NCBI GenBank assembly: GCA_900617105.1 | Contig: UYFQ01000285.1 | Location: forward strand, 1-54,854 | DNA length: 54,854 nt | DNA from: Hydrurus foetidus | Lineage: Eukaryota | Reading direction: 5' to 3' | Part shown: piece by piece, positions 1-54,854 of the stretch | Position numbering within the stretch: position 1 is the first letter of the stretch | Layout: every line of letters starts with the position of its first letter | Program-made: the position numbers and the translations under genes | The notes under the pieces: model-generated | Database searches by the model: none | Told to the model about the DNA's origin: nothing | Seen by the model: only the letters and a program-made list of their open reading frames with translations

Positions 1-1175
1 TGCTTCAGATTAGGATACAAATCCAATAGAACATCCATTTCATTCATAAATGTCGCTGTATCCTCGTGGGTAATAGCTGATGCGACGACAACAAAAGCCT
101 CGTGACCAGGTGTCAATAGAGTTATGAATGACCATTTGCTGATGCCACTCTTTGGTGTGGTGATGCCAAAGGTGACATCAGAGACGGCAACATTAAACTG
201 TAACTGATTCTTCGTCGCTTTTTCTGGAAACCATTTGGTGTCGTGGAAGCTGATGGCTTTTATAACTTCTCTTTCATCGTTGTATAGTACCCTATGAGGA
301 AGGTTCTGATCCTCCAAGCTTTTCAAAAACTCTTTGACAGAGTCACCGTCACATCCAGTAATGAAACCCGATGACTTCTTCGCGCTTAAAATGATACTTT
401 TGGAAAATGAAATAGGTGGAGCACATAATTGGCCTAGATTTTGTCATTTGTTTTCGTGAAAACTAAATTAGAGTCACATAATTTGGTCGAGAAACGAAAT
501 TATGCATTGAATTCACAGCATCTTAGATTCTTGCTAACCTGAACCAAACCCTGTATCACCGCTTTTGACCAGCGAGTTCTCAATTTGCTTCCTTACTGCT
601 GCTGGCGTTGTTCCATAGTCACTCATCAGGTCGGTTATGCTAGAAACGATTGACGACCTTTTGGTCGGCGAAAGGCCCGAATTGAAAACGTAGCCGTCGT
701 TTCCCATATCTGGATCTGGTAAGCATAACTCCGTATGGTCGTTCTTAAAAACGACTTTCCCGTCATGGTAAAGAGTAAAATATGCCGGACATTTACACTT
801 CGATGACGTCCTTCTATTGCAGTGAAGTAGATTGTGAGACTGCTTTCCTGATCTAGAACAAACTCCTCTGTACGCTATACGGCCTCGAGACTTGTAGTGA
901 CTTTTCATTGTCCATCTCCTCTGGTCTTGAATGCTGCATAGGTGCAGAAACAACGTTTGGATGATTTTCACGGAAGAATCGCTCATCAAATCGAAACCGC
1001 ATCCGCTGAATAGCGTGCATGAGAATCGTTGAAGTGGACAATCATTTTCTTTGATATCAATCAAAGCAAGATTGATTCTTTTTCTTGCTTCCTCTAGAGG
1101 CGATAAATCACTTAAAGCCTCATCTACTCGATCATCATTTATCTCCTCCAACATGCCTGCGAAATATTCTGGCAA
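1..1175 (-). CDS. Mutator/MULE-like transposase gene, spliced and running off the left edge
   Basis: ORF 534-1175 has a FAR1/WRKY-like motif (SKCKCPAYFTLY...NDH). The minus strand of about 1-415 translates to ...NVAVSDVTFGITT...FVVVASAITHEDTATF, resembling the D-x-T-F MULE DDE region. A probable intron lies at about 420-535; upstream exons are unresolved. Confidence 0.6.
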
Positions 1176-1665
1176 AACCTTAAAATATTTCTAAGGTTAG
1201 GCAGCAGGGCAATTGCCTATATCCACTTGCTGGTATTAATGCCGTACTAACTGTGGCCTGGCTCGTTGGCCTGGTTCGTTGGCCTGGATACCTGCTCCCG
1301 AGTTTCTGTGCCGAGTGTACGAATATTTCTTTTTCCAGGTACAAAATACGGATTTGATATCAAGGTCGGACATATCAATACGAACTTTTTTCGCTGGTGC
1401 CCACCTGCAGGGTTGCTTACGCATCTGTTTCGGGCCCCATGTTCGTGGGTTCGAGGCCCGTCTGTCCCCTGCGAAGGCCGGTCTTCCTTACCCGGCAACT
1501 TTCACCCGGTGGTCATCGATTTTCCTCCTCAAATCCTCTAATGCAAATTTCCTTCATATTCATTATTTCATTCGCCTTGAATTTAATTAGCGCAACCCAA
1601 TTTATTTGTTCCCCAAAATTAAGGAATGTTCAGAGAAACGATTTAATTAAAGTTTACATAATGTT

Positions 1666-3018
1666 TCAGGATTTGTATTCAGTAGGACTGTAGGTTACAT
1701 TGTTGCAATTATTGAATGTAATATTAACTACAGTTCCTTTGTGAGTGTTGCTACTGGAGCTCGTTGCTGTCGATGTGCTTTGACTGTTGTTTTGGGTGTT
1801 GTGAACACTCATGTCGTTGTAGGTCCTCTTTCTCAAGACTGTTCCATCTTGTCCCCGCTGAAGTCCACCGAGTGATAGGATGTCGGCGCCTCCCTGCTTC
1901 ATGTGGTCCGAATGATCGATGTATCTCTGTGCAACCATATCGCTCTTGTGTCCCGTTACCTGTTTGATCGCAGCCAATTGCATGCCGGCCTCTGCGCAAA
2001 TTGTGGCACACGTCCGGCGGAAAGTGTGGCCTGTGTACAGGTTGGCATCCGGCAGGCCAAGTCTTGTAGCGATGCGCATACCCGTCTTTGCCGTGATGTT
2101 GTGCCCGATGACTTGTTTTGTGCCCTTGATGCTGAATCCATTCTGCGAGGCAGTAAGCTTCCTGAAATATCTCCCCTTCTTGTCAGCCATATCGAAGGCT
2201 TTCTCGTACTCGTTCAGAACCTCAACTTCCAGTGCCCCCGTTATCAAAGCCTGACTCTGCTCCGGCACTCCTTTCTGTTTGGTGCGCAGATACTTGACGA
2301 GAATCTTCATCTCTCCAGTTTCCTGACTCACAGTTCGCGAGACATCTTCAAACGTCACCTTGATGATCTCGGCTCCTCTACCGCCGAAAGATAATCCTAT
2401 CACTGAGTACGCCATGTCAGCGAGGTTTTCTGGCGTACGTGGCATTTGGTAAAATCTTACCAACTCTTCCTTGGTGAAAACCTTGGCTTGCTTCGCTTGC
2501 TGCTGCTGCTTCTCCTTCGTGGCGATGTTCGCCTCGAGCTGCGGCGCGATAGCCTTCAAATCTGTGTACCTCACAAATTTCCAAAATTTCCCGTATACCG
2601 ACGACCAACTCCTTAGAGTTGTAGCCCGGTATCGGTCCGTGCCGTCGGCGTTTTTTTCATTGAGTTTAATTTGGAAATATGCATTGAGCTGTTGCTCCAA
2701 TGTCATGTCGCTTGTGTTCTCGCTAATATAATCCACAAAATCTTGAATTTTCTCCATGTACGCTTTTTTGGAGTGGAAGTTCTGCATGATTTCTACCCAG
2801 GATCGGCAGTTTTGTCCTATGTCAATCTCGTTAATTTTGCGCCTGATGTAATCGTTTTCCTCCTGGAAGTCATTAGGTGGACAGTTTTCATCGTTTTCAA
2901 AATTGTCATCGTTATTGAAATTCACCCAGTCATCGTCGTAGTTCGTTGAATCGTCCTCCACTAGACGCTGCTGTTGGGATTCACTTTGGACCTGAGATAG
3001 ATCCTCGTTGAACTGCAT
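1666..3018 (-). CDS. Tyrosine recombinase (Crypton-type, resembling CryptonI), intact single-exon ORF of 450 aa
   Basis: Catalytic signature present: GGRGAEI (R), RTKQK (K), YTGHTFRRT (HxxR), TGHKS (H), QRYID (Y). Confidence 0.85.
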   Translation of the reverse strand: MQFNEDLSQVQSESQQQRLVEDDSTNYDDDWVNFNNDDNFENDENCPPNDFQEENDYIRRKINEIDIGQNCRSWVEIMQNFHSKKAYMEKIQDFVDYISENTSDMTLEQQLNAYFQIKLNEKNADGTDRYRATTLRSWSSVYGKFWKFVRYTDLKAIAPQLEANIATKEKQQQQAKQAKVFTKEELVRFYQMPRTPENLADMAYSVIGLSFGGRGAEIIKVTFEDVSRTVSQETGEMKILVKYLRTKQKGVPEQSQALITGALEVEVLNEYEKAFDMADKKGRYFRKLTASQNGFSIKGTKQVIGHNITAKTGMRIATRLGLPDANLYTGHTFRRTCATICAEAGMQLAAIKQVTGHKSDMVAQRYIDHSDHMKQGGADILSLGGLQRGQDGTVLRKRTYNDMSVHNTQNNSQSTSTATSSSSNTHKGTVVNITFNNCNNVTYSPTEYKS

Positions 3019-3327
3019 AATTGTAGTTTAATATGTAAAGCTTCCGTAGCTTCGTCTCCAGCTATAGGTAGGGCTTCCATTCAATTATAGGGTTGCCGGT
3101 TGATTACAACCATCATCGACCGGCAATTTGAGTGTGAGCGGTCAATTATGAAATTCCGGTCACAAAAAGTCTTAGGTCCAAAAAACCCAAAATTTGGGTG
3201 GGACCATAGACCTCACAAAGGAGTATTTTGTACCTACCGTACAGGTATGGAAAACCTCTTTTGAAAAATTTATCGGTTTTCGATTTTCGGTTTTGGGTAG
3301 GTTTTGACGTCGACAATTTTCGTATAA

Positions 3328-3530
3328 GACCGTTTCTTACGCACCGAAAACTAAAACCAAAAACCCACGAGTTTTCATTTTCGGGAAGTTTCGGAATGAG
3401 AAAACTGAGAAAAAGGGCCTTTTTCTCAGTTTTCTCATTCCGATTTTTCTCAGTTTTCTCATTCCGAAACTTCCCGAAAATGAAAACTCGTGGGTTTTTG
3501 GTTTTAGTTTTCGGTGCGTAAGAAACGGTC
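3328..3530. mobile_element. Fold-back MITE (PIF/Harbinger/Tourist-like) with TAA target duplication
   Basis: Nearly fully palindromic (GACCGTTTCTTACGCACCG...CGGTGCGTAAGAAACGGTC), with TAA at 3325-3327 and 3531-3533. Confidence 0.85.
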
Positions 3531-3533
3531 TAA

Positions 3534-3936
3534 GGCCAGTTCTTATGGCAGCCGAGTTTACCTCGAAAAGTATACACCGATGTGTACTTTTTGGAAAAAA
3601 CTCAAAAAGACCCCCCGTTATGGTACCGAAGTATACCTCGAAAAATGTCAAAGTAGAAACGGTTTACTTTTCATTTCCAAAAATGTCAAAGTAAACGGCG
3701 TTTACTTTGACACGAAAAAGAGTACCCATACCGGGCACACCGTGCATACCGGATACTATACACATACAACATCGTCGATATACCGGAGGTACGGTACAGG
3801 TTTACTATTTTACTTTCCGTGAAAGTACCATAACGGTGGCAGATTGCCCGGAATCGTGAAAGTATGCTTCGAGGTATACTTTTCAAAAATGGTATACTTT
3901 CGGGGTCGGCATACTCGGGTACCATAAGAACTGGCC
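3534..3936. mobile_element. Second PIF/Harbinger-like MITE
   Basis: TIR GGCCAGTTCTTATGG...CCATAAGAACTGGCC (22/24 identical when extended), flanked by TAA at 3531-3533 and 3937-3939. Confidence 0.85.
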
Positions 3937-5111
3937 TAATATGGGCGACGTTATGAAGATCCAGCCTGTCGGGGTTTTGGGATTCCACGAGGTTTATGGA
4001 CAGGCTGGAGATCCGATTATGCAGTATCCGGACTATATACTATATACGTTACACTAAATTATTTTAGAGAACACTCCGCCGCCCTGGTAGCTCGTAGCTC
4101 GTAGTTTATGTTGAAATACCTACATATAATAATTGCACATTACACCGAGCTTCCTCGACTTCATAGTCGAAGTGTCCACCATCAATTACAAGCTCCATCA
4201 GTCGATCTCAAAATGGAAATAAAGCGGACGTTGTAGCTGACCGAAATCGATTCTGATTCCAGAGGATGGTGACCATCATTCAAAAAGTTATAGGAGGCGC
4301 TTTGGCAATGTCCGCTGGACTGGTCATTATCAATTACGACCTCGCCAGTTCATCAAATTTCTGGATATACTGGGTGCGTAATGCAATCAGTATCAATGTT
4401 TGCCTTCATATTTTAAATCAATGAGCACATTCATGGTAAACACTCATACGTCGAAACTTCGATCTATATTATAGCGAACGACGGATAAGTATTAAAAACC
4501 TGCTCGACTGACTGCACTCATTAAGCTCTTCTCCTCCACCAGGTATCTATCACTCTTTTCCTCATGTCCAGCTACTTCATAGACAAAGTCTTTGCCCCAG
4601 ATTTAACCTATGAAAATGAACACATGACAGCTGGATGGGGTCAAGAAGCAGAATCAAACCACGACGATTAAATTGAGGAGTGCTGGAATTGTGTCGGGAA
4701 TCCTCCGCTCACAAATTACTTTGGCATTTATCGCACATGATCTCATAATTTTGAGCGCATCTTTGATTCAGAATATTGATACCTAGATTATTTTTTATTT
4801 TGTGTCCTATGAATATGATGTCCTTATTACTATGAAGATGCATGTATGTCCTAAATAGAGCGCTTTCTCGTTCACCATTCTGTTGTTCCTGCTGCCTCAA
4901 GCTTATGTTTCGGTGAGGAGTAAGGACTCATGCGATCTTTTGAGATCTTCGGACTAATATTGACATATGCGAGAGAGTGAGATCACGCTCTCTGTCGACT
5001 GAAGAACTGCTCCCGTCTCAAAGCAAGGCGAAGAATGTGGACTGCTTGAAGTCTATATATATTCTGTTGAAGTTTTAGATTACTATTTGAAACATGCGAG
5101 CGAGGGATACT

Positions 5112-6014
5112 TTAGTTCCAGTTGGTGGCCTGGGCGCCGGCCTCCCATCCACCGTCGACAGGTGCAGCAGCATTCCAGTCACCCTGAGCCGGTACAACGA
5201 CAGGCTCGTAAGGAGCGTCTTTGAAAGACTCGCCGGTGGCCGTGATAGCAGGGGCGGCGGCAGGGGCCTCATACGCTTGCTGTGCCTCCTCGTTCTTCTC
5301 CAGTTCTTCGGGGTCGCGGTAAAAGAAAAGATCCACTGGGATGTCCCATGCATCTCTAGAGATAGCGCCACGCATGCGAAGTACTTCTCTTGCAAGTAGC
5401 CAGTAGAGAAGGCCTATTGACAGCCTGCCCTTGTTGTTTCCGGGGATGGCACAGTCAACGTAGTGTAATGGCGAATCGGAGTCACAGATGGCAATGACCG
5501 GAATGTTGGTGTATGAGGCCTCCTTGATTGATTGGGCGTCAATGCGGGGATCGGTGACAATAAGTAGACGAGGCTCTCTGAACTGCTTGGTAATCTGATT
5601 GGTGAAACTTCCGGGAGTGAATCTGCCCGCAATGCACTGGGCACCAGTGTACTGAGCGAATTTTAGGACGGCACGTTGTCCATATGGGCGGGCAGAGATA
5701 ACCACGACGTCCTGGGGATTTTCAATTGCGGCAATGATTCTTGCGGCAAGGATGATCTTCTCCCATGTTTTGCCAAGGTTGATGATGTGAAGACCATCAG
5801 AACGTCTCTTCCAGATGTACTCCTTCATTTTCACGTCCGCATTGGTTGTGCCGATGTGGACGTCGGCGGACAACATCTTTTGGATGTCCTCCTCTCTATA
5901 GACAATAAGACAAATGTTAGTTCCTCACGACCTGAAATGTAATCAGGTATCTCTAGCAGTCTCGATGTCATGGATCTCAACTTACTTGGCTTGAAGGATG
6001 GTTGGCATCGACAT
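5112..6014 (-). CDS. RPSA: 40S ribosomal protein SA (uS2); exons 6014-5986 and 5895-5112
   Basis: Canonical uS2 motifs ([49 protein letters not shown]). A GT-AG intron at 5985-5896 joins [10 protein letters not shown] to EEDIQKML in frame. Confidence 0.97.
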
Positions 6015-9000
6015 GATTCGACTGTGTGACAAAGCCTGTAATCTAAAGTACTTCTGTCGATAATGTCTTACTTACGTGCAGAGTAACTGTAGCGCAACGC
6101 TGTAGTATCACAACACAGTGGTAGAAGAGGTGACTTCACATCCACACAATAATTAAAAAAGTCCAGGGTCCAACAGGGAAGGATTTCTTTATACGGAAAC
6201 ATGATAATATAGTACGGTATTCTCTAAATTCAGTTCGAAATTGCGATAACTTCGATAACTTCGAAGGAAGAAGAAAGTGTGAAGTGTTAATCACTCGTTT
6301 CCCAAGTGATGCACCCGTGCACCATTAGATGCACAGGTGCATCAAAACTTTTCTACGTATACCGGACAAGTCATATCGATCCTTACGGTTCTGAAGATTC
6401 CAATGCATTCACCTGTTGACACTGTCTGGAGTCAAATTTTACAGTCCAACAATTGATGACATATTCATCGAGATACGCTGCGTCAAAGTTTTCAAAACTG
6501 GTCGATTTGAGATTTATCGCCAACTTGGCGATAGCATGCCGAGGAAGCTGCAAAGGAAAAAGATTGGACATTAGGAACTTGACAGGAGCTGTAGTTGAAG
6601 TTATTGTACGTTTAGGGTTGTCGAGCCACCTCCAGCTGCAGCCGACAACATTCCACCTCCGGCACCTCTCGCCCAGTTAGCTAGAGCACAACCACGCTAA
6701 GGTCCTGGACAAAGAAACCTCATAGCCTACAACGACGAAGAAGATGATTCTGATGTGGAATCGAATTATGGGAGCAGGTGAATATCTTTTGGCGATCTTT
6801 GGCGATTTTTGGAAACGATCGATTTCGCGTCAGTGAAGCTAAAAATTCGCACGATTTCCTCAGGTATTCATCAGATAATGATTCTGAAGTTGAAAATGGC
6901 GGTAACACTCGGATGGTAGCGCTGTGGATCAGGAAGATGAGGAATTAGCCCCTATCCAAGGGCCCGCACCGAATCCATGGCTGAGGCCTAATGGCCATCA
7001 GTGATTTGAAGATGGAGAAGTTTCAGTTGATGTCGGACTACTGAATAGGAGGACAAAGCTTATATGGCCTGGAAACGTGAACTTACTCGGTGATCCGTTG
7101 CCTGTGAGAACTAAGCTTGATTAATTTCGACTCTTTTACCTGATGCAGCTGAATCTTGCGACACTGGAGATGACCAATGACAAATCGGACCCAACTGGGC
7201 GAAAGCCAAGGTTGACTGAAGACGAGCTTCTGACCTATTTTGGGATCAGATTGAATATGACGCTTGATAGTAAGCGACTTGATGTGAGGGAATACTGAGA
7301 GGATGAGGTGCGACCCGGATCCACCTTTACCCCCGACTATCGAAGATTTGGGATGACAATATATCGATTCCCAGCGATATCAAAATGCTTGAGATTCTCC
7401 GATTATGATGAGGGAATTGTGAATTCAATTCAATTCAATTCAATACACGACCTCATTCAATTCAAATCTAATAGTAATGTTACTGATTAGGACCCCTGGA
7501 TTCCGATACGGCCGTTCATTGATGCAATCGCAACAACGCGTCGGCTAAGGCATTTGACGTGCCAGGTAAGAAGACAACCGGAAAATGGAGTTCTTGCATT
7601 GCAATCAACCATCTTGCTACCATTGAGGTAGGGTTTTGTTTCATATACGTGATGTTCAGATGATCCGTATAGATTGTGAACGTACGGTCTCTGATTAGAT
7701 AATCGAGCTGTGTACAATAATAGAATATAGCATACGCTTCTTTCTGTATAGTTGACCACCTTATTTGTGTTGGTGTCAATGATTTGCTTATGAAAGCAAT
7801 CGGTTGCCAAATCGTATCAACCACCTGGAAAAGAATACCGCCGATTCCAAAATCAGACGCGTCTGTATATAATCTGATATCCAATTTATTGTCATCAATG
7901 AAGTACATTAATGGACAACGAGATATTGCGATCTGTGTATCGTGAAAGCTGTTGGTACCCGCTTGAGTCCATACAACGGCCGAACGTTTCGGTGCACAAT
8001 GATCTATCATATCTTGCATTGGTTTAACCAAAGAAGAATGCATTGGTACAAACTGTCGAAAATAGTTCGCCAGTCCCAAGAATGATCTTAACAATGTTAA
8101 GTTCTTAGGCATAGAAAAGTTTAACACTGTTTCTATTTTCTCCTTTGACATGGATAAACCATCTTTGTCAACCACTCTGCCTACGAGGGAGGCCGAAACG
8201 GCACTTTTTGGCTTTGAGTCTAAGACCCTTAAGCCTGAATCTTGCAAAGACTTTATTCAAGTCTTTAAGAAACTCCGCTACACCCTTGCCATATACTATA
8301 CAATCGTCGAGATACATCTCACAACAATGATAGATAAGGCTATAGAGGACCGCCGTTACCATCTGCTCTTGAAAGTAAGAGGGGGCACGACACGGACCAA
8401 AGGGTAGTCTCGTAAACTGAAAGACCCCCGCAAAGCATATAAACGCTGTGAATATGCGGTGTGCGGGGTGTAACGGTGCTTGATGGTAACCCGCGGTTAA
8501 ATCCATCACATCAAAAATATCTGGTTTTTTATTACTGATCCTCTCAGAAAGATGTTTGATATTCGGCAGGGGAGAAAAGGCGGGAGTCAGGCACTTATTA
8601 AGTGGCCGGTAATCGATGCAGGTTCGAAATTTGCCGGGTGACTTAGTTACGATTACAGGATGACTGTAATAAGCAGCATCTGAGCGCTCTATAACCCCGA
8701 CGCAAGCATCTCATCGAGATTCTCCTTAAGAGCAACCTCTTTAGTCGATGACTGGGGACGTACCGGCGTACGGTTTTCGTCTTTTTCCCACAACTCAAGT
8801 GGAATGTTAATCTCAAAAGGTTTGAGTGACGCTGGTTTCTCAGCTAACTGATCACTAAAAATGTCTGAATATTCAGAACAGAGCTCTCGGAGCTTCCTCT
8901 GAAAGCTTTCATCTCCCTCAAAGGTAATCTCTTTGAGGAAATCCTCTGGCCCCTTGGGCAAGTCATCTTGACTAGGCTTCTCCGCTAAGAAGGGTGCGAA

Positions 9001-12000
9001 CGTATCTATCTTGCCATCGTCAATCTCGTCAACTGAGAGTGCGACACCACTAGGCCATAAAGGCTCAGTGACATAGTCGGGGGTATCAGAGTCCCCAAAG
9101 GTATGTGTAAGGGTGGGAATCTGGTCGCCACCTAGGTGCGGTGTATCACCCGTACGTTTTGCGACAATAGGAGTGACACTATTCAGTCGCTCACAACTTA
9201 CATCACCACAGGAATTTCGGGTCGCGACTCCCTCAATATCCATTTGGGTATCGTTACATGCCGGCATTGAATGGACAAAAGAGACGTTTTTCTTCAAAGA
9301 AGATTGACCATGCAATATGCTCTTCTTGTTTGGATACTCTTGTAATCCATATGTTTCCCTCTTTTTAGAGGAAGGTTTACCGCCTGGATACTTTAGCTTA
9401 TCGTAGTGAGGCGTGATAGACTCGGCTTCGGCTGTATCAGGTTCGGCACCCAACGCTATCATACGACGCGTATACTTATGTTGATACATGGGATCAAGTT
9501 TCAACAAAGCTTCCTTCTTATCGAGTCGCGTTTGCGTGCATCGCTTTTCTTCTTATTCTCCGCGCTTAGTTCTGGCGAAATGCCGGAAGCAAACGGAGTT
9601 AAGGTCCAAAAATCATATTTATTTACCGTTTTACGGCTAAACAAAATTTAAATTTCCGATTTCCTGTTCACCCTTATGGGTAAGCTGATGCTTTGGCATT
9701 CGCCATCGTAAGAATGAAAAAGGATTTTTAAATCGCAGATTTCGTTATTTAAATAACATTGGCCATCAAGACCGCTACAAACAGTTATGGCTTGTAGAGC
9801 AGGATAACAGAGGTGAGTAGCATTTAATTTTTCTAACATAGTAAAGGATATAAAATCATCGGAGTAATTTGCGGTGTCCAGCACGGCTTTCCCCACGGGA
9901 CACAGCTCGCTAGCTGGGCCAGTCCTTTCCTTATCCTCTACGATAACAGTTACGTTGATGTGGTGAGAAGGAAGGACAGATGGATCATGCAAACATTCTT
10001 CACGAATAATTACATGTGACTGTACTTCGACATGAACATCCATCAGATTATGGATATCATTGTCAAAGACAGCAGCCATGTCATCAAAACGAAGGTTCTT
10101 ACCTTGATCCTGACCTGAACTGGAGGAGGTGGGAGGGTTGTTTCCCTGTGGGGAGTTGTATTTATTTCCCCTGCCACCGGATCCACGACCCTGGTTTTGG
10201 TTTGGATTGGGGTTGTATCCTCCCCTCTGCTTACCTCTACCCCTTCCTTGGTTGCCATGGTAACCACCTCCCTGGTTACCTTGGTTCCCCTGGTTTTGGT
10301 TATACCTCCCTTGTCCCTGATTGGAACGATCTGAACCACCAGAGGCATTGGGGTTGTTACCGCCACCATGGCTGTTTTTGGGGCGCTTGTTGCCGTTAGA
10401 CATCAAGTAGGGTTTAGAACCCTTAGGGAGTAACAGAACGCGATCTTCGTATCCTGGGAGTACGAGATGTTGTTGCCATTCTGTGAACCCTACCGCGGCC
10501 CAAGCCATCCCCAATGTAGAATCCTCCCAATCAGCCGAATGGTCTGTATTGGAGTCGGAGTAATACAGAATGGGGCACTCGCCCAACATGTGCGACTTAG
10601 ACCCGCACGAGCGGCACTTCCGTCGACGCACGGACAGCGAGTCCGTGCTGAGTCGGAATGTACGAGCCTGTTGTACGCACAGTCGTCGTGAGTGATCTAG
10701 ACGTCACGGATGGAGTAGGTGAGGGTACCTTAACACTTGCTCTGCCTGTCTCTTTCTTACCAACCTCAGGCGGATGCGCTAAAGGAGGGAACGAGTACGC
10801 CACATCCGGGTTGCCGTAGCTCTTGATGAGGTTCATCATCGACCTAGCCTCAGCCAGAACCTGACCAATGCGTAGCATTGTCTTTAACCACGGCCACGTG
10901 TTAGGTGGTGAGGTGTCAGCTGCTTTCGCTCTCAGGTAGTCTTGTTGAATTTGACTACCCTTAGCTAGGCGCTTCTCCAGGATCTGAATGAGCTTAGCAT
11001 GCTGAGTCGCAGTCAGGGGGCCTTTGGACCTCTCATAGTTGCTCACAAGTTCATTGTAGCGAATCAAAGTGGTATTCTCATGATCGTGGTTAGCAATCTG
11101 GTAGTGGAAGGGAATTTGGCTAAAACTCTCCGCCAAAGTACACTCCCCCAAACCGTTTGGACAGAAGTACTTCACTACAAGAGTGGCTACCTTAGTCACC
11201 GATAGTATGGTGAACCAATCATGACGTTGTCGACGATCGATGATGTTGAATTCAGGATCGACTAAGATTTTGAAGTTCAAAAGTTCGATTGCCTGCTACT
11301 GCATACAGTCAGTCAACTTCATGTTGGGGTTTCGTTGTGCCTGCTCGTAGAACTCAATGGCATCAGCTTCATCAATGAAGTTGTGTCTGAGCACGAACAC
11401 CTCACTCTGGAGTTGCATCGTCAGCGAATCGTTTGCTAACAACGAGCTGTTCAATGGGATAGACTCATTGAGTGCAGCCAACGCTGCGAGGCGAGCAATC
11501 TCTTCCTCATCAGGAGGTGGAGGAGTTCGAGGTGCGGCGGCGGACATATCGCTACTAGATATGTATCTCGCTTAAACACAGCAGAGATCAATCCGCCGTT
11601 GTCAAAACAATTTTGCAATGGGTTTGCCTTGTTCGCTAACGGGTGCTGTAACGTCAGTAACAACGCGTTAAGGAATTCTAACCAACTCTTGAACTGAAAA
11701 GTCCAATGGCGTCAGAGCCAAAATCTGAGTGGTAAGAATTTTGGGTACCCAAAAAGGTAGGAGCTGCTACTTTTCAGCGACAAGAAGACGTCTCTTGACT
11801 AATCTTATGTCTTCGGTGATGAATCTGTGATTCAATCGACCGGCGGAGCAGATCTTTAATGAATCTCGGGAAGGATCTTTCAACTTCGACCGAAAACTTA
11901 AAGGATGGAATAGCCCAAGCTTAGGGATTCCAAGAAAGCAGGTATGCTGACTTTCTCTAACTTAAACTACAGTTCTCTGAGCTCGAAGCTGCAAGAGAAG

Positions 12001-12101
12001 TCGAGCAGTAGAAGTCGAGCAGACGAGCAGTAGCTCAGATGTCTTACCTACAGGTTGGGACGAGTAGATGGACTGAGAGGTAGCAGAAGAAAGGTTGGAC
12101 A

Positions 12102-12113
12102 AATAGCGCTATT
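12102..12113 (-). promoter_or_regulatory. 12-bp palindrome at the PBS position of gypsy A (AATAGCGCTATT)
   Basis: Perfect palindrome overlapping the last LTR base; no TGG-type tRNA PBS. Confidence 0.8.
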
Positions 12114-12319
12114 GTAGTCCGGATGGAAGAGAAGGTCGATAGAACGGTAGGCGGAAGTTAGTTACAGGCTATGCTAGACGCTAGGTTAACTTCTACGAGT
12201 CAGCTGCAGCTAGCTAGCAGTAGCGCTAGAGATGTAAGTGTACTATAGGCGGAAGGATCGGGTGGATCGTGAGGAGGTCCGGTAAGGTCCGTAGGCCCGG
12301 TATACCCGGTACGACCACA
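12113..12319 (-). repeat. 5' LTR of gypsy A (207 bp, TG...CA)
   Basis: Minus strand reads TGTGGTCGTACC...GGACTACA; homologous to the LTRs at 16222-16427 and 37909-38095. Confidence 0.9.
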
Positions 12320-13850
12320 ATGTGAGGGAATACTGAGAGGATGAGGTGCGACCCGGATCCACCTTTACCCCGACTATCGAAGATTTGGGATGACAATATA
12401 TCGATTCCCAGCGATATCAAAATGCTTGAGATTCTTCGATTATGATGAGGGAATTGTGAATGAGGTATGCATCTCATACACGACCTCATTCAATTCAAAT
12501 CTAATAGTAATGTTACTGATTAGGACCCCTGGATTCCGATACGGCCGTTCATTGGTGCATTCAATGCGAACAGGATAGACAGAGTTGTTATTTCAGGAGA
12601 TCTCGTCATTGACGAGTGCATTTTCGCGTGGAAGGGATCCGAGAAGCATGAGTGCATGCCGCATAAAACGAAAATCATGAGGAAGCCACAAGGCATTGGA
12701 GCGGAGCTCTCGCTGACGGGGAGTCCGGTATACTGCTGCATCTGGAGTTTATGGAAGGAAGAGTATCAAATAAGTTGAAAGAGTTCTGTGACGAATATCC
12801 ATCATCTATCGCTCTTACTTTGCGTGTCGTGAAGCACTACTTTGGGACAGGTATAACACTGCATGCTGACAGTGCATTCAGCAGTGTCTCCACGGCGAAA
12901 GCATTACGGAGTCGAGGGCTGTGTCAAGACTGCGACCAGGATGTTTCCGAAGAAGTTTTTTGAAGAGCGGTCGAAGGGTGAAGATATTCAGAGAGGGCAC
13001 CACAAGACGCTGAAGAGCACCATCACCCTTGAAGATGGCGTCACTGTAGAGCCGATCTTCGCTGTGGCTTGGAAAGACAAGACGATTAAGAAGATCGTCT
13101 GCACGAGAGGCCTGACATCGGTCATGGAAAACCCATCAGTTCGGCACAGGCGTCGTCTTGTTGAAACTAATTGGGGTCACGTGAATGATAGGTTCGATGT
13201 TCACATACCACAGCCGCAGGCGATCGAGATATTCTTTAGCTGCTTTTCGAACATTGATGTCCACGATCACTACCGACAGGGCTCGCTAGCTATGGAGAAG
13301 AAATGGAACACGCAAACTTGGTGGCATCGGTTGCTCGGTACTCTGTTTGGCATGATCTGTACCGATGCTTTTCTTGGATATAGACTCGAGTTCCGTAACA
13401 GACAAATGGGAGAAGTCGGTATTCTATCATACAAAGACTTTCTTCTCCGACTTGCGTATCAACTTATTCACAATAATGGAATCCGACCTCGTCTGAGGCG
13501 TCGTCAGCGTGAGGTGGAGGAAGAAGAGGAAGTGGTGGTGCCTGTAAATGTAAGTTACTGTAAAAGCATCCCACAGTGTCGCTTTTTATTCTCACACCTT
13601 ACTCATCAAAACATACTAGGATCATCGACTTCTACCCCTGCGAGGCCTGCCTGCATATAATGGTTTGGGTGCCAATATGCGCGCAAAGCGGAGATGTTGC
13701 ATGGGAGACTGTAATCTCCAATCCCCATATTATTGTGTGACATGCAGTGACGTAAATAATGACAGAAGGATAGTCACTGTCTGCAATCCTCACAACAAAC
13801 CCCATTCATTGTTCTTCAATGCTCACATAGCTCTAAACCTAAATGCGTAA
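12320..13850 (+). pseudogene. piggyBac transposase, 3' part: frameshifted, two introns, C-terminal Cys-rich domain
   Basis: Motifs DPWIPIRPF, IDEC, HADSAFSSV, WKDK, DVHDHYRQ, WWHR and CCMGDC...YCVTC. Likely introns at 12465-12523 and 13550-13619. Confidence 0.8.
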
Positions 13851-14016
13851 CCAAAAAGTAATTAAAAGTATGCTTCTGGAAAAAAGTTATGGCCGATACA
13901 GCTATGTCAGTCTCCGGTGCACCAGTACATCAGAATTTAGGTGCACCAGAGCACCGATTTTTCTGGTGACGAGAGCTTAACTCAACTATGCCGTGTCAAA
14001 CTGGTCAAAATTATTA

Positions 14017-15606
14017 TTTCCCGGATTTTGTAAAAATTTCCGGATTTCTATCTCCAACGAATTTCACAATCGAATCCTACCCTCGCATCTCCAAGCCAAT
14101 CTACTCCCCGACATGTAACATAGTAGAGAAAGCTGTAGAACTCCAGTTAGAAAAGTGAATCGTCAGTTCCCCAATATGCCCATCATAGGAGCTATAGCCG
14201 CTACTACTTTCATTGGAAATCACTATCACCGAAGAAATGAGGCAGCCCGAAGACTCGTCAAAACAGGAGATTTCGCCATCTCCAGCCGATACAGAGCATC
14301 TGCTACAACAGGCATGAAGCTTCTAACGCTTGATTCTTGCTTCAGCATGTATCAATACCTATTTGGTCAAACATATTGGCAAGCGGCGGTCGCTGAATTC
14401 TTCAACCCACCGAAATTTATTTGTGCCTTTTTCGTCACTGAAGAAAAAGCTTCTCTATTTTGCGACTGAGCTGCTTACTCATCACAAAACTTTGTGGAAA
14501 GCTGTATCATATATCCTAGCCTGTGATGATGAGAATTGTGACTGCTGTGATAGTACAATCTCTGCGAAACAGCAGTTCGAAAAATTAATACATGAACTGA
14601 TAAGTGAATAATTTGATAAGCAGTGTTTGATTGCAGTTAAGTAAATGTGGCATTAGGTGTTTTTCTCTGCGGATACTGTTGGGTTAGAGTACACAATTCA
14701 GAGAGAAACTACCGATGACACTGCAGTAACTAAGCAAAAGTAAGCAAATCCAAATGGCACCATTCAGAGAACAACAAAGAAGTATCTTATTCGAGCAGCT
14801 CTACAAAGAATTCTGCCAGATGCGGTTTCGCAGAGATTGTAGAAATCATTATAAAGAGAGTCAGAAATTTGTCCGTGTTCGGACACGTGTCGCAGGAAAA
14901 AAATATTATTAATTACGCTTTAGCATGCTTTGGCGCCAACTCTCATCAGTATTCTATACAGTATGTAACATACCGATGGCAATTCCTTGGCATACCAGCG
15001 CAATGATATTCTATCAATTATTTACAAAAATGGTCGTGATACCGAACAAGTGTTTTTAAAATATTGCAACTGTCACAGCAGTCACAATTCTCATCATCAC
15101 AGGCTAGGATATATGATACAGCTTTCCACAAAGTTTTGTGATGAGTAAGCAGCTCAGCCGCAAAATAGAGAAGCTTTTTCTTCAGTGACGAAAAAGGCAC
15201 AAATAAATTTCGGTGGGTTGAAGAATTCAGCGACCGCCGCTTGCCAATATGTTTGACCAAATAGGTATTGATACATGCTGAAGCAAGAATCAAGCGTTAG
15301 AAGCTTCATGCCTGTTGTAGCAGATGCTCTGTATCGGCTGGAGATGGCGAAATCTCCTGTTTTGACGAGTCTTCGGGCTGCCTCATTTCTTCCGTGATAG
15401 TGATTTCCAATGAAAGCAGTAGCGGCTATAGCTCCTATGATGGGCATATTGGGGAACTGACGATTCACTTTTCTAACTGGAGTTCTACAGCTTTCTCTAC
15501 TATGTTACATGTCGGGGAGTAGATTGGCTTGGAGATGCGAGGGTAGGATTCGATTGTGAAATTCGTTGGAGATAGAAATCCGGAAATTTTTACAAAATCC
15601 AGGAAA
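14017..15606. repeat. Long inverted repeat: arms of about 540 bp (about 14017-14554 and 15069-15606), spacer about 510 bp
   Basis: Arms are near-identical reverse complements; the ORF track shows mirrored 104-aa and roughly 92-aa ORFs on opposite strands. Confidence 0.92.
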
Positions 15607-15612
15607 AGATAA

Positions 15613-17950
15613 GAGTGCGTTTGGTAATTTCCAGTTCATATTACACTGGATTGGAAAATGCGACGTATTGCAAACGCCCAGTGGATTCGTGGGTCAAGTG
15701 TATGACGAGTAAATTGTTCGCCGAACACAATCGATCTTAACCATCGAACAACATCACTGCAGCACAACAATATAACCAAACATTACGCTAGAGCACAGCA
15801 TGGATGAAGTTGGTAATTACGACGTCGATACCATCACTCTTGTAGCTCTAATTCTGCTCGATGAGACTGAGCAACGTGGGCAACCTGTTCCGCGGCACAA
15901 CTCGGTGCTGACAGGACAAATCTACCTACAGGAGCTGCTCCTGACGGAGAGCAACGCACGGATTCAGAATATTACGAGGATGGATAGACTTACATTCCAG
16001 AGTTTGCTGCTACTTTTGGAGACTCACGGAGGTTTGAGCAATTCGAAATACGTTTTAGCGGGCGAAATTTTACTGTCGTTCATTCTAGTCCTGACAGGCA
16101 ATTTGAATAATATCGTAGCATTCTGGTTCAACAATATCGTTACTAGTGCATGAAGTTGCAGAGACTTTCAAGCGCTGTCAGCAATACTTCTGGTGCCCTG
16201 TGAAGAGATATGACCCAACACTGTGGTCGTACCGGGTATACCGGGCCTACGGGACGTACCGGACCTCGTCACGATCCATCCGATCCTTCCGCCTACAGTA
16301 CACTTACATCCTTGCACACTGCTAGCTAGCTGCAGCCGACTCGTAGAAGTTTATCCTAGCTTCTAGCATAGCAACTGGAACTAACTAACACCTACTTCTC
16401 TATCGACCTATCTCTATTCGGACTACAACACAACCTGAAATCGCACAGAATCCGGAGTTCGGTCCGTACTTTGCGAACTGTATTGGTGCTCTTGACGGCA
16501 CGCACATTCCTGAGATCGTATCGTCTGCTGAACAACGACCGTTTAGGAATAATAAGAAACAAGTGTCGCAGAATGTTCTGGGTGTGGCGAACTTCAGTCA
16601 AACTTACAGTTATGCTCTAACTGGTTGGGAGGGTTCGGCGCACGATAGCCGAGTGTTGAAGGACTCAAAATTGAGAGGTCTCCCGCTTTTCCCTAGCAAA
16701 TACTATCTTGGAGATGCAGGATACGCGTTGCCTTGGCATGTCTTGACTCCATACAGAGGAGTGCGCTATCATCTTACGGAATGGAGAATAGGTAATGAGG
16801 GACCCCAAAATGCTCAAGAGGTTTTTAATCTTTGACATTCTTCCCTCAGAAACGTTGTCGAAAGAATATTCGGTGTAGCTAAAAACGATTTCCAATGCTT
16901 GTTGCTATGCAATCTTATTCCTTCCTTTTTTAATGTGACCTAATATCATCAAGTCTATGATGACGATTTTGATGACATTCAGCTAAGTAATGATGATCCT
17001 GATCATGATGATGTCGAAGTAGTTGAAATTGTCGGTAATGCAAATCAGCTAAATACATGGAGGAATGGGATAGCTGATGCAATGTGGGAAGATTTGAACC
17101 ATTTGAATGCTCATCATGATTGATATTACTGTTACACATTTCTCATTTTATGATTCAAAGTCGATCAAATCTAAACAAACTTTAATGCTCTCAATGATTT
17201 CATCATCTTCTTGAGCCAGAAATATTTCGTAATTGTCCTTCAAGTACTTCTGGTACTTTAGCTTCTGCGCGGGGTTAGTTTCGCTGAGTATTTGCTGTTG
17301 AAAATGTGGAACACCTTTGAGAGATCGCTTTCTTTACTGTGTATGTCGATCTGTTTTCTTTGGTTGGCCACAATTCCTTCGAAGAACTTGTTCTTAGATT
17401 TTCTTTCTGGTTAGGCCTTTCTTTCAATTTCCTGGCCTGTACTGGCAGTGGTTTGACGCCGGCCAGGACCGGCTTATCTTCGTCACTCGGCTTCGGCTGT
17501 TTCTTTGACACATTATTGATTGGACTGCAGAGGATGACGTCTCCCCTTGAATACTTCTGTCCAGCGAGAGATGAGATCGCTTTGCCGCTGTCGTCTTTAG
17601 AAGCCTTTGACATTGCTGCTTATTGAACTGCCTTCCAGAGGCTGCATTGAGATCATCTACGATGTGTCTCCAAGCTGCTTTTTTAAAGCCTGTGTCAACA
17701 AAGGTGCCTGACTCAACTTCCCTCAACATTGCATTGATAAAGTAGCGTCGATTGTCATCGTTTCAATCTGCCTTAACATTGCCCTTCTCTGCCATTGTGA
17801 AATGCCAGCATGTGCAAGATGAAGTCTTGTTATGTGATACTGCACAGCTATCAAGATACTTCAGCGATTTGAAGAGCTCCGGAAATCCAGAAAAATATTT
17901 TCGACAAAATAGCCGAATCTGGATTCGAGTGGATTGGGAGGAGTTTCCTG
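15613..17950. mobile_element. Decayed PIF/Harbinger element 1 (transposase + strand, Myb/SANT partner - strand); right end not found
   Basis: TAA followed by a PIF-like end GAGTGCGTTTGG. HARBI1-like remnants at 15800-17100 (CIGALDGTHI, GWEGSAHDSRVL, YYLGDAGY, LTPYRGVRYHL). Convergent Myb-like remnants at about 17170-17794 (DTGFKKAAW). Confidence 0.82.
16222..16427 (+). repeat. Solo LTR of the gypsy A family inside the Harbinger transposase
   Basis: TG...CA, 206 bp, with 4-bp TSD ACAC at 16218-16221 and 16428-16431. Confidence 0.92.
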
Positions 17951-17981
17951 GATTGAATCTCGACGGAACACTTCTCTGGAT

Positions 17982-18099
17982 GGGATCAACCACTGTATGG
18001 TCGGAATCAAGTAAAACTGGGGGTAATCTTGAACATTTCACTGGGTTTTCAAGATTACCCCCAGTTTTACTGGATTCCGACCATACAGTGGTTAATCCC
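17982..18099. mobile_element. Short hairpin element / MITE
   Basis: Inverted arms of about 50 bp (GGGATCAACCACTGTATGGTCGGAATC... / ...GATTCCGACCATACAGTGGTTAATCCC), flanked by GAT on both sides. Confidence 0.7.
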
Positions 18100-19702
18100 G
18101 ATTTTTCCTAATTTTTCCTCGATGGAGGTTTCATGGTTTTAGTCAGTAAAAATCTGACATAATTACGTATCGAGGCCTCGTGCACATGTAATTGTGTACT
18201 CGGCACCCAATTTATCTCTTCGACCGACACACCACAATGTCTATTTTGTATAGATTTTTATTCTACTTTTATTTTCGTATAAATTTTTCCTTTTTAATCT
18301 TTCCCGTTCATCTCTGTAGTTATCATTAGTTATATATATATTTGTACAAAAACGTGGTGGTCGTGTCATAGATTACTTTTCTTCGGAAAAATGTCGAGTT
18401 CCGGGGGACAAACTTGCACCTACCAAATTTCTAACCCCCTCGATGAAAATAAGACAATTCCACTTACTCCTGGATGAAAATAAGCCCATTTCAACACAAA
18501 TCTCCCACTGGGCGTTAAAAATAAGTCAAATTTTACCCCTAATTTCTTACTCTTTGATAAATATAAACCAATTTAGAGCCCAACTTACCTGGAAATTTTT
18601 TGTGGCTTCGGCGAGATGGCTCACAGAAGGATGAAGAAGCATCCTGCAGTGACTATATATTCACTCTACTGCGTTGTCTTCCATCACCATCCTGCTCAAG
18701 CGAAAGGTATCTTCGTAGTGGCCTTGAACCTCTGATCGAAATGAAGGATGAATCCTCAAGGGAGTCGGTAAAATGATGTTCTGTTGCCTGCTGAAATCCA
18801 GAATCCTATCTATCACGCAACTAATCAAAAATTTATACAGTTAACTTCAGATATGCCTTCCGATCTGCACACCAACCACCATCTGAGCAGCTAACATCAT
18901 GACAGCTCTCCGAGATACCCTCGGAAATGTCAGCACCTTTCAGAGGTACCAACGCAAATTCATGAGGCTGTTGGACAATTCCGCATTTTAATCTGACGGA
19001 CAATGTGTATGCTGTCCACGTAGCTTACAGAAGCTAAAACAAGAGGACGGGTTTCTTGGATCAATTGCAAGGGCTGTTGATCAGTTTGCGAGAACTGCAA
19101 ACTAGGATGAGCGGCTAACGGCCACAGATCGTTCAGCAACAAGAGAGTCGCTGGACAGGATGTTTGGCTAAAAGAAGCCGGTTTGGGTTTGGTGTTTTGT
19201 TTAAAGATTTAAAGATGTGAGAGGTGTATCGAAGAAGCTGACTACGAGAGTTGCAAGTTGAAGTATTCGAGAAACCAAAAACTGGTACCGAAAAGCTGGT
19301 ACCGAAAAACCTGTGGCTGCAAGCAATGTGTACTATGTACGTACATACATGTAACGTACGTGTGAGAATGCAATATAGTGGAAACTATGAAATAGTGGAA
19401 GCTATAACACCACCCCTTTCGCGGTTAAATGTGAGACTATGGGAGTTAAAAAATGAATAAATACAAAATATGTTGTTACATCTCAGTGAGTTCGCAAACA
19501 TTGTTGTATCGATGTAGAAGCATAATTAGATATGAGGTAAGAAAAATATTACTGGCGGTTTCATTTTAGCAGTAGTTATATGTGAGAATCGAACTCACGA
19601 CCTTCAAAGTGTGAAATTAAGATTCGATAGCTTCACCGAAACCACTTTAATATGAACAGGGAGGGGACCTTCATTTGCCTAGAATCATGTTTTAGTTTTC
19701 AT

Positions 19703-19760
19703 GTTGAAGTTGAAGTTGAAGTTGAAGTTGAAGTTGAAGTTGAAGTTGAAGTTGAAGTTG
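19703..19760 (+). repeat. (GTTGAA)n microsatellite in the 3' UTR of gypsy B
   Basis: About 9-10 direct hexamer copies. Confidence 0.9.
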
Positions 19761-20066
19761 CGAGAGTTTTGAGAGATGGATTCAGATGTAGTTTTTAATT
19801 GCGGTTCAGAATCTGTAATCAATCACAATTTATTCGAACTTCGATTTTTTATTTGTCTCTGCCGTTTTTGAGAAAAAATTAATAATTGCCGATCGGTGAA
19901 ACGTGTGAGAAGATCGGTGAAACGTGTCGGGAGAAATTTTTTGTATTCAGTGTGGATACTGCGTACGATTTTTGAAAAATTTCGTATTCATTGGGGATAC
20001 TACGTACAATTTTTGGCGAATTTCGTATTTATTAGGGGTTCGCCTCAGGTGTTGGGCTTTCCATAT

Positions 20067-23000
20067 TCAAGCACCCTTGTGGGCTTTTGGAGTAGTATCG
20101 ATACCTTGTTGAGGGAGGTAATCGTGTCGGTAGGGTAGTGGGATTTTATTTGTATGCCCTATCTTTTGTAGGTACTCGTGGAGGGCCTTGACAAGTCGGA
20201 GCGAAGTCCAAGGCTCCCAGGAATCGGAATCGGAGGTGTAGCCGTGCCAGTGGACGAGGAGCTCAATTGATTTCAGGTGAGTCCATTTTCCACGATGAGC
20301 GACAATTGATTTGACGATGTATTCTTCTCGATCAAGTAGTCCAATCTTTTGTGCTGATCTCATTGTGCCGATGTAGGGGGAAATGCGGTCGGTGTGGAAG
20401 ACGTGTTCTGTATTGAGCTGAGTGTGCAGGCAGGTAATATTATTTCCGTCTTGTGTGATTACAGTGTATGGGCCTAATAGTTTTGGTGCAAGTTTTGATG
20501 ACCGAAACGCCTTGTCATGTTCTTTTGGATTCCACAATATGAGATCGCCTTTTTGATATATGTTTTGATTTGTTGTGGATGCTTGACGTTTTTGTCGCAA
20601 TTCGTGTTGATATTGTGTTGTGATGGCACGGACTATTGACAAATTTATGTCTAGTTGATTAACGTATTCACCGTAGGAATGACCTGGTGGAAGCGGCGGT
20701 GGTAGTTGAAAGCGGGCATGATCCATAGTACCGAACTTCAGCTCTGTTGGAGCGAGACCGCCAAGTTCGGAATTTGGTGTGGTGGCTATTGCATGATTGA
20801 TAAGAGGTAAGATAGTGTCAGATGCCCACTTATGAGTGAGTCGTTCGTCATGAACTAGACGGCGTAAGTGACCCATGAAGATACCATTTACATGTTCTGT
20901 TCCGTTAGATTCGTGACGTTCAATAACTGATATACGATGGGGAATACCAATCCAAGAGTTGAGCTGTTGGACGACTGTTGCAGTGAATGCACTGCCAGGA
21001 TCAGAGTATAGTGCATCATAAGCACCGAAGGTACAGTAATGTTGGAACAGAATAGTTGCGACAGTAGGAGTAGTGTAGTCGCGTACTGGATAAGCACGGG
21101 GGAATTTTGTGTCATGTTCTACAAGTAGTAACAATCCGATATAACCATCTTCGTCAGGAGGTGTAACTGTAACATGATCCATACCGACGGCGCGAACGTG
21201 GTGAAGGATTGTTTCAGTAAGTGAAGGAGAAGGTACAGTGGCAAAAGGGATTCGATCCTTTTGGCAAATCGGACACTCAGCTACAAGGTCTTGGATGGTG
21301 CGGAGTGCGATGCCATGTCCAGGATAACGTTGACAAAGAGTCAGGTAAGTTCGTTTGGCTCCGTGATGGAGTGATCGATGACCGTGAACAGATGCGAACA
21401 TTTCTTGAATACTGAGTGTATTCTCCGATGACGATAGGGTTGAAGATGGTGTCGATTGAGGATGCATACGGGATATCCAGTCGGCAACACCATTTTCTTT
21501 ACCAGGGATATGTTTGATCTGAAAGCTGTAGCTTTGAAGGAGGACACGCCAGCGTATGATGATAGGAACAAGGCTTGTCTCCATCCATACTAAATTGCGA
21601 TGGTCAGTTTCTACAACAAAGGTTTTGCCGGTTAAGTAATACCCGAATTGACACACGGCATAGTAAATTGCGTATGCTTCTTTTTTGTAGGTATCCCAGT
21701 TTACTGCGGCGCCGGAATATTTATGAGATGCGAATGTGATCGGCTGATGGATGATGGTACCGGATGAATCAGTGAATTCTTGAAAGAGGACAGCACCCAC
21801 AGCGTTGTCGGAGGAGTCGGATCTGATGATCCAGGGAAGGTTGTAGTCTGGGAAGTGTAGTATGACTGAAGCTTGGATTGCTGTCTTGAATGTTTCGAAT
21901 AGGTTGCGATAGTCTTTTGGCCATGTCAGAGACTTCCAGTCAAAAGACACGGCAGTACACTCGTATAAATCGGATGCCCATGAGGCATAGTTGGGGATGT
22001 GAGTGTGGAAAAAGTTTGCAGCACCTAGAAAGCTTTGCATTTGCTTTTGCGTTGTCGGAAAGACAAGAGCACTGATGGCATCTTTCCGAGACTGAGAGAG
22101 GCTCCAGGTTCCTGGATGTACGTCATAGCCGAAAAATGTTACATTTGTGGAACCAATCCAAGACTTCTTCATTTTGAGCACTAGTCCATGCTCGCGGCAA
22201 CGTCGGAGAGCAAGGTCAAGTTTCTTGGCTGCATCAGCGTAGTCAGAGGCGAGGATAAGAAAATTGTCGAAGATGACAATGATCCAGTCTTCATAGTCGA
22301 TAAATACTCGGCGGACGATTGATTGGAGGATTCCTGATGCTGGTCCTACACCTTCAGGAAGGAAGAGGGGACGGTACAGACCCCATGGTGTAGATACAGA
22401 CAGAAGGTTGGAACTTGCTTCGTCAAGTGGGATTTGATGAAATGAGTTTGTCATGTCAAGATCTACAAAGACTTTCCATCCGGCTGCTTTTGCTAAGGAT
22501 TGCTGTACATGTGGAATGGGTTCCTGTGGAATGGATATGAAGGGGTTGATAGGCCTGTAGTCACCACACAAGCGGATGAATGGTGGTGTGGCTTTAGGTG
22601 CAACTACTAACGGGCAAGCGATTGGTGAATTTGATTTCACGTAGAAGTACGTTTTCATCCGATCAAATTCTGCTTTGGCATGTTGGTAGAGCATATCGCG
22701 AATTGGGCGGGTGTGAGCTTTCAGTAACTCAGGGAGACCAGGTTTTGTGGTCAGATGGTATGGAGGCATATGTATACCTGTCCAGGTTTGAGGAACAAAG
22801 ACATCATATGCCAGGTCAGACGTGAGAAGGCGATAGATGTTGGGATGAGCGGCACTCATTTCTGGCATGACGTGAGTCTCTAAATCTTTATTGTATTCAT
22901 GACGAGCCTCATCTTTTGAGACAGTGAGAAGCATGAGTATATCGTCAGGGAAACTTGTTGGATCAGGCGTCTCGGATTCTTCGAGTGCAATTTGATCAAT

Positions 23001-23861
23001 TGGTTGCGACCAAGGTGGTAGGATATCTCCTGATGACGGTTGAGTCAGTAATGATGAGAGTGCATTGTGCTGTAGTTCGACGCGGTTGTCAGCATACACT
23101 AGTCCATGCCGCGGGTGTGAAAGGACATCAGTGCTGGAACCGTCATGCAGAGCAACAGCGTAGATATCAGTATTGGAGCTAGTACAGATGGCACGCTTTC
23201 GGAGATCGTACGATCGACTGTGGGAACTAAGGTTATGCGCTGTGCGAATTGTGTTGCCAAGATGAGCACAAGGTAGGGATTCACGGATTGTGGCGGTTAA
23301 AGCGTGAAGATTAGTTCCTATAGCTCCGATTGCAGATTTTCGAGAAGAAGCTATCGCATCAGCGAATACATCGTAGAAAGGTCCGACAAGGTCGACGAGA
23401 CCAATGATAAGATCATGACTGAGATCCTCAAGAACACTATACCATAGTATGTGAGCGTGATCGTTGCCAGAGGAATCAGTCAAACAGACCAGGAGTTGGA
23501 TTTCAGATTGAACTGCAATGTGACGTGCATCACCAAGGCGGACAATGCGATCCGTTGGTCGAGTAGCAAGCGTATGCGATTTAGGTAGGCTGAGAACTAG
23601 TGTACCGGAAACAAAGTTACTGCCTTGTGCGCCAGTGTCCAATAGACCACGAGCGAAATGGAATGGGTTGAGTCCGTCCTTAGATTGCACTGAACCAGCG
23701 CGAATGAAAGGCTGACAAAGAGCTTGTGCGGGTACAGACGTACTAGAAGCCAGTTGTGAGAGGAGTGCTTGAGAGAGAATAGCTTCAGGATCAAAGACTA
23801 TGGAAGAAGGGGCGAGGTGATCCTCTGACTGTAGGGAAGTCAATGAGGGCCTCGCAATTCC
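20067..23861 (-). CDS. pol: Pol of gypsy B (PR-RT-RNase H-IN-chromodomain), in frame after the gag TAG
   Basis: LLDTGA protease; RT with RLCGDYR, DMTNSFHQ and IFDN; RNase H SDSSDNAVGA/EAYAI/ETDH; integrase HHCC, SDPGSAF and GPY; chromodomain LVHWHGY...DSWEP. Confidence 0.93.
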   Translation of the reverse strand, partial: GIARPSLTSLQSEDHLAPSSIVFDPEAILSQALLSQLASSTSVPAQALCQPFIRAGSVQSKDGLNPFHFARGLLDTGAQGSNFVSGTLVLSLPKSHTLATRPTDRIVRLGDARHIAVQSEIQLLVCLTDSSGNDHAHILWYSVLEDLSHDLIIGLVDLVGPFYDVFADAIASSRKSAIGAIGTNLHALTATIRESLPCAHLGNTIRTAHNLSSHSRSYDLRKRAICTSSNTDIYAVALHDGSSTDVLSHPRHGLVYADNRVELQHNALSSLLTQPSSGDILPPWSQPIDQIALEESETPDPTSFPDDILMLLTVSKDEARHEYNKDLETHVMPEMSAAHPNIYRLLTSDLAYDVFVPQTWTGIHMPPYHLTTKPGLPELLKAHTRPIRDMLYQHAKAEFDRMKTYFYVKSNSPIACPLVVAPKATPPFIRLCGDYRPINPFISIPQEPIPHVQQSLAKAAGWKVFVDLDMTNSFHQIPLDEASSNLLSVSTPWGLYRPLFLPEGVGPASGILQSIVRRVFIDYEDWIIVIFDNFLILASDYADAAKKLDLALRRCREHGLVLKMKKSWIGSTNVTFFGYDVHPGTWSLSQSRKDAISALVFPTTQKQMQSFLGAANFFHTHIPNYASWASDLYECTAVSFDWKSLTWPKDYRNLFETFKTAIQASVILHFPDYNLPWIIRSDSSDNAVGAVLFQEFTDSSGTIIHQPITFASHKYSGAAVNWDTYKKEAYAIYYAVCQFGYYLTGKTFVVETDHRNLVWMETSLVPIIIRWRVLLQSYSFQIKHIPGKENGVADWISRMHPQSTPSSTLSSSENTLSIQEMFASVHGHRSLHHGAKRTYLTLCQRYPGHGIALRTIQDLVAECPICQKDRIPFATVPSPSLTETILHHVRAVGMDHVTVTPPDEDGYIGLLLLVEHDTKFPRAYPVRDYTTPTVATILFQHYCTFGAYDALYSDPGSAFTATVVQQLNSWIGIPHRISVIERHESNGTEHVNGIFMGHLRRLVHDERLTHKWASDTILPLINHAIATTPNSELGGLAPTELKFGTMDHARFQLPPPLPPGHSYGEYVNQLDINLSIVRAITTQYQHELRQKRQASTTNQNIYQKGDLILWNPKEHDKAFRSSKLAPKLLGPYTVITQDGNNITCLHTQLNTEHVFHTDRISPYIGTMRSAQKIGLLDREEYIVKSIVAHRGKWTHLKSIELLVHWHGYTSDSDSWEPWTSLRLVKALHEYLQKIGHTNKIPLPYRHDYLPQQGIDTTPKAHKGA

Positions 23862-25676
23862 CTAATTTGATTTCATTGGAGGGTAGAAGGTTTTCCCATG
23901 TAAGGGTTCGAATTTATTGGAACTCTGATGTGTCGTGAGCCCTTTGCGGTAATCAGGACGAGGTTGTGTATTTGAGGTTTGGGACCATGGTGGTAGCTGA
24001 CCATGAGCAGCAATCTCTCGTCTGCTGAGCAGATTAAAGGAAGCCAGACAACGCTCCTGAGCTGCCGTTGAATGATCGTTCGTGCAATTCTTTGACTGGG
24101 AGCATTTTCCGAATACAAACAGCTCACAGCAATAACCACGAAAAGTAGCCGCAATAGCAGCACGTGAGGGATTGGTGGTAGTGAGCACAGCTAACGAAGG
24201 TTCGTCTGGGGAGGATGGATTGCGTTCATTAATTAAATCAGTAGAATTCTGATGGCTGTTGTAGACGGAGTAGTCAGAGTCATCTATGTCGTCATAATCA
24301 TAGTCTTCGTCAATTTTGTTATGACCAGTATCATCATGATTGTCTTGGTGATCCATGTTTGTGTCGGCTGAGGAGGCAAGCGCGGAAAAGTTGGTACGAA
24401 AATGATGACGGGTCTTCGAGATCTCAGCAACACGTTGATGAGATGGATTTAAGGCTGGTATTTGATGTCTGCTGTGAGACTCTCCTTGAGTGGAACGCAA
24501 TTCATTCCAACGCATAGGCGTTAATTGGGAATCAAAATCTTGCCGGGCTTCACTGTTAGAACGTCCTTCCATGAGTTTGAAACGGACGAACTTGACAGCC
24601 GACTCAAGCGTTTTATGCTTGCTTAAATCATCTTTGCCTAGCCATTGTAGGATTGAATCTTTTTGACTTCCGAGTGATATAATCCAGAGTGAGATATGGC
24701 CAGGGCTATCTTTTGTACCATAGGTACCAACGGGCATTTTGGCAGCGTTGTTGCTGAGCTTAGATGTCTCCTCAGATAGGAGGTTGTACAGACTGAGCAA
24801 ATCATTGAGAGATCTCATGAGCGGGCCGTAGAATATTTTCGAGAAATTCTCGGTGTTGATGTCGGGGCTTTGTGGAATTCCTTTGCCAAGGAATAGAATG
24901 AGTTCCCGCGAATACAACTCCTTTGTGCGTGGTCTCGACGCTTCGATTAGAATCTGTTGAACAGATGGATTTGTGAAGGAAAGCCAGTCTTCAACCATTA
25001 CTTCTTCATACTCACGACCATCCACTTGTGACTGTCGGAAACGGAAGGAGTTCCAGTTGGCTACGACATGAGGCCTTAAGTTGTAAGCTACCATGTGAGC
25101 CATCTTGATGTCGCGACCAGGATACTTTGAAGCTAGTAGCTGCATCTGTTTTGCAAGGTATTGAAGTCCTTCTAGTGAGGAAACTTTCAATTCCTTATCG
25201 TAGACGATATCATTTTGCAATATCTGGATGCGTGGTTGTTGGGAGGAGGTTTGCTTATCATCTGGAGACAATGATTGCCCAAAGAAGATGGTGGAACGTC
25301 GGTCGCTTTTCGAACGATCCGCAACAGGTGTCTCAATATCACCAAGAGAGTATGGACTTTCATCGCCAGGCTTCATTGATAACGAAGCGATGGCTGCACG
25401 CAACTCTGTGATGTCTTCTCTGTTGGATTCTTGATTTCTGACACTCTGCTGACAGAATTGCGTAACCATGGCGCGGAATTCGGCATCGTCGTCATTCTTT
25501 CGAATAATTGGAGTTTCATCTTTAGTAGTAGGCTTGCCAGGATCCAACTTCGGCGAGTTCTTCGGAACAATAGGAACTTCTTTCGACATGGATTTCTGCT
25601 TCGAAGAAGAGAAGGATATTTTTTGTACAAATGTTTTTTTGCTTCGTGAAATGTCACTGAAGGAGTTGAATCTCAC
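23862..25676 (-). CDS. gag: Gag of gypsy B, with a C-terminal CCCH-type zinc finger
   Basis: 604-aa ORF directly after the 5' LTR and leader; motif CCELFVFGKCSQSKNCTNDH. Confidence 0.85.
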   Translation of the reverse strand: MRFNSFSDISRSKKTFVQKISFSSSKQKSMSKEVPIVPKNSPKLDPGKPTTKDETPIIRKNDDDAEFRAMVTQFCQQSVRNQESNREDITELRAAIASLSMKPGDESPYSLGDIETPVADRSKSDRRSTIFFGQSLSPDDKQTSSQQPRIQILQNDIVYDKELKVSSLEGLQYLAKQMQLLASKYPGRDIKMAHMVAYNLRPHVVANWNSFRFRQSQVDGREYEEVMVEDWLSFTNPSVQQILIEASRPRTKELYSRELILFLGKGIPQSPDINTENFSKIFYGPLMRSLNDLLSLYNLLSEETSKLSNNAAKMPVGTYGTKDSPGHISLWIISLGSQKDSILQWLGKDDLSKHKTLESAVKFVRFKLMEGRSNSEARQDFDSQLTPMRWNELRSTQGESHSRHQIPALNPSHQRVAEISKTRHHFRTNFSALASSADTNMDHQDNHDDTGHNKIDEDYDYDDIDDSDYSVYNSHQNSTDLINERNPSSPDEPSLAVLTTTNPSRAAIAATFRGYCCELFVFGKCSQSKNCTNDHSTAAQERCLASFNLLSRREIAAHGQLPPWSQTSNTQPRPDYRKGLTTHQSSNKFEPLHGKTFYPPMKSN

Positions 25677-25787
25677 CCGAACAGAATCAGCTCTTGTTTG
25701 GCCAGATTCGCAAACTACGACCGTCGTCTGGCTTGAAGAGTCTTATTCTGAACTCGAGATTTGTCTGGTCGTTCTTGTGTAAACGAG

Positions 25788-25799
25788 AAAAGTACTTTT
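25788..25799 (-). promoter_or_regulatory. 12-bp palindrome at the PBS position of gypsy B (AAAAGTACTTTT)
   Basis: Perfect palindrome overlapping the last LTR base; the LTR boundary is fixed by LTR-LTR comparison and the TSD. Confidence 0.85.
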
Positions 25800-26689
25800 A
25801 TGCTGTCCACGTAGCTTACAGAAGCTAAAACGAGAGGACGGGTTTCTTGGATCAACTGCAAGGGCTGTTGATCAGTTTGCGAGAACTGCAAACTAGGATG
25901 AGCGGCTAACGGCCACAGATCGTTCAGCAACAAGAGAGTCGCTGGACAGGATGTTTGGCTAAAAGAAGCCGGTTTGGGTTTGGTGTTTTGTTTAAAGATT
26001 TAAAGATGTGAGAGGTGTATCGAAGAAGCTGACTACGAGAGTTACAAGTTGAAGTATTCGAGAAACCAAAAACTGGTACCGAAAAGCTGGTACCGAAAAA
26101 CCTGTGGCTGCAAGCAATGTGTACTATGTACGTACATACATGTAACGTACGTGTGAGAATGCAATATAGTGGAAACTATGAAATAGTGGAAGCTATAACA
26201 TGTGAACGCCAAGTCACTTTCTTACCCTCTTGCACCTGAATTCTTATCGCCGTCCAACAGAACATAATGAATTGCTGCCCAATTTCGAATCACAGGTTTC
26301 AGCGTGGACTGCCTTCCCTGTATGAGAGGATGGAGTATCTGATATGCCTCTATATCAACGCGGGATATAAATCTGGGCGACGTGAGTACCTTTCTCATGC
26401 GTGCTAGCAAAACTTACCTGGCGAAATGGCACTAATCGCTGATTACTTTTGACAACCAGGTCTCACTGTGAGAGCCTTATTGTTTGAAATGTGAAGGAGC
26501 CGCAGGCGCATTTGGAATCGACGGCGTACTATAAAGTGGACATTGTGAGTGAGATGAATATTTTTCTTGAATTCAGTTACGCTCTCAATATTTCTCCTAA
26601 ATTCAACTGCACTAACTCCTATTTTAATGGCAGGAGGAAAATAAATAATTTTATAAAAGCGTTAAGTAATTTATTTTTCATCTAAACGA

Positions 26690-27410
26690 AGAGTATCGTT
26701 TCTTAGTTGCAAGTTGATTTCGTAGTGCACCTGGAGAGTCAGAGGTCAGGGCATCGTAGTACAAAATTTAAAAATAAATAAATTTGATTAAGAGTATTTA
26801 AAAAACGTTTCCTAGTTGCAAGCTGCTTTCAAAGCACGCCTCGAGAGTCAGAGGTCAGGGCATCGAAGTACAAAATTTAAAAATAAATAAATTTGATTAA
26901 GAGTATTTAAAAAACGTTTCCTAGTTGCAAGCTGCTTTCAAAGCACACCTCGAGAGTCAGAGGTCAGGGCATCGAAGTACAAAATTTAAAAATAAATAAA
27001 TTTGATTAAGAGTATTTAAAAAACGTTTCCTAGTTGCAAGCTGCTTTCAAAGCACACCTCGAGAGTCAGAGGTCAGGGCATCGAAGTACAAAATTTAAAA
27101 AAAAAATCAATTTGATTAAGAGTATTTAAAAAACGTTTCTTAGTTGCAAGCTGCTTTCAAAACACACCTCGAGAGTCAGAGGTCAGGGCATCGAAGTACA
27201 AAATTGGAGAAAAAAATTAGGGCTAATTTGATAAAGAGTATTCAAAAAAACGTTTTCAAGTTGCAAGTGGATTTTGGAGTATATTTGGAGAGGTTAGGGC
27301 ATTGGAATTAGAATAGTTTGAAAAAATAAAAAAATAATAAAAAATCAATAGTATCTTAAAAAACGTTTCTAAGTTGCTAGTGGATTTCGGAGTATATCGG
27401 GAGAGGACAG
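26690..27410. repeat. Tandem array of about 109-bp units (about 6-7 copies, degenerate at the edges)
   Basis: GAGAGTCAGAGGTCAGGGCATCG recurs at 26734, 26843, 26952, 27061 and 27171. Confidence 0.92.
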
Positions 27411-27415
27411 GTCGG

Positions 27416-27615
27416 TCCTAGTGGAGTACAAGTTACAAAAACGAAAATCGAAAGAAATCCCGTTTTGGTTTTTGTCAGGTACGAAACAGGAAAAAAAGAC
27501 AGAATTCGGCGTGAATTTTGTCTTTTTCTCCTGTTTCGTACCTGACAAAAACCAAAACAGGATTTCTTTCGATTTTTTTCGATTTTCGTTTTTGTAATTT
27601 GTACCACCACTAGGA
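27416..27615. mobile_element. Fold-back MITE inserted in the tandem array
   Basis: Near-complete palindrome TCCTAGTGGAGTACAAG...ATTTGTACCACCACTAGGA; a degenerate array unit resumes afterwards. Confidence 0.78.
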
Positions 27616-30215
27616 ACAACCTTAGGGCATCGGAATTAAAATTATTTGAAAAAAAGAGTATTGACAAAAACGTTTGGACTTCAAAGTAAATCAGGAGAGG
27701 TACATTATATTTCGTATTATGTATTTCGTGTTTCGTATTTTTATTTTTTTATGTATGCATCCATAACATTCTTCTGACTTTTCAGGTCAATTTGACTTCT
27801 ACTTTTTTTACTACTCGCAGTTTTGATAGAGGAAGGCTTGTTAGCTGAATTAATAGACAGCGTACTAAAGGGTGGTGCGTATGACGATGGATCGTGTAAT
27901 GTTGTGATGGATTTGGGTTGATCATTAATAGGCGTGCTTGAAGATGAAGTGCCACATGAAATTGTAGTTTTTGGTTTCGAGAGAATCGTAGTTGTAAAAC
28001 TGGCTACTGTAGATGATCTTCTTTTTTCATTCTCTTTCACTTTCTTTATTTTGTTTATTTCTGCTAATCTGCCTTCTACTCCATTTACTGACATGTGCTT
28101 GCGTCTTAGTTTTGTCTCATCACGTAATGGAAAATATGTATCTTCATCTCTTTCTAGTGTTTTCTCAAGTCTTCTCTCTATTTCTATTGTCTTGTCACGT
28201 AAATTTGTGTTCCATACATCATACTCAGGGGAAGATGAATCTGGTATGGATGAATTAAGAACTCGCATATCCTCATCTGTACAGTGCTTCATGATGAAAG
28301 GTAAAATGGTGTTCACTATGCGACTTTTATCCTGAGTAGATGATGTCCTAGTTTCCACAATCCATGATGCTTCACAGATAAGATTGTAATAGTATCTAGA
28401 ATACAGAATAGATCGTAGGTACAACCCCTTCATTGTGAAAATTCTGAGAGGAGTCACACCTGGCTGAAGTGACGCCAATGCAGTGCTTGATTGTGTCTCT
28501 CCCACCACACTCTCCTGCACAGCAATTGATATTTGAGTCTTCACATCCTCTTCAAGTGGAAGTTGCTCCTTTTGACATCATGTTGAACACGTTGTAAATA
28601 TAGTGATGATTATTTAATGATTATTTTGGCATACAAGAGCTCTTTTTAGCTTACCTCTATTTTTTTATGGCGTTCCTCCAAGGTGTTATCTTATATCTTC
28701 AAATAATCCTTCAAATTTGTCTACGGTGTTCCTCAGTGTGTTAATTTCTTGTCTAATTATTTTGATTTTTCTCATTTGCTGAATATTTGATTTTTGTAGT
28801 TCTATATTATTGTTGATAATTGCGTCCATTAAAGCTCTATTTTCATCATTATTAGACTGCAGTTTTGCATTTCGCAATTGCCAATCAAATCTAATAATAT
28901 CTCCCCATTCTTCTAGCACTATTTCGCTGACTGAAAATTCGCGTGCTGATCTAATCATATTCAGATTTATTATATGCGTCTGTCCAAATTTATTCAACAT
29001 GCTCGAATGATACACTAGTATGCTTGCGAACATGCATTCTAGCAAGGGGCGTAATTTGCTAACGACCTCAAAAAAATCCTCTCGCACATGAAATAAATGA
29101 TTCACATAATTATTAATCAGCTGATTGTTTGTTTCATTGATAATTAATTTCAAATTAGGCGTTACCGGCACTTTTATGTTAGTACTGTCAGAATAGTAGT
29201 AAGATGGATATCCTGACAATGCCATCGCAGCTGACATTTTGAAAAAACAATATCAAAATTAATGTATTAAAATATAATCGAAGCCGAAAATGAAAATATC
29301 TTATTTGGCTTCAAGAGTCGTACCTGGCAATGCCGACATCGGTGTGGTGATGACATATTCCCATGACGCTGAGTGACCTGTCATGTCATGGCCTCCATGC
29401 GTGATAACCGCATAAGGTGACACATTCCTCGCAGCTGCTTCGTTAATAGAGCCGACTCTCAGAGAGTTACCACTTACATCCGCAGGTAATGACGGTGTGA
29501 GTCAGACTGTGGAGTGAAGCGAGCTACCTGTTGGCTGCGGAAGCGCAAAGGAAAGACTGGCTGATGGAAGTGGTCTCGGAAGACGTGTTTACTTACAACG
29601 ATCAAGTAGTAAAACAACTGGCGATGATATCAGAGAAGACAACCATCAAAGAAGCAAAGCAAAGCATCCATTGTGCATGAAATGGTGATCGCCGAAGTGG
29701 AAACATATTCAGCGAATATTCAAGTTGGCGATTGAGCAATGGGCGGAACCCTCGCTGCTCATGAAATCGGATGCTTGGTGGAAACCGGATACCTGGTGGG
29801 AATCCGGATGCTTGGTGGTGAAAAACCGGATGCTTGGTGATGGCCCCGAAGGGGGATATCGCTAGAAGAACGATGAGCGTATGTACACAACAGTGTATGG
29901 CGGTGTTTTGGGTGAGGAAGCGCTACACTACTTGTGACATGTGAATGCTAATCTACAGATGAAACTATGCTAACAGATCATGCATGAATATGCTGGACTG
30001 ACACTCCCCGTAGTGAAGATGTAGCTGAACGTGTTATTGAGAGTATCGAAATGAATGATATGTGTATAAATACTCCCCGTACTGAGGATGTACTCCCCGG
30101 ACGAGAGATTTGGCAAAAAGGGTGTAAAAAAAAATTAGTTATAATATATGCGTGCACTCATATAAGATAGTAAAATTAGTACGTATGTTAGAAATATGAA
30201 TATTAAGTATTTATG

Positions 30216-33065
30216 TTATTTAATATTAGTTCGTAAAGACTTGTCAACGAGCCTGTGCGTTAGGTATTCGAAAAGTGGTAGTGGAACTCTTTTCGTACCT
30301 ATGTCTGAGTTGTTTTCGCCCGAAGGGATTTTAACAATGACACAGGTACCATCGGCGACTTTGTCCTTAAAGTAGTTTTCGCTCAGGTCAATGTGACGAA
30401 GGTTCTTGGTCATGTGTGTATGATTTGAAGCATCAACACAAGCAGAATTGTCTTCTTCGATGACTGTAGGAGCTTGTGTCCATCCCATGTGGTTTAGTAT
30501 GCCCCGGAGGGGAATGACATCGGATTTTAGTGCGTGATTAACTGCCTTGATTTCGGATTCCGCAGTTGATGATGAGATGCTGCCTTGGTCGGTACTCTTC
30601 CAGCAGATGACATTGTCGGCGAGGTAGCCAATGTAGGAGGTCTGGGAGTGACGGTTGTCTTTGTTACCGGCGAGGTCGGCGTCGCATTGGAACTTCAACT
30701 GCAGTAGACTGGTCATCGTAGCGATGTCGGTGGGACCGTCGTGTGTGGTGAATTTCAGTCTATCCATCTTGGCGTACTTGACATATCGAAGTAAGTGCTT
30801 AAGAAACTTGATGTGTCGTGCACCTGGACTGTTACTATATCGTGATAGTATGTTGAGAGCGTACATGATTGTGATCAATGTGTGTACCATTCCGTACATA
30901 AGTTGACCAACTACCCGTCGGTAGGGATACTTATTATACATGTGCCTATCGAGATCGGTAGAGTTGTCCGCCTTGGACAGACTCTCACCAGAAGGTGGAT
31001 ATGGTAGATGCTCATCGGCGGCGCCAGCAAGGTTGGCCTCCGATACGATGGATGTGATCATACGTGATTGATCCATGTAGTAGTTGAAGTTTTCATCGCA
31101 TGTAATGCGGATGCCGACGAACTCTTTGGAGGTCGCGTCGGTGACTTCATACTTGTGGGAGTTGAATGTAGCGATGAGGAGATCCCATTCGCTTATGAGT
31201 GCAAGTGGTCCGAACCACCTGAAGTCGTCTGAGTGTGCTATCAGTATCAGGGGTTGACCTTGGACCCACTTAAAGAAGAACTTTAAGTCCCACGGTGTGT
31301 TTTCGTATCCACATTCGCGTACACATTTGTCGAATTCCTTTGAGAAATTCTGGCCAGCTGGTGGAAAACCGTAGAGGTTGCCAATGGCTTGAAAGCATGT
31401 GCCAAAAGGTGTGGTGTAACCTTGAGGTGTCTTGATGTGAACGGGAAAGTCGGGGTTAGCGAGTGTGATTAAGTAGGCGCCTACTAAATCTCCTCCCCGC
31501 ATGGATAATTTGTAGGTTGCGGCGATGACGAGTGCAATCTTGATCGATGACGCATTGACATTACCGCAGTATACTGCGTAGGGGTCGAAGTCGACCCAGG
31601 GTATCATGAGATCACCACGACCTACGAGGCGGGCCTTCTTGGTGCCGTCAGTCTTGATACTGAAGAGCCACATCATTGGTACGAGGTGCTGTCCGGTGAA
31701 GGGAACAGACCGGAAGCAGTTGTTGACTTCAAACTTAGTTCGCTCAGTGTTGATGGCCTGTTCCCACTCTGGGTACTGCATTGCGGTCCAGAAGTCTTTG
31801 GGGATGTAGGGATCCTTGATTTGGACTGCTATGTTGTAGTGCAGGACACGGAAGAGGTGAACAGGAAAGCATGTGGAAGAACTGGTGTAAGTGGACCAGT
31901 ATATCATGTCATCGTTGACTGAGTGCTCTGTCTCAGCGACAGGGGTTATATAGTCGGGGTTGATAAGGGGTGCAGGTGAGGGGAGGCCGGGTAGGTCGAC
32001 TCGCTCAGGCACCACAATAGGGTCATTATTATTATCAGTATAGTAGAGGGACGGGATGAGGGCGAAGGCCTCGTCGGTAGGGAAGTGTGCATCGGAGTCA
32101 TGCTTGAAGTTGTTGTGCATGTCGAAGATGACATCCTTACTGACTCGAACAGTACCGTAGGTGTTCTTGGGTAGTATTTCTAATACTAAATATTGTGGTA
32201 CTAGTATAGATGTAAAACAATAACCAACGAACCGAGCACGGTAGGCACGAGGTGACCCAACTTTACTTTTCTGATCTTTGGGTGCGTGCTTGACATAGCA
32301 GGGTGCCCAGAATGGTCGAAGCATCCTGATGTCCACGTGTTGCCCAGAAGTGAAGTGATACGGAGAAGTACCAATACGCTTGTTAAGGTTAAAGGAATGA
32401 GTAACACATGCATAGGACATTGCAAGGTCCCAGAACTTCATTGGCACATGCGGAACAGGGGTTATCATGGCAACGTTGGTCTTGAGAGCTACAATGCCGA
32501 CTGCTCGCTCAGCGATGCCGTTGGCATGTTTGTCACGAGGTGCAGTGTGCTCAAGTCGGTATCGGTATCGGGCGCAAAGCGCAGTAAATTCTTCAGATCG
32601 GTAGTTGGCCTCTGGGTCATGCCGGATGAAGCGATCAACCCCAGGGGTATTGTGGTTCCATTGGGGGGTTAGGTCGAAGAAGGCTGCAATGCGGGCACAG
32701 AGTTCAGAGGCGGACCGGTCTTTTGTATATACAGGATAGTATTGTCCCGACGCGAGGTCGGTGAGGATGTGAGTGTAACGGTAGTTACGGAATGATGGAG
32801 TCGAGTGGGTATAGGCATCCAAGGAGAACTGCTGGCCGACGAGGGTAGTGGTGTCTCTGTGAATGCGACGATAGTCTGTGGATGCTTGACGCATTGCGCC
32901 ATGGGCGCATCCAGGACAGACCGGACGGGAGGTGTGTGCATCTTTGGTGGTGAAGCGAGCATTGAGGGAATGATCGCGGTGCCATGCCATGCCTGGAAGA
33001 CCGGGGTGGCCTGTGGCTTGATGCACGTGGTCGTACAGTGAAGCGGGAGTATAGTGTGTGACCAA
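30216..33065 (-). CDS. pol: Copia pol (integrase, RT, RNase H)
   Basis: HQATGH...CPGC, ANGIAER, KARLVGRGD, LYGFPPAG, HSDD, CDADLAG, SSTAESE, EDNSAC, ENNSDIGTK. Confidence 0.92.
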   Translation of the reverse strand: MVTHYTPASLYDHVHQATGHPGLPGMAWHRDHSLNARFTTKDAHTSRPVCPGCAHGAMRQASTDYRRIHRDTTTLVGQQFSLDAYTHSTPSFRNYRYTHILTDLASGQYYPVYTKDRSASELCARIAAFFDLTPQWNHNTPGVDRFIRHDPEANYRSEEFTALCARYRYRLEHTAPRDKHANGIAERAVGIVALKTNVAMITPVPHVPMKFWDLAMSYACVTHSFNLNKRIGTSPYHFTSGQHVDIRMLRPFWAPCYVKHAPKDQKSKVGSPRAYRARFVGYCFTSILVPQYLVLEILPKNTYGTVRVSKDVIFDMHNNFKHDSDAHFPTDEAFALIPSLYYTDNNNDPIVVPERVDLPGLPSPAPLINPDYITPVAETEHSVNDDMIYWSTYTSSSTCFPVHLFRVLHYNIAVQIKDPYIPKDFWTAMQYPEWEQAINTERTKFEVNNCFRSVPFTGQHLVPMMWLFSIKTDGTKKARLVGRGDLMIPWVDFDPYAVYCGNVNASSIKIALVIAATYKLSMRGGDLVGAYLITLANPDFPVHIKTPQGYTTPFGTCFQAIGNLYGFPPAGQNFSKEFDKCVRECGYENTPWDLKFFFKWVQGQPLILIAHSDDFRWFGPLALISEWDLLIATFNSHKYEVTDATSKEFVGIRITCDENFNYYMDQSRMITSIVSEANLAGAADEHLPYPPSGESLSKADNSTDLDRHMYNKYPYRRVVGQLMYGMVHTLITIMYALNILSRYSNSPGARHIKFLKHLLRYVKYAKMDRLKFTTHDGPTDIATMTSLLQLKFQCDADLAGNKDNRHSQTSYIGYLADNVICWKSTDQGSISSSTAESEIKAVNHALKSDVIPLRGILNHMGWTQAPTVIEEDNSACVDASNHTHMTKNLRHIDLSENYFKDKVADGTCVIVKIPSGENNSDIGTKRVPLPLFEYLTHRLVDKSLRTNIK

Positions 33066-33781
33066 AAGACTCTCCCGAGTGGTTGGTCAGTAGGGAGTCT
33101 CCACGTAGAGGCCGTCTTGGACGGTTCCACGGGTGACCTCCTTTCCATGCTGAGCTACCAGTGCAATGTAGGGAAGGGCTGATGCAGTCTGACGATCTCC
33201 TGCAGCAAAGGATGCTATGAGGGTTTGAGGAACCGAATCGCAGATTCAGAGAAATAGACTCGGGTGGATGTTCTGTCAGGGCAGGATACGGCGGTGATGG
33301 CTGTCCGGTAGTGTGACTTGGTGGGTTTAACAGGATCAGGTCCGACGAATAAGCTGTTGGGTGTGACATGAAATGCATCGGGTAGAACATGCTGGATTAC
33401 GACTCGAATGGCCTGGATGAATGTCTCGTTCGATCCAGTTCGTGTCATAAGACCGTCAACGTGTGCATCAAGTTCCGTGAGCATGAGTATGCGAGGGGTG
33501 GGAATGTTGTGTCAGGAGTTACCGGGTGAGTTGGCATACCGGGCAAGTTGGACTGTAACGCAGGATGCACAGTCGTAGATAAGTACACTCAAATATTGCC
33601 ATGTGGTCCTGAACTCGTCAGTCATCGAAATTACCGGCTGTGTAAGACAGAAATAAAAGATATTCCTTCAGCAGACCCATAGTGGTAAATATCTTCATCA
33701 AGATGGTGAAAAGTGCAGGCGTACCCTGGAGTGCATATAAAATTCGGGCAGAGTCAGCAGCTCAATGTTAATGCCAACAGG

Positions 33782-35010
33782 TTACGAAACAATCTTGTGG
33801 AATCGGTTCATATACCAGAGGTATGTCGTCTGGATCGATTTTGGTGCTGAGGGGTGGATTGGAATACCAGCCAGCAGAACATGATAGTGCTTGCGTTTGT
33901 TGCCGAGAAGGCAGGTACCAGCGAGGAACTTGCGGCAGGCTTCAGGGGTAGTGGACAAGGCAGCTATCTTGACCGGCTTGTCTTGGAGGAGGGCATACTC
34001 GGAATATACAACAGCTCTCTCCAAAGTTTGGTGATAGGTGAGCATGTTGCTATGGCAGGACATAAAGTAGGATTTCGTGTTGGGGCGGTGGTCGTTCATG
34101 AAGGCGTTGTGAAGGAATTGAAGGCGCTCCTGCTCGGTGCTCGGTCTGGCCTGGGCATACTCGAATTCTGTCATTAACGTTGTAAACCTCACTAAATCCT
34201 CTTGAAAACAAGTAGCCGTGGAGCCCTTGAAGTTTTGTAGAAGCCGCCTAAGTCGGTTGATGTCTGCTTCAGTATGTCCGTAGTAGTGCTTGTGCATACG
34301 TTTATAAATAGCGATACCATCGCGAGAGGTAAAGGCATCGGCACATAGATAATGGGTAGACTCGCTGAAAGCGTTCAACATGACGTTGTAGAGACGTTTC
34401 TTGTCGTGGGCCCATCGTGTAACATCGTCGGCAGGTACATAATTGAAGGTGCCGTCAAGATTCTCCGACGTTGTAGGCTCCGAGTATCCTGATGGGTTGT
34501 GCCTCGTTGGGATTGGCTCGCGACGCGTGCCCATCGCCATTGGGTAGAGTCCAACGACGTGGAGCATGTTGTCGAGAGCTTTGAAGCGCTTGTTAGATCC
34601 CACAGTCGTTGTGGTGATCTGGTTTTGCTTGATGCTATCCATTTCGGAAGAGGTCGTCAGAACGAGATCGAGTTTTAGCCGTTTGAGCTCCAAAACGGAT
34701 TCCAACGCGGCATTATATGAAAGCCCACTTGCTGAAACTTCTGCCGAAGTTTGGCGCGGTGGCGTGGCTTCCTCTGCATGGGAGCCTCGTCGAGGTCGGT
34801 TTGGTGTCGAGAGATTTTGACGATTTGCCGTCGAGCTGGTGACCAAATTTTGAGTTTGGGCTCTTATGGCCTCGGCGACACGTTGATCGAACTCTGCGAG
34901 GGTCATGGAGAGCATGCGCGGCAGCTGGGCGCGGCTGGGAGTCTCTAGCCCAGTTGGGTCATGGTATTCCTCGTTGTTTTGGTCTGTGTTGTCGGACGAT
35001 CGTAGCATCA
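33782..35010 (-). CDS. gag: Copia gag with a degenerate CCCH finger
   Basis: ORF follows the PBS; DGIAIYKRMHKHYYG copia-gag-like helix; CRKFLAGTCLLGNKRKHYH. Confidence 0.75.
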
Positions 35011-36450
35011 TGGCCGACTTGAGATATCTGTTGTGATGAGATACCGTTGATATATTGATACTATATCGATGATTGCTGAACTTTCTATGCAATCGCTACC
35101 ATGTGAGTCAGACTGTGGAGTGAAGCGAGCTACCTGTTGGCTGCGGAAGCGCAAAGGAAAGACTGGCTGATGGAAGTGGTCTCGGAAGACGTGTTTACTT
35201 TCAACGATCAAGTAGTAAAACAACTGGCGATGATATCAGAGAAGACAACCATCAAAGAAGCAAAGCAAAGCATCCATTGTGCATGAAATGGTGATCGCCG
35301 AAGTGGAAACATATTCAGCGAATATTCAAGTTGGCGATTGAGCAATGGGCGGAACCCTCGCTGCTCATGAAATCGGATGCTTGGTGGAAACCGGATACCT
35401 GGTGGGAATCCGGATGCTTGGTGGTGAAAAACCGGATGCTTGGTGATGGCCCCGAAGGGGGATATCGCTAGAAGAACGATGAGCGTATGTACACAACAGT
35501 GTATGGCGGTGTTTTGGGTGAGGAAGCGCTACACTACTTGTGACATGTGAATGCTAATCTACAGATGAAACTATGCTAACAGATCATGCATGAATATGCT
35601 GGACTGACAGACGGAACTGTAGATCTGGAGTATTCTACGTTCTTTGAACCAAGTGCGAGGTCCTGCAGAAACAAGTTGATTTTCTTGCTAGATCCCTGTT
35701 TTTCAAGTACTGATATCTCCGATAAGATCCAGTGATTCTCGTATGAATCTTTTGTATGATCTCTCTGACCGAATTCGCACATAAAATAACAGGCTAGACA
35801 ATGGAAAAAGTCCATTTCATAGCACTCGAAGTCAGATAGCATAGATATGCCCTTCTGTTTAGATGTCTTGGACTGAGACCAGTCGAAGTACAAATTCTCG
35901 AGTACACCATCCCAGGAGGACAAGTTCCAGGTTGCTGTTGCTGCCTCTTCAGCGCGGCCACTAGCGAGGAATATCATGACCAAACTAAATCTGCGGTATA
36001 TCGCATCAGCAGAGTTGTGAGCGAGGTAGGACATAGCAACTTTCTTCATCATTTCCCGACCCACAGGGGGTGCCTTATTCGAAATTTTATCTCCTTCTTC
36101 GATGCAGCTATCAATTTGAAAAGCAGTCGTTAGCTGTCATATTTTAGTCATTAGAGTTACACATTTGAACCGTACCGTTTGACGATTTTTCGCTCAATTC
36201 CACAGCGCATCTTAGTGTACCAGTTCCCAGGAATGTCAAGCTCTCTGAAAAAGGGGTCACCTAGAAAATTTGATGTTTGTTAATCATGCTCATATACAAT
36301 TTGGATGATACTGCAAGCTCGTTGATACCTTTGAATAGAGTATTTTCCCCTAGAACCAATATGCATCCCATGTAACCTAAAACTGTGCTCTTCGACAGAG
36401 GAGCTTTTGTAAGCTTTGCTTTATACACTGATGTCAAGAAGTAAGCAAAC

Positions 36451-37559
36451 TGTGAGTTGCCACGGGTTGGCACGAAGTCGGGAGGACATATCGTGGATGG
36501 CCAAATTAAGATGGAAAGGTTTGGTTAGTAAATTCGATTTAAGAATTAGAAACTGGCACGGAGGCCACAAAGCATAAAATCATGTTGCACATCATTTCTA
36601 CCTGCCGTACAATAATAAGATCTCAATCGTCATGCGCATGCAATTTGACTGGCTCTCGTAGATTTACATCTACGTTGTTGTATAGGCGAGATAGTAGCTA
36701 CTCAACTGTAAATATGACGTTTGTACTAAAAGCTAGACTTTTGGTACCAAGTACCGGATAAATACTATACAGCTGTGGTTATTATGGTGTAACAATGGCA
36801 ATATACGTGATACGAATTGGCATTGAGGAAGCGACTTGGTGCACATTGCACACCAATAACAATCTACAAAATGTGTTTACTTATGATATCCTATCATGCT
36901 AATTGTTGATTATACAAATGGTAATATACAGCTATAACTAGCACTTATCGCTGTTATATACCGACACACCCCGTAATCATCAATTGCTTTATATTATTTT
37001 CTTAGAAGTCATCATGTCGTCTCTGATCAAACAATCGCTACCATGTGAGTTGCCACGGGTTGGCACGAAGTCGGGAGGACATATCGTGGATGGCCAAATT
37101 AAGATGGAAAGGTTTGGTTAGTAAATTCGATTTAAGAATTAGAAACTGGCAAGGAGGCCACAAAGCATAAAATCATGTTGCACATCATTTCTACCTGCCG
37201 TACAATAATAAGATCTCAATCGTCATGCGCATGCAATTTGACTGGCTCTCGTAGATTTACATCTACGTTGTTGTATAGGCGAGATAGTAGCTACTCAACT
37301 GTAAATATGACATTTGTACTAAAAGCTAGACTTTTGGTACCAAGTACCGGATAAATACTATACAGCTGTGGTTATTATGGTGTAACAATGGCAATATACG
37401 TGATACGAATTGGCATTGAGGAAGCGACTTGGTGCACATTGCACACCAATAACAATCTACAAAATGTGTTTACTTATGATATCCTATCATGCTAATTGTT
37501 GATTATACAAATAGTAATATACAGCTATAACTAGCACTTATCGCTATTATATACCGACA
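36451..37559 (-). mobile_element. TRIM-like non-coding LTR element
   Basis: Two 516-bp LTRs (36451-36966 and 37044-37559, 4 differences seen), a 77-bp interior with PBS TGGTAGCGATTG and PPT-like TTACGGGGTG, and 5-bp TSD CAAAC. Confidence 0.93.
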
Positions 37560-37829
37560 CAAACTTTTGGAAAAGTGTTTCGCAGCAAAAAGTTTCCCGA
37601 GAAGTTTCCATTAAAGACTTCATCCCATTTAATGCTGCATACGCATTGAAGCACTGTCTAGCGCTCTCCTGCGTCTGCAAGGTGGAAGCAGAGTCCCCAT
37701 CTTCGGTGATCATTCTTTCGGGCGTCAGAGATATGATGCAATACTGCATGTGCCACTAAGGCATGGGCAGCAGCAAAATCAATATCTCTCGTGGCTATTA
37801 TTTACAATTTACATTTAGCTTGCAATCCG

Positions 37830-38095
37830 TAAAACAAGGTTCCCCGGAATAAGAAAACCGTTCCCCGGAAAAAGGAAGTTTCATAGAAAAAGAGATAAGT
37901 GGGGGGAATGTGGTCGTACCGGGTATACCAGACCTCGTCACGATCCACCCGATCCTTCCGCCTACAGTACACTTACATCCTTGCACACTGCTAGCTAGCT
38001 GCAGCCGACTCGTAGAAGTTTATCCTAGCTTCTAGCATAGCAACTGAAACTAACCACCACCTTTCCTACATCGACCTACTTCTATCCGGACTACA
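37830..38095 (+). repeat. 3' LTR plus polypurine tract of a truncated gypsy A-family element
   Basis: AAAAGAGATAAGTGGGGGGAA immediately precedes TGTGGTCGTACC...GGACTACA (37909-38095); no TSD. Confidence 0.85.
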
Positions 38096-39549
38096 CCAAA
38101 CACAATTCCAGAAATTAGTAGGGAGACAATCAACGACCACGTCCCTATCAGACTACGAGGCCCTGACATACAAGCAGAGCTGCAAGATTTTGATTTCGAC
38201 ACACATGCCCATGACAGCGAATCTGATATGAATGACGTTTAAGCGTCATTCGACTTCTTAATTAAATACTAGATGTGTTTGCCTCACTATACAAGACATT
38301 TGGATTACTGTTATGCTCTAATTGTCATTAATTTAAAGTATCTTGAATTAAAAACTCTGATTTCTATTAGATGAGATTAATATGTCTTTCCTTCGAATGA
38401 TTCGGTCGGAGAAAAAAGCCTTCGATCGAAAAAATGTTCGAAAGAATTTTTCTACAAATCATTTATAAAAACACCAGCATTCGAGGGAAATTTTCAGAAA
38501 AATTTTGTAAATGCTTGATCGTTCGAAGGGAATTTGTCTGAAACCATTTGCAAAAGGAAATGCCTTCAAAGGTTTCAAATGAATTTTCTGTCATAAAAGG
38601 ACTTCATCCACCTGGAGCCCGATAATAGTAATTTCGTACCGAGACCATAAAACTGAGATGTTTTTCGTACCGAGGGCGAAGCCCGAGGTTCGAAATACTT
38701 CGAGGTTTATGGTTGAGTGTACGAACGTTACTTTTTATTCCGATGGGTTCATAAAGACCCGTTTCGGTCCTGCGGGTCGAAAAGGAATCTTTTTCGTACC
38801 GGAGGTGCGAAAAGGATTCCTTTTCGACCCGCGCGTGAAAACGGTGAAATCTGGCCGGAAGCTCATGACCGGAAAAGGGTCTTTATGAACCCTGAGGGAT
38901 AAAAAGACTCATATACGGCACACCTTCTTCAGTATAAAATTTCGTATAAATCGGTTACTTGGATTCGGGATTCCTCTGTTGTCTTGGGTGTTCCGCCAGC
39001 TGAAGGCTGGATTTTGCCGGAAAATACGCCTAAAATCCGGCAGAGACCGTGTCGGAAATCGGAAGAGTCAGAATGGGATACCAAAAACCGAAATCCGGTT
39101 CCAAATTACCCGAAAATCCGACATTATGAGGACCTCTTACCCGGTTGGATGCTTGGATTCCTTTTGTCTTAGGGAATCGAACTTTTGAAACCCCACTTAT
39201 CCGGAGTGCCACTGACTGTTTTGGACGTCCATTCCCCAAGAACAGGAATCCAAGCATCCGATAACTACGTTATCGGCCCCCCCTAACATTTTGGGCCCGT
39301 TCGCTGACCTGGAAACGGCTGGAAATTGGCCGTTTCCGCTTATTTTGAGCCTCGCTGGAAATGATGTAGAAGACCTGTTCGCAGTGGCAGCAACATGCCT
39401 CAAATTTCCAGCGAAACCCTATAATGGCAGGATTTCAATAATCTGATAATCCCGCGTTTTTGAAGCCCTTCAAATTTCCAGTGAGTCTGATGAAATTGAT
39501 GATTAATTACACACAGCTTAAACGCAGCTGAAGCAGCACAGTTTCGAAG

Positions 39550-40458
39550 ATGGAAAGTCAGGATACCAAGAAGTTCATGAAGTTGGGAAAGGAGAAAGTA
39601 CCGTCGATTTCGTGGTCAAATAGCATGAGAAATCAGTTGATAAAAGCTATGGTAGAGGTGTTGAAAGGACCTTCTAGCTCTACTGTGTTAAAGTCAGAGG
39701 ACTGGACAAGCATTACTAACCTGTTCAACCTCCGAACGGAGCTGAAGCTGTCCCGTCAGCAGCTGCAGAACCAGTATACCTCGCTTAAAGCAGCGTACTC
39801 TGTATACCACAACTTCTCAATCCAAAGCGGATTTGGAATGAACAACGTGACCAAGCTTGTCACTGGAACTCCAGCTGCTTTCAAGGAGTATTTTGCCGCT
39901 CATCCTAAGGCAAAGGAGTACGAGTTTAAAAAGCTGATGTTTTACGAGGAATTGCACGAGCTATTTGAGGGGAAAGTTGCGACAGGCAAATATGCAAACG
40001 TCTTCACACCATCACCTACATTAGCGGGAAGCAAAAGACCTTACGAGGACAACTCGAATGATTTGTCACTCGAGGGGATTCGGCAAGAAGCTGTCTTGTC
40101 GAAAGCTTCAATCCACGAGGATTATGATTCCTCAGACTCTGAGGATGAGAGAGTAGGAAGTCGCGTCAAAGTGATGCGGGATGAAGTCAAGGTTATCAAA
40201 CGCCCGGTTGTCAAGACGAAAGAGAAACCAGTCGATACAGTGTCAAAGTTGCTCCGGAACATAGTCGACAATCAGCAGGTAGTTCTACAAAGATTACCTA
40301 CTGCAATGTCATCATTCAGCAAAGACTACTCTGCCGACTTGACCACACTCGAGAAGTTAAAGTTTAAGAGCTTCCTAGGCAAGGACTCTAATGCCGATTT
40401 ATTCAGTCTTTTAGAGCACGAGGAGAAGATCGCCCTCATCAGAGAGATCCTTGATTGA
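39550..40458 (+). CDS. Myb/SANT-like DNA-binding protein of Harbinger 2
   Basis: Trp pattern SWS...KSEDWTSI...QLQNQY..LK..Y and SGFG...HPKA...YEELHELF, typical of PIF partner proteins. Confidence 0.85.
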   Translation: MESQDTKKFMKLGKEKVPSISWSNSMRNQLIKAMVEVLKGPSSSTVLKSEDWTSITNLFNLRTELKLSRQQLQNQYTSLKAAYSVYHNFSIQSGFGMNNVTKLVTGTPAAFKEYFAAHPKAKEYEFKKLMFYEELHELFEGKVATGKYANVFTPSPTLAGSKRPYEDNSNDLSLEGIRQEAVLSKASIHEDYDSSDSEDERVGSRVKVMRDEVKVIKRPVVKTKEKPVDTVSKLLRNIVDNQQVVLQRLPTAMSSFSKDYSADLTTLEKLKFKSFLGKDSNADLFSLLEHEEKIALIREILD

Positions 40459-40626
40459 TTTGTGCTGTTTGTCGTCTATAGCTAAGTAAGCATTTGATCA
40501 GCCCGACAAGCTGTTTGTTGTAGGTCGTTACTTGAGTAACGTCTAATTTTCATGCCATGAAATGTTGCTGTAAAAGATTAACGCCAAGATCAAAAACGAA
40601 GTGCTCAAAATTTTAACGGAACCAAA

Positions 40627-41766
40627 TTAGTTACCAGCTTGATATGCAAGATATGCTAACCACATGCTGTTAGCTATCTGATCACGCCATGCATTCAATG
40701 CATGACCTAAAGCACCTTCCTCCTCGACAACATTATCGTGAACTTCAACTTCATTCACAACATCATCATTATTGTCAAAATCGTCCAAATACACCTGATT
40801 TCTGCGAATGAAGTTGTGAATCAGCATGCAACACGAAACAAGCTCACATTGAAACGGAAAGTAGAAGGATGGCATAACGTTTAGAATTGGGAAACGTCTT
40901 TTGATGACTCCAAAGCATCTTTCTACTACATTTCTTAATGATGAGTGTTTTAAATTGAACAATTCTTTTGCGTTACGAGGGCCACCGGCATTACCTGCTT
41001 GGAATTCCTTTAGATGATACCTTACACCCCTGTACGGTGTTAGACAAGCTCTTGATAAAGCGTAACCAGCATCACCCAAGAAATACTTGCCAGGAATATT
41101 AGGAAATCCTTTCGTTTTTGCATCTTCTAAAACTCGCCCATCATGTGCAGATCCCTCCCATCCTGTTAGTACGTAACTGAATGTCATATCGAAATTGACT
41201 GCGCCTAGAACATTCTGAGAGATGTTCTTCTTTCTATCCCGGAATACATGATTCTCTCCCGATGGAACAAATGCACTGATATGAACTCCGTCAAGTGCTC
41301 CGATACAGTTGTCGAAAAAGGGAGTGAATGTAGGATCCATAGCGATTTTGGACGGAACCGGGTCACCCACCAGAGGAAGCACAAATATCAAAGCGCTGCA
41401 ATATCGGAAAGCATCTGAAACTTCATGGATAATGAGAGATATTGTGGATCCGCTATGCTGCCATCTCTCTGCTGTTTGACGATTCGAATGCCCAATAAGA
41501 ACATGAATAAAGATGAGTACTTTTTGACCAACAGTGACCGAAATTGATCTTCTTAGATTACCCCGTAACCATAAAAAGTGTTTCAATTTAACGAAAGTAT
41601 CTTTATCCATCCGTGCAACGTTGAGGAAACGATTGACATTCGGGGATCTCATCACTTCTTTGTAATACATGTCACCAGTAAGTGCTGAGTCATGTTGCGG
41701 AACAGGACTACTTCGAAGAATGAATGGAAGAACGGATGCCACAATCGTTAGGACATCGAGTTCCAT
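40627..41766 (-). CDS. HARBI1-like DDE transposase of Harbinger 2
   Basis: CIGALDGVHI, GWEGSAHDGRVL, FLGDAGY, FNLKHSSLRNVVERCFGVIKRRF, LIHNF. Confidence 0.95.
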   Translation of the reverse strand: MELDVLTIVASVLPFILRSSPVPQHDSALTGDMYYKEVMRSPNVNRFLNVARMDKDTFVKLKHFLWLRGNLRRSISVTVGQKVLIFIHVLIGHSNRQTAERWQHSGSTISLIIHEVSDAFRYCSALIFVLPLVGDPVPSKIAMDPTFTPFFDNCIGALDGVHISAFVPSGENHVFRDRKKNISQNVLGAVNFDMTFSYVLTGWEGSAHDGRVLEDAKTKGFPNIPGKYFLGDAGYALSRACLTPYRGVRYHLKEFQAGNAGGPRNAKELFNLKHSSLRNVVERCFGVIKRRFPILNVMPSFYFPFQCELVSCCMLIHNFIRRNQVYLDDFDNNDDVVNEVEVHDNVVEEEGALGHALNAWRDQIANSMWLAYLAYQAGN

Positions 41767-42046
41767 CGGAAGACACCAAAATCAATGCGAAGGATGGGTT
41801 GTGCTGTGCATAAAGCATTGAACTATGATGGGGTTGACAACTACGAGAGTGATGACCGATCAGCTCTACGTTCGGTGATCGGCCGTAATAACGGCTGGCA
41901 AAAATTTCGGCTAAGTTAGATTCCAGCTAGCCGTTTTTCTCACCGCTGGTAATTTGAAGAAAATTATCGAACGGGCCCTTTGAGTTTTTTTACCGCTGGT
42001 ACGAGAAGGTAGACTGACACTCACAGCGGTACGAAAAGGTAGACTA

Positions 42047-42477
42047 CCGTCTAGTCCCATATGTTTGGTAAACGGTTTTGTCAAAATGACTGTTTTTCGA
42101 GTATACCAAGTGCAATAATGAAGAAAAGTTAGGGTATTATTCGCGCATCGCATGCCCCATGAAATTCCACACAAAATTATATATGGTCGTATCGCATGTC
42201 CTATTATGGTTTAGTTGCTAATGGCTGCTTAGCGCACCATTTTTGACATGTTCGGTACTTGGGGACCGCAATATTGCACACCGCAAAATTATTTTGACAA
42301 ATTTCAAATATGCCATCTATCTTAAATAATTGTGCTGAATTCGAATTGATAGCTAACTCTTCATGATTCTGGATATTGATGAAGATAGTTTTTTCGGTGA
42401 AATTATTTTTTGGTGATTTTGAGTGTGGTCAAATGGCCTATTACCATTTTTTTTACCAAACATATGGGACTAGACGG
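42047..42477. mobile_element. Tc1/mariner/pogo-like MITE
   Basis: 26-bp perfect TIR CCGTCTAGTCCCATATGTTTGGTAAA with TA on both sides; no ORF. Confidence 0.88.
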
Positions 42478-42709
42478 TACTTCATGAGGGAATTATACCG
42501 GAAATAAAAAGCCGACACCTTCCCTTCACCTTCCCTTCGTTCTACCTGTGCTAATTTTGACCAGTTTGGCACGCCATACGCCATACTCAACTGGAACCGA
42601 ACCTGGAACATCATTTCAACAGTGGGAAACTCTGATATTTGATGCGATAGGCGCGAAAATATAACTGGCAGTGACACTTGCCTTTTCCCGAGGCGACAAA
42701 TTTGGTGTC

Positions 42710-44552
42710 ATGATTTCAAGCAATGGCAACATAAAACTTCTTCGGGAGCAGATTGATCTGAATAGTGACCTAATATCAAAACTAGAGAGGATGGAGATTC
42801 AGTACGAAGAGAATCAAAGAGAACTTAACTGTGCTAATACAACAAATGTAGATTTAAATGCCGCGATAAATTTGTTGAACTACGAATTAAATGAGTGCGG
42901 AAGAAAGTTGAAGACGGTGTCAATTGAAAGAGATCGATTATCGAATCAGCTTTCTGAACATCTTGTCGCATTCGATGTGTCGCGCTTGGATAAGGACTCC
43001 TCAAAGGCTGTGATAACAATTTTAAATGATAGATTATCTCTCAAAGCGGATGAGTTGAGTAACGTTTGGTCAAAATTGAATGAATTGAACGCATCCCTGA
43101 CACAACAGAGAACTGAACATGAAGAGGCGATAGCTGTCATGAAGCCCGAACTCGCGACATACAAAGATCTGAATAGTAAGCTTCATTCGGAGATCGCAAC
43201 TCTTATCAAAGTCTCAGATAGCCAGAGAGATGACAATGTTTTATTGAAAGATCATATTAATGACTTGACAAAAGCACTGGATGGTTTTACAACTAAGCTC
43301 AATTCTGAATCCACCCAAAAAAATGTCATAGCGCAGAGACTGCACGAGAAATCAATGGCTGCAGCAACATTTGAACGAGAACTCGAGAAAGCTGTTCTCG
43401 TCATAGAGGATTTACGAGCTGATAATGAAGATGAAACCTCGCTATTTCGATCTCGTCAGAACCAGGAGAAAATGCTATCAACCGAGCTGTCTCAGGTGAC
43501 TGATGAACGAAATGCCCTATTTGCTGATAACAAGTACCTGAGGGGTGAGATCGAGTCCGCGCAGTGCATCCTCAGCGATCAGTTGCAGTTGAGGCTGCAG
43601 GACAGATCGAACTATGAGGCGCTCCTAGTGGCCAGCGATGAAAATGTCCAGCGAGCCATTGACGACTCCAAAGATCGGCTAGAGGTATTCGCATGCACAA
43701 CGAAGGCTTGACATTTTGTTTTGGCATTTGAGAGCCAGTGACATTTTATTCGAATTTCAGCATCGACCCTTCTTTGAAAGCCCATCATCCAACATTTTAC
43801 ATTTGCCGCACGATGCGATTTAGTTACATTGACTTCAGTTATCTTCGTGTGACTGATATCGCATCACATTGCATGGTATATGGCAGGACATAACGACGAA
43901 GCTGTTGGGTGAAGCCCAAAGGGGAGCAGCTGAGGAAAATCGAGCTAAAAACGAATTGATAGAAAGGTGTCTCGCAGCCGAACAAACCTGTGCAAAGCTC
44001 TCCCATGAACTTCAACAAGCTCAACAGGAGTGCGAAAGAGTGACAAAGAGTAGCGATGTCAGGGATAGGTATGCGACAGAGATGGGTACTTCTAACAAGG
44101 AGATGCACGTGAAGGTGGAGAAGGAGACTGCTGCGAGATTGGGCTCTCTGTCTCTGCAGCTGTCAGAGGCGCGCAGCTCCATGGCACACAGAACAGCGGA
44201 ACACAGGGCAAATGTGGATTCCTTCATAAACCAATTATCTTCATATCAAGGAGTCATCAAGGAAATTAAAGATGACTCATGGAATCTTCGGTCCAAGGTC
44301 CTGTCTCTTGAGTCGCACTTATCGCGCATGGAGTCGAAAAACAGGAAAGCGCTTAGCGGAACACTCATCAATCTAGATATTGAGCAGAAGGCAGTGTTCC
44401 GCAGCCTGGGCAACGAGAACAAGTCCCTCTCATCCGATCTGAGCGCAGCGGAGCAGAGGGCAGCGGAGGAGTCCTCTCGCTGCATGTACCTCACTAGGGA
44501 GATCAGTAACTTGAAGCTGGAGCTCTTCGAAGCCAGGAGAGCCAGAAGTTAG
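42710..44552 (+). CDS. Coiled-coil protein of unknown function; probable exons 42710-43684 and 43887-44552
   Basis: Two long E/L/K/Q-rich heptad ORFs that can be joined by a phase-0 GT...AG intron (43685-43886). Confidence 0.7.
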
Positions 44553-45976
44553 TGCGAACTACTGTGTCTGATGTTCGCACAGATAAGAACACATAGAGAT
44601 GTTATCACACGCACACACCACTAGAATCCCCGATACGTCAGCCGCTCCACTTCGAATATGATTACTACTCCTCGCTCTATTGAACGGTTACACTATTCCT
44701 ATTCCCTTACTTTCTTATTCATTTCTAGACATCAACTGCACGAGTTGTTCTGGCCTTCTACATTGTCACACTGCACCATTAGTCCATCACAATTCACGGC
44801 AACCTTTTCATATTTCGATTTATCGTATCACTGCCTGCTATACTAGCGCCGCACACCTTGAAAATCTCTCCTTTGAGCACTTTATGGAGTGACAGAAGAA
44901 CACTAGAATCAATATCGAAGTTGAATCTCAGCTTTGATGGGGCTCTACAATGATTTGAACGTAACCGCACTTCTTTCGAGGGGCGGGACACTCCGTCAAT
45001 CTCCAAATCAATTCGATCTGATCTGTGTCAAGATCCAGTGAGGTGCGAGAAGAAATCCATGCGGAGATTCTGACTATCGGTCCTCGGCAAGTCTTGGTAA
45101 TCGCACTTGATGTCTATCATCTAGAGGTGTCTGCAATTCCATTTCCTCGACACAACATGTCATGCTCCTGAGTGACTCTATGATCGCGGCTACGATGATT
45201 ACTCCATTCAGCACTGATGCAGATGGTGGGAGCCAGAAATGAATCAATTAGTTAGTGGTTATATCTGCGACACTGGTGACACGATATGGTTCGGTATAAC
45301 GCACGTAGAACAGCTCTTCACATGTCGACCGCGACGTGCATTTCTCATTTTCCCTCGAGTGATGCATGCCACATCACACTTACGAAACACTCCAGGTGAG
45401 AAAACTCTCGAGTATGATGCCGGGAGCAAGTGTGACGGTGATACAATTGATGACACCGCGCGGGCACTCGTTGTGGACGGAATGGCAGGGGAGTGTGCCG
45501 ACCCTATCTGGATACAGGTTTGACACGGCATCCATTATAGGAGAAAGAAAAGAGTATAATAACTCGAATGTACAGTAGCAATTATCAGTAAAATAAACTG
45601 CAATAAAATAGATTGAATAATGTAAGTTGACCGCATCAGCAGCAACAGAGGCTAGATAGATATTATCGCAGTTTACAAAAGAGGCACTGTCTGAATATGG
45701 AGTGAGGTGAGTGTGAGGACAGCACGATAGATAAGTCTCCGCGAATAAGACACACCTAAAGAGCAGGAGGGAGAAAACAATGGCGGAAAGGAGGGTTACC
45801 AACGTCGAAGCAATGAACCGACACAGTAAGTATGCTGAGCTAGTGCATGACACGCGGACCAGTGAAAATTCACCACTCGTGTGATAGACACGGTTCCTCA
45901 TGCCGTTTGTGAACTTTCCTGAACGTGTCATGTCTATTCCATCATGTCCGATCAGTCTTCGAGCCTCTCAAGAAGA

Positions 45977-47187
45977 TCAGATTTCGTCCTCTTCTTCCTC
46001 TACTTTGCCTTCTTTATCCTCCTCATCGTCAGAGTCCATCACGTCTCGCTCAGGAAAATCCCCAGTGGTAACGTTTTTCCCTCTAGCAAACGATCCGAAT
46101 CCTTCTTCGCAGTCAAATATCCTCACTCCCTTCACGGTGCCATCATTCATCCCTGAGGGCTCGTCAAGCCGGACACCAACCTAAAACCAAAAGTGCACGT
46201 TATACTCAGCTTCAGGTGAATGCTCATCATAATAAATAGCGAGATAGTGTCGTGAAATGGCAGCTAGGGGGGTTGAGTAGGCCGAGACATTGAAGACGTG
46301 AAAGCTGTTCTTGTCATCAACTTTAGTTACTGCTTCGATTGCAAAGCAGGAACTGAAGCTGATGACATCAAATAAATCGCCAGTCGCGCATGCTGGAGTT
46401 TGTGGTCACTTACCCAGTGCCCTGGTTTGATTTGCTCAATAACTCCTACGAACATCACCACTCCTCGCCTAGCGCCTGGCATGACTTGACACCTTGCTCC
46501 TACAGTGATTCCTTCCACAGACTCAGCACCCTACAGGTCAATAATTGCACAAGCGTTTTATTGCCGGATACAGTTAAATAACAACAAAAGCGATTTATTG
46601 TTGGAAGTCACTAATTGGGTACCGCGCGTGGTGCGCATGGACAATAATCTTACCGGAGGCAATTCTTCTTCGGCGTTAGGATCTTTGGGAGTCTTCACAA
46701 CTGAATTCGGCAATTTGAAGGAAGGATCCGCAGCACGTTTCTTCCTAATGAAATCTCTCATCGTCCCAGCTTTCTTATCATAAACTTCATCGGACATTCT
46801 GTACTTCTCTACTAAGGAGACATCTGTCAAACCCCCTCCACGGGAGAGGGAGAAAGGATCAGTATCAATGACATGAATCTCCATTCCAGATGTCACGCTG
46901 TAATAGCCTAACATTTTCGTATTATCTGACATTTCGCATATGAGTCTGCCCTGATCTTTCAGTATCAGACGCTGGTGGTCAACGTGTGTCCCTATATGAG
47001 TTCGGAACTTGTCTTTGACATCTGCTATCGTCAAATGCAAATCAAGACGGATATCAACGTGATCTGCTTGTAGATTTGAATGAGTCAGCAGAATCGCTAC
47101 GACACCATCAGGTAGCTGTGTGTACTGTAAATGATCGTTGGCTGTGATGTAGTCGCGGATGATCAATCTGTCAGATCGTGTAGCCAT
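45977..47187 (-). CDS. TBCB: Tubulin-folding cofactor B; exons 47187-46654, 46530-46414 and 46180-45977
   Basis: N-terminal ubiquitin-like domain (IHVIDTDP, VEKYRMSDEVYD), CAP-Gly domain (RRGVVMFVG, HW|VGVRLDEPSGMNDGTVKG), and DFPERD plus acidic tail; canonical GT-AG junctions. Confidence 0.93.
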
Positions 47188-50100
47188 AACTGGTGGAGAA
47201 AATGTTGCGCTTCTTCACAAATTGTCGACGAGCCGTAGTTTATTCTATGGTGGGGACACCAAGGCCGGGAGCAGAGTTGTCAATGCACTTCTGGAAGGTG
47301 TTATTTAAGAACAGTTGTGAATTCTCTTCTTCCCAGCAACAGCCGTCGCATGGGCTTTTGGCTCTCTTCCTTTTTGGTTTTTGGAGGTCTCGAACCCACA
47401 AACCCTCATTTGTCCCCCTCGGGGATTGGTGGTCTGTAATAATAAAAAGGACACATCTCGCAGAGAAACTGGGTAACGTTTACTTACAATCGGCTTCACT
47501 TGCGTATCACATTGTTCCAGCATGGAACAATGCCCAAATTACAATTTGTTAATTAACTAGTTTTGGAAGGGCATAACCCAAAACAAAGGTTAAACAATGT
47601 ATGAACAAAATGTGAAAGGAGGGAAGTGTGCCGAGTGAACTCCTCGTGAATGATTATGTCAGATTCTTACTGACTAACCTCCATAAAAAACTCAATAAAA
47701 GTTGAGGCAAAATTTTTAGGAGTAATCTTCATAGATATCGTTCATGGATTCTCAATTACAGAGGGGGCGCAAGACGGAACTCTCTTGGAATGACATTTAA
47801 CATGTTGTTTTCGCGCAGATACTTATGGAGTTGATCTGTAGAGCGCATGGACTTCCAAGGTTCCCATGAACTATGTGATGAATCATAGTTCAACCACTTG
47901 ACATAAAATTTCATTATGGATGGAGCTTTTTTATTTCCAATATGTGAAATAACTGCTTCAATGAAAAATTCCATGTAGTCACGACGAGCTGTTCCTGAGT
48001 CGGATTAAACTTAAAAAGTTTTAATTGACTAGCATGAACCTCACGTATTTTCTTCATGATAAGATTCTGAATAGTGTATTCACTTTTATCAAAGCGTATA
48101 ACTTTGAAAGGGCCAAGCCACTGACAGTGTACCCTAGTCTCTGTTCCCTTAGGGTTGAGAGCTAATACATAAGAATCAATTTAAAATACTAACTGAAACG
48201 GTTCAGTATTAACTGAAACGCGTCTCGCATCAGCAGTCATCAACTGGGTTCTAGCCGCAGTGTTGAGTTGTTGTTGTATAAGCAACATATTTGCTATAAA
48301 AGTCGACGCTCTAGTCGGTAGTAGATTTGGGTCAGGAAATCTAATCAAGATACCTCTATCCAGGTTTAATTGATTTCCGAACAGCAGACTAGCTGGTGAA
48401 GCTCCTGTACTAGAATGTACAGAACTGTTTATTATTCTCTGCACAAAAGGCAGGCAAAGCTTATAAGCATTAAGATTTGTTAAATCAAAAGTAAACGCAC
48501 GTAAGTGTCGATTAACCTCTTTATTAACTCTTTCCACAATGGCATTCTCTTGCTTGGAGTATGCCAGGGAAGATTGTGGGGGTACCCGTACGGAGTAAAA
48601 ATTCCCGTACGGTATCATTCATGAAATGAGATCCCTGGTCTGATCGGATCATGCTGGGTGCACCGAATCTTCCAAAGAATTGGAGTAAACATTCACATGC
48701 AGAATGTGCTGTATTATCAGCACACCAGTAAAGTTCAGTCCAACGAGTGAACGAGCAAATCATGACTAACACATATCCCCGTCGGGGTATGGACCTATGT
48801 AGTCAATGTTGACTGTATCAAACGGTCTATATGTAGACGTTGTGTATTTGTGAATGTGAACCGGGATTTTGATCACACTCATCTTTTGACAGCAAGCGCA
48901 GGTGCTGATAAAGTCCCTAACATGGGCTTCCATGTCGAGCCATTCTTCGTCTAAACTGGATAGTTTACTAACGGTACGAGCAATGCCACCATGTCCCACC
49001 ATGGAATTATGACACATTTCGATTGCCTCGAGTTGTAACTCGGCAACTGGTGCAAGTTCATGCAGAGCAGATAGATGAACTTGTAGTTCTCCCTCTTGAG
49101 TAGGTGGATGAAGAACAACTAATTGTTTTAAATTAGGACATAGTCTCGAAAGGGCATCGGCTATGAAGTTGTTTGTGCCAGAAACATAGTTTACTGCATA
49201 ATCAAGCTCTTGTAGAGCCATTGACCAACGGTTAACCATTGCAGATGGATCTGAATTGATGAAAATAAGATTCTTGTGATCAGTATGAATCATAAATTTC
49301 CTATCCCTGAGGAGAGAGTCCAATTGCTTGCAGCAATAGTAGATAGCATAAGCTTCTTTTGAATGGTTGACCATTTTACTTGTGTTGCGCTAAGCGACTT
49401 ACTCACAAATGAGATTGGATTTTTAACTGAATTCACGACTTGGAATAGTACTCCACCTATTCCATAATCGGATGCATCGGTAAACAGCTCGATGGGAGAC
49501 ACTTCATCTAAAAATGAAGAAGCGGGCAGCGGGATATTGCTTTTCTTATTGCAAAGAAAGACTTATCTGCCTGTTCGTTCCAGTCAATTTTAGATTTTTT
49601 ACGCCCTTTAGGGTCGATCATCTTTTGAAGTGGAGCGACTATGTCGGCATGAAATGGAACAAAGTTCCTGAAGTAGTTCGCCAAGCCCAATAAACTTCGT
49701 AAAGAAGTAAGGGTCATGGGTTTCGGGAAATTTAAAACCGTTTCTATCTTCTCTTTAGACATAGAAATGCCTTGGGAAGAGATTTGTCGACCGACATAAT
49801 CGATTTGGGTCATACCAAATCTACATTTCTTTGCTTTAAGCAGTAAACCAAAACAACGAAAACGTCGAAAGACTCGTTCTAGTCTCTCCAGGAACTCATC
49901 CTGACCTCGTGCAAAGACGATACAATCGTCTAAGTACATTTCACATGAAATGTAAATGAGTCCATTGAGGACTATAGTCGCCATCATCTCTTGGAAGTAA
50001 GAGGGGGCTCTCCGAGGACCGAAGGGGAGTCTGGTGAATTGGTATACACCATAATAGCAAATGAATGCAGTCAGGACCCTGGATGCATGATCCATAGGTG

Positions 50101-53100
50101 CCTGATGGTAGCCTGAAGTTAGATCCATAACTCCGAATATGTCTGGCTGTTGATGGCCGATTCGCTCGAAAAGAGCCCGAATGTTCGGCAGCGGCCAGCT
50201 GGCAGCCTCGGTGCATTTATTCAGATTTCGGTAGTCAATGCAAAATCTGTATAAATCAGCTGTTCTCTGTACTATGACAGGATGGCTATAATAAACCGCC
50301 GTCGATTCTTCAATGACTCCCGAGCGCAACATCTCATCGATGGCTCGTTTTATCTCACGTTCTTTTCGAACGGTTTGCAGACGCACGGCAGTCCTATTTC
50401 TAGGACTTTCCCATTCTCTCTTGTTGACTTTTATAACAAAGGGAGGAAGTCTAGCAGGTTTAGCTGCTAGTTTATCGCTAAATATGTCTGCGTATTTAAG
50501 ACAGAGTCGTCTAATAAGCAATTGTTGGTGTTCCGTCCCTTCAATTGTTATTTGTGACAAAAAGTCCTCTGGCCCTATAGGCGGAGCATTCTGCTTAATG
50601 TGATTAGGCAAGAATGGGAGAAAAGTATCGGTCTTCTCATTATCTATCTCGTCTGAAGAGATTACGATACCACTAGGTGTTTCCACTCTAGCGTCTGTTT
50701 TAGCACTGTCTGCCATTTCACATAAATGTGCTAGGGTGTACGTTCGGAGACGTAGATCACCACCATGAGTCGATACATGGTTACAACTGTCACACATAGT
50801 TTCAGCCCTAGAGGTGCTCGGTTGACTAGAGCATCCGACATCAAAACAGCGAGCTACTCTGTTAGAGTCTGTTTTGTGGAATGGCATGGTACTATGACCA
50901 GAATGAGGACGTGCCAATTCACCCTTCTCGCCCTCACGTATGGACGGAATGCCCTCCGCAGCTAATAAAACTTCCATTCTTTCGAATGAGTTTATCACAT
51001 TAGGCATCCCGATTTCAAAAAGGGTTAAAGTGAAGAAATCATAACTCCTAAGAGTTGGTCGACCCAAAATTAAATCGATGGTGTTAGGAATAATCCTTAC
51101 TGTTAAAAATATCGTTTTAATTAACAGAGTGTTTCTGACAAAAATCATGCCTATATCGATTACTTGGTCTCTAACATAACAAGTGTTATCGAGACCAGAA
51201 CATATAGTGAGTGGGTTATTAGATGTGTAAACAAAATCATCTCCGTGAATGTTATCTACAAAAGTCTGACTAATAAAGTCGCCGGGAGGCTCCCGGTATC
51301 CAGGAGAACCTTCGCCAGAACCCTTTGGGGCCTATGGCCTTGGGGGTAGTTGGTGGGGTACGTATGGGTTGTGACCCTGGCCCCATTCCTGACTCTGCTT
51401 AGCTGATTTACAAAAATCCAAGCAGACAAAAAATTAGAATCAATGTCTATTTTAGTCAGAGATGCTGCTAGGATAGCAGATTGGTGCAAAGGATTACCTT
51501 GTTTTTGTTTCTGCGGTTCTCCGCGTGTTGGGCATTTGTAGCGGGGTCGTGCGCCGGGGCTGCGTACCCTCGAAACGAGTTCGCTTGAACTGATTCTTGG
51601 GTGGGTATAGCATACCCACTTTGAATTCAGACTGAGGTCTGTTCAGGTGTTGGGTCTCGTACCCTGGGAGTTTGACTCCCGCATCATAGGCTTGGAACCC
51701 ATGGTGAAGCCACAGGTGACCCATCGTGGAGTCCTTCCATAGCAGATGGAGTTCATTGTTGGCGTCTGAAAAGAACAGAGCCGGACAGTCTCGGACCTCA
51801 TGTCCGGCATGTCCACACGAGCGACATGGTGGAGGTGGCGGTTGGGGCCGCATCTGGACCGGAGGGTCATTTGATGTTCTCCTTGCCAAGGGAGCGGTAG
51901 CTTGCATCGTTTGCATAGGTTGAGCAGGGGGAGGGAGAGGCAGTGCTGCTAGTGCTGATTTAGCATAGACAGCAGCAGAGAATGATCTCTGTTCAGGTAT
52001 GATCATCTGTTGTGCTTTTGGTACCTGGGTTACTCGCTCATCATAGCGGCTCTCTCTCGAAGAGTAAGAGTGTCTCCCAACGTACCGTAGTTAGCGACTT
52101 CTTTGAGAAGCTTACGTACGTGTCCGATGCACGTTCCAAAACGGATGAATGCAGACTCCCAGGTCTCATTCGCAATTGGTTTACCATTGTTACCCTTCGC
52201 CCTGAAATAATCGTTTTTTAGTTGACTATCAGGTTTGAGTTTTTTCTCAATCGTTACTATCAGTGCAGCATGCTGCTCTGGAGTGATTGTTTGGGTGTTC
52301 TCGTAAGTCGCTGTAAGCGACTTGAGCTTCATGAAAGTTTCCCTCTCGTAGGTCTCATTCGTGAAAGAAAAATTAATTTCAATTGACGCGAAGTTCTCTA
52401 CGAGGGTCCGACCCACATCATTTTTGTCGCCAAAATATTTGGTTATGATGGTCGCAGCCTGTTTGACTGTAACATGGTTATACCATGTGGAAAACTTATC
52501 TTTGGGGAGTGTAGTAAACTCTGGGTCGCTTGCAAAAGCGTATTGTATGACATAGGTCGCGGGGTCGACGACGACCTGGTGCGTAAAAAGTTGTCATGCC
52601 ATTGATTGGCTTGATTTTGAAACTTCGCAGCTTGTTCTCCCGTAATGTTCGGGGTATCAATGATAAACAGCGGTTTCTGGAGGTTTAATCCACCGGTAAT
52701 GCTCTGTTTAAAAGCACTTGCAACCTGCTCCATATTGTACTGAGGGCTTGGAACATCGACTACGATGGGAACGAGGGTTGACTGCCGCACGTTTTCGATA
52801 ATCGGGGCGACTGTACTTTCGCCAGCTTCGCCAGCGCCACGCATCGATGCCTGTTGACACAGTTCAGGTAAGGTCAAGGGCCTATCGGGGTTACTAGTGC
52901 TACTAGAGCTACTAGACGAGTTACTCGGGCTCGATTTACTCGGAGAGTTCTCGATATCACTCTCTTCAGAGTAATCGTAATTGTCTCGTGGTATTTCTCC
53001 ACCATCTTCCAAGTCAGGTAGCCCATGACGGTGTGAATTGGAAGGAACGGCGTCAATTTCCATTGACTCCTCTCCGGTCTCATACGGAGTCTCTGCTAAA

Positions 53101-54013
53101 TAATCAGCAGGTAAATTTGACATCAGCTCCAAATTTGAATTTGAGGGTTCTCGCTGTGTAAGCGGTATTGTTTGGTCTCTTTGCGGAACAGAAGCACGTC
53201 GCAAAGGCTGTATAGGTGATTTCTTCACCATGAATTGGGGGTATCTACGAGATAATTCGACTCGTGAAGTCGAAAATATATTCGGGTCTGTTTCGTATGG
53301 AAACAGCGATTCCGCCAACTCGTCAAGCGAGGATTCAAGCTCAGCGAGATGCACTCTCGGAATGTTTTTGCAACCAAGTAGATTGCTTGGGTTTGAGGTG
53401 GTTGGAATCACCACCGGGAACGTCGACGTATAAGTCGGTGCAGAAAGTGAATTAAAATCAGATGAAACAGACAAGAAATCGTGGGTTTCAAGCAAATTTT
53501 GCAAGGCTTCTGGGGAAACCTTGGTATACAGCGTAGCGAGCTCAAAAGAACTCGCTGAACAACTGGTCTAGGCTTAAAAGCCGATCTTCTATGCTGAAAA
53601 GCAGAAGCTACCGAGTTAACTCGGGGGTTGTGTTGGTGTGTGGAGTGAGAAGATTGGGGGTTAGAGGCGACTAGATGCGATGAACTCGCTACTGCTCGGC
53701 TAACTACTTGAGGAAAACCAACGGACGATGGATTTCTCGAAGTAGGAGTCGAGGGTACGATGGATTGCTGCGACGGAGAGTTGTCTGGCGGACGATTCGG
53801 GTCGTCGTCGGCCCAAGTATTCTCCGGAGTTGGGCAGCGATTCTCGATTTCCTCGCGGATAGCACGAAGTTCGGCCAGAAATAAACGATCACGAAGGAGT
53901 GGGACTTCTTGGAAGCCCTCCAGTGGAGCGATACGATGGTTTCTGGGCGGTGATGGATGAAATGGACGATGGCAACTACGAAAACGACGGTGGAAACTAC
54001 GATGGAATGGCTG

Positions 54014-54025
54014 AGTGACGTCACT
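54014..54025 (-). promoter_or_regulatory. 12-bp palindrome at the PBS position of gypsy C (AGTGACGTCACT)
   Basis: Perfect palindrome overlapping the last base of the putative LTR. Confidence 0.7.
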
Positions 54026-54212
54026 GTGGCCTAGAAGGGTCTAGGCTAGGATGGGGAAAGGTCTTGCTTAGGTTAGGTACGTTAGGAAAACAACTGGCAA
54101 ACGCTAGGAAACGTCCTATGCATGGCTAGAAGTCTACCTAGAAGTCTACGGAGTTTAGGTGTACCTAGAGACGGAATCGGGTCCAAGGTCCCTAGGACCC
54201 CAGACGGCTACA
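54025..54212 (-). repeat. Putative 5' LTR of gypsy C (188 bp)
   Basis: Minus strand reads TGTAGCCGTC...CTAGGCCACA; size and position match the family A LTR. There is no second copy to confirm the boundaries. Confidence 0.65.
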
Positions 54213-54854
54213 CCTCCCGGTAACTGAAGAGCTCATCTGATCCCCTGGCCCCGCTCTTGGTAAGAAACACTATGAGATCATCTAAGAATTGCGCCCCTTC
54301 CTCCGATCTACGGCTAATTAGCTTAGACTTTATTACTGCTTCCGCTTTGGAGCTGGCTCCTTGGGCTCTGCACTCGATCACCTGTCCAGGCACCTGATGC
54401 CCCTCGACCGTGCAGCGTAAATCGTCTGCTAGGCTCCTACCTAGACTACGCACAACACCGTTGGGTGTTTATCTGAAGGGCGTGAGATCATGTACCCTTA
54501 TGCAGTGGTCAGTTGCACCAGGCTTTTGCAGGGTAAACTTTGAAGATTCTTGCACTCTGATCGAAACCCCTCTCATTTGCCAAGTAGCTCATGCGGCTTT
54601 CCATGCCTATCCGACTCCAGCCTCTCCCTTTCGGGAGAGGTCCTCTCATGTCGTTAAGTAGACTCTCGCAAAGGCAACTTCACCGTAGTTGACGCCCCAC
54701 TATCCCTCCTGACAGCACCAACTCGGTGGGTTGCGTTTACACGAGTTGCGTGTCGTAGTGATTACACGGGAGTCAGAAGACCGTCGGCTGCAATTCCTGC
54801 GGAAAGCTGCATCCTTATTCCCGCGGCCACGGCCGTGGCTGCCATGGAGCGGAG
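54213..54854 (-). pseudogene. Degraded coding remnant, possibly a DIRS/Ngaro-like tyrosine recombinase
   Basis: Broken frames (DHCIRVHDLT; SSK...FLDDLIVFLTKSGARGSDELFSYR) loosely resemble a recombinase core; catalytic motifs are not visible. Confidence 0.25.

Follow-up and report, generated by a model that had tools for sequence, protein, structure and literature searches.

The window analyzed here, a stretch of 54,854 nucleotides from Hydrurus foetidus (contig UYFQ01000285.1), contains on its minus strand, at positions 19008-26200, an intact Ty3/gypsy LTR retrotransposon with the reverse transcriptase (RT) motif IFDN and a perfect palindrome at the primer-binding position. In our preferred reading, to which we give a probability of roughly 55%, it belongs to a large lineage with an xxDN RT and a palindrome in place of the tRNA site, in which two genomic RNAs would pair and prime each other. 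The host is itself probably a chrysophyte of fresh water. The more far-reaching view, that freshwater protists harbor a deep and uncatalogued lineage of Ty3/gypsy elements using tRNA-free reciprocal dimer priming, with an RT site rewired by the Asn and new acidic residues in motifs A and B, is put forward tentatively, at somewhat under even odds. Judged from the sequences collected, the lineage is large and metagenomic (clusters at 50% identity number well above 100), and most of the odd traits are lineage-wide.

Structure, insertion and mobility of the element

Direct LTRs, a target site duplication (TSD) and a polypurine tract, the three marks of a Ty3/gypsy element, are all present (Table 1), and the order protease, RT, RNase H, integrase in Pol and the GPY module are likewise those of the Ty3/gypsy group (Metaviridae). 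The two LTRs differ at 19041/25832, 19065/25856 and 19253/26044, the gag frame is open over 23865-25742, and pol continues in the same frame beyond the TAG. In four of four runs, a contig spans an empty site with a single TGTG, and two contigs of run X2 depart from the LTR exactly at 25799, its TA end. These observations bear out the preliminary description of an intact, young element with open gag and pol, three LTR differences, a clean TSD and TG...TA termini, and they reveal insertion polymorphism. TG...CA termini with a 6-bp TSD were dropped because they need a mismatch and other copies exit the LTR at TA; a 5-bp TSD was rejected because the terminal base is identical in both LTRs. The element is apparently young and likely autonomous and recently active.

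Read depth inside the element is ~7-10 times that of the flanks in the four runs, a measure that is not a copy number; the excess hints at several copies. In RNA run X19, three short contigs (depth 2-3.5) cover the LTR and primer region, which does not amount to a demonstration of transcription. An Rfam scan over the element gave no credible match.

Table 1. Features of the retrotransposon at 19008-26200 (window coordinates).
Feature	Position	Strand	Remarks
TSD, upstream copy	26201..26204	.	4 bp, TGTG on + strand; empty site
5' LTR	25799..26200	-	402 bp, TG...TA
Perfect 12-nt palindrome AAAAGTACTTTT	25788..25799	-	at primer-binding position; its initial A doubles as the final base of the 5' LTR
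gag	23865..25589	-	575 aa from first ATG (25589); helical domain, weak matches to retrotransposon capsid C-terminal domains
CCCH zinc finger in Gag, C-x8-C-x5-C-x3-H	24072..24131	-	
In-frame TAG between gag and pol	23862..23864	-	context UAG-G; likely readthrough site
Predicted stem-loop, begins 7 nt past the stop	23812..23855	-	z -2.9; likely readthrough stimulator
pol	20067..23861	-	1264 aa: protease (DTG, 23619-23642), RT, RNase H, integrase (HHCC, D-D-E, GPY), chromodomain
RT motif A, VDLDMT	22449..22466	-	lineage-typical extra Asp two residues ahead of the catalytic Asp
RT motif B, LPEG	22350..22361	-	Glu where Ty3 has Phe
RT motif C, IFDN	22263..22274	-	replaces YxDD; aligns with Ty3 YLDD
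Chromodomain, integrase C-terminus	20199..20324	-	Pfam 27.4 bits, cut-off 25.1
(GTTGAA)9 microsatellite, 3' untranslated region	19703..19756	+	
Polypurine tract, adjoins 3' LTR	19410..19420	-	
3' LTR	19008..19409	-	402 bp, 3 differences from 5' LTR
TSD, downstream copy	19004..19007	.	4 bp, TGTG on + strand; empty site

The palindrome and the priming of reverse transcription

No TGG-type site was found after the 5' LTR of the element; three other LTR elements in the window have TGG-type primer sites, and no tRNA genes were found in the window. A lone palindrome proves little, since the window holds 19 perfect palindromes of at least 12 nt, and the support comes from the relatives. A perfect 12- or 14-nt palindrome lies upstream of gag in all 33 testable loci, defined as those with the gag start present and at least 60 nt upstream; these loci span 14-19 RT clusters, and the result stands against a mean of 0.62 and a maximum of 4 in shuffled sequences. 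The search pattern required a preceding C or T and was set post hoc, after inspection of the data; when any 12-nt palindrome is accepted, the count is again 33/33 (shuffle mean 2.5, maximum 7). Regions downstream of pol, taken as a control, gave 1/37. The palindrome is missing from L077 and L078, two broken loci whose upstream sequence is long enough to hold it. The palindromic primer-binding site first noticed in this one element is also found among its relatives. Judging from the preceding C or T, we infer that in these, too, the palindrome begins on the last base of the LTR, a position demonstrated for the 19008-26200 element only, the contigs of the relatives being collapsed or partial.

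The 49 palindrome sites represent 21 different sequences, and the pairs at the center vary without losing their complementarity (at positions 6-7, TA in 10, AT in 4, CG in 4). A fold-back hairpin cannot demand complementarity at its center, and its retention therefore points to pairing between two RNA genomes. The duplexes are weak and AU-rich, with energies of -6.8 to -15.5 kcal/mol, and eight of ten have no hairpin. A Tf1-type partner in the LTR was seen in 0/46 relatives and a GalEa-type partner downstream of the palindrome at 0/49 sites, and the best complement to the primer site in the 5' end of the present element is only 7 nt.

We infer from this pattern that a duplex of two RNAs may prime reverse transcription. 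In the cycle that we propose, Gag would be translated from the first ATG and Gag-Pol would arise by occasional readthrough of the stop, aided by the hairpin that begins 7 nt past it. Inside the particle, a pair of RNAs would be joined at the 12-nt palindrome. Cleavage close to the 3' end of the palindrome, probably by RNase H if Tf1 is a guide, would leave a paired 3' end of roughly 11 nt, which would prime minus-strand DNA at the last base of the LTR. The RT would make do with an Asn and two aspartates, possibly with assistance from the invariant Glu of motif B and from the residue two positions ahead of the motif-A Asp, which is usually acidic, and integrase would insert the TG...TA ends with a 4-bp duplication. 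If priming is indeed reciprocal, a change in one half of the palindrome would be copied into its counterpart as the element replicates, since primer and template share the site. It should be noted that the halt of plus-strand copying on the long self-primer is unexplained by this model.

Alternatively, the palindrome could be a dimerization or packaging signal, or the site of a dimeric protein such as the CCCH nucleocapsid, with a tRNA fragment, a protein or something else as the primer. The complementarity of the center shows pairing of two molecules, not priming, and Donnart et al. (PMC5445492) draw a parallel between the palindrome of GalEa and the dimer initiation sites of retroviruses. 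We nevertheless regard this as unlikely, because in this element the palindrome occupies precisely the place of the primer site and takes in the last base of an LTR that no TGG site follows, and because as many as 21 different palindromes speak against a sequence-specific protein. It is more doubtful that the primer is a free RNA of ~11-12 nt, cut out of a second transcript of the element, either by the small-RNA machinery of the host or by the RT. The palindrome would make the excised piece complementary to the site in trans, so that the same symmetry would be required, and plus-strand synthesis would have a natural stop, as with the primer of Tf1, which is 11 nt long; this route, however, needs two cuts rather than one. 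That the symmetry acts on DNA, allowing cDNA ends to anneal in the second strand transfer or in circularization irrespective of the first-strand primer, seems very improbable: the assemblies of many relatives do have terminal overlaps, but short-read assembly is expected to produce these when it collapses LTRs, and the primer would be left unexplained.

Reciprocal priming is of wider interest in that one intact template makes testable how reverse transcription starts in LTR elements with neither a tRNA site nor a Tf1-type self-primer. In the published accounts of GalEa (PMC5445492) and Skipper (PMC5006619), priming is unsolved. The natural palindrome variants are ready-made controls for symmetric swaps.

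Pol, Gag and the gag-pol junction

The IFDN motif singled out in the preliminary description stands opposite YLDD of Ty3 and is typical of the lineage: xxDN is present in 148 of 160 aligned RT segments and in 120/120 RT homologs, whose remaining catalytic residues are conserved. The xxDN segments form one clade (FastTree support 0.96) in a tree whose outgroup is only 11 YxDD segments, unnamed or from the window itself. Glu occupies motif B in 148/148 xxDN segments and in 0/11 xxDD segments, and in nine xxDN segments the motif-A position is taken by Asn. On the tree, the acidic residues have a single origin, and finding them together with Asn does not count as independent evidence. YxDD is usual in Ty3/gypsy RT and is not taxonomically defining.

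Pfam matched RVT_1 and RT_RNaseH in pol. The structure model of the RT (pLDDT 88) has a fold like that of the CaMV, MLV and Ty3 enzymes, with CaMV and MLV ranking just above Ty3; by profile, Ty3 is the best match of solved structure (E 4e-73 to Ty3-G Gag-Pol), above CaMV and retroviruses. The ESM Atlas returned generic RT clusters only. Between relatives, the RT is under strong purifying selection (pN about 0.02-0.11, pS near-saturated), and synonymous sites are saturated between relatives with differing palindromes.

The second Asp of YxDD is also lost in Ty1 D211N, which is 223-fold slower and blocked in transposition (PMC2148107), in Ty3 D214N, which is lethal for transposition (PMC5371799), and in bacterial G2L5, whose DD-to-DN change has been interpreted as loss of activity (PMC2602772). 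The yeast mutants are reported to have some polymerase activity and no transposition, and G2L5 is not known to be mobile, whereas the present lineage shows insertion polymorphism in its host and is maintained by selection. Least expected of the traits is that an element should be mobile with this Asp-to-Asn change, by which transposition of Ty1 and Ty3 is abolished. Since Asn is kept throughout a mobile lineage although the same loss blocks these elements, natural compensating residues are indicated, and the intact element also addresses the role of the third RT aspartate. A weak or dead xxDN RT whose elements are mobilized in trans by conventional YxDD elements, as the yeast mutants, the view taken of G2L5 and the YLDD gypsies in the same window might suggest, is hardly credible in light of the strong purifying selection on the whole RT-RNase H over a deep clade, the intact remaining catalytic residues and the different primer site of the neighboring elements.

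The chromodomain that had been reported is present, but as a lineage trait it does not hold: among the relatives, there are 63 matches in P0001-P0070 and none in P0071-P0120, and the domain is limited to the near subgroup.

Gag gave no match in Pfam and no significant Foldseek match in PDB or BFVD. VIA-align gave a weak match to the CA-like domain of MOAP1 (Z 6.3, rmsd 3.4, 101 aligned), and 9 of the 50 listed rows are Gag-derived capsids, every Z being < 8. The CCCH finger first described is present, but Pfam found no match to it in this copy.

Within the lineage, gag and pol are either fused or split by TGA or TAG with a hairpin. The 55 junction stops comprise 43 TGA, 12 TAG and no TAA, with TGA-CGG 20 times, and among distinct 50-mers downstream of the stop, the folding z is < -2 in 33/44, against 12/128 controls. 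The first Met of pol is aa 310, beyond the protease. The stop is thus likely bypassed by readthrough, as had been proposed, and the TAG, its UAG-G context and the hairpin at +7 fit this view, as does the fusion of gag and pol in one frame in the close relatives. A hairpin including the TAG itself, drawn by eye, is not the predicted fold, whose stem begins at +7. Type II/III readthrough signals, which Firth et al. (2011, PMC3159437) report from viruses and certain cellular genes, likewise consist of UGA-CGG or UAG-G, a short spacer and a 3' RNA structure; the present case differs in that a single lineage of retrotransposons has both contexts and that the hairpin at +7 is compact. The lineage offers paired fused and readthrough forms of gag-pol.

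Known systems and the extent of the lineage

Compared with Ty3, the element has IFDN for YLDD, PEG for PFG, an extra motif-A Asp, no tRNA primer site, CCCH for CCHC and an in-frame stop for a frameshift. A close parallel is the Conserved Hairpin Site that Donnart et al. (2017, PMC5445492) describe for GalEa elements, Ty1/copia retrotransposons of fungi, which also lack a tRNA site, have a C-C-C-H type Gag finger and form a palindrome once the terminal A of the 5' LTR is counted in. GalEa elements are, however, copia; their palindrome has 10 nt, two sequences account for 85% of families, and a downstream partner (CHSeq2) forms a hairpin, whereas the present palindromes have 12 or 14 nt and 21 variants with no such partner. 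The Tf1/sushi chromoviruses (especially Tj1, Tosmo1-3 and Tcry1) are described as combining tRNA-free priming, an in-frame gag/pol stop and a chromodomain in one element, but the complementary 5' end of the transcript primes, and the TSD of Tj1 is 5 bp rather than 4 bp (PMC4600332; bioRxiv 10.1101/2022.12.06.519325). Skipper of Dictyostelium is, like the present element, a chromodomain gypsy without a canonical primer site or an LTR self-primer; it differs in having a polypyrimidine tract instead of a palindrome and a CCHC Gag (PMC5006619). The Ectocarpus gypsy families, including ECR-1, resemble the present element in that the host is an ochrophyte, the TSDs are 4 bp, several families end in TG-TA and chromodomains occur outside chromoviruses; a palindromic site, xxDN and readthrough are unreported in the published text and tables consulted (PMC12477816; PMC11541908). 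No named brown-algal protein was among the matches listed, and an identification of P0361 with ECR-1 (both 1699 aa) was dropped because its C-terminus is unlike the published description. Chronos and Archon of oomycetes have an additional archaeal-type RNase H (PMC5348765); Pfam finds one RNase H only in the present element.

The suggestion of a poorly described lineage is supported, with qualifications. The traits are lineage-wide, a literature search found no paper describing the lineage, and it is seemingly unnamed as judged by the literature, although it may belong to a clade catalogued in GyDB, REXdb or Repbase; on the other hand, readthrough, a CCCH Gag, a chromodomain, TG...TA ends and a 4-bp TSD have each been published singly. 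Protein and alignment searches found no relative on viral contigs. Seven related loci lie on bacterial MAG contigs, presumably through binning contamination. Some members of the lineage have captured exonuclease III, SET or CYTH domains.

The element and the xxDN lineage

The element is intact and belongs to a large Ty3/gypsy lineage whose defining traits are an xxDN/PEG reverse transcriptase (RT; Asn for the last Asp of YxDD in motif C, Glu in motif B) and a symmetric primer site; both the element's anatomy and the lineage-wide conservation are well supported. The preliminary description had claimed open gag and pol genes, three LTR differences and TG...TA ends with a clean target-site duplication, all of which held: the two 402-bp LTRs differ at three positions, a 4-bp duplication lies on either side, and two contigs of sequencing run X2 exit the LTR precisely at 25799, which settles the TA terminus. 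The gag gene (ATG at 25589) is open for 575 aa and is followed by TAG and an in-frame pol of 1264 aa with protease, RT, RNase H, integrase and chromodomain. Insertion polymorphism, proposed as a check, was also found: contigs spanned an empty site with a single target copy in 4/4 runs examined (24 listed), from four studies. The flanks of these alleles are a few percent diverged from the window sequence, which makes the insertion a polymorphism between strains.

The IFDN motif noted previously was confirmed with a profile from 52 relatives, whose best match is Ty3 Gag-Pol, with IFDN aligned to YLDD; the RT-RNase H model (pLDDT 88) resembles the RTs of CaMV, MLV and Ty3. This region matched 543 proteins at E <= 1e-30, and among the 120 matches listed 119 have IFDN and one IYDN, all with Asp-x-Asp in motif A. 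We aligned 160 RT segments, comprising 157 drawn from the 150 top-ranking representatives at 50% identity plus the element and the window's two conventional gypsies. Motif C is xxDN in 148, xxDD in 11 and absent in one, and the xxDN segments, set against just the 11 xxDD segments as outgroup, form a single clade that has a support of 0.96 and a stem of 0.95 changes per site. Motif B has Glu in 148/148 xxDN segments and Phe at that position in 10/11 others; two residues ahead of the motif-A Asp, the xxDN segments have Asp (129), Asn (9), Glu (8) or gaps (2), a position that we take, from RT geometry, to be near the motif-C Asn. This pattern suggests that the acidic residues of motifs A and B compensate for the Asn in the active site, although, as these changes share a single origin with the Asn, they do not prove it. 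Comparison of relatives reveals strong purifying selection on the RT. The equivalent Ty1 mutant, D211N, is slowed 223-fold and cannot transpose (PMC2148107), Ty3 D214N retains polymerase activity yet is lethal for transposition (PMC5371799), and bacterial G2L5 represents a natural DD-to-DN class (PMC2602772). Three predicted proteins of 2853-3582 aa (P0422, P0438 and P0457) each repeat the RT-RNase H region, of YxDD type, three or four times.

The primer position

The claimed palindromic primer site is indeed a perfect palindrome, and its overlap with the LTR end is demonstrated for this element only. We took 86 related loci, 79 from metagenomes (best 80 of 160 matching stretches) and 7 from MAG contigs. 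A perfect 12- or 14-nt palindrome, starting with A after C or T within 260 nt upstream of gag, is present in 33/33 loci in which the gag start is preserved and preceded by 60 nt or more, the element included; dinucleotide shuffles gave a mean of 0.62 (maximum 4), and post-pol regions 1/37. This pattern was picked after inspection of the data, but any 12-nt palindrome still gives 33/33, where shuffles average 2.5. These 33 loci represent 14-19 RT clusters at 70-90% identity. Another 16 sites ahead of a long ORF were hand-picked among the other 54 loci, those of L002 and L068, which lie farther away, being less sure; no palindrome was found in L077 and L078, two broken loci with upstream room, and the remaining loci lack their 5' end.

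Across the 49 sites there are 21 distinct palindromes, 18 of them 12-mers, in which all pair positions but the first vary, including the two central pairs; the centre of a fold-back hairpin cannot pair. Eight of ten tested palindromes formed no hairpin, and duplex energies ranged from -6.8 to -15.5 kcal/mol. A downstream partner as in the fungal copia element GalEa was found at 0/49 sites, and an LTR partner as in Tf1 self-priming at 0/46. As central pairs vary, hairpins are mostly absent and neither partner type occurs, the constraint at the primer position is, judging from the sequences, two-fold symmetry. The palindromes of both genomes in one particle would pair as RNA-RNA, and a cut after this pairing would yield a free 3' end; we consider such dimer priming slightly favoured (probability roughly 0.55). 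Within the window, TGG-type primer sites are found instead in the degenerate gypsy at 7282-12562 and in both copia-type elements.

Gag, the gag-pol junction and precedents

Among 87 loci (the 86 relatives and the element), the junction has an in-frame stop after at least 250 open codons in 43, a stop with the frame open to the contig start in 8 and a stop with a short frame in 4; 11 were classed as fused, among them L003, which in fact belongs to the stop type and carries an inserted domain. The others are open for 1061 codons (1), have a broken pol (9), are truncated (8) or lack the motif (3). The 55 stops comprise 43 TGA, 12 TAG and no TAA, with TGA-CGG 20 times, counts that are inflated by near-identical loci. 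Folds with z < -2 occur in 33/44 distinct 50-nt post-stop sequences versus 12/128 control windows (element: z -2.9, stem at +7). Splicing may join gag and pol. However, the stop contexts fit readthrough signals of types II and III (PMC3159437), and as these are accompanied by structure, the first Met of pol lies downstream of protease, and the nearest relatives are fused, stop-codon readthrough likely yields Gag-Pol. The earlier suggestion of probable readthrough is thus upheld for the element; its nearest relatives (P0039, P0040, P0166) have only sense codons at the junction. On the tree the fused label requires 5 changes, of which well-supported branches make at least 2 unavoidable.

The CCCH finger attributed to Gag recurs, by a relaxed pattern, in 48/54 Gag frames; in one relative it scores above the Pfam threshold for zf-CCCH. 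Foldseek returned no significant match of the Gag model in PDB and BFVD; with VIA-align, Gag-derived capsid domains occupy 9/50 rows and 4 of the first 5 (Z 4.6-6.3), a resemblance that is suggestive only. The claimed chromodomain is present in the element, but within the lineage it is confined to a near subgroup.

A poorly described lineage had been proposed. In mostly non-subscription literature we found no publication on it, and nothing specific to it in PMC6317226 or PMC5009743; single traits, however, have precedents. Tj1 and relatives combine stop readthrough, tRNA-free priming and a chromodomain (PMC4600332; bioRxiv 10.1101/2022.12.06.519325), Saci-2 has a CCCH Gag (PMC2582038), and ECR-1 and Chronos are stramenopile chromodomain gypsies outside chromoviruses (PMC11541908, bioRxiv 10.64898/2025.12.07.692804, PMC5348765). 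TG-TA ends and 4-bp duplications are also listed for Ectocarpus gypsies (PMC12477816). Fungal GalEa copia elements likewise have a palindrome taking in the LTR's last A, the mechanism being left open there (PMC5445492), and Skipper also has no primer site (PMC5006619). In the same literature, without Repbase, we found no xxDN-motif retrotransposon, palindromic primer site under that wording or intermolecular palindrome priming.

Relatives and genomic setting

An exodeoxyribonuclease III (xth/APE-type) domain lies within Pol of some relatives, ahead of protease and over the TIGR00633 cut-off in five (P0080, P0089, P0090, P0100, L003), and past integrase and under it in L075 and L076; the same Pfam family occurs in P0094. 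Pol has also captured a SET domain in L007 and a CYTH domain in L068, both of which barely exceed their Pfam cut-offs. One subfamily has an extra ORF between palindrome and gag (411 aa in L009, 469 aa in L039, no Pfam match; the L012 copy ends at the contig end), and the L009 and L039 palindromes are identical to the element's. Long ORFs 3' of pol (281, 961, 1340 aa) are unassigned to family. Seven lineage pieces (L080-L086) lie within bacterial MAG contigs, probably through binning contamination.

Features of the window and of related loci (L-numbers)
Feature	Position	Strand	Remarks
Tyrosine recombinase ORF	1666-3531		Phage_integrase, E 7e-10; adjoins 88-bp perfect inverted repeat
uS2 gene	5115-5924		ribosomal protein
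Degenerate gypsy	7282-12562	minus	conventional, YLDD; 5'-region fragments again at 16218-16430, 37926-38098
Inverted repeats	14011-15612		544 bp, 99%, flanking 514 bp
Element	26200 to 19008	minus	LTRs 25799-26200, 19008-19409
Palindrome	25788-25799		12 nt
Tandem array	26697-27406		109-bp
Young copia	29496-35609	minus	508-bp LTRs, 99.8%; TG...CA; 5-bp TSD; primer site TGGTAGCGA
TRIM-like	36451-37561	minus	two 518-bp repeats, 99.2%, flanking 75 bp
Harbinger-like pair	39532-41781	opposite	Myb/SANT ORF, DDE_Tnp_4 transposase
Degenerate gypsy	about 47700-54000	minus	conventional, YLDD; chromodomain-like match 47774-47980
Exodeoxyribonuclease III	L003:3697-6500; L075, L076:795-8039		within Pol
SET	L007:1001-5716		in Pol, ahead of protease
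CYTH	L068:1-4575		in Pol, between RNase H and integrase
Extra ORF	L009:1242-2474; L039:4880-6286; L012:8491-9471
Long ORFs	L001:5993-9952; L068:5124-9143		3' of pol

Among the 120 matches listed for the window's uS2, no organism is named other than the chrysophyte Dinobryon (75% identity). Of the labelled runs that contain at least half of the words, three come from a coded organism and the rest are metagenomes of sediment or freshwater. The host is thus probably a chrysophyte-like alga of fresh water. The coding region of the young copia is spread over several frames. The 75 bp of the TRIM-like element contain the same primer site and a purine tract, and a 5-bp duplication appears, judged by eye, if its LTR start is shifted two bases later.

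Follow-up and report, generated by a model that had tools for sequence, protein, structure and literature searches.

How do three gypsy elements of Hydrurus foetidus start their reverse transcription, if a palindrome stands where the primer-binding site (PBS) for a tRNA would be expected? The question is raised by a stretch of contig UYFQ01000285.1, 54,854 nucleotides in length and referred to below as the window, in which an earlier note had reported a perfect 12-bp palindrome in each of the elements gypsy A, B and C. All three palindromes were found at the positions claimed (Table 1). Each was said to start on the A that closes the 5' LTR, and for B and A there is independent evidence for the LTR end. 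In gypsy B it is fixed by the LTR pair, by a 4-bp target duplication (TGTG on the plus strand) and by an empty-site contig present in two public runs; the LTR terminates in ...CATA and not in ...CA. For gypsy A the evidence comes from a pair of related LTRs, both of which diverge directly past the same A. The LTR end of gypsy C was deduced from its inverted termini (TGTAGCC...GGCCACA, 6/7) and from the 3' LTR of a relative, L046, which has the same termini; no second LTR of gypsy C was detected within the window.

The probability of such a palindrome at a fixed site, given previously as about 4^-6 per element, was approx. 2-3e-4 when the local base composition was taken into account. Since the window contains 66 palindromes of at least 10 bp, the position of the three is informative, while their existence alone is not. 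The statement that none of these sites starts with TGG, but that the copia element and the TRIM of the window do, was also upheld: in both of the latter TGGTAGCGATTG, a putative tRNA PBS, lies 3' of the 5' LTR.

Table 1. Features of the window that bear on the primer-binding position; positions are those of the window.
Feature	Position	Strand	Remark
Gypsy B palindrome at the PBS position, AAAAGTACTTTT, 12 bp	25788..25799	-	5' LTR ends on the A at 25799
Gypsy A palindrome at the PBS position, AATAGCGCTATT, 12 bp	12102..12113	-	
Gypsy C palindrome at the PBS position, AGTGACGTCACT, 12 bp	54014..54025	-	
Control copia, PBS starting with TGG	35090..35101	-	element 29496-35609
Control TRIM, PBS starting with TGG	37032..37043	-	element 36451-37561
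Gypsy B 5' LTR	25799..26200	-	402 bp, TG...TA
Gypsy B 3' LTR	19008..19409	-	preceded by a purine tract
Gypsy B gag ORF	23862..25589	-	first ATG at 25589; in-frame TAG precedes pol
Gypsy B pol	20067..23861	-	open frame of 1264 aa: RT, RNase H, integrase, chromodomain
Gypsy A 5' LTR	12113..12319	-	
Gypsy A gag-pol, in pieces	7516..11295	-	RT (YLDD) and RNase H; lacks its 3' part
Solo LTR of the A family	16222..16427	+	ACAC target duplication; fixes the LTR end of A
3' LTR remnant of the A family	37909..38095	+	follows a purine tract; fixes the LTR end of A
Gypsy C 5' LTR	54025..54212	-	boundaries from inverted termini and the 3' LTR of a relative
Gypsy C gag-pol, in pieces	48766..53567	-	RT (YLDD), RNase H and the zinc finger of the integrase

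The three elements, all of them on the minus strand, were assigned to Ty3/gypsy on the basis of the order RT-RNase H-integrase, the LTRs and the target duplication, and the closest relative of solved structure is the Ty3 RT (E 4e-41). The chromodomain (PF00385), which is the mark of the chromoviruses, was found at the integrase's C-terminus in the B pol and in most of the listed relatives of B and C. The RTs of B and C are only about 25% identical, those of A and C 66%. Gypsy B has LTRs with 99.25% identity, a target duplication of 4 bp (19004-19007 and 26201-26204) and all four acidic residues of the RNase H; it is intact, was inserted recently and is suited as a test case.

Several further properties of these elements were recorded. 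LTRs ending in TA instead of the canonical CA occur in 8 of the 24 representatives of the survey described below, with target duplications of 4 bp; besides the window LTRs at 25799 and 19008, such ends were seen in L004, L005, L013, L014, L016, L027, L033, L038 and L076. The U3 of the gypsy B LTR contains a 14-bp palindrome (26125-26138 and 19334-19347), and similar GTAC-rich tracts are present in the U3 of relatives. Gag and pol share one frame and are separated by a single TAG or TGA, both in the window (23862-23864, minus strand) and in all 21 loci listed (20 of the B clade and L078), and this arrangement suggests that the stop codon may be passed by readthrough. The truncated gypsy A is flanked by a duplication of about 245 bp of host sequence (7282-7526 and 12320-12559, 94.7% identical), which suggests a rearrangement or an assembly join. 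The RNA contigs of one metatranscriptome run (X19) end exactly at 25788, the 3' edge of the B palindrome; an RNA cut at this position was considered and rejected, as the assembly has an overlap of 30 bases there that stems from a variant branch at 25817.

The RT of gypsy B carries the motif IFDN in place of YxDD (residues 530-533 of pol). In B and its 120 listed homologues [I/L/M]FDN, in one case IYDN, occupies this position in 121 of 121 sequences with an invariant Asn, and the FDN motif is likewise present in every RT row of the B clade taken from the loci, while the A/C clade has normal motifs of the YxDD type. Gypsy B was inserted recently despite this motif. The same change in Ty1, D211N, is described as keeping the in vitro polymerase activity and abolishing transposition (PMC2148107, from the available part of the paper). 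Since the palindrome is present in both clades, the FDN change is not required for it.

In order to see how general the palindrome is, the LTR/leader junctions of related elements were surveyed. An alignment of B with 29 of its 120 listed homologues led to 44 metagenome loci, one of 30 of the 120 listed homologues of C led to 22 loci in genome bins, and 21 further stretches were drawn from five of the bins of the C search, giving 87 loci in total (L001-L087). A candidate junction was present in 38 of them and these were scored; the unscored loci start inside gag or pol, stop inside the LTR, or are unrelated. L015 was dropped, as its 12-mer starts with T and sits after pol on a contig that begins inside gag, and L067 was dropped because of an inverted duplication upstream. 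A perfect 12-mer or 10-mer palindrome was found in 37 of the 38 candidate junctions outside the window, thus the enrichment in related elements, which the earlier note had made a touchstone of its proposal, is borne out. The single miss, L074, has an 8-mer only; it was kept in the count, although it may not be a junction and perhaps lies inside gag. The palindromes start on an A that follows a C or a T (37/38 outside and 3/3 inside the window), and together with the window's three they comprise 24 12-mers and 16 10-mers, found in clades with an RT identity of about 25%.

As the palindrome served as a guide when the junctions were chosen by eye, independent checks of the LTR end are important. 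Only four families have a fully independent end, namely B, A, L038 and the family of L030. The element L030 is complete, possesses both LTRs and a 4-bp duplication, and has a pol 34% identical to that of B; behind its 5' LTR stands a 10-mer palindrome whose register is that of the window elements. L021, L022, L025 and L038 align to 3' LTRs and diverge from them directly after the same A. In shuffled windows of 500-800 bases a comparable palindrome appeared with a probability of 0.01-0.17; summed over 24 representatives, which are not independent families, this gives log10 p = -33.6. A scan of viral collections yielded no relatives, a DNA search of five bins with the gypsy A LTR gave no match, searches with the LTRs of two relatives gave no new flank, and the matches in the protein atlas were generic gypsy clusters only. 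The bins labelled bacterial hold many eukaryotic gypsy contigs (L045-L055, L057-L065, L067-L087), and one of these loci, L050, bears motifs of the TRIM LTR of the window; these bins are contaminated by algal repeats.

The junctions comprise 15 distinct sequences, 13 12-mers and two 10-mers. For the analysis of covariation 21 of the 24 12-mer junctions were aligned without gaps. In this alignment all 126 of the 126 pair cells are Watson-Crick; changes affected both sides in 30 cells, and one-sided changes leading to G-U were not observed (0). Five of the six pairs covary, and these include the central pair, which occurs in three types and cannot form in a hairpin. The symmetry stops at the terminal A: one pair further out, only 5 of the 21 junctions are still complementary. 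A quick RT tree of 37 rows, 26 of them labelled, which covers these relatives only, indicated that the palindrome changed at least 11 times among the labelled rows. Neighbours in the tree are separated by one compensated pair (L013/L014, B/L011, L016/L033), the 10-mers are confined to one RT subclade (support 84), and AATATTAATATT is shared by both deep clades although near relatives differ. The proposal that self-complementarity and not the sequence is conserved is therefore supported by the 15 sequences, the compensated changes and the uniformly Watson-Crick cells. In the 10-mer subclade a second palindrome, which is GC-rich and has the core ACCGGT or CACCGGTG, lies about 50 nt past the 10-mer and after a variable hairpin (L021-L023, L030, L031, L034, L035, L037, L038); it is a candidate for a separate dimer signal.

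The known types of priming were then compared with these junctions. None of the 41 candidate junctions has a PBS starting with TGG, which excludes priming by a tRNA 3' end on the grounds of sequence; no tRNA genes were found within the window. Among the 17 LTRs with a provisional start that were examined, a 10-11 nt complement of the PBS, as in Tf1, was absent from the 5' LTR. The best Watson-Crick run was 4-7 nt in 16 of the 17, which is at chance level (5 nt in the intact LTR of B), and 8 nt in A. The previous claim that the LTRs contain no full copy of the palindrome thus holds for the complete 12-mer and fails for the 8-nt core of A, TAGCGCTA, which lies in the A LTR 115 nt upstream of its end and was matched by 1 of 60 shuffles. 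In L013/L017, L064, L071 and L075 there are LTR matches of 8-11 nt that exceed most shuffles but occur at unrelated positions. The lack of a consistent LTR partner agrees with the earlier view that cis pairing of the Tf1 style is not evident, and such pairing is not a general feature of these elements. A downstream second arm, corresponding to CHSeq2 of the fungal GalEa elements, was not detected in any of the 41 junctions (best run 3-6 nt, chance level).

The start of minus-strand synthesis sets the LTR end. Since the palindrome is locked to the last base of the LTR, it most likely concerns the primer. If primer and PBS share one sequence, the PBS must be self-complementary, and since the LTRs lack a copy of the palindrome, the partner RNA of a dimer is the simplest source of the primer. 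We therefore consider it somewhat better than an even chance that the primer would be the element's own primer site on the co-packaged RNA, released by a cut at the palindrome's 3' edge, that is, a Tf1-like self-priming acting in trans. In such a scheme two genomic RNAs would pair palindrome to palindrome in the particle, helped in many families by helices between U5 and leader on either side. A nuclease, most plausibly the RNase H of the element, would cut one RNA at the 3' edge of the palindrome or one base inside it, and the new 3'-OH at the U5 end of the partner would start the minus strong-stop DNA and so fix the LTR end. Tf1 uses an 11-nt primer released by an RNase H cut; a cut one base inside the palindrome would leave 11 (or 9) paired bases, similar to this length. 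The plus strand would then copy the primer. As the primer sequence equals that of the PBS, the second strand transfer would need full Watson-Crick symmetry at the level of DNA, and a mutation would be copied to the mirror position. Such mirroring would explain why two-sided changes are frequent and why G-U pairs are absent. Ty RNAs are reported to be dimeric in particles (PMC4974528, available part).

For the pairing of two PBS, as suggested before, the predicted energy of the homodimer is -6.8 to -19.3 kcal/mol and that of the hairpin 0 to -1.8 kcal/mol, thus the homodimer is predicted to be far more stable. The AT-only variants would form a weak duplex (-6.8 kcal/mol). The U5 and leader flanks paired above the median of cross-family controls in 22 of 28 cases and fell into the top decile in 8 of 28 (binomial p about 0.005, with families that are not independent); against shuffles 7 of 28 reached the top decile, as compared with 9% of 150 control palindromes. 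This flank pairing is similar to the helices on either side in the Tf1 pretzel, but several families, B among them, show it weakly or not at all. Location of the palindrome in an exposed loop was not predicted (mean unpaired probability 0.49 vs 0.47 in the flanks). The weak AT-only duplex, the lack of a predicted exposed loop, the patchy flank pairing and the 8-11 nt LTR matches count against self-priming in trans. The donor's tail of U5 and R would also have to be removed or ignored, and cutting of both RNAs would leave no PBS-bearing template. As regards the dimer-primed reading of the earlier note, the conserved symmetry, the exclusion of a tRNA 3' end, the lack of general cis pairing and the predicted stability of the homodimer stand, but its remark that it knew of no description does not, as discussed below.

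Other explanations of the palindrome have to be weighed against self-priming in trans. It could serve dimerization or packaging only, like the retroviral DIS or the Ty1 PAL, while a protein, a random RNA end or another site provides the primer. Palindromes have been proposed to mediate Ty1 RNA dimers (PMC4974528, available part), and in-register homodimers formed in 20 of 26 cofolds here, as is expected for any palindrome. However, nothing would oblige a packaging signal to start on the last base of the LTR and to end there, RNA-only pairing usually tolerates G-U, which was never seen, and no alternative primer site is evident; this explanation is considered unlikely. A palindrome that is cut at its 3' edge, folds back on itself and primes in cis, with the partner RNA needed only for later strand transfer, would predict the identical register, and its central symmetry could still serve the second-strand transfer. 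The hairpin, however, has about 0 kcal/mol for most variants and a 4-bp A-U stem would be a poor primer, so that such a snap-back seems distinctly improbable. Strict Watson-Crick symmetry would suit double-stranded DNA too, and the palindrome might thus be a dyad bound by a protein dimer (Gag, RT or a terminal protein that acts as primer) or a signal at the level of DNA. Since protein sites conserve letters, whereas five of the six pairs vary here, and AATATTAATATT recurs in both deep clades whereas near relatives differ, we regard this as very improbable.

To each of two further explanations we attach hardly any weight. Cis self-priming from the transcript 5' end as in Tf1, the palindrome being incidental, is suggested by the chromodomain, which the Tf1/sushi group shares, by the 8-nt core in the A LTR, situated downstream of a TATA-like motif, and by the few relatives with matches of 9-11 nt when G-U is allowed. 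Yet the chance-level runs in nearly all LTRs, B included, speak against it, both sister LTRs of A carry other letters at the 8-nt site, the LTR matches lie at differing positions, and symmetry is not expected from priming in cis. Priming by half of a host tRNA or by another self-complementary small RNA has a precedent in the half-tRNA priming reported for copia lineages, in the available part of the source. Apart from the lacking TGG, however, the 15 palindromes are linked by compensated swaps and each would need its own host RNA; moreover the centres TA, CG and AT cannot, by our reasoning, all fit an anticodon loop with its invariant U33.

Other repeats were noticed in the window as well. An ORF at 1666-3027 (minus strand) encodes a tyrosine recombinase (PF00589), which we take to be probably part of a Crypton-like or DIRS-related element. 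Long inverted repeats at 3327-3531, 14017-15606, 17982-18099 and 27444-27576 are probably DNA transposons or MITEs; the arms of the second (14017-14554 and 15069-15606) are 538 bp long and 99% identical. Among the matches to the ribosomal protein SA of the window, a Dinobryon entry (76%) is the sole one with an organism name, which weakly places the host among algae of the chrysophyte type.

The remark of the earlier note that it knew of no description has to be corrected with respect to the palindrome. [quoted passage not shown] 2017, PMC5445492); in the available part of that paper the palindrome is compared to Tf1 and to retroviral dimer initiation sites and no priming mechanism is proposed. 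It is echoed in the accessible part of a paper on bivalve TRIMs. The likeness to the present elements comprises the absence of a PBS, a perfect palindrome including the terminal A of the LTR and the absence of a U5 partner. The differences are that the GalEa elements are copia, whereas the domain order here is that of gypsy, that essentially two variants, CTGATCAGT and CTAATTAGT, face the 15 sequences found here, and that the second arm CHSeq2 follows the palindrome in GalEa and is absent here. As CTAATTAGT is described there as confined to low-GC families and differs from CTGATCAGT by G-to-A and C-to-T changes, we suspect that this pair of variants reflects RIP and not covariation. A search of the open literature, with subscription journals, Repbase and GyDB outside its scope, gave no paper that describes such palindromes for gypsy elements or deals with dimer priming, and Helenus (PMC10886601) has no palindromic PBS. 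The palindrome in gypsy elements is a real, conserved and covarying feature with a published parallel in fungal copia.

With Tf1 and the sushi group, of which the pretzel structure is summarised in the accessible text of a fission yeast preprint (bioRxiv 2022.12.06.519325; also PMC6317226), the present elements share the chromodomain gypsy type, the lack of a tRNA, flanking U5 helices as predicted in part of the families, 9-11 nucleotides that would be paired after the LTR end and a primer that is likely cut from the element's own RNA. In contrast, Tf1 is primed in cis by the paired 5' end of its transcript, for which no LTR partner exists here, and the PBS of Tf1 is not palindromic, as far as the available part of PMC5445492 goes; the 4-bp target duplications found here are a further difference. 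Skipper of the dictyostelids is likewise a chromodomain gypsy element without a tRNA PBS or an LTR complement, and its unexplained priming was suggested to be of an unknown type (Spaller et al. 2016, PMC5006619, available part), but it has a polypyrimidine tract where a palindrome is present here. The retroviral DIS and the Ty1 PAL are also short palindromes able to pair two genomic RNAs; according to the accessible part of PMC4974528 they accompany a tRNA PBS and are situated at a distance from the LTR end, whereas here the palindrome is at the PBS position itself.

Self-priming in trans would make dimerization and priming one event and the element independent of host tRNA, and annotation tools based on the PBS would systematically miss or mis-score these families. 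The PBS-less lineages GalEa and Skipper are without a priming explanation, and the 15 covarying palindromes make this gap sharply testable. The literature distinguishes three types of primer in LTR retroelements (Neumann 2019; PMC6317226, available part). The chances seem to us evenly balanced that a fourth start would have to be added to those by whole tRNA, half tRNA and cis self-priming, in which a cut genomic RNA primes its partner and the self-complementary PBS rewrites its own mirror image in each cycle, a mode which, ancestral or convergent, would be common to several deep clades of protist gypsy elements and the fungal GalEa copia.
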